Below, piece after piece: positions 1 through 41,731 of a DNA stretch of 41,731 nucleotides (position 1 is its first letter; the number at the start of each line of letters is the position of its first letter). Both the position numbers and the translations under genes were made by a program. This DNA is from Welwitschia mirabilis (lineage: Eukaryota), in contig JBOZIK010000001.1 of NCBI GenBank assembly GCA_051453625.1, forward strand, positions 39,378,422-39,420,152, read 5' to 3'. Under the pieces are notes generated by a model. That model made no database searches. It was not told where the DNA came from and worked only from the letters and a program-made list of their open reading frames with translations.

Positions 1-1980
1 TTATGGCATGGTAAAAAACCAAATGTAAACTACTTTAAAGTTTTTGGAAGTAGATGTTCTATTCTCAAGGACAAAACGCACATAGAAAAATTTGAATTAA
101 AATCAGATGAGGGTATCTTTCTCGGTTATTCCATTTCAAGTAAAGCATATAGAGTTTCAATAAATCCTCTCATAAAGTTGAGGAAATAGTTCATATTAAG
201 TTCGATGAATCTAACACAAGTATTGCAGCAAAAGAAAGAAGTGATGACAACATGAACATTCCTTCCACATCACAAGTTAGCACCAGATCCTCTATGCCCT
301 TACAAATCGAAGCCTCTCAAGACAAAGAGTCTCAAAGGTGCTCCTCTCTTCCTATGAGAACCAAACGGGACCATCTTAAAGACGCCATCTTAAGTAATCC
401 TTCAGAGGGAACTACTACAAGAAGCAGTAAGCATGTTAGCTATAGTTTCCTTTGTTTTTTATCTAACATTGAACTAAGAACATTTTAGGAAGCAGAAAAC
501 GACGAAGCATGGATGCTAGCCATGCAAAGAGAGATCAACCAATTTGAACGAAACAAAGTTTGGAATCTAGTGCCTCCACCAAAAGGGAAGCATGTCATCA
601 GAACAAAATAGGTGTTAAAAAACAAAAAAGATGAAAATCACAACATCATCCAAAACAAAGCAAGACCGGTGGCTCAAGGTTATTGCGAACAAGAAGGGAT
701 TGACCATGGTGAGACATTTGCTTCAGTTACCTTGTTAGAAACTATTTGCATTTTACTTGCCTTTGTGTGCTTTTACTAAATAAAATTATTTCAAATGGAT
801 GTTAAGAGTGCCTTTTTAAATGGATTTATAAATGAGGAAGTCTATGTTGCCCAACCTCTAGGATTCGTTGATCCAAAATTTCCAAATCATGTCTACAAAT
901 TGAATAAAGCCTTGTATGGATTGAAACAAACTCCTAGAGCATGGTTCGATAGATTAAACTTATTTATCTTAGATAATGGTTTTAGAAAGGGTAATGTTGA
1001 TCCGACTTTCTTCATCAAAGGGACAAAGAAAATATTCTTATTGCTCAAATTTATGTTGGTGATATCATTTTTGGATCCACTGAGAATTCTTTTACCTTGG
1101 AATTTGCTGATCTCATGAAAGATGAATTTGAAATGAGCTTAGTAGGAGGACTAAATTTCTTTTTAAGACTTCAAAGAAAACAAGGAAAGAACTAAATCTT
1201 CATTTGTCAATCTAAGTATGTTCATAATATTCTAGTTAAATACAACATGACAGAGTTAAAAGATACTAAAACTCCTATGTCAATGAGTACCAAAATAAGC
1301 AAAGATGAACTTGGAAATAAAGTTGATCAAAAACTTTAGCGAGGCCTTATAGGTAGCCTGCTTTATGTCACCGCTATTAGATCTAACATTGCCTATAGTG
1401 TAGGAGTTTGTGTAGGTATCAAACTAACCCTAGAGAATCTCACCGAACCCAAGTAAAAAGAATCCTGAGATATCTGAAGTCCACTCAAAACTTAGGTCTT
1501 TGGTGTGACTACAATATATTAGATCTAGTACAATAAAGGGATGTTGATTGGGTAAGATGTGCTAATGACAGGAAAAGCACCAGTGGTACTTGCTTCTATA
1601 TGGGAAATTGCTTAGTTCCATGGTTAAGTAGGAAGCAAACCACAACCTTTTTATCCACTACTGAAGCTAAATACATAGTTGCTAGAACCTGTTGTACTCA
1701 TCTCCTTTGGATGAAATAGATGATGATCGATTTTGATGTCAATCTTGACAAGATCAAAATTTTTTGTGATAACTCTAGCGTGATAAACATTACTAAGAAT
1801 TTAGTTCAGCATTCGAGAACCAAGCATATAGATATTAGACATCATTTCATTCGAGAACATATTCAAAATAACAACATTACTCTTGAATACATGTCAACTG
1901 ACAAATAAATTGTGAACATCATGACTAAGACTTTGAATAAGGATAAATTTGTATTTTTTAGAAATAAGCTTGGAATAGAG
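1..1980 (+). pseudogene. pol: Ty1/copia SIRE element A pol remnant (integrase C-terminus, reverse transcriptase, RNase H) with many stops and frameshifts
   Basis: Recognisable motifs: [87 protein letters not shown]. Confidence 0.95.
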
Positions 1981-2919
1981 TGTTAGGATCTAAAGGCACC
2001 CTAGAGGGGGGTGAATAGGGTATTTAAAAATATGTTACAATAGCAGAAATTTTAGATCTGAAAACAAATAGACATAAAATAGTACAGAGAAGTAAAGGGA
2101 AAGACAAGTGCACCAGATTTTTATAGTGGTTTGGCCAAGTGTACTCTACTCTCAGGGGGCAATAAATAGCTATTAGCCTCCTAATTCATTTATCTTTAAA
2201 GGTATCTTACAACAACTCTTTCACATAAAGTTCGTATGGCTTCTAGGCCACTACTCAAATCCTTGAACCACTTATAAATAGAATGAGAGAGAATGATTCC
2301 TGATACAATAGTGCCTAGGTTTGGCATTGTTCATTAGTGTTTAGGTGCCCAAAGAATAATCTTCTAATGAAAATTGATTGCTCAATGCAGTACAATAACT
2401 TTTAGAAAATGAAGCGAGTTTGGTACAGAAGAGTTCTAGTAATGCACAAAATAGTCCTTTTCAAAATAGTGCATACTTTACAATACAATAGAGAGGTATT
2501 TATGTAGAAGAGGAATAGCTAGGGTTTAGATCCTTGAAGTATGTGCCAGATGACCAAAAAAGAGCTATTGTAATGTTGAAATCCATAACTAATGTCTTTA
2601 AATGGCTATATTTCCATGCCAATGGATAAAAGGCTAGACGTCCCATCGAGGAAACTCGGACGTCTCGATTTTAATATGCTTTTATAAGAAAAACCAAATA
2701 TAGGGTCGGATGTCTTGATTTTATAGGCGGACGTCTTGGTACAAATTACCTTGAGTAGGTCTGGACATCCCAGTTTCACAATGTGGATGTCCCAGTATAG
2801 TCAGACTGAATACAGGCCTGGATGTCCCGGTTTTATAGGGCAAACGTCCTAATATAAAAACTGAGCACTTGTTTGGATGTCTGGAATTCATAGGGTGGAT
2901 GTCCTGAGCTGATGATGAC
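1981..2919 (-). repeat. Element B 3' LTR, alternate copy truncated by an N-gap
   Basis: Starts TGTTAGGATCTAAAGGCACCCTAGAGGGGGGTGAATAGG, the reverse complement of the SIRE C-rich LTR end. Colinear with 3523-4471. Confidence 0.9.
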
Positions 2920-3019
2920 NNNNNNNNNNNNNNNNNNNNNNNNNNNNNNNNNNNNNNNNNNNNNNNNNNNNNNNNNNNNNNNNNNNNNNNNNNNNNNNNN
3001 NNNNNNNNNNNNNNNNNNN

Positions 3020-3522
3020 CTCAAAACTTAGGTCTTTGGTATGACTATGATACTATATTATAGATCTAGTAGGATAAAGTGATGTTGATTGGGCAGGATG
3101 TGCTGATGATAGGAAAAGCACCAATGGTACTTGCTTCTATATGGGAAATTGCTTAGTTCCTTGGTCAAGTAGGAAGCAAACCACAACCTCTTTATCCACT
3201 GCTGAAGCTGAATACATAGTTGCTGAAGCCTGTTGTAGTCAGCTCCTTTGGATGAAATAGATGATGATCGATTTTGGTGTCAATCTTGACAAGATCAAAA
3301 TTTATTGTGATAACGCCAGCTTGATAAACATTACTAAGAATTTAGTTCAGCATTTGAGAACCAAGCATATAGATATTAGATACCATTTCATTCGAAAACA
3401 TGGTCAAAATAACAACGTTACTCTTGAATACATCTCAACTAACAAACAAATTGCGGACATCATGATCAAGATTTTGAATCAGGATAAATTTGTTTTTTTT
3501 TAGAAATAAGCTCGGAATAGGG
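3020..3522 (+). pseudogene. pol: Second copy of element A RNase H region (duplicate of 1484-1980)
   Basis: DWAGCADDRKST, SLSTAEAEYI, IYCDNAS, TKHIDIRYHFIR and QIADIM motifs. Colinear with 1484-1980 across a 100-N gap. Confidence 0.92.
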
Positions 3523-4525
3523 TGTTAGGGTCTGAAGGCACCCTAGGAGGGGGAGGGGGTGAATAGGGTATTTAAAAATATGTTACAATAGCAGAAATTT
3601 TAGATTTGAAAACAAATAGACATAAAATAGGACAGAGAAGTAAAGAAAACATAAAACAAGTGCACCAGATTTTTATAGTGGTTTGGCCAAGCGTACTCCA
3701 CTCTCAGGGGGTAGTAAATAGCTATTAGCCTTATAATTCCTTTATCTCTAAAGGGATCTTACAACAACTCTTTCACACAGAGTTCATACGGCTTCCAGGC
3801 CACTGTTCAAATCCTTGAGCCACTTATAAATAGAATGAGAGAGAATGATTCCTAATACAATAGTGCTTAGGTTTAGCATTGTTCATTAGTGTTTAAGTGC
3901 CCAAAGAATAATCTTCTAATGAAGATCGATTGCTTAATGCAGTACAATAGCTTTTAGAAAATGAAGCGAGTTTGATATAGAAGAGTTCTAGTAATGCACA
4001 AAATATTCCTTTTCAAAATCGTGCATACTTTACAATACCATAGAGAGGTATTTATGTAGAAGAGGAATAGCTAGGGTTTAGATCCTTGAAGTATGTGCTA
4101 GACGACCAAAAAGAGCCATTGTAATGTTGAAATCCACAGCTAATGTCTTTAAACGGCTATATTTCCGCACTAACGGATAAAAGGCTTGACGTCCCATCGA
4201 GGGGAGTCGGACGTCCCGATTTTAATCTGCTTTTACAAGAAAACCAAATATAGGGCCAGATGTCTTGATTTTATAGGGCAGACGTCTTGGTACAAATTAT
4301 CGTGGGCAGGTCTGGACGTCCCGGTTTCACCATGTGGATGTCCTAGTATAGTCAGACCGAATACAGGTTTGGACGTCCCGGTTTCACAGGGCAGACGTCC
4401 CAACATTAAAAAACAAGCACTTGTTTGGATGTCCCGATTTCATAGGGTGGATGTCTTGAGCCGATGAAGACTTATTTTCAGACTCACGAGTTTGATTCTC
4501 ATCATTGAAAATGCATGTTCCAACA
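3523..4525 (-). repeat. Element B 3' LTR (1003 bp)
   Basis: TG...CA termini. Preceded on the minus strand by the PPT GAAAAAGGGGAGAT. Homologous to 9126-10120. Confidence 0.93.
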
Positions 4526-4539
4526 ATCTCCCCTTTTTC
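4526..4539 (-). promoter_or_regulatory. Polypurine tract of element B
   Basis: Minus strand reads GAAAAAGGGGAGAT|TGTTGG. Further PPT-like purine tracts lie upstream (~4670-4780), the Sirevirus multiple-PPT signature. Confidence 0.88.
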
Positions 4540-4940
4540 AATGATGACAAACTTGCATGAGCGGTTGAATTCAGAAATTCCAAGAGATGAATAATGTTTG
4601 CCAAAAAACTCTTGAAAAGTAACTCTTCCCCATAATCAGACAAGTATCCTTTGTGTTTTATTGGATTTGAGCTCTCCCCCATAATTGGATGGGTATCTAT
4701 TGTGCTGAATAGATAATCTAGATATTTCATTTGTTAGCAAAAATACAAAAAATAATCTCATATTTTCTACCCCTTTGTCATTAATGAAAAGAAACATTAA
4801 AAAGTAAATAGACATAGGGAAATTAATAGAAAGTGTTTTGTATTATTATAAGATGATTACAAAAGTTGAGAGTTTTGAGAGTACAAAAAGAGAGAAGAAT
4901 GATAGTATAAGCATGTGAGGAAGAATAAGAGAAGAGGGTG

Positions 4941-5878
4941 CTAATCAGAATGAGAAGGAGGAGATGTTGTAGCTGGCTGTTCCCATGGTGCCTCCTTTTC
5001 TTCTGGATTCACAGGAATATCTAGACCATAAGCTAATAATCCAAATAAAACGCTGTCTATCTTCCTGTTCAATTTGTCTGTTGTAGCCCTGGTAAAGTCT
5101 CTGACCTCATGAATGGTTTGAAGCAGATCTACATTAGAGACGGTACCTGAGCTAGTCCCTTCTTTAGTTCTCTGTTTCTTTTTCGGTGGAGGAGCAGGTC
5201 CGATGGTTTCAGAAAAGATATTCATTTTCTTTAACAAATATAATCTTATTGGTGTAGGAACCTTAACAAGCTCCTCAACTTTCTGAATGGAGAACTGATG
5301 ATTTTCTAATATAGCTGTGATGAGACCCCCAAAGGGAAGACTAGAGTAGCTGACAATAAAGAACTGACAGATATAGAACATAATAAATTTACATAAGTTG
5401 ATTCTAACGCCGGTTCCCAGACAAAATAAAATGTATGCACAAAGTGGGGAAACTTCATCGTTGTGCCCTATTTTTGGAATAAGATTGTGTGTGGAAATCT
5501 GAAATAGAACTCTGTAAAATGGTTTAAGCTTATTTGTAGGAAGGTTAGCTCTCCAATGAACTTTCTCTCCATAGAGTTTAGTAGTCAAAACATCTTTGAA
5601 ACAACTTCTTGTAATGAACTGACGGAAGTAATTTCTTGAAAAATTCCTTCATTTGGATAACTAGGAGCTAGAGAAATTGCTTCTAAGTCGACTTCTGCTT
5701 CTCTACCATAAATTCTAGTGCGGATAGTCCAAGTAGAAGAGTTAGAATGAGCATTGCAATAAAAAAGTCATACCATTCGTGCTGAAGCTCGTGTGTTAGG
5801 GTCCAAAGCATTCAACCACCCTTGTTCTTCAAATTTGTGCACTATTCTCATTTCCTTTCTGAAGGAATCATAATCTAT
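4941..5878 (-). pseudogene. Sirevirus post-pol extra ('env-like') ORF, partial copy
   Basis: 215-aa open stretch includes THNLIPKIGH, RINLCKFI, LPFGGLITAILE and PPPKKKQRT. It lies between pol and the 3' LTR. Confidence 0.85.
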
Positions 5879-5978
5879 NNNNNNNNNNNNNNNNNNNNNN
5901 NNNNNNNNNNNNNNNNNNNNNNNNNNNNNNNNNNNNNNNNNNNNNNNNNNNNNNNNNNNNNNNNNNNNNNNNNNNNNN

Positions 5979-6061
5979 TGAGCCGATGAAGACTTATTTT
6001 CAGACTCACGAGTTTGATTCTCATCATTGAAAATGCATGTTCCAACAATCTCCCCCTTTTC
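5979..6061 (-). repeat. Duplicate start of the B 3' LTR (to 6047) plus PPT, truncated by a gap
   Basis: Near-identical to 4457-4539. Confidence 0.85.
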
Positions 6062-6463
6062 AATGATGACAAACTTGCATGAGCGGTTGAATTTAGAAAT
6101 TCTAGGAGATGAAGAATGTTTGCCAAAAGACTTCTGAAAAGTAACTCCCCCCCATAATCAGACAAGTATTTTTTGTGTTTTATTGGATTTGATCTCTCCC
6201 CCATAATTGGATGGGTATGTACATGTGCTGAATAGATAATCTAGATGTTTCATTTGTTAGCAAAAATACAAAAAATAATCTCATATTTTCTTCCCCTTTG
6301 TCATCAATGAAAAGAAACATTAAAAAGTAAATAGACATAAGGAAATTGATAGAAAGTGTTTTGTACTATCATAAGATGATTACAAAAGTTGAGAGTTTTG
6401 AGAGTACAAAATGAGAGAAGAAACATAGTATAAACATGTAAGGAAGAATAAGAGAAGAGGGTG

Positions 6464-7532
6464 CTAATTAGAATGAGAAGAAGAAGATGCTGTAGCTAGC
6501 TATTCCATGGTGCCTCCTTTTCTTCTGAATTCACAAGAATATCTAGATCATAAGCTGATAATCCAAATAAAATGCTATCTATCTTCCTGTTCAATTAGTC
6601 TGTTGTAGCCATGGTAAAGTCTCTGACCTCATGAATTGCTTGAAGTAGATCTACATTAGAGACGGTACCTAAGCTAGTCCCTTCTTCAGTTCTCTGTTTC
6701 TTTTTCGGTGGAGGAGCAGGTCTAATAGTTTCAGAAAAGATATTCATTTTCTTTAATAAATGTAATCTCAGTGGTTTAGGAACCTTAACAAGCTCCTCAT
6801 CTTTTTGAAAGAAGAACTGATGATTTTCCAATATAGCTGTGATGAGACCACCAAAGGGAAGACTAGAGTAGCTGGCAATAAAGAACTAACTGATATACAG
6901 TAAATTTACATAAGTTGATTCTAACGTCGGTTCCCAGATAAAATAAAATGTATGCACAAAGTGGGAAAACTTCATCTTTATGCCCTAGCTTTGGAACAAG
7001 ATTGTGTGCGGAAATCTGAAATAGACCTCTGTAAAATGGTTTAAGCTTATTTGTAGGAAGGTTAGCTCTCCAATGAACATTCTCTCTATAGAGTTTAGTA
7101 GTTAAAACATCTTTTGAAACAACTTCTTGTAATGAACTGACATAATTAATTTCTTGAAAAAATCCTTCATTTAGATAACTGGTAACTAGAGAAATTGCTT
7201 CTAAGTCAACTTCTACTTCTCTACCATAAATTCTAGTGTGAATAGTCCAAGTAGAAGAGTCAAAACGAGCATTGCAAAAAAAAAGGTCATACCATTTATG
7301 CTAAATCTCATGTGTTAGGGTCCAAAGCAATCAACTACCCTTGTTCTTCAAATTTGTGCACTATTATCATTTCCTTTCTGAAGGACTCATAATCTATCTT
7401 CCGTTCAGGAGCAATGGGTCTCTTGTTTAGTCCTCCAAACCAAGCTTTTTTGTATTCTGCAGAAATGAACCATTCTTCTTCAGAGGTTGGCTTCTTTATT
7501 TTCCTAGAGACACCAATCTTAGTTCTCACCAT
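6464..7532 (-). pseudogene. Sirevirus extra ('env-like') ORF of element B, full span (~355 codons), disrupted
   Basis: ATG at 7532 gives MVRTKIGVSRKIKKPTSEEEWF...RPIAPERKIDYESF...LPFGGLITAILE...PPPKKKQRT. Stop at 6464-6466. Internal stops and frameshifts present. Confidence 0.85.
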
Positions 7533-7689
7533 TGCAAAAGCAGAGTAGATCCTAGATAGCAAAGAAGACAAGAGGGAATGAAGATGAAGGAAGGAGGAAG
7601 TGGAGGAAAGGAGAAATGAAATGAAAGAAAGAAGAAAAGGTTTAAATAAAACCTGGTGAGAGCGTGGGCGTTCGCACCGACTTAAGCTC

Positions 7690-7830
7690 GGACGTCCGAG
7701 AAAAAATTATGAGACACCTGAGTTGTAAAAAAATTAAAACCCTTTTAAAAAGATGGATATCTAAGTATTCAATACAGGATGTCCGAGTTGTAATCTAGAT
7801 GGACGTCCAGGGCAAAAATGATGGGACATT
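7690..7830. repeat. Paired GACGTC-type palindromes in the pol-to-extra-ORF spacer of B
   Basis: Cores at 7691/7713, 7756/7778 and 7802/7825. Confidence 0.7.
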
Positions 7831-7977
7831 CAGGCAAGAAATTAACAGAGTTACACAAGTTTGACGAATAAAGATTCTAAGAAAACACAAGTTTAAGGAC
7901 AAATGGAGGACTACTTCCCAGATAATAACAAATTTAGAAGCGTAAGATATCATAAAAATAACTCATACCTGAGAGGG

Positions 7978-8349
7978 CTAAGCACCTATTCCTAAATTTT
8001 TCTTTAGGTAGATAAAGCACTCTTCATTGAGAGCCTTAGTCAATGTATCTGCAATTTAGTGATTAGTATCAATATATTCTAATTCAGCAATGTCATTTTG
8101 TACCCTATCTCTAATAACATGGTGTCTGATATCAATGTGTTTTGTGCGAGAGTGTTGAACCAGATTCTTTGTAATACTTATGGCACTTGTATTATTGCAA
8201 TATATTTTGATTGTTGGAATCTTTACTACAAAATCAACTAGCATTTGTTTCATCCAAGTAAGTTGGGCACAACAAGCTCCAGCAGTAATGTATTCAGCCT
8301 CTGCTATAGATAGGGATGTTGTGTTTTGCTTCTTGCTTAACCAAGATAT
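7978..8349 (-). pseudogene. pol: Element B RNase H
   Basis: SWLSKKQNTTSLSIAEAEYITAGACCAQL, IYCNNTSAISITKN and QHSRTKHIDIRHH motifs. Confidence 0.93.
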
Positions 8350-8449
8350 NNNNNNNNNNNNNNNNNNNNNNNNNNNNNNNNNNNNNNNNNNNNNNNNNNN
8401 NNNNNNNNNNNNNNNNNNNNNNNNNNNNNNNNNNNNNNNNNNNNNNNNN

Positions 8450-9058
8450 CAACTCCCATTTTGTCGATACCCTTACTTTCTTCTATGGCTGTGATCTTGG
8501 ATCTGAACTCAGTGGTTAGACTCCTCAGAATCTTCCTTACTACTCTATTTGTTGGAACCTTCACCTAATGCCCACATGCTATTCACAATGTTACTGATTT
8601 TCGTGGTATACTCCACCACGGATTCCCATTCTTCTATTTTGATGTTCTCGAATTTTGTGGCTAAGAGTTGTAGCTTTGAATTTTTGATGATATTGGTTCC
8701 TTCATAAGCTACTCTTAGAGTGTCCCACATATCTTTAGTAGTCATACACTAAACTAGTCTGTCATACTCTTCAGTGGATAGGGCACAAATGATTATCATT
8801 ACTTGGTCATTCATTTGAGAAATTTTTTTATCATTTGCATCCCACCTGTCTCTGGGGTTTTGGCATTTCTTTTCTGTCTATATCAGTTTTAGTCGGAGGA
8901 TTGTAGCCATACTCTACTACATCCTAAATATCTGGATTTAGAGAGGTTAAGAAGATGCTCATCTTGGATCTCTAGTGAGCATAATTACTACCATTAAAGA
9001 AATGAGGTTTAAAAACTACGTGACCTTTTGGATGCCTTGAAAAGTTACAAGATGCCAT
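8450..9058 (-). pseudogene. gag: Element B gag N-terminal part
   Basis: FFNGSNYAH*RSKMSIFL, KDMWDTLRVAYEGT and VVRKILRSL...FRSKITAIEE motifs, downstream of the PBS. Confidence 0.9.
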
Positions 9059-9111
9059 TGAAACTGATCCTGCACTAAAATAGAAGTTATGTGTAGATCT
9101 AGAATAACCAG

Positions 9112-9123
9112 GTTCTGATACCA
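9112..9123 (-). promoter_or_regulatory. Primer binding site (tRNA-iMet) of B
   Basis: Minus strand TGGTATCAGAAC lies 2 nt from the LTR end. Confidence 0.9.
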
Positions 9124-9125
9124 AT

Positions 9126-10120
9126 TGTTGGGATATGAAGGCACCCTAGGGGGGTGAACAAGGTATTTAAAAATATGTTGCAATGACAGAAATTTTAGAT
9201 CTGAAAACAAATGGACATAAAATAGTACAAAGAAGTAAAGAGAACATAAGACAAGTGCATTAGATTTTTATAGTGGTTTAACTAAGCCTATTCCATTCTT
9301 AGAGGGCAGCAAATAGCTATCAACCTCTTGGTTCCTTTATCTCTAAAGGGATCTTACAACAACTCCTTCACAAGGAGTTCGTATGGCTTCTAGACCAGTA
9401 CTCAAATCCTTGAGCCACTTACAAATACAATAAGAGAGAATGATTCTTGACATGATCGTGCCTAGGTCTAGCACTGTTTATCAGCATTTAGGTGCCCAAA
9501 GAATAATCTTCTGATAAAGATCGATTGCTCAATACAGTAGAATAGCTTTTAGAAAATGAAGCGAGTTTGGTACAAAAGAGTTCTAGTAATGCACAAAATA
9601 TCCCTTTTCAAAATAGTCCATACTTTATAATACAATAGAGAGGTATTTATCTAGAAGAGGAATAGCTAGGGTTTAGATCCTTGAAGGATGTGCCAGATGA
9701 CCAAAAGAGGGCTATTGTAATGTTGAAATCCATAGCTAATGTCTTTAAACGACTATATTGTTATGCTAATAGATAAAAGAAGGAACACCCTATCAAAGGG
9801 GTTCAGATGTCTAGGTTTTAATCTACTCTTATAAAAAAACTGAAAACACGGTCGGACATCCTGATTTTATAGGGTGGACACCCAGTTCAAATTATCGTGA
9901 GTAGGTCCGAACGTGCCAGTTTCACAGTGTGGACATCCCAGTACAGTTAGACTGAATACAGATCTGGATGTCCCGGTTTCACAAGGTGGATGTCCCAATA
10001 TAAAGAACTGAGCAGTTGTTTGGATGTCCCAATTTCATAGGGCGAACATCCCAAGCTAATGAAGACTTATTTTCAGACTTGCGAGTTTAATTCTCATCAT
10101 TGAAAACACATGTTCCAAAA
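9126..10120 (-). repeat. Element B 5' LTR (995 bp)
   Basis: Colinear with 3523-4525 but visibly diverged. Outer end is mutated (TTCCAAAA) and followed by the TSD TAGGG. Confidence 0.92.
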
Positions 10121-10669
10121 TAGGGATCAATTCACTTTCAGTATAAAATGCTCAAAATTTGCCTACATTTGTCATCATCAAAGGCATTTCTGGTACGATG
10201 CGTATGTGGGATTCTAATTCATGCCTTTATTCAACATCTTCCATTTGAGAATTAAGCCTAACTTCTACTAAAATTCATACGTCCTAGTCCTGGAATTGGA
10301 CATCCGACTAATTTCTCTTGGCAAACAAACTGAACTTTCCCCCAGACATCCCAACGATTTTTTTGGACATCCGACTGTAAATTTGTCTCAAATCTAACCT
10401 TAAGCCTGGATGTCCCGAATCATGCCACTGGATGTCCTGACCAAATATGCATTATAGTGGGTTGTTAAAGCTTGGACGTCCTAACCAAAAATGTCAACGT
10501 CTGGCCTTTAGCATGGATGCAAACTTGTGGATGCCCCCTCTTTTTTCTTCCATTTAAAAAGCTTTCCCTCTCCCTTCTTCCCTCATTTTGTCTTCTCCTT
10601 CTCAATCTTTAAGTCTAGTTTTCCTGTTTCCTTCATTCAATCCTTCCCTTTGGCTTTCCAAAGTCTATC

Positions 10670-11722
10670 ATGGTAAAATCTAAGTNNNNNNNNNNCAAAG
10701 AACTAGCTTTAGAAGCTGACTAGTTTCAATCCCCAAAACATAACAAGAATTGGTTGAGATGTTTTTCAAGGAGGCCAATAGCACCTAAGAGAATAATAGA
10801 TTATGCATCCTTCCGACATGAGCTCAGACTAGCACCCAAATTCGAAGAAAAAAGATGGATGTATGCTCTCAATTTTGACACAAAAGCTTCCGCCAAGACG
10901 GTACGTCTATTCTACTACAATGGTGTTTTTGATGGAAATGAATGGAAACTCTCTAAGGTTTATGGGAGAATAGTAGAGATAGATTTAGCATCCATTTCTT
11001 TGATTAGTAGTTTTCCAAATGATGGCTTCTTTCATGAAATAAATTCAGTAAGTTCTCTTCAAGAAGTAGTGTCCAAAGAAGTTATCACAGAAGAACTATG
11101 TGGAAAACGAGTAATATGACATGCTAACATTCCTACAAATCAGTTGAAACCTTTCTATCGTGTCATTTTTCAAATTTCCACACATAATTTATTTCCTAAG
11201 CTAGGACACAAAGATGAAGTCTCGCCACTATGTGCTTACATCATGTTTTGTTTGGGAATCGGAGTCAAAATCAATCTCTGCAGATTTATTATGTATTACA
11301 TCATCCAATTTTTCATTAGTAGTTACTCAAGTCTGCCATTTGGAGGTTTAATCACCGCTATTTTAGAAAATCATCAGTTTATTATTCAAAAAGATGAAGA
11401 ACTAGTCAAAGAACCAAAACCTCTTGGTTTCTATTCGTTGAAAAAATGAACATTTTTTCTTATATCATTGGGTCTTCTCTTCTTCCAAAGAAGAAACAAC
11501 GTATACAAGGAAAGCTCTACCTCAGGACAGGTTTCAAATGAACTTCTCTTCAAAGCCATTTAGAGTCTTTAGTCTTCTATAGACAAACTGAATAAGAAAG
11601 TAGATCATGTGGTTTTCAGGTTATCTGCTTTGGGTCTTGAGATTACTCTAGACCTAGAAGAAGAAGAAGATGATGAAGGAAAGTCTGCGTCTTCTCCTCA
11701 TCATGGTAAATCCTCTAATTAG
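10670..11722 (+). pseudogene. Extra ('env-like') ORF of element A, a diverged homolog
   Basis: MVKSK..., RPIAPKRIIDYASF, THNLFPKLGHKDEVSPLCAY, LPFGGLITAILE and PKKKQR motifs, with stops. Confidence 0.85.
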
Positions 11723-12148
11723 CTTTCTGTGCCTCTCATGTCTTCTCTTCTCTTCTCTTCATCTTCTTGTTTCACTCCTTCTTCCTATCCGACCTGTTAT
11801 ACTTTCAATGATGACAAAGGGGGAGAATATTTTATGTACTTATATTGAAATCACTTTTGTATGAATGCTTAAGTTTTTGATATAACAATTCCTTCTGTGC
11901 CTATTATAATTTTTTTACACAAATATCTCATATACGCATGTATATTTATATTTGCTTCAAATATGGTCTATTATCTAACATGGCAATTATCTTTTTAATT
12001 TTTTTAAGCTAATTATTCTAGACATGTATACATATAATTATTTATATCAAGATCAATGAACAGGTGACAACATTCAAATCAAATGATGAACTAAGGGGGA
12101 GCATATTTCTTGTCTCACGCAAATTGCCATCATTGAAAAGGGCGAGAT

Positions 12149-13393
12149 TGTTGGTAAGGCATGTTTTAATGATGAACAATGGAAGCAGAACCAGGAACTA
12201 AATCTCAGCTGAAGATCTTGTTGCGCAAAGTAAAAGAATCAAGCCAAATCAAATCAATACTGGGACATCCGCCCTTCATCCAGGGACGTCTAGACCTGTG
12301 CTTGGAAAATAGCGCTAGGATGTCCGCCCTTCAACCCGGGACATTCGAGCCTGTGTTCTGTCAAAAGTAGTAGTGGGACGTCTAAATTTCAAACTGGGAC
12401 GTCCGACCCCTATCTTAGTTCTCCGTCAGAGGAATTTTAAAATTGGGACGCTCATCCTTTTTGAGAGGGACGTCTGGTTAGTTATCCGTTGCTACAGAAA
12501 AAGCTTTTAGATAAATGTTGGGCGTGAATTATGAAGCAAGAACGGCTAAGAGATGGCGCCTGATGGCACACTTATAAAAAATGACCTTCCTTAGGGTTCC
12601 TATTTATAAGTTTCTTATAAATGTAGTCCCTGAAATTGTTTTGAGGGAGCTAAACTATTGAAAATCATCTAAGTATCAAATCAATAGAAATACTCCTTCC
12701 TCTATGATTGTATGGTGAACTGAACTAGGAAATTCTGATCTTATCTGATTATATTTCATACTGATGAATCTGAGCATCTAAGACTTATTTCTCATCAGAC
12801 TTCATTCTGCTCTTCTTCTTTTGTGTTGCTCTGAAAGAGCAAGTTCTGTAACTTGAACCCTAGCTAGAGAGTGGTTGTACTAAAGAGATCTATTGACTAA
12901 GGGAGCCATGAGGCTGAAAGCTTGTGCTACCCCTTGAGAGTGAAATAGGCTTGGAGAGCTGAACCACTATAAAATCTGGTGCTTTTCTTTTTGTGCCTTA
13001 TTTATTTTGATTGCAGTATCTATTGGGTATGCGGTCTCCATTTATGATGGGCTCCAGTTTCCACCTACGTCATGGCTTTTGGTGTGATGGTAAAGGGCCA
13101 ACAATTGGTATCAAAGCCATGGTGGTTGGTTGGTCTCAGGTTCGAGTCTCCTAGATAGCTGCCTAGTTTATGGGAGTACTTGGCATGTGGATCGAGGGGG
13201 AGATTGTTAGGTATGCGGTCCCCATGCCTAACCCGACACGTGGGTAAATATGATGGGCTCCAGTTTCCATCTAAGTCATGGCTTTTGGTGTAATGGTAAA
13301 GGGCCCCACAGTACCTACTAGTTTTATTTCAGAATTTCATTTAAGTTTAAAAATGCTATTCATCCCCTCTCTAGGGTGTTTTTGATCCCAATG
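12149..13393 (+). repeat. Element A 3' LTR, containing a TRIM insertion
   Basis: TGTTGG start after the PPT, GACGTC pairs at 12264-12474, a TATA-like region near 12600-12620, and the end CTATTCATCCCCTCTCTAGGGTG...GATCCCAA(TG). Confidence 0.85.
13021..13310 (+). mobile_element. TRIM (terminal-repeat retrotransposon in miniature), 290 bp
   Basis: Direct repeats at 13021-13103 and 13205-13310, PBS TGGTATCAAAGCC at 13106, PPT GAGGGGGAGAT before the second repeat, and TSD GTATC/GTACC. Confidence 0.92.
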
Positions 13394-14427
13394 GTTACAA
13401 CAAATTCCAAAAAAAAAAAGAAAATCAAAACAACTCTTCTGTTAAAGATTCTTCATTAGAAAGTTTTGGGAGAGATTAGGAGCGTTGAAGGTTTGGAGAG
13501 AAAATAATAGCGATAGCATGTGGAAAAAAGGATTTAATTCTTTAGTTAAAAAGGACGCGACCCATTAGATATTCCTTCTTTCTTGTTCCTCTTTTGCAAA
13601 ATTAGGGTCTTGTTAGTTTTTAAGACTGATTTATGGGCAAATGTTAAAACGTGATGTGTAGTTTGGGCTTAGTTTTAACTAAAATTTGGGCTTTGATATT
13701 TTATTTTATTTGTTATATACACTCCTTTTTACTTTGTGTTTTTTTAAATCTTTTTTGCTCCCGTAAGGGAGATATTGGGTCTAAGAGATATCAAGTCCGA
13801 GGGGGATACTCGACCCAAAGAAGGATTGGGGTGAGGATCATGGGATTTTTAGGATTAGGTGGGATTCGCGGAATAGGCAAAGGATTTGTGGTCGCTGAGG
13901 CATGACTTATGATGTCACATTTATTTAGGAACATCAAACTTTGATCTTAAAACAATCATTTCTATATCATTCCTATCTTTTCCATGCCTTTTGTTCTCCT
14001 CCTAGTTTATTGACTGCCTTGATCTCCCATTGCTAAGGTTTCTAGCACTGTTTATTCACATTCTTGAGGTTGCAGTTTTGGCATGAAGGATTTTTGTTGA
14101 GCATCGCATCACTTCCTACAAAAGGCTTCAAATTGAAAGCAACATCCAAAAAAGGGGTGAAAACATCACCATGGAACACCACCTTAGCAGCATCAACACC
14201 CATCTCTGAACATATTTGCATTAACCTTACTGCAATTGCAAAATGCTTTTGGATATTGAGTTTTGATATCCCACTACATCAAATACTGGCAAATCTGATA
14301 CTCCAAATTGGCTACTCCACAAAATCATTGCAATTTTAATACTTTATCTCTTTCTATCTCTCTCATGTACGTAGGTTGCATCTTGTATAGTGAAAGGCCA
14401 TTGTAAAATGGAAACTCCCTAGCTTTA

Positions 14428-14439
14428 CCTCTGATACCA
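14428..14439 (-). promoter_or_regulatory. PBS-Met of another highly degraded LTR element (putative LTR to the right, internal region to the left)
   Basis: Minus strand TGGTATCAGAGG adjoins a mutated ...CTTCG(A) LTR-like end. The internal region was not identifiable. Confidence 0.45.
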
Positions 14440-15529
14440 ATCGAAGAATACAACACGGTAGCATTGTTGTAAAATGAACTTTAAAAAAAAATCATTGTGA
14501 GCATTAATGAAAACTAAATAATAATGAAATCATACAAATAAATTATAAAGAAAGCTACTTAAGAAACAAAGGAAGCCCCACCTCAAGCCAAAGTGGGGCA
14601 ACTGGTTATGCAATGGTTCATTAATAATTCTTTGCTTTTATACAACTCTTTGACTCTATCAACTCACAACTAGTTTATGGTGAACTAACCATCTCATCAC
14701 CTCTTTTCTTTATGATTCTTTAAACATGTGATTACCCTATTACATTTTCTCTCAATATTTTTAATCATTCAGTTATGACACCTTAAATGTTGGCATTGCT
14801 CGAACCAAAATAATCCAACATTTTTGACACTATTATCGAGTTTCTAGGGACTTATTTTAGGTGATCTTTATGAGGAATAAAGTTACATGCATTATTTGTG
14901 TCTTATTGGGAGATTATTTGTTATAATCTTAAGTTGACTTTTGGGAAAGGTGCAAAAGGAGAGGTACATAAGAAGAAAGGAAGACTCACTTACAAATCCT
15001 CCAAGTGGAGATTCATGCCTATCTCTCTAGAGAGGAGGAAAAGTAAAGGCATGAAGAAATGAATTTGTAAATGAAGATAGGCTTTTACACTATTGCTTGC
15101 TTTTGTATGAAGGTGAATTAGATATGTTACTACTGTCTCATGCATGAAGGAATGCATGATTGTAAGTTTGATTTATAACTAAATTTTGGATTGGATTTAA
15201 AACAATTTGACAACTAATTTGTTGTTGTTATTCTTCATTATTGTGGTTGATTCTCTTATGTATGATTCATGGTTTCAGCATGTCATAATTATGCTAACTA
15301 ATAACAATTTTGTGAAGAAAAACAAAATTAATAATGTCTTCACATAGATAAAATATGCTATACATTTCATAACTCTTGTTGCTAATTCACCTTTTAACTG
15401 ATCAAAATTAGAGCTCATTTCTTTAATGGCGAGTCTCTTGGATTGTTAACAAAATCAAGTTTGAGAAATTATAGCAGGGCCAAGACAAAATACCTAACAC
15501 TATTGTTTTAGGTAGAAATATAAAATTTA

Positions 15530-16232
15530 TATCACACTTTGGGAAAGTTTGTGGTGATTATTAGGAACAAAATTGTACTTCTCTTTAACATACTCGGAAC
15601 AAAGCAATGGCTAGACAAAAGTGGTGAATTGGAGCATTGGAAACTTGCTTTGTTCCTTGTGTAATGAAAATATGCTAAGTTTGCATGCAACAACTCTATT
15701 AATAAGAGCACAATGGAAAAAGCCATTTCTAGCAGTGTACAATTGCACCTACAAACATTCACTTTGGTTGAAAAGGTGGAAGTTCCACTAGAAAGGGTTA
15801 ACGAATTTGCAACCAAAATTGCAAATCTACACAAGTATGTGCAAAGACAATTTGGAAGTAAAATTTGAAGATCAAGGAAAGAATGGATTAGTAAAGGTAG
15901 CGTGTAGAGTTTGAAGAAACTGATTTAGTGTTGACGCACATTTGGAATGAGAGGTTTCTAGTAGGGACTTAAAGCATAGGAATATTGAGCTATGTACTAC
16001 TGTCGAAGAGATTTCTTCAAATGCATGCAAATTCGAACTTCTCAAGGCATTGAGATTTCTTCAACTTTTAATGTTGTAGATTTGTTTATGTATCATGGCG
16101 AGGTGGAGGATAGTGACACATGGATTAATGAGTTGTGAAAGATGGACAAAGGCAAGGAGAGAGTGTATGAATTACCAATCATTTTGGATGAGTGGGAGAG
16201 ATCTACAAGAGAAGCACTACAAAAAATACTGT
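15530..16232 (+). pseudogene. pol: Ty3/gypsy chromovirus integrase C-terminus with the start of a chromodomain-like tail
   Basis: LLGTKLYFS..Y..QSNG*TKVVNWSIGNLL, FACNNSINKST, ISSNACK.ELPQG.EISSTFNVVDL and ILDE..RST...YKKY motifs. Confidence 0.8.
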
Positions 16233-17025
16233 TGGACTCCAACTCGACCCCCAAATGCTGGGGAACCCCTTTTTCAACTTTGCTTAGCCTTCTTTTCTAG
16301 CTAGTCCCTCATTCCACCTCATCTCCCCCTCTCTCCCCTTTCTCCTCGTTTCTCCCCTTCCTTTCTTCCTTATTCTCCCCTCCTCTTTCCTTTTTCCTCT
16401 TTCCCTCAACTTAGGTCTTGGGTTTTGCATGGAATTCATTACAGGTCTTGGGTCTTGCTCTCTCGCTTAGCTTTGGTCTCTAGTTCAACCTCGTGATCCA
16501 GTGCCAGAGTCCGACAATGACTTCAACTCTTGCGATTCTACGTTTTGCCTTCAATCGGGGTCTCCAACCTCCTCATCTCACAACAAGAGACCCTCTAGCT
16601 ACCTCCTCCATCTAGGATCCCTCCTCAACCCCATTTCCTCCACTTCTCCATCACTTCTTCCCCTTTACCTTCTACCTCTATCCCATCCTCCCTCATTCTT
16701 CCCTTGACTCCCAACTTCCACACCCAAGGCATGGAATCCTCTCCAATTCCACGTCGAAGGTGTGGAATTCTTGTTCCATATTCCTTCCTCAGCTTTGATT
16801 AGATAACTACTTGTCTTAAGTAGCTCACAGGAGGAAGAATCAAATGATGACGTTGGACAGCTTGAATCTTCAATTTGGATCTCTAGCAAAGACGCCAGGC
16901 TAGCTCAGCACCTCAAATCCTCTAGNNNNNNNNNNNNNNNNNNNNNNNNNNNNNNNNNNNNNNNNNNNNNNNNNNNNNNNNNNNNNNNNNNNNNNNNNNN
17001 NNNNNNNNNNNNNNNNNNNNNNNNN

Positions 17026-17590
17026 GTTTGCATGCAACAACTCTATTAATAAGAGCACAATTGAAAAAGCCATTTCTAGTAGTGTACAATTGCACCTACA
17101 AACATTCACTTTGGTTGAAAAGGTGGAAGTTCCACCAAAAGTGGTAAATGAATTTGCAACCAAAATTGCAAATCTACCCAAGTATGTGCAAAGATAATTT
17201 GGGAAGTAAAATTTGAAGATCAAGGAAAGAATGGATTAGTAAAGGTAGTGTGTAGAGTTTGAAGAAAGTGATGTAGTGTTGACGCACATTTGGAACGAGA
17301 GGTTTCTAGTAGGAACTTAAAGCATAGGAATATTGAGTTATGTACTACTGTCGAAAAGATTTCTTTAAATGCATGCAAATTGGAACTTCCTCAAGGCATT
17401 GAGATTTCTTCAACTTTTAATGTTGTAGATTTGTTAATGTATCATGGCGAGTTGGAGGATGCTGACACATGGATTAATGATTTGTGAAAGATGGACAAAG
17501 GCAAGGAGAGAGAGTGTATGAATCATCAATCATTTTGGATGAGCGAGAGAGATCTACAAGAGAGAAGCACTACAAAAAATACTATTGGAC
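17026..17590 (+). pseudogene. pol: Duplicate of the chromovirus integrase fragment
   Basis: Colinear with 15679-16232. ORF-track segment KISLNACKLELPQGIEISSTFNVVDL. Confidence 0.8.
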
Positions 17591-19920
17591 TCCAACTTGA
17601 CCCCCAAATGCTGGGGGACCCCTTTTTCAACTCTGCTCAGCCTTCTTTTCTAGTTAGTCTCTCATTCTACCTCACCTCCCCCTCTCTCTCCTTTCTCTTC
17701 GTTTCTCCCCTTCCTTTCTTTCTTATTCTCCCCTCCTTTTTCCTTTTTCCTTTTTCCCTCAACTTAGGTCTTGGGTTTTGCATGGAATTCAATCCAGGTC
17801 TTGGGTTTTGCTCTCTCGCTTAGCTTTGGTCTCTAGTTCAACCTCGTGATCTAGTGTCAGAGTCCGACAATGACTTCAACTCTTGCGATTCTACGTTTTG
17901 CCTTCAATCGGGGTCTCCAACCTCCTTATCCCACAGGAAGAGATCCTCTAGCTGCCTCCTCCATCTAGGATCCCTCCTCAACCCCATTTCCTCCACTTCT
18001 CCATTACTTCTTCCCCTTTACCTTCTACCTTTATCCCATCCTCCCTCATTCTTCCCTTGAATCCCAACTTCCACATCCAACGTATGGAATCCTCTCCAAT
18101 TCCACGCCGAAGATGTGGAATTCTTGTTCCATATTCCTTCCTCAGCTTTGATTAGATAACTACTAGTCTTAAGAAGCTCACAGGATGAAGAATCAGATGA
18201 TGACATTATAGCTTGAATCTTCAATTTGGATCTCTAGCAAAGACGCCAGGCTAGCTCAACACCTCAAATCCTCTAGAGGCCCACTTTTTCACCTTGTGAA
18301 AATCCCCCTTCTACCCTTTCTCTCTCATTTCCCTCTTATTCTTTTCTCTTTCCTCCCTTTCCCTTCCTTCTTCCCTCTTTTTACCTTCTTCTCCTTTCCT
18401 TCATAACTTACCTGCCTAGATTCCACATCCAAGGTGCAGAATCCAAACCAATTCCATGCCGATGACATGAAATCTAGACTAATTCCAAGTCCAGTGCGTG
18501 GAATTCCAGAAGATCTTTCCCCTACACCCTCCTTTGTCTTCTTGTTCCACTCCCTCTCTGTAGAACTTAGTTTCTGTAATCTCCTACATAACATCTCTTC
18601 GATTAGTATCCTTCCTAAGCTGTTTTACTCTCACAGATGTAGTTCTTCAGACAAGGTCATCCTTCTTCAACTCTTTGCCTGCCTTTCTTCATTGAGGGCA
18701 TCATTATTCAGTACACACCATTACTTCAACTTCAAAAGAGTCCTAAGGTTTCATCAAATGCTTAGGACATGCTAGAGTCAAGCCAGCCTACCCGTGACAT
18801 TACACCACAGGGTGAGTACCAGCGTGCTGCCTAGTTAGGTGGGCATTGTTCTGGTGGAGTGATTCTCTCTAGCTTAAGGATGATGAGGACCACTAGACAA
18901 CAAGGAGTTGCTATTCGGGTCCCCTTTCCATCATCATATCCCCTTCTTGTTCTTCCATGTCACTCTCGCTTCTTTTCCAATCCTTTAAGAGGTACTCTTT
19001 TCCTTTCTCTCCCACTTGTAGGTCTCTGCATCTGGGAGACCTCCTTTATGTCTCCTCTATATTCCCTTGTTATCCTTTAGTATTGTAAAAGTCATTTATA
19101 GCACTAGAGCTCCCTTCCTCGTATACTGGATAGTAATTTCGCCTTCAAGACTCTCAGGTAGCTGGTGACTTCTCCTTCTCAGCAAGGAAGACTTATGAAA
19201 ACAACAAAAGGGGCTTCTATTAACTGCACATCTTTAGTGATTCTAATGCTTTCTCATCAAGTTTTGTAATCTATTGTTTTCAGCTCTCTGTTTCTATAGT
19301 GTAACGGTCCTTCCTTCTTCTCGCTTGGAAAGACCTATTTATACCCCTCTCCTCTCTATTTCAAGAGGGAGGGATGTTTTCAGAAGGACAACCTTTTTTT
19401 TAAAACTTTTCTCATTACTTTATTACTTACTATCTATAGGCACAATAGAGAATATAGAGGCCCTTTACTCAGGTGACCTCCATTGTTAGGGGGAGAGGGA
19501 TCCTTCATCTTCTATAGAGGAAGAACACCCCTTTGTTGTACACTTTCTCATCCCCTTTTCTAAAGAACTACACCCATCTAGTTACAGCCTTGGGAGGAGA
19601 CCTGATTGGAACCTCTAATCCCATAGCCAAAACTTGTTTCATACTCCTCAATTAGCACCTTGAACAACTTGAGGATACCTCCTTCCTTAGGAAGTCCTCC
19701 TCCCATTTCATACTTTTCATTTCCTATTTTCTTTTCTTTTTTAACCCATCGTAGTACCTGTGAAGTTCTACACACTAGGCATAGCCCATGCTTTAACCCT
19801 ATTCCTCAGTTACTCTGTACTTTGAGGGAAATCATATTGAGTACCTAATTTCTAGCCGCCCTCTAAGACAAGTCCATGACCTCACCTTGGAAAGTGGATG
19901 TTGTTGTCCTTTCCAAGCCT

Positions 19921-20155
19921 AGGGAATGGAATTTGCATCAACAAATGGAAGATGCAAATTGGATGTTAGAAAAGGAATATCTACAGCTTGAATATGATAT
20001 AGGGGAGCAATACTAGGTAATTCATCTTCAAGTAGGAACATAATGATCCAATATCATTGTTGTACAAAGAATAGAAACTTCGTTGCTTAAGCTTGAAAAG
20101 AATTTAATGAATAGGAGAGAACTTCAATAGAGAGAAGAAACATTCCACCAAAATA
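19921..20155 (+). pseudogene. Possible L1 LINE ORF2 fragment (endonuclease-RT linker)
   Basis: Degenerate REWN...ELQ*REETFHQ resembles the L1 LKEWN...EE.FW.Q pattern. Weak support. Confidence 0.3.
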
Positions 20156-22449
20156 AATGTAATCTTTATTAAATCATCATTTAAAAAAAAAAATTTCCAA
20201 CCATATGCAACACACAACTTAGAGGGTGGCCAGGCTTCATAGTCTAGCTAGAGGGTCTACCTTCAATGCCTTCTCTCTAAGACCACCAGGTGCCTAATCT
20301 AGGTTTCACAAGGATTACAATGGTATCTATTCTACTCTGTGCCTTGGTCAAGGCCATCTTTATCTTGTGTGCCAAAGGTTGTGAGTTACATTACATGCCT
20401 TTTTCGCAGTCGTCATATGCCTTGGGATGGAAGTTACTTGTCATCAAATTAGTACATTTAAAACATATTTAACAAATGACTCGACATTTGACAAAACATA
20501 ATGTGACTTAACAATTTTGACATGTTAATTGTTAGATTTGGTTTTGTCAATCCTTTATTATATGACTAATTGACATCTTCTCAAAATTAGACACATGGAA
20601 TGTGACAAGGTAAGGATAATGTAGGAGAATGCTTTGAAAAATAAACAAAATAATTTAATTCATTGGAAACTATGTTTCTTACCCATTTAAGCTTGAAATT
20701 TTAAGCTTTAAATTTATAGTTTCCAAGTTGGAAATTTGGGCTTAAAATATAAGGGTTCTTTTATGTCTATTTGTGATTGGGGGTCCCATTTTGTAGGCTA
20801 AATGGTGGGATTTCATGCCACAACCAACTGGAGTGTGATAGGCTCTATCTTCACTTTAGAGTGAGTTATTGCTCAAGCTGGATAAGAAATGAAGAAGTTA
20901 TGGTAAAATTAGTAAATGATCTTTTTGTGCAATTTCTAGAAATAGCATCTTGTAATATTTAGGTCTTAACTTAGCATGTTGTAAGTGAACTAAATTAGAT
21001 TTTCAAAGTTTGAAATAACCTTCTCCATGGCCTATAATTTAGAGGGTGTAGTAGGTATTTGCATCTCATCTTTAGAGAACTTGTATTTGCAGTTGGAAGC
21101 TTGTGATGGAAGAATGTTTTCAAGAAGCTCATGCTTGAGCAAATGTTGTAACCTTGTATTCTATATAAGTTTTTTCTTTGATAGAAAATTCATTCATTGA
21201 TTTGATTCCAATGTTACTGTTGTACTTTGGTTTCATACTCCCTAAGCTAGATCTTTAGTCTTCTGTTGTGTAACACTACATCATTATATCTATGGATAAA
21301 TTATGAATGTAATCTGCATGTTGATGAATGGTTAATTATTCACATTAATCACCAGAGGTATAGTTAGAGATTTTCAGTGTTCATAGTGTCATGTAACACC
21401 TGTTTTTTATTCTTGGGAGTAAATATGGAGTTTACGTTTCCAGTATTTTGCACACTTACATCCTTTGTGGGTGCCTCCTCTTCAACAGGCCCATCATTTA
21501 TTCCTATGTTATTCCCTTGACATAAATATTTGTATGCATGCCATTTATTAGGCAGAGATTTTTAACATATATTAACTTTTGGGACCAATCTTTGATAAGA
21601 CTTGTGTTGCCATGTATTATTGCTTCCTCTTAAGAGGCCACCTTGAAATGATCTTATAATCTACTCACCCAAGATTCCTATTTTTGTGATAGAAATTGGT
21701 TCTGAAAGGCGGCAAAGTAAGAAAGAGACATGGGTGAGATAATAGAAGGAAGCTGCCAAAATGAAGATAGAAGACTTTCATCAGGCATCCTTTCTCATGT
21801 TCTCAATTTGTGAGTTTCATTAACTTGATGCAATTTCAGCGAAAAGGATTTGGGGATAAAATGAACGCAATTGATGTTATGATGCTTTTGATATTTCTTT
21901 CGAGTTTTAACAGTTTTGTAAAATAAACATTTATATGTCATGTGCAGGAGAAATGAGATCACAAAGAGAACTGTATTGTGACCTTTTTGTCTCATGTTAG
22001 AATGGCTAAATATAGGCATTGAAAACTACTAAGGTTCCTACTTGCATTCTTGGATTCAGTGATATTTCTTGTTTAAAGATCTTTGGCATTTGGGGATTTA
22101 TTGTAGAAAATGACTATTATAAAAAAAGCTGCTTATTGATTTATATGGATTTAGTCAAACAATCATGCTTTGGGGTTCAGAAGAAATTCGTTGATGTGGA
22201 TTTTGTTGTTTTTTGAGAAGCTTGATTTTTTCCATGTGGACATCATACTAGCTTGGGAAGATATAACGGCTCATAATTTGAATTTAGATCATTTTTGTGA
22301 GTCTGAAATTGAACATTTCTGTAGATTGATTTGTGGGAAATTAGTAACCTATAAACAGAGGTTGACTGTTAGCCATTACACCAAATTAATTAAAAAAAAG
22401 AAAAAAGAAAAAGAAAAAGACGAGAAAAAGAGAACAAAAATTCACAAAC

Positions 22450-22765
22450 AATCAGTCCCAATTCTGTAGATGTGGTTTCTCGATTAGACATTGTCAACGT
22501 ACATTTCCTTCTTCTTGAGGCTTAGGAGCCAATATGCCTCTTCAATGGCTGGGAAAATCTGTCTTGTTTTAGAGGGCCTTGCTGGAAGGTTTTAAGGTGT
22601 TTGTAGATAGTGTGGATCCTTCCTCCACGGGATTGAGTGATTTGTTGTGTGGCAAATAACTAGGGGTAAGGTATGCAATGTATGCTAAACGACAGGGTTT
22701 CCCCTTTGATACACTCCATTTGATAAAGAAAAGTTATTTAATTAAAAAAATGTAGCAAAAAAAAG
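22450..22765 (+). mobile_element. Possible LINE 3' tail
   Basis: GT-rich UTR-like stretch ending in degraded poly(A) runs. No TSD was found. Confidence 0.2.
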
Positions 22766-23169
22766 GAGACAGAGTAAGGAGTTGAAAAAACCTTCCCATA
22801 GCTCGAGCCTTAGTAACTTATGGAGGGTTTAAAGGGTACACCCTAGGATGGCTCTAGGAATCCAAGAATAGCTAGGTGTCAGAACCGCTAATAAGGTGCC
22901 TCCCTGAAGCTGGTTTTCCGATAAACACTTTGTAGTTATTAAGGGAGTATGTAAAAATAAGAAAAGGGGTTTATCACTAGGGTGATAGCTTTCTTCCTAA
23001 AGAAACAAAGAATAATAAACTTCTATGGATACCTCTAAGTAAAGCCTAGAAGGCAAGGGAATAAAGTAATATATTAGGACATCAAAAGTACTTAAAGAGT
23101 GGGTGATTGAAGGCCAAAAGGGACAAATACTTTATTATCTCAAAAAATAATACCATACAAATAATTTCA

Positions 23170-23950
23170 TCCTTCCTTTCATAACTTGCTCCAACAGTTA
23201 TGTATTCGACCTTCGCAGTTGAGAGAGAATTTCTTTTTTAAACTTGCCCACTAGACCAAACAACCACCAAAAAGTAGCATGTTCCACTTGTGCTCTTTGG
23301 ATCTTCCACGCAGCCTACCCACTTTTCATGATGATACCTTAAATAATCAAGTTTAGTATCATCAGAGGAACATAGACCGAAATATATTATTGACTTGAGT
23401 AATCTCAATACTGTTTTTGCTGTTATGAAGTGAAATTCTTTTGGATTGGATAGGTAACAAGCACAAATATACTAACCATTATTTCTGGCCTACTTGCCGT
23501 AAAGCAAAGTAAACTACCAATCATACCTCAGTATAGATTTTACTCAACACTTTGACTTGATGTATCCAGTTCAATTTTGCATTGGTAGGCACAGGAGTAG
23601 TAATACTTTTACAGGTTTCTGTTCTGAATTTCTTTAAGGCCTTCTCCAAGTATTTGCTTTGAGATATGGGCATGCCTTCTAATCTGGCAATAGGTGCAGA
23701 AATCTCACCACAAGTACTTGGCTGTTGCGAATAGCCTTGTGCAACCAGTCAGGCTCTGTTTTATACCACGTTTTTAAATTCATCCATCTTGTTCTTGTAA
23801 ATCCATTTTATTCCAATGATGTGTATTCATTTGTGAATTGTTATCAACTCTCACACTTCATTTCTTTTGAATTGATCTAGTTTAGCTTCGATAACTCTAG
23901 CCCAAGATTCATCCTTTTCAGCTTCTTTGATTGGGTCTACCCAGTGATGT
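23170..23950 (-). pseudogene. pol: SIRE element F RT/RNase H remnant with an internal deletion
   Basis: IIGIKWIYKNKMDE...RA*LVAQGYSQ, APIARLE, YGMIGSLLCFTASRP, WVGCVEDPKSTSGTC and SLSTAKVEYI motifs. The YVDD region is absent. Confidence 0.85.
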
Positions 23951-24384
23951 AAATGTTAGCAATTAGTTTATGTCGGCAGCTTGAAAAAGTCGTGTCAGGG
24001 AGACATGTCATCGGGTTGGCACAAAATGTTGGTACAAATTGTCAATAACTGCTTCCTATTTAAAATTTGAGGGAACATAAATTTTATAATATTTATAAAC
24101 TCCACGAGCTAAAAACGGTTAAAAATAAGCAACCCAAAAACCATTTGAACTACATAGACAATTAGAAAGCCAATTGTTATGTGGAAACATTATACATTGC
24201 ATACAATTTGTTGAACACTCTTGCAAATACATTTATGAATTTACGAAAAACATTAGAATTTGTGAAAAAAACATATGTTATTAAAATGTTCAAACCATAA
24301 TAACACAAATTATTCTTTGCATAATAATGTGGAAAAAGGCATGTAACAAGAACAACATAAAGTGTATAATATTAGATAAGTGTC

Positions 24385-25463
24385 ATGTTCAGAACAAAGA
24401 TAGGTGTTTCAAGGAAAGGCAAGGAACCAGTTTCTGAAGAAGATTGGTTCACTTTTGCAGCAGCCAGAAAGGCATGGTTTGAAGGATTGGACAAGAGGCC
24501 TATTGCTTTTGAACGAAAAATTGACTATGATTCTTTCATAAGAGAAATGAAAATTGCCCACAAATTTGAAGAACAAGGGTGGATGAATGCATTAGACCCT
24601 GACACACAAGCTTCAACAAGAACAATACACCTATTTTATTATAATGCTCGTTTTGATTCTACCTCTTGGGTTATTTTCTCTAGAGTTTATGGGAGAGCAG
24701 TTATAGTAGACTTACAAGCCATCTCTCTCGTCACAAGTTACCCCAATGAGGGATTCTTTTATGAAATTACCTCTGTAAGCTCTTTACAAGAAGCTGTTTC
24801 TAAAGATGTGTTAACAAGTAAGCTTTGTGGAGAGAACATTCGTTGGAGAGCCAACCTTCCAACAAATAAGCTAAACTATTTTACAGAGTTTTTTTTTTTT
24901 TTCAAATTTCCACGCATAATCTAGTTTCCAAGCTAGGGCACAAAGATGAGGTTTCTCCATTTTGTGCATACATTTTGTTTTATCTGGGCATAGGTGTCAG
25001 AACTAACATGTGCAAATTTATTATGTTCTACATCAGCTAGTTTTTTGTTGCAAGTTACTCCAGCCTTCCGTTTGGTGGTCTCATCACAGCCATTTTGGAA
25101 AACCATCAGTTCTCCATTCAAAAAGATGAGGAGCTTGTGAAGGTTTCCAAACCCCTTGGTTTATATTCGCTTAAGAAAATGAACATCTTCACAGAAACCA
25201 TCGGGCTTGCTCCTTTTCCGAAAAAGAAATAGAGGACTAAAGAAGGGCCAAGCACGGGTACTGTATCCAATGCTGATTTGCTTCAGGCCATTCATGAGAT
25301 GCGTGATTTTACTAGGGCCACCACAAAAAAATTGAACAAAAAGATAGACCATGTATTATTTGGATTATCAGCTTATGGTCTTGACATTCCTGTGAGTTTA
25401 GAGAAAGAGGAGGCACTAGGGGAACAACTGACTTTAGCATCTTCCACTTCTCATTTTGCCTAG
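24385..25463 (+). pseudogene. Extra ('env-like') ORF of element C (B family)
   Basis: MFRTKIGVSRKGKEPVSEEDWF, LPFGGLITAILE and PKKK*RT motifs. Frameshift at a poly-T run near 24890. Confidence 0.87.
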
Positions 25464-25874
25464 TCTTCTCCTCTCTTATGCTTCCTCTCTTGGTCATATT
25501 ATCTATCTTCTCTTTTTGTACTCTAAACTATCTTTTCTACTATACTTATCTTACCATAATACAAAACATTTTCGTTTAAATTTCATGTGTCTTTTATTTG
25601 TTAATGTTACTTTTCATTGATGACAAAGGGGGAGAAAATATGTGATTATTTTTTGTTTTTGCTAGCAAATGAACACTGAGATTATCTACACAGCACAGGT
25701 GCATATCTATTCAATTATGGAGGAGAGCTCAAATTTCAGTGAATCAACAGATACATCTAATTATGTAGGAGAACTTTTTGTTCCAAAACAACCTCATGGC
25801 AATCTAACATCACCTTCTAAAAATCTTGAATTGAATAGTGCATACAAGTTTTTCATCATTGCAAAGGAGGAGAT

Positions 25875-26933
25875 TGTTGGAACATGTGTTTTCAATGATG
25901 AAATCAAACTCGTAAGTCAGAAAACAAGTCTTTATTAGATCAGGACGTCCGCCCTACATAATTAGGGATGTTCGAATATGTGCTTGGTTTTCTGTAGGGG
26001 GACATCTGTCCTATGAATCTAGGACGTCTGGCCTTGTATTCACTTTTTCTATACTGGGACGTCCACCTTGTGAAACAGGGACATTTGGCCCTGTATCCGG
26101 TTTGACTATACTGAGATGCCCGCCTTGTGAAACTGGGATGTCCATACCTATACACAGTATTTTATACTGGGATGTCCAGCCTACAAAATCGGGATGTCTG
26201 ATCCTATATTTAGTTTTTTGGGAAAAGCATATTAAAGCCAGGACGTCTGAGTTCCCTCGATGGGACGTCTAGCCTTTTATTCATTGGCATGGAAATATAG
26301 CCATTTATAGATGTTAGCTATGGGTTTTAACTTTTCAACGGCTCCCTTTTGGACATCTGGCACATGCTTTAAGGATCAAAACCCTAGCCATTCTTCCTCT
26401 ACTTAAATACCTCTCTATTGTATTGTAAAACATGTACCAATATTGAAAAAGATTTTTGTGCACTGCAAAAGTTTGATTGTACCAAACTTGCTTTACCGTC
26501 TGAAAGCTATTGGACTATTTTGAGTAATCTATCTTGAGTAGAAGATTATTATTTGAGCTTCGAAATGCTGATGACCTAATCTAGATCTAGGCACTCTTGT
26601 ATTAGAAATCTCTCTCTCACATTCTTAGTTGTAAGGGGCTCAAGGATTTGAGTAGTGGGCTGCAAGTCATATGAACTTTGTGTGAAGGAGTTGTTGTAAA
26701 GATTCCTTTGATAAAGGATCCAAGATATTGACAGCTGTTTGCTGCCCCCTGAGAGTGGAGTAGGCTTGGCCAAACCACTATAAAAAACTGGTGCACTTGT
26801 TTTGTTTTTACTTTATCAGTCTGTACTATTCTTGTTCACGTATTTTCAGATCTAAAATTATTGTTATTGCAAAATATTTTTAATACCTTATTCATCTCCT
26901 CTCCCCCCTTTAGGGTGCCTTCAGATCCTAACA
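25875..26933 (+). repeat. Element C 3' LTR (1059 bp)
   Basis: PPT AAAGGAGGAGAT, then TGTTGGAACATG...TTCAGATCCTAACA. Homologous to the B LTRs and carries six GACGTC pairs. Confidence 0.92.
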
Positions 26934-27459
26934 CATTAGCCTTATACAAGACGAGGATCTAGCTTTTTATAGCTTAAGAGTAATAAGATAGCTGTTGGAG
27001 CCTCAGATTTAAAGCCCCAACTGTTTATTACACAACCGTAGTTGTTTGGATTTCAAAAGACATTTCTTTGGCAGCTACAATGGTCAAATTTTTGCTTCAA
27101 CGTTCACTGAGCCAGATGTCCCATTCTTTTAGACTGGATGTCCTGGTTGTAATGCTGACGTCTGTCAAAATGGAGAGGGATCTTGGACATCCCATTCCAA
27201 GGTCCGGATGTCCCCACAGAGTCAACTGAATACAAGGTCAGACATCTTGATAACAAGTTCGAATGTCCCCATAAAAGTTTCCCGTGTACAAGTCCAGAGA
27301 TCCCGGTAACAAGGCTCGGACGTCCCTATACAATTTACTGCATACAGGGTTTGACGTCCCATCTAATTGGGTGGACGTCCCAATTGGCACAACTTCAAAA
27401 TTTCATGATTTTGGTGAAGCCAATGCATAGATTTAGACATCATTGAAACCTTGGATTCT
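26934..27459 (-). repeat. U3 fragment of a related SIRE LTR, interrupted by element C
   Basis: Reverse-strand TATAAAAAG at ~26960-26970 and a GA(C/T)GTC array at 27115-27380. Ends at a gap. Confidence 0.6.
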
Positions 27460-27902
27460 NNNNNNNNNNNNNNNNNNNNNNNNNNNNNNNNNNNNNNNNN
27501 NNNNNNNNNNNNNNNNNNNNNNNNNNNNNNNNNNNNNNNNNNNNNNNNNNNNNNNNNNNGATCAAAGAAAGGCAGAAGGTTGAAGGATGCAAGCAAAATG
27601 ACAAGAGATACATTGCTAGAAATGGCATGTTTTTGCCTTGCACTTAGTCTCTTATTTCATGTTTTTCCCCTTTGCTGGCCAACGTTTTGGGTTTATGTTG
27701 TTATATATTGCCGACATAAACAATTGGTGACATTTTGCAGACATTTTCAAAAGGTCTTTTCAAAAAGTTGGCCTGATAGAGACTTTGTAGCAAAAGTTTA
27801 TTGGGTGATATGTTACTCTTTTTTGACAACATGTTGCCCTACTTAAAATATTGAGTCTACCTATGAAACAAAATAGAAATGTGCACAACTAGTTTCTGTA
27901 TG

Positions 27903-28981
27903 CCCTTTTCTCTTTACACTTGATTCAAGGTCACTAATGATTTTGATCTAATGGGTGATCCCTTCTTGCTCTTAATGGAAGATTGGTGTGTTTGATGTGT
28001 GGGGAGACGGAGGACTCAGAGGACCATAATTAAGAGTAGATGTAGTTTTGGGAAAAGAGGGCTATGATAATAAAGCTTTAGAAGAAGCTATAGGTTTTGG
28101 TGTCTTTAGAGACCTAGGTGACGGTTTTGTAGATTGCAAAGGATGAGATGAAGTGGAATGTTGCATGGACCATCTTGTTCAATAAAAGAATTCCTCTCAA
28201 CAATATTAATATCACCAATCTTAATAAGAATAGATTCTTCAATTGTAAGAGTATTGTTATTGTAAACTCAATATGCTATCCTATTAACTGCATATCGTAG
28301 AAAACTACCTTCATTTTGTTTAGGACTCAATTTATCTTCATTGCTTTCATCTTTCAACATAAAAATCCATGTGTAACCAAAGACATGAAAATAGTTTATT
28401 CCCTTTCTTATGAGACCATAACTTATATAATGTACTTTTGGTGCTAAGTCTAAGAAAGATTCCATTGCTCACATAGCATGCATTGTTTATTGCTTCAACT
28501 CAAAACTTATGTGGTAGATTACGTTCATTCAACATTACCCTTAGCATGTCAAGACGTAGTTCATTCTTGCATTCAACCACACCATTCTATTGAGGAGTCT
28601 TGGGAGCAGAGGATTCATGGAATAATGCCAAAATTATTATAGAAATTTTCTTACCGTTTTCTACTTCTACAACATGATTGCTCTTCATTCTCTTGATTAG
28701 GTATCCTTTTATGTATGGAGCCTTGTACTCAGATTAGGAAATTCTTGAAATGCTTCATCCTTAAAATGAAGAAAACAAATCCATTCAAAAATCATCTATA
28801 ACACCCATAAAGAGGCTTCTAGTCTTTGTTGAACTTACTACATCTATGTGTAGAAGATCAAGTGATTTATAAGTAGTAATAACTCTTTTGCCCATAAAAG
28901 ATTTTATGGTTAGCTTCCCAATCCTATACGCACATAAGAACACTTTCTGCCCATTTTTTTTTAATTGATGAAGTTAATTGA
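27903..28981 (-). pseudogene. pol: Element F integrase and linker
   Basis: SAPKTPQ*NGVVECKNEL..DMLRVMLNE, KFWVEAIN.ACY, INYFHVFG, EGSFLRY and DHPLDQ motifs. Confidence 0.85.
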
Positions 28982-29982
28982 TGTTAGGATATATATTGCC
29001 AATTGATGTCAAAGTAATATGATCTTTGTAGAATGGACTGTGAGTTTTACAGATGCAAGAAGCCAAAGGATTCATGACCAAAAGATAGTTAAGACTTGGA
29101 CATGTTCTGATCTTTGTTGCTCCACTTTCTGTCCGAGGACTTACAAACTATAGGTCCAGTAGATTACCCTTGGGTGACTGGATCTGGAAGTGTTCATTTT
29201 GGGCTCCTGCAAGTCGAGTTGACCAGACTCGTATAGGGTCAATTCGATGTAGATGGGGTAGACCGAACTATATGCAATCTTAGAATGGGGTCAATTAGAT
29301 GATTCGTGGGGTTGAATGAACCTGCAAAAATGACTAAACGTGAACAGTTTTCTAACCGTTATCTCATCTAATCTACCCGTCGTAAATGTCAGAGTCCCTC
29401 CTAGCTACCTAATAGCTGTATTTTTGGGAGATCTATTTCAAGGGGTTGCAGTCAAAACTCAAGGGGTTGTACTTGTTGAAAACATAGGCTGTACTTTTGA
29501 TCTGAAAAACCTTACCCTTGTAACACCATTCTTCTCTTTCAGTATCTACTTTGTATTAATTCTAAGCAGTAAGGCTCCATTGTTTGTACCTGCCTTCGAG
29601 TGATTTAGAGCACAAAGGCTTCATTACATCCCTCATCTTCGAAGGAGCTAACAGGTTGAGACTTAGCCTGGTTGAGACTTAACTTGCAAAAGTCTGCTTT
29701 GTAAAGGTTGAAGGTTAGCCTTGAAAGCCTAGTGGATAGTGAAGTAATGGAGATCCGAAATATTCTTGGTTCTTAGCTATCTTCCGAGAGTGGAGTAGGG
29801 TCTATCCCAAACTAGCATAAAATTTGTGTCTAGTGCATTCTAATGCTTTAACTCTTTATTTTTACTTTTTCGAAGTATATACTAGTTAAATTTAATTTGT
29901 TTGAATAGTTAATTTCATCAAGTCTATTGTTTTTTAATATACTCTATTCACCCCACTCTCTAGGGTTAAAATTGATCTTTCA
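28982..29982 (+). repeat. Element D 5' LTR
   Basis: TGTTAGGAT...CTATTCACCCCACTCTCTAGGG...GATCTTTCA, followed by the PBS. Confidence 0.92.
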
Positions 29983-30052
29983 TTTGGTATCAAAGCCCTA
30001 GGTTGAGTCAACACTAAGATTTTAACCGATCTTTGACTTAATAACCCTAGCC

Positions 30053-31640
30053 ATGAGTTCTATTGCAAAAGGTCTCTGTGTTTCTAGGCCTGCACTATTT
30101 GATGGAACAAACTATAGATATTGGAAGGCTAAAATAAGAATATTCTTAAGATCTCTTGATGTAGATTATGAGGATATATTGATTAGAGGTTATATTCACC
30201 CTACTACAACTCAAAAGGATGACTAAGGCAATACTATGGTTGTGTTGAAACCAAAAGATAAATGAACTCTATTTAATAAAGCTAATGCCACTCTTGATGC
30301 TCGTGCATTAAATGCAATTTTTTGTGTTGTGACTGTAGACGAGTTTAAGAGAATAGTGAACTACAAGAGTGCCAAAGAAGCATGGGATATGTTTGCTATT
30401 GCTCATGAAGGGGTATCCACTGTTAAGCAAGCAAAGATGTAGATGTTGATTACAGGAAGAGACAGATGTTGATTAGAGGAAGAGACTTTGCAAGAATTCT
30501 TGCCTAGATCAATAGACATTGTAAACTCCATGGCAAGTCTTGGAGAAAAGATGGAGGAATCCAGAATAGGTGTTAAGATTCCTTCCCAAGAAATTTGAAT
30601 CGAAGATGACTGCGATCGAAGAAAAAAAAGATGTCAGTAAGATGCCACTAAATGAACTACAAAGTAACCGCAAGATTATGAGTTAAAATTTTCTAAGAAT
30701 AGGAAGAAAAGCCTTGTTTTAAAAAGTGTGCAAGAAGATACAAAAAGTGATAGGTCAGAAGATGAATTAGATGAGTATGAAGTAGCTCTTTTAACAAGAA
30801 AATTTAAAACACTCTTATCAAAAAGAAGAGATGGAGAAACCAGCAAAGGGTTTGGGCATATGGCAAAGAAATGTGCCAACAGCAGGAAACTGAAGGACCC
30901 AAAGAAGCCTTCACTAGTAGCCACTTGCAAAAATCTTGGAGAAGTTGAAGAAGAAAGCTCAGAGGAAGAGTTTGAAGAAAATGGAACATTATCTTTCATG
31001 GCACTTCTAACCCCCACTACTCAATCACCAAAATTCACTGACCATGATGATTTGGACCTGATGAAAGATGAAGAAGAGGAGGATGTTAAAGTCACATGTC
31101 ATGAATTGTATCAAGAATGCAAAAAGCTTGCTCTAAAAGTCAATGAATTGAACAAAACCATCAAGGATTTGAGAAGGGAGAACGAAGCCGTAAATTAAAG
31201 ATATAAAGAGATCCAAGATGAAAACACAAGTCTCATCAAGATTCACAGAAGGACCAAAGAAACGTGAAAAGATGCTTGGATCGAGATACCTTGCATATGA
31301 CAAAAAAGGTGATTGGGTATGAAGGCAATAGCGCATCAACGTCATCCACTGAGGTAAGTACTAAAGGCATAACATTTCCTACTAGAAATATCTCTTGTAA
31401 TTATTGTTGCAGACTTGATCATTCAAAATTAAACTGTCCATATAGAAAGATGTATTTTGCAAATATTAATGCTTTATTGTTTAAATTTGTTCCTAAAGAA
31501 CTCTCTATCCAAAAGCCAAGAAAGACCATGTGGATAAAAGCTAACAATTTAAAGTCTTTTTGATTTAAGCAGCTTTCAAAATTAAGAGTGGTTCTTGTTG
31601 GTACTTTGTTAGTGGGTGCTCTCGCCACATGTTTGAGGAT
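30053..31640 (+). pseudogene. gag: Element D gag (two zinc-knuckle regions) and protease N-terminus
   Basis: RPALFDGTNYRYWKAK, SAKEAWDM..AHEG, KMTAIEE, VALLTRKFK, KGFGHMAKKC, CNYCCRLDHSKLNC and WYFVSGCSRHM motifs. Confidence 0.9.
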
Positions 31641-32036
31641 TAAAGCTATTTCTCTTTCTTTCTTCCTTTGTCATTGATGGCAAAAGTGGGAGAAAATATG
31701 GTATTTTCAAAAAGATGTGGTGGATCTTTCTTAGTTTACACATATGATGCTTTTCTTTTAAATTTGTTGATGTGTATGGTTTTGTTGGTGTGTGCGTAGA
31801 ATTGCTATAGTTAAAATCTCATAGAACTCAAAATGATTTTGTTTCAAGAGTATTTTTTTTTCATAAAAGGAATTGTACCCTTTATTTAATATTGTTTTTA
31901 TGGCTTTGTGAAAGAGGAATCTTTTATTATGTCACTCTGCTTTATTAGCTGGATGAAGGGGGGAGCTTAAAAAATAAATTTTTTGTTTGGTTTGGAAATC
32001 ACTTATTTGTTTGCCATCAATGTCAAAGGGGAAGAT

Positions 32037-33061
32037 TGTTAGGATGTATATTGCCAATTGATGTCAAACTAATATGATCTTTGTAGAATGGAATGTGATT
32101 TTACAGATGCAAGGAGCCGAAGGATTCATGATCAAAAGATAGTTAAGACTTGGATGTGTTTTGATCTTTGTTACTTCACTTTCTATTCAAGAACTCAAAC
32201 TACGAGTCAACTAGATCACACTTGGGGTAATTGGAGTTGGAAGTGTCCATTTTGGGTTGCTTTAAGTCAAGTCGACTAGACCCATAACGAGTTGAGTGGG
32301 GATTTAGATGGGGTTGACCAGACTGTATGTAGTCTTAGAATGGGGTTAACTAGACGATTCTTGGGGTCGACCAAACTTGCGCAAATGACCAAACTTGAAA
32401 TGGTTTCGTAACTGTTATCTCACCTAATCTACTTATGATAAATGTCAGAGTCCCTCCCAGCTACCTGACAACCATATTTTTTGGAGATCTATCTAAAGAG
32501 GCTATAGTCAAAACTCAAGGGTTTGGACTTGTTCAAAAAACAAGCTATACTTTTGATCTGAAAAAGCTCACCTTTGTAACACCATTCTTCTCTCTCAGTA
32601 TCTATCTTTGTATTAAATCTAAGTAGTAAGGCTCCATTGTTTGTACTTGCATTTGTGTAATCTAAAGCACAAAGGGTTCATCCAATCACTCACCCTTGAA
32701 GGAGCTAGAAGGTTGACACTTAGCTTAGAAAAGTCTGTTTTACAAAGGTTTAGACTTAGCTTGCAAACGTCCGCTTTGTAAAGGTTGAAGGTTAGCCTTG
32801 AAAGCTTGGTAGTTAGTGAAGTAACCAAGATCCAAAACAGTCTTGATTGTTGTCTGTCTTCCAAGAGTGGAGTAGGGTTTATCCTGACCCACTATAAAAT
32901 TTGTGTCTCAATGCATTCTGATCCTTTAACTTTTTATATTTACTGTTTTGGAGTATATAATTGTTAGATGTTAATTTGCTTGAATAGTTAATCTCATCAA
33001 GTCTGCTATTTAATTAACAAACTCTATTCATCCCCCTTCTAGGGTTAAAATCGATCTTTCA
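32037..33061 (+). repeat. Element D 3' LTR
   Basis: PPT AAAGGGGAAGAT precedes it. Colinear with 28982-29982. Confidence 0.92.
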
Positions 33062-34492
33062 TATTCCACTTGCCAGGTTCAGTAGCTTGCATGGTTGGAT
33101 GAAAATCCATGTGTAGCCTTTGCAGGCATGGGATCTAGCCACTCAAAATTCATATGTAACCAAAGACATGTAAATAGTTTATTTGCTTTCTTATGAGACC
33201 ATGGCTTATATGATGTNNNNNNNNNNNNNNNNNNNNNNNNNNNNNNNNNNNNNNNNNNNNNNNNNNNNNNNNNNNNNNNNNNNNNNNNNNNNNNNNNNNN
33301 NNNNNNNNNNNNNNNNNNNNNNNNNNNNNNNNNNNNNNNNNNNNNNNNNNNNNNNNNNNNNNNNNNNNNNNNNNNNNNNNNNNNNNNNNNNNNNNNNNNN
33401 NNNNNNNNNNNNNNNNNNNNNNNNNNNNNNNNNNNNNNNNNNNNNNNNNNNNNNNNNNNNNNNNNNNNNNNNNNNNNNNNNNNNNNNNNNNNNNNNNNNN
33501 NNNNNNNNNNNNNNNNNNNNNNNNNNNNNNNNNNNNNNNNNNNNNNNNNNNNNNNNNNNNNNNNNNNNNNNNNNNNNNNNNNNNNNNNNNNNNNNNNNNN
33601 NNNNNNNNNNNNNNNNNNNNNNNNNNNNNNNNNNNNNNNNNNNNNNNNNNNNNNNNNNNNNNNNNNNNNNNNNNNNNNNNNNNNNNNNNNNNNNNNNNNN
33701 NNNNNNNNNNNNNNNNNNNNNNNNNNNNNNNNNNNNNNNNNNNNNNNNNNNNNNNNNNNNNNNNNNNNNNNNNNNNNNNNNNNNNNNNNNNNNNNNNNNN
33801 NNNNNNNNNNNNNNNNNNNNNNNNNNNNNNNNNNNNNNNNNNNNNNNNNNNNNNNNNNNNNNNNNNNNNNNNNNNNNNNNNNNNNNNNNNNNNNNNNNNN
33901 NNNNNNNNNNNNNNNNNNNNNNNNNNNNNNNNNNNNNNNNNNNNNNNNNNNNNNNNNNNNNNNNNNNNNNNNNNNNNNNNNNNNNNNNNNNNNNNNNNNN
34001 NNNNNNNNNNNNNNNNNNNNNNNNNNNNNNNNNNNNNNNNNNNNNNNNNNNNNNNNNNNNNNNNGGTTATGTTCATTCAACATTGTTCTTACCATGTCAA
34101 GAAGCAGTTCATTATTGCATTCAACCACCCCATTCTATTGAGGAGTCTTGGGAGCACAAAATTCATGGAATAATGCCAAAATTGTTAAAGAAACTTTCTT
34201 ACTGTTTTCGACTTCTATAACATGATTACTATTCATTCTCTTGATTATGTATCCTTTTATGTCTAGAACCTTCTACTCAGATTAGCAAATTCTTGAAATG
34301 CTTCGTCTTTAAAATGAAGAAAATAAACCCATTGAAAAATCATCTACAACAACCATAAAGAGGCTTCCAGTTTTCATTGGACCTACCATATCTATGTGTA
34401 GAAGATCACGTGATTATAGCTAGTAATATCTCTTTGCCCTTAAACATGTTCTAGTTAGCTTCCCAACCATACATGCACATAAGAATGGCTTC

Positions 34493-34534
<42 letters not shown>

Positions 34535-34930
34535 GTTTGTCTGTCTGTCTATCTGTTTGTCTATCAGTCAGTCAGTCATTTTTTTTAAATTGATGAAGTT
34601 AATTCAAGGAAACAATGTGACACTTGCTAGAGTGACTAGTTTGTGTGGTTGGATGAAAATCCATGTGTAGCCTTTGCAGGCCTGGGAGTTGGCCACTAAA
34701 TTTCGAGATGTCACTTGTGATTCATAGCCAAGCTATGAACATATTTAAGTCTCCTATGCCATAGAAAACTTTCATTGACTTGAGAGTAGCAGTAAGTTTT
34801 ATGTTTACCTTGTCCCACAAGAGAGTGCAAATTTCCTTATCTTTTCCTATTAGGGTTAGCTCATTATTATTGTTGATGTAAATTTCTTTCCCTTGGTGTA
34901 CAAAGGTAATGACACCTACTTTTGAGGGTG
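33062..34930 (-). pseudogene. pol: Element F GAG-pre-integrase, second integrase copy and protease remnants (gap 33217-34064)
   Basis: CAPKTPQ*NGVVECNNELLLDMVRTMLNE. Segment 34065-34605 is colinear with 28515-28981. Confidence 0.75.
34492..34578. repeat. Compound microsatellite (CT)n-(CTGT)n-(CAGT)n
   Basis: Directly visible in the sequence. Confidence 0.95.
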
Positions 34931-35399
34931 AGGTATCACGGGCTTGTTTTGGAGGGTTGTTGGAAATTAGATACCTTAAGAGAAGCCCTCATGGTACAAA
35001 GTAATCAGGCCACAAGATAGAGCTATATGGGCTTAAGCGTAGTAAAAATTACAAAACATGATAGCAAACTAAGAAAAAGCAAAAATGTGAAAGACAAAGG
35101 AATAAAGAGGGACTGGACTACCTGAGAATGTGGTGACTTTTAGACCATTCCAAGGTACCCTACAAAAGAGATTGGAGAAAATCTGTAGGGTTGGAGTAGA
35201 GGTTCCAACATTTGTTTTCCTCCTAAAGCTATGGTAGACTAATTTCTCAACCAAGGGAAGAAGGTGTTGGAGAAAATAGAGAAGTTTTTCCATGGGGAAC
35301 ATAATGAAGTGTATATCCAACGCGAGAAGATTAAAGAATGATGTGAGGACTTATGCTATTGCTCATGATCTACTCTCTGAAGGATTCCAAGTCTCATCA

Positions 35400-36070
35400 T
35401 GACAGAAAGGAGGTCCAAATCATGGGATGTCCTAGTTCTGCTGTGGGACATCTGCATTTTATTAGTGATACAAACAAGTTGATTGGGACCTAAGACATCC
35501 CAGGTTTCTGGTGGGACATCTAGGGTTGTGCTAGAGAAGACCTAATTTGAAGCTAGGATGTTCAAAGTTTTGAGTGGGATGTCCCAAGTTTATCTAGTGT
35601 CAACTAGAAGGATGTTGGGACACCTGAGATTCCAAGTGTAGCGTCTAAGGCATGGAGCAATGTCAATGTTGGGCAAAAGTCAAATTCGAGCTAGTGTGAA
35701 TCATATTGAAATCAACATATACCTAACCCCAACGGCTAGAGAACATACAGTGGAGGTACACAGACCTAGATCAACTAGTTGCAATCATTGTTCTTCATCT
35801 GGTCTTCTATGATCCTTAAATAAAAAGTTCTAGTCTTGTAATGAAAATGACAACTAGACTGTGTAAAATCTTTTTTGCTCTACTATATTCTTCTAATTCA
35901 AACTTGAGTATTCTCTCTACAATCTGGTTGTATTGCACGCTATTGTATAATGTATATGACACACCCTATCCTCGGGCTCTCTATTCGACAACATCTTGCT
36001 TTGTGTAGAAGTAGTGCATTGTAATAGTGTTCTTAAAACCCTTGGAAAAAGGTATGTGATTTTCAAAATA
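35400..36070 (+). repeat. Degraded SIRE LTR-like fragment
   Basis: Paired GGGA(T/C)GTCC/GGGACATC cores at 35424-35650, followed by CAACGGCTAG and a TATA-like tract as in the A and C LTRs. Confidence 0.55.
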
Positions 36071-36073
36071 ACT

Positions 36074-36372
36074 TTACAGTGCTTGCAAACCCTTCTCCCA
36101 AGTAGTGCATTCACATTCAGAAGTAATGTGTCTATAGCCTTTGCATTCACAACATTGAATAGTACTTAAAGAGCTCTTACCTTTATCATTACCTTGTTTG
36201 AATAATTGCTTTAACTGCCTTCCCCTTTTCTTGCATAGAAATCTTTTGAAGTTCTTGGCCAAGAGAGCCAAGTCATCATCTTCTAGATTTGCACTAGTTT
36301 GATCATCTTCTTCCTTCTTGGTGCACGCTTAAAAGCAATACTTTTCTTCTTGGGGGTTTCTTCTTCTGTTTG
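36074..36372 (-). pseudogene. gag: SIRE gag fragment with zinc knuckle
   Basis: KKSIAFK, DDDLALLAKNFKRFL and IQCCECKGYRHITSEC motifs. Confidence 0.85.
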
Positions 36373-36606
36373 TATAGACACATTATGAAAGAGATGTTTT
36401 TAGAATTTTTTTACTTTTTTATGTTATTTTAGGGCTTATTTATTATTAAAAATGCAACAAAATGTTGAGACCACTTTAAAAGTATGTATATATGTATTTA
36501 CTTAGCGATTTTGGGCGATCTCAGGTCATGATTCCGGCAATTCTGGTTATTTACATCTTCTTGGGAAAAAAAGAAATAAGCTATGATTCCTCATTTTAAA
36601 AGATTG

Positions 36607-38635
36607 GTTACAATGATATGCTTCTTTTTAGGTGTTAGAATGAGATCCCAAACTTTGTTGCACTCAAATTTATTCAGCTCCTTTTGCATGGCCAGCATCC
36701 ATGCTTCATCATATTTCGCTTCCTAAAATGACTTTGTTCTATGTTAGATAAGAAACAAAGGAAACTTCATGCAGTATGCTTATCACTCCTTGTGGTTCTT
36801 ACCTTGGCAGGGTCACTTATGGCATGTTTTGGAGGATGACCCCTCTTGGTTCTTTGTGGAAGGGAGAAACATTTGTGACTCCATGTTGAGCTAGTTTCAT
36901 GAGGCTCTTCCATTTGAGAAGATTGGTTTTGATCTCCTGATTTAGATGTTGCCTATTCCTTAGATATGACCAACTCTTCTTCTTCAGTATCTGTGTTTGA
37001 TACTTCATAAACATCATTAGAATCATCAACCTTGATAGGGGCTAATCCTCAACTCTTCAAGAATTCTTATTATACACTCTACATGCTTTGCAATATTGCA
37101 ATATTGAAGAAAGAGATCCCATTATCCACTTTAGAATCAAATTTACATTTGAGCCCTTATCTTTTAGGGTAGAGCACTTGCTTCCAAAAACCTTAAAATA
37201 CTTTATGTTTGGCTTTTTACCTGTCCAAAGCTCATAGGATGTCTTCTTGGTACTTGGACAAAGCAAAACTCAATTACTGATGTAACAAGCTATGGTGACT
37301 GTTTTAGCCTAGAAATGGTGTGGAAGAGCTTTTTGGTTAATCATTGTGCTAGCCATTTCCATCAGTACTCTATTTTTGCATTTGGCCACTTCGTTCTGTT
37401 TTGGTGTCCTAGGGGTTGAGAATTGATGAAAGGTGCCATTAGAATCATAGAAATTTTCAAATTTTTCAATGTGAAACTCACCTCCATGATGTAATCATAC
37501 ACTTTTGATTATGTACCCTTCTCATTCTGAATTCTCTTGCAAACCTCAGCAAACATGCCAATGTCTTATCCTTGTTAGAAAGGAATGAGACCCAACAAAA
37601 TCTGGAATAATCATTTATCATAACTAGAAAATATTTTTTACCACCAATGCTCTTTGATTGAGTTAGCCTAGCCAAGTCCATATGAATCAAATCAAGAGGC
37701 CTATTAGAAGCAGTATCTTTCTTGTTTTTGAAACTTGACCTAGTTAATTTCCTTTTCAAATAGGAGTTACATACCTTACCATGCTGCACATTCAACTTTG
37801 GTACACCATGGGCAATTGCACTTGTGGAGATGGTTTTAAGATCTTTCATGTTCATGTAGCCTAGTCTCCTATGCCATAGACCTACTTCGTTAGTTTGTAC
37901 CATGTAGCACCCTTCACCATCTCTTCAATAGCTTTCAAGCACGTACATGCATTTTGACCTTTTGCTTGTAAGAATAACATCATTAGTAACAACAGTTTGA
38001 ATCACACACTTATCTTTAAAAAATGATACTATGTTACCTTTATTGCAAATTTGAGAGATACTTAAAAGATTATGCTTAAGTCTATTGACTAAGCAAACAT
38101 TGTGTATTATTGATGCTCATTAGCCATTGTGGGACTCGAGCAATGCGACCTTTGTTGTTGTCCCCAAAGGCCACTTCTCCACCATCATATTCTTGGAAGG
38201 AAACAAACAAACTTTGTCACCTGTCATGTGTTTTGAGCACCTGCTACCTAGGTACCCGAAAGTGCTTTTTTAAACCTTGAATGTTGTGTGTGCAAATGCC
38301 GGCTTCAAGGAATCCTTCCTGATCCATTGCCAATTGCTCCTCCTTCTTTGAGTTAACTTTGGAACACCTAAAGCTTTCCTATTGAACCTGAAACTGTTAT
38401 TATAACCAAAATAAAGGGATTNNNNNNNNNNGGACACGAAAATTATATGTGTCTATATTCTTTACAATAAAAATACTTGAGACTTACTTTACCAAATATA
38501 TGATAGTTTGTGCCTAGACTGAAAAAGTTAAGGGTAGAACACATACCAGTAAATCTTCCAATATCAGATTTGTCGAAAGCTCTGTTATCTATTTCCAACA
38601 ACTTGTCGTGCCTTACATGCCATTAGTGAACTTGA
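36607..38635 (-). pseudogene. pol: Inverted segment of element E: gag end, protease, integrase, RT start
   Basis: KFTNG...DKSDIG, YLGSRCSKHMTGDK, LKHNLLSISQ, LWHRRLG, LDLIHMDL, DYSRF.WV, STPRTPKQN and YELWTGKKPNIKYFKVFGSKC motifs. Confidence 0.9.
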
Positions 38636-38837
38636 CAAGGTAAGAACCACAAGGAGTGGTAAGCATATTGCATAAAGTTTCGTTTGTTTCTTATCTAACA
38701 TAGAACCAAAGTCCTTTTAGGAAGTGAAATATGATGAAGCATGGATGCTAGCCATGCAAAGGGAGCTGAATCAATTTGAGTGCAACAAAGTTTGGGATCT
38801 CGTTCTAAATGCCTAAAAGGAAGCATATCATTGTAAC
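38636..38837 (+). pseudogene. pol: Element E linker and RT start
   Basis: CFLSNIEPKSF*EVKYDEAWMLAMQRELNQFECNKVWDLV. Confidence 0.88.
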
Positions 38838-40388
38838 CACTCTTTTAAAATGCGGAATCATAGCTAATTTGTTTTTTTCCTAAGAAGATGTAAATAGCTA
38901 GAATTGCTGGAATCATGACCTGGGATTGCCCAAAATCACAGAGTAAATACATATATACATACTTTTAAAGTGGTCTCAACAGTTTGTTGCATTTTTAATA
39001 AGAAATAAGCCCTAAAATAACATAAAAAAGTAAAAAATTTCCAAAAACATCTCTTTCATAATGTGTGTATATTTTATAGTCCACAATACATAGTAATGAG
39101 ATCATAATTAAGATAGAATAAAGTCATAGTGAGGATTACATTATATAGAGAGTACCAAGCATAGGCTACAAATCACAATGCTATTAGAGCCTAATGATGG
39201 AGGGAATAATCAAGAATCTATTGAAAACAAAAACAAGAAACAAGTTAGAAGCAAACAAGAATGTTTTCATTTCATTTAATGATTCGTTACAAATCCCAAA
39301 ATACAAAAAATTGAAATGAGCTGGTACAAGAAATCAGTGGTAAGATTTTACAAATTGGAATGGGAGAAAGATGGATGGATGAAACTTTGAGAATTATAAA
39401 AATTGTAGACAAGAATCAGAATGCTTAACTACTAGATAAGAATTAATGCTTGACTACTAGATACATTATTTATTGACTCATAGTTGAACTTCCTAGTTCC
39501 TATCATCTAATATTCTAAGGAATTTCCATATTTATAATTTTGTACAGAAAACAAATTGTGTAATGGGGGCTTATGCTACCATGGAAACATAGTAATAATG
39601 TAATATATTAATCAAACTAAGCAGGATTTTTGATGAGAATTTACATTTCCTTTAGGATTTTTCTTGAAGCATGATAGAATTACACATCATATTCAAAGCA
39701 TACCTATCAAGCTAACTAAAAGTCTAAGGCCACTTCTATTTTGCAAAAAGAAAGAAGAAAAAGAGCTTCTCTTGCAAATGAAAATAACTTGATAACAACA
39801 CATGTCTTATTTTCTAGGTTTTAGTTTTTAGAAGATAGAATTGTGAGGAGCATAAGGGAAAAATGGCCATTCCTAAAATCAATTTCTCAAAATATTATTT
39901 TAAAGACAACACAAATTGTTAATGACACTGTATTTGTAGCCAATTCATGATTTCATACCATGAACATCAACCAACAGTTTCTATGATGGATAAAGACAAG
40001 TTCAGATATATAAAAATTCAAAACCAATAAACCAAAACTTCTTCCAACCTTTTCCAAGTGAATAAAAATCTTTGATTCAGTGGAATCAGATCATTTTCCA
40101 AGTGTTGGGGACTTGCGACAGGGCTGAGGAACAAAAGAAATGAAGGATTATGTTTGTTTTTCCTTTTTTTCTACTTTTAAAACATTCTGTTGATTTGGCG
40201 ATTCCAAAATCCCATAACCATGGGAATTGCGATTCTGAAGTGGGTCGCAGCAGTCTCGATTCCGACGATTGGAATCATGATTCCCAGAAAAATATGAATC
40301 CAAGGTAAATCAGATCGCATTATCAGGAATCACGATTCTGGATTGCTGGAATCACAATTCCAATTCGATTTTCAATTGTATGACTATG
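38838..40388. mobile_element. Non-autonomous hAT-like DNA transposon inserted in RT of element E
   Basis: Degenerate 8-bp TSD ATTGTAAC/ATTAGAAT (inferred ancestral ATTGGAAC, RT codons I-G-T). CA...TG ends. GAATC/GATTC subterminal repeats at both ends. Confidence 0.65.
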
Positions 40389-41584
40389 ATTAGAATGAAG
40401 TGGGTCTTCAAGAACAAGATGGTTCGACACCAACACTTTGTTTAGAACAAAGCTCGCTTGGTGGCCCAAGAATATTGCCAACATCAAGGTATTAATTATA
40501 GAGAGACATGTGTCCTAGTTGCAAGGTTAGAAGCAATATGCATGTTGTTAGGTTTTGGATATTGTAACAAAATTAAGCTATTTCAAATGGATGTTAAAAG
40601 TGCCTTCTTGAACAAATACATCAGTGAAGAAGTTTATATAGCTCAAGCCCTTGTATTTGTAGATCCAAATCATCCTTGTTACATTTATAAGTTAAGCAAA
40701 GCCCTTTTTGGTTTGAAACAAGTCCCAAGGGCTTGGTTTGAGAGATTAAATTCATTTTTGATATCAAAAGGATCTTCAAAAGGTAATGCTTACCCTACTT
40801 TGTTTATTAAATTTGACAAATTTGATATTTTAATCATAGAAATATATGTGGATGACATTGTTTTTGGATCAACAAATGTATCGCTCGCTAATGATTTTTC
40901 CAAGATCATGCAGTCTGAATTTGAGACGAGTGTTGTGGGGAAGCTAAACTTTTTCCTTGGTCATTAAATCAAGCAAGATAAGCAAAGATGAGGTAGGTAA
41001 GAGAGTTGATTAAAAACTTTATATACGAATAATTGTTAGTCTACTATATATGACAAGAAGTAAGCCAGATATACAACAGAAGGTAGATATATCTACAAGG
41101 TAACGATTTGATCCCAAAGAGTCCCATTTAATATGGGTTAAATGAATCTTGAGATATTTGAAAAAGCACCAATGAAGCTTGTTTCTACACGGGGAATTGT
41201 TTGGTTTCATGGCTAAGTAGGTAGTAAAACACTACATAACTATCGACATCAGAGGCAGAATATATAGCTGCTAGAGCTTGTTGTACACAACTCATGTGGA
41301 TAAAGCCAATGGCAACTAACTTTGGAGTAAGTGTTGGCATCATGAAGATGTATTGTGACAATACAAGTGCCACTAATATCACAAAAAATCTAGTTCAGCA
41401 CTCAAGGACCAGGCACACAGAGATACAACATCATTTTATTAGAGATCAAGTATAAGGTAAAGTTGTTGAATTAGAATATATCTCTATTAAAGATGAAGTT
41501 GCCGATATAATGACAAAAGCTCTTAGTGAGAAGAGGTTTGAATACTTGAGGAAGAATCCAGGAATTGGGGCATGTCCCCAATAG
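40389..41584 (+). pseudogene. pol: Element E RT and RNase H
   Basis: [48 protein letters not shown] and YCDNTSA motifs. Confidence 0.95.
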
Positions 41585-41731
41585 GTATGATTTCTATCCC
41601 TAGAAAATTAATCTTGTGTCAAGATTGGAATTAATCTTATGGAAGCTTACTAGCTGAGCAAGACATTGAGGACATCCTAATAGCTTTCTAGGATGTTCCA
41701 TTCTTCATTCTTGCCTACTGTCTACCCTGTG

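Follow-up and report, generated by a model that had tools for sequence, protein, structure and literature searches.

The env-like gene of Sirevirus-type retrotransposons in Welwitschia mirabilis: a PF20167 protein without envelope features

In many crop genomes, Sireviruses take up a large part of the DNA. The published descriptions we draw on present their envelope-like (ENV-like) gene, eORF-3'F, as encoding a putative envelope protein with a transmembrane segment and of unknown origin, and call its function unproven and controversial (PMC3414828, PMC2829016, PMC7264820). The gene stands in sense orientation, is followed by polypurine octamers (AGGGGGAG), has palindromic repeats both within the LTR and on the 5' side of the ORF, and specifies a coiled-coil-type C-terminal helix (PMC2829016, PMC3414828, PMC6317226); the gene analysed here agrees with these descriptions in each of these respects.

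Comparable accessory proteins are encoded by other plant transposable elements (TEs). VANC21, the anti-silencing factor of VANDAL21/Hiun (PDB 9LNJ/9LNK), is likewise a TE-encoded accessory protein with a coiled-coil helix. According to the account in PMC5735166, it binds dense arrays of short motifs in the non-coding DNA of its own element; unlike the protein described below, VANC carries the Pfam domains DUF1985 and DUF287, and its gene belongs to a DNA transposon of the Mutator-like type. VANC is reported to be structurally homologous to MAIN, which has a plant mobile domain (PMD), and both VANC and the Athila domain are reported to oligomerise via coiled coils (PMC13547354). As described in PMC4408406, Athila ORF1 (PF03078) and the PMD-CC and Tr28-CC eORFs of Tat, Ogre and Retand combine a globular 'mobile' domain with a C-terminal coiled coil.

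Here we describe an ORF found in four copies in a 41,731-nucleotide stretch of W. mirabilis DNA (the window). It corresponds to eORF-3'F, the extra gene termed 'env-like' in Ty1/copia retrotransposons of the SIRE lineage (Sireviruses), and all four copies here are dead. Its placement in PF20167, its missing envelope features and its match to VANC21 turn the open ENV-like question into one that can be addressed experimentally. The PF20167 and VANC21 placements apply to the family in the window.

Four decayed copies in Sirevirus-type elements

The initial annotation of this DNA had reported four homologs of a post-pol ORF. A tblastn search of the window with P0001, an intact, transcript-derived relative of 357 aa (62% identical), recovered exactly these four and none other (8 HSPs, 52-65% identity):

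4941-5878, minus strand: copy A, N-terminus (first ~45 codons) lost in an N gap at 5879-5978
6464-7532, minus strand: copy B, the feature studied here, with at least five in-frame stops and two frameshifts
10670-11722, plus strand: copy C, start MVKSK; five stops, one local change of frame and a gap of 10 N at 10686-10695
24385-25463, plus strand: copy D, start MFRTK, with one frameshift and two stops

The homology claimed in the initial annotation holds; the openness implied by the term ORF does not, because none of the four copies is an open reading frame. All four are pseudogenes. An open piece of copy A spans 235 codons (4944-5648) and reaches the natural stop, and the N-tail of copy C is interrupted by its 10-N gap. 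Homology of D to B starts precisely at the ATG. Copies A and B lie within a direct duplication of 1.52 kb and 93-94% identity that begins right behind a 100-N gap, and they may represent one locus assembled twice. Three sub-families, 70-76% identical in DNA sequence, carry the ORF at an equal position, and all four copies share an identical core of 18 residues, SSLPFGGLITAILENHQF.

The ORF lies in sense orientation between copia pol and the 3' LTR. Its surroundings contain the following elements:

3522-4521, minus strand: LTR downstream of copy A, with a GGGACGTCC palindrome array at 4187-4435 upstream of a TATA-like box
6050-6057, minus strand: AGGGGGAG, the Sirevirus polypurine octamer, downstream of copy B
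7689-7809: two palindromic boxes of the CGGACGTCC type, located in the linker 157-277 nt before the ATG of copy B
8056-8349, minus strand: RNase H end of pol from a Ty1/copia element, immediately upstream of copy B, its translation showing the copia RNase H C-terminal motif
8548-8748, minus strand: a gag piece
9112-9123, minus-strand element: tRNA-Met-type primer-binding site (PBS), TGGTATCAGAAC
9126-10117, minus strand: 5' LTR belonging to the minus-strand element; the PBS follows it
10408-10482: similar palindromic boxes 5' of copy C
11818 and 12094, plus strand: AGGGGGAG octamers after copy C
25627, plus strand: AGGGGGAG octamer after copy D

The proposal that this is a Sirevirus post-pol ORF is borne out by the copia pol upstream, the octamers, the palindrome arrays and the PBS. 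The assignment to Sireviruses is based on the AGGGGGAG tracts, the palindrome arrays, the tRNA-Met PBS and the position of the ORF, with pol and gag present as fragments only. Among the open pieces listed by script upstream of copy D, no pol was found within 5 kb, so this element is truncated. The octamer matches nine times in the window against 2.39 expected; one or two octamers lie behind each ORF copy, and more than one only at copy C. Allowing at most one mismatch, the palindrome GGGACGTCC occurs 48 times against 1.43 expected, with clusters in six LTR copies and ahead of ORFs B and C. Its core is CGG-ACGT-CCG, and the unit can also be written CGGACGTCCG. This pattern agrees with the palindromic repeats described in the LTR and 5' of ENV in ENV-containing Sireviruses (PMC2829016). 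The same account reports palindrome arrays in Sireviruses that lack the ORF, so the arrays need no such protein in cis.

In raw RNA-seq data from the same species, mapped at 85% likeness, four runs yielded 430, 69, 94 and 297 reads, most of them less than 95% alike and more than 90% of them overlapping the stretch in part only. Across most of the ORF the depth per strand averaged 0-7.5; at 7499-7898 it was about zero, and no joints were seen. These reads show only low-level transcription of related elements and speak to neither locus, splicing nor translation. As a separate observation, copies B and C have a CT-rich tract with an AG about 20 nt ahead of the ATG; no RNA-seq reads supported a splice acceptor at this tract.

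A PF20167 protein without envelope features

By profile matches, the ORF product falls into Pfam PF20167 (Transposase_32, putative plant transposon protein), a family without assigned function. PF20167 matches four of five open pieces of the window copies with 21.5-35.2 bits; the matches are collinear and jointly cover profile positions 2-173, each piece scoring below the 45-bit gathering cutoff because it is a fragment. P0001 exceeds this curated cutoff with 59.8 bits over residues 65-238, and matches no other Pfam family, including DUF1985, DUF287, PF10536 and PF03078, at E<=10. PF20167 is present in all 104 relatives scanned, two of which additionally carry copia RVT_2; PMD, DUF1985, DUF287 and ATHILA are absent from the top 25 of the 50 families counted for these relatives (E<=0.1). 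In a library of 1.84 billion proteins, the close sub-family (>50% identity) consists of P0001 and one 88-aa fragment only, and a profile search for named relatives in a set of 5.8 billion proteins gave nine matches, all 'uncharacterized' or 'hypothetical'. Within the PF20167 literature, the sole plant-TE report that we found concerns Athila and not Sireviruses: a sunflower Athila aORF annotated as PF20167 is stated there to have a predicted nuclear localization signal (NLS) (PMC11728184). The supplementary tables on SIRE eORFs in PMC6317226 may already assign the family.

An AlphaFold2 model of P0001 (pLDDT 86.9, pTM 0.77) shows four modules, namely a disordered basic N-tail, an alpha/beta globular domain of ~250 residues, a disordered linker with PKKKxR and a C-terminal heptad helix. 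Counterparts in the window copies are as follows:

5169-5186, minus strand: PKKKQR in copy A
6553-6648, minus strand: heptad helix at the C-terminal end of copy B, interrupted by one stop
6691-6708, minus strand: PKKKQR of copy B, a monopartite-NLS-like cluster within the disordered linker
6866-7300, minus strand: PF20167 match on an open piece of copy B, 25.5 bits
7488-7532, minus strand: codons 1-15 of copy B, MVRTKIGVSRKIKKP, the basic N-tail, 12/15 identical to P0001
11120-11446, plus strand: PF20167 match on a piece of copy C, 35.2 bits
11485-11502, plus strand: PKKKQR in copy C
25218-25235, plus strand: PKKK*R in copy D
open piece of copy A: PF20167 match, 34.3 bits

Disorder is predicted for residues 1-10 of P0001 (pLDDT 52) and for linker residues 271-278 (pLDDT <50). 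The basic cluster PKKK(Q/*)R was said to be kept in every copy, and we find it in this disordered linker as PKKKQR in three copies and as PKKK*R in the fourth. Of 112 relatives, 31 have a K[KR]x[KR] motif within 90 aa past the domain, compared with 11 that have one inside it. The C-terminal helix of P0001 (residues 294-331) is hydrophobic at 10 of 11 a/d positions; the heptad-like helix proposed initially is therefore present, and the string quoted for it is a composite of copies that is exact in none. A homodimer prediction for this helix (residues 286-340, two copies) scored 0.04, which says nothing for or against.

The first 30 residues of P0001 have a mean hydropathy of -1.33 and a best 8-residue window of 0.65, and a hydropathy scan (not SignalP) detects no N-terminal signal peptide, in line with the hydrophilic N-terminus noted at the outset. 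The sole 19-mer above 1.6 (residues 195-213, score 1.73) holds an R and a K and is located in core helices with pLDDT >95, such that what has been published as a transmembrane segment corresponds here to a buried core helix; neither hydropathy nor the AlphaFold2 model offers a credible membrane span in P0001. Structure comparison revealed no viral fold similarity in BFVD (best E 0.58) and no viral glycoprotein match in the PDB. As modelled, the product is a soluble protein and not a membrane envelope; the initial annotation had likewise doubted the envelope reading. A non-envelope and probably nuclear protein is a well-supported reading, its nuclear part being suggested by the NLS-type motif and the predicted disorder.

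A moderate fold match to VANC21 and the conserved N-terminal tail

When 350,542 PDB chains were searched with the P0001 model, Foldseek placed 9lnj_A (VANC21-DNA) first, with an E value of 5.2e-3, a probability of 0.89 and a TM-score of 0.28. The model of P0009, a domain-only relative that is 26% identical (pLDDT 87.5, pTM 0.82), again gave 9lnj_A first (E 3.9e-3, probability 1.00, TM-score 0.46, rmsd 6.0 over 247 columns). With the next PDB matches at E 0.74 for P0001 and 0.36 for P0009, VANC21-DNA is the sole PDB outlier in both of two independent models. Both TM-scores stay below the usual level of 0.5, and no Foldseek match reaches E<=0.001. A profile of 150 relatives searched against PDB sequences did not return VANC21, the only matches being noise from low-complexity and coiled-coil segments (best E 0.67). 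The comparison with VANC-type proteins made in the initial annotation gains unexpected structural support; no link was found at the level of sequence. We conclude that the predicted fold is closest to the DNA-binding anti-silencing transposon protein VANC21, that the match is moderate, and that a VANC-like role is plausible on the strength of the models. In the VANC21 element as in the elements of the window, non-coding DNA holds a short motif, specific to the family, in dense arrays (for VANC21, as described in PMC5735166). In contrast, the two proteins have no detectable sequence similarity and superpose with TM-scores below 0.5. The charge of the globular domain is balanced (29 K+R versus 28 D+E), so DNA binding is not evident from composition.

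The N-termini read MVRTKIGVSRK at 7532 (minus strand), MFRTKIGVSRK at 24385 (plus) and MVKSK at 10670 (plus), as the initial annotation had quoted them, under letters that mismatch its own coordinate list. This tail is the best-conserved segment of the protein, being identical to P0001 at 12/15 and 13/15 positions versus 59-70% for the domain. Over RTKIGVSRK (codons 3-11), copies B and D, the one pair compared, differ by four synonymous and no nonsynonymous changes, and omega for codons 1-65 of the same pair is 0.16; the ORF has been under purifying selection. An M-x-R-[ST]-K start is found in 7 of 93 N-terminally complete distant relatives versus 0.04-0.12 expected, and the seven are scattered on the domain tree (6 changes needed, shuffled mean 6.8). 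The R-[ST]-K start is apparently a selected feature of the family. The second RK is kept in the close family only.

The initial annotation had suggested that this tail may mimic histone H3; in such a reading, after Met removal, an x-R-T-K...R-K tail would be met by H3-tail readers and writers, and would act as a decoy or tether that shields the element from silencing. The window tail is, like that of H3, short, disordered (pLDDT 52) and basic, with R-T-K at positions 2-4. Its conservation, with no nonsynonymous change in RTKIGVSRK between B and D, and the scattered enrichment of M-x-R-[ST]-K are also what such mimicry would predict. Exact A-R-T-K occurs in two distant relatives, P0101 (MARTKNPARRS) and P0137 (MARTKGLAKKG), whose starts resemble the H3 sequence ARTKQTARKS. 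However, H3 has A1 where the window copies have V or F, and F at position 2 would block removal of the Met by Met aminopeptidase; copy C has K instead of R (MVKSK); and the second RK is lost outside the close family. Searches of all PDB chains by phmmer, with the 25-aa tail of B and with the 30-aa MARTK tail of P0101, each returned 0 matches at E<=10 and hence no H3. Many relatives begin with MAPKRK, MPPKRK or MAPKKR, which are generic basic NLS-like tails, and residues 2-15 are simply K/R-rich (3.19 versus 1.64 expected). Known viral histone mimics, such as influenza NS1 (ARSK) and SARS-CoV-2 ORF8 (ARKS), are internal or C-terminal motifs that have been validated by binding, and in the titles and abstract starts of the histone-mimic literature we found no H3-tail mimic encoded by a TE. 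The first residues are conserved and histone-like in their sequence, and the likeness to H3 is without statistical support. With V/F-R-T-K in place of A-R-T-K and no phmmer match, the claim of mimicry is not supported so far and we consider it rather improbable; this basic and conserved stretch might just as well serve as an NLS or as some other short linear motif.

Competing explanations

Taken as a whole, the best explanation, and one that we hold to be fairly likely, is that the gene encodes a non-envelope PF20167 protein of the VANC21 fold class that serves as a nuclear accessory DNA or chromatin factor. The analysis itself establishes the family, the architecture, the missing envelope features, purifying selection, a fold match to VANC21 and the palindrome arrays; nuclear location, DNA binding, an anti-silencing effect and a role for the tail would come on top of these. 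The protein would enter the nucleus and bind DNA or chromatin as an accessory factor of its own element, the likeliest target being the CGG-ACGT-CCG palindromes that the element itself carries in dense arrays, both in its LTR and shortly before the ORF. Binding would probably favour transcription or counteract silencing, with the C-terminal helix providing oligomerisation and the N-tail acting as a short docking motif. Relative to the initial annotation, the observations are confirmed in part and their interpretation is supported in part.

Among the alternatives, a helper of nuclear import or of the particle, with no role in chromatin, seems unlikely. Tail and linker NLS would recruit importins, and the coiled coil would tie the protein to the virus-like particle (VLP) or pre-integration complex that brings cDNA to the nucleus. 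Two basic NLS-like segments and the coiled-coil-type helix suit such a function, as do the prominence of importin-family host proteins in a predicted TE-host network (reported in PMC13547354) and the chaperone-type roles earlier proposed for ENV-like proteins (as outlined in PMC7264820). It leaves unexplained, however, a conserved globular domain of 250 residues whose sole structural match is a DNA-bound protein. That the ORF is a captured fragment of a host gene, functionless for the element, is very improbable: plant LTR-element eORFs are described as heterogeneous and often thought to have been independently acquired (PMC6317226), and all four window copies are broken, but omega is 0.16 between the diverged lineages B and D, three sub-families of 70-76% DNA identity hold the ORF at an equal position, P0001 is intact and transcribed, and the core SSLPFGGLITAILENHQF is identical in 4/4 copies. 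The classical 'env-like' reading, a true envelope or membrane protein for cell-to-cell spread, can draw on the location between pol and the 3' LTR together with a coiled-coil-type helix, as in retroviral env, on older predictions of transmembrane and coiled-coil segments in Sirevirus ENV-like ORFs (as given in PMC3414828) and on the one 19-residue window at hydropathy 1.73. This window is charged and buried in a globular core with pLDDT >95, the N-terminus is without a hydrophobic segment, neither the PDB nor BFVD contains a matching viral glycoprotein fold, and the linker has an NLS-type cluster; the envelope reading is already disfavoured, and we find it scarcely credible.

The favoured nuclear DNA or chromatin factor also has a bolder form, which we regard as doubtful. 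Here the Sirevirus ENV-like protein would be the counterpart of VANC, a nuclear, oligomeric and sequence-specific anti-silencing factor on the palindrome arrays, with the x-R-[ST]-K tail as an H3 decoy or tether for readers and writers. If true, this would explain the enigmatic ENV-like gene and the repeated motifs of Sireviruses by one mechanism.

Athila, Tat, Ogre and Retand are Ty3/gypsy elements, whereas those in the window are copia, and P0001 shows no HMM cross-match. A second ESM Atlas search (domain only, among named clusters without PF20167 and PF03078) identified no other named family. In the first, the closest cluster outside PF20167 was PF03078 ATHILA (0.93, 178 of 256 features). 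These likenesses suggest that one fold class, comprising PMD, VANC, the Athila domain and PF20167, each with a coiled coil, has been recruited repeatedly by DNA transposons, gypsy and copia elements. One relative, P0157, bears PF03078 and PF20167 together.

Decayed copies of a Sirevirus ORF

Translation of the four intervals initially annotated as homologous ORFs gave related frames of ~355 codons, and tblastn of the window with P0001, an intact 357-aa transcript-derived relative, recovered precisely these copies (A-D) and nothing further. The homology thus stands, but not their status as ORFs: 0/4 frames are open.

Copies, duplications and neighbouring pol in the window
4941-5878, minus: copy A; first ~45 codons lost in the 100-N gap 5879-5978
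6464-7532, minus: copy B; at least five in-frame stops, two frameshifts
10670-11722, plus: copy C; five stops, a local frame change, a 10-N gap inside the N-terminal tail
24385-25463, plus: copy D; two stops, one frameshift
5292-5345 (minus), 6814-6867 (minus), 11327-11380 (plus), 25059-25112 (plus): the SSLPFGGLITAILENHQF stretch
8056-8349, minus: end of Ty1/copia pol RNase H, preceding copy B
1510-2732 and 3051-4283; 4457-5767 and 5979-7285; 15679-16507 and 17026-17860: duplicated pairs

The reported N-termini were borne out (MVRTKIGVSRK in B, MFRTKIGVSRK in D, MVKSK in C), as was the NLS-like PKKKQR in all four copies, reading PKKK*R in D; the heptad-helix string proved to be a composite of several copies. 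The 18 residues SSLPFGGLITAILENHQF are identical in 4/4 copies, whose sub-families are 70-76% identical in DNA, and fit LPYG..LT..F, a core motif found family-wide.

The window consists of AT-rich plant sequence (~35% GC) interrupted by eight N runs, one of them an 848-N gap at 33217-34064. It holds three direct duplications (1.35-1.55 kb each, 91-95% identical). One, a 1.52-kb repeat of 93-94% identity, contains A and B, and its second unit starts directly past an N gap; the 100-N gaps at 2920-3019, 5879-5978 and 16926-17025 each lie at or just before the start of a second unit. This pattern recurs at two further gaps, and the three duplications look more like unmerged overlapping contigs or haplotypes than biology; A and B may therefore represent a single locus that was assembled twice.

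Farther upstream of copy B, pol is itself preceded by a gag fragment, a tRNA-Met-type PBS (9112-9123) and a ~1-kb LTR (9126-10117). The octamer AGGGGGAG, described as a Sirevirus polypurine feature in PMC2829016, occurs nine times (2.39 expected) and follows each ORF copy. Palindromes of the CGG-ACGT-CCG type occur 48 times (1.43 expected), clustered in six LTR copies and 150-280 nt 5' of the B and C ATGs, the layout that PMC2829016 describes for ENV-containing Sireviruses. These features together identify the ORF as the 'ENV-like' gene of Sireviruses, the counterpart of eORF-3'F of SIRE elements, which according to PMC6317226 is present in 74% of them and highly heterogeneous.

Likeness of copy D to copy B begins precisely at the ATG and no pol was found within 5 kb upstream, so the element of copy D is truncated at the ORF start; the DNA 5' of it (24217-24385, plus) is unrelated and AT-rich, noncoding over 5 kb. 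The LTR 3' of copy C (12110-13117, plus) runs straight into a tRNA-Met-type PBS, TGGTATCAAAGC (13106-13117), so two neighbouring elements of a tandem array seem to share it, the first as its 3' LTR and the second as its 5' LTR. Other decayed fragments of copia gag, integrase and RT (153-1118, plus; 30668-31563, plus; 37478-37924, minus; 40446-40967, plus) show that several Ty1/copia insertions are nested in the window.

A PF20167 protein lacking envelope features

Of the five open pieces in the window copies, four matched PF20167 (Transposase_32; 'putative plant transposon protein' in Pfam) at 21.5-35.2 bits, collinear over profile positions 2-173. A word-indexed protein search returned one relative, P0001, a complete ORF from a transcriptome assembly (62% identical), which scored 59.8 bits against PF20167 (cutoff 45) and matched no other Pfam family. 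Exhaustive phmmer over 1.84 billion representatives yielded 153 proteins at E<=1e-3; leaving aside P0001 and a fragment of 88 aa (52%), these were 20-35% identical. PF20167 was present in 104/104 relatives scanned, with copia RVT_2 besides in two, gene models fused to pol. P0001 was analysed in place of a consensus or repaired copy; its AlphaFold2 model (150-sequence alignment) has mean pLDDT 86.9 and pTM 0.77.

Segments of the P0001 model
1-10: low confidence
~15-265: globular alpha/beta domain, pLDDT >94 for most
266-293: disordered linker containing PPKKKPR
294-331: single long helix, then an acidic tail

The initial proposal that this is no envelope protein was upheld by hydropathy and model. 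Residues 1-30 of P0001 are hydrophilic (mean hydropathy -1.33), leaving no N-terminal hydrophobic signal, and the single 19-residue window above 1.6 (195-213, score 1.73) includes R and K and belongs to core helices; it may be the segment scored as transmembrane in older analyses. K[KR]x[KR] occurs within 90 residues past the domain in 31/112 relatives, compared with 11/112 inside it, and the product is probably nuclear. The C-terminal helix has hydrophobic residues at 10/11 a/d positions and would mediate oligomerisation; homodimer prediction returned no verdict.

The basic N-terminal tail and a possible VANC21-like fold

The tail (first ~15 residues) is the best-conserved segment, with 12/15 (B) and 13/15 (D) identities to P0001, against 59-70% in the domain and 32-39% in the helix. 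In the single pair B and D, codons 3-11 (RTKIGVSRK) carry four synonymous and no nonsynonymous differences and omega over codons 1-65 is 0.16, which shows protein-level constraint on the tail; the ORF evolved under purifying selection.

That the tail mimics histone H3, as initially proposed, we consider improbable, although its x-R-[ST]-K start is a real, selected feature. Ninety-three of 150 relatives have an initial M and >=40 residues N-terminal to the conserved GW anchor; among these, seven carry M-x-R-[ST]-K at the start (twice each as MVRSK, MSRSK and MARTK, once as MARSK), against 0.04-0.12 expected from R[ST]K frequency elsewhere in the same proteins. They are scattered on the domain FastTree, a weak tree with many long branches (6 changes, shuffled mean 6.8; 84/500 shuffles as low as 6). 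P0101 starts MARTKNPARRS, close to H3 ARTKQTARKS. No specific link to H3 emerged, and several features argue against mimicry: V or F precedes R in window copies and K replaces R in copy C, the second RK is confined to the close family, MAPKRK or MPPKRK opens many of the relatives, residues 2-15 are K/R-rich in general (3.19, 1.64 expected), and phmmer of the tails of B and P0101 against PDB did not find H3.

Two relatives outside the window, P0004 and P0055, start ...GRSKRLR[SA]GAGPS, which resembles the KSHV LANA arginine-anchor peptide that binds the nucleosome acidic patch; this would be a second chromatin-tether-like tail in the family.

The predicted, confident fold has one PDB match, the VANDAL21 anti-silencing factor VANC21 with target DNA (9lnj_A). 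It was the sole Foldseek outlier for P0001 (E 5.2e-3, prob 0.89, TM 0.28, 312 columns; runner-up E 0.74). To check reproducibility and drop the mobile helix, we modelled P0009, a natural 269-aa domain-only relative (26% identical; pLDDT 87.5, pTM 0.82); VANC21 was again the lone outlier (E 3.9e-3, prob 1.00, TM 0.46, rmsd 6.0 A across 247 columns; runner-up E 0.36). The initial comparison with VANC thus gains structural support, at TM <0.5; at the sequence level, family profiles did not match VANC21. A BFVD fold search gave no match (best E 0.58). Outside PF20167, the cluster closest in language-model features is PF03078, the C-terminal domain of ATHILA Orf1 (0.93, 178/256 features), and one relative has both domains. 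A sunflower Athila 3' aORF is annotated PF20167, called PF03078-related and predicted nuclear in PMC11728184; PMC13547354 reports structural homology between VANC and MAIN, a PMD protein, and according to PMC4408406 Tat elements carry extra ORFs of the PMD-CC and Tr28-CC types.

VANC21 binds dense YAGTATTAY arrays in non-coding regions of its own element and brings about a loss of methylation, according to PMC5735166. We infer that the ORF product would bind its element's palindrome arrays and would counter silencing or support transcription. Taken alone, a VANC-like mechanism is a tentative and somewhat doubtful hypothesis, since the palindromes also occur in Sireviruses that lack the ORF, TM-scores stay below 0.5 and the globular domain is charge-neutral.

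Transcripts over the ORF

Same-species RNA-seq reads over the ORF are sparse, mostly <95% alike and only partly on the stretch, so not locus-informative; no joints or spliced reads over it were seen in four runs. CT-rich tracts lie 5' of the ATG in copies B (7533-7600, minus) and C (10600-10669, plus), that of B ending in AG ~20 nt 5' of the ATG, and would suit a candidate splice acceptor for a subgenomic mRNA. Reads also pile up within 5979-6138 (depth 20-37 per strand, two runs) on a ~55-nt piece, 6021-6076, in the polypurine tract/LTR junction area. They continue into unlike sequence on both sides; this piece is evidently a short conserved segment common to many transcribed elements.
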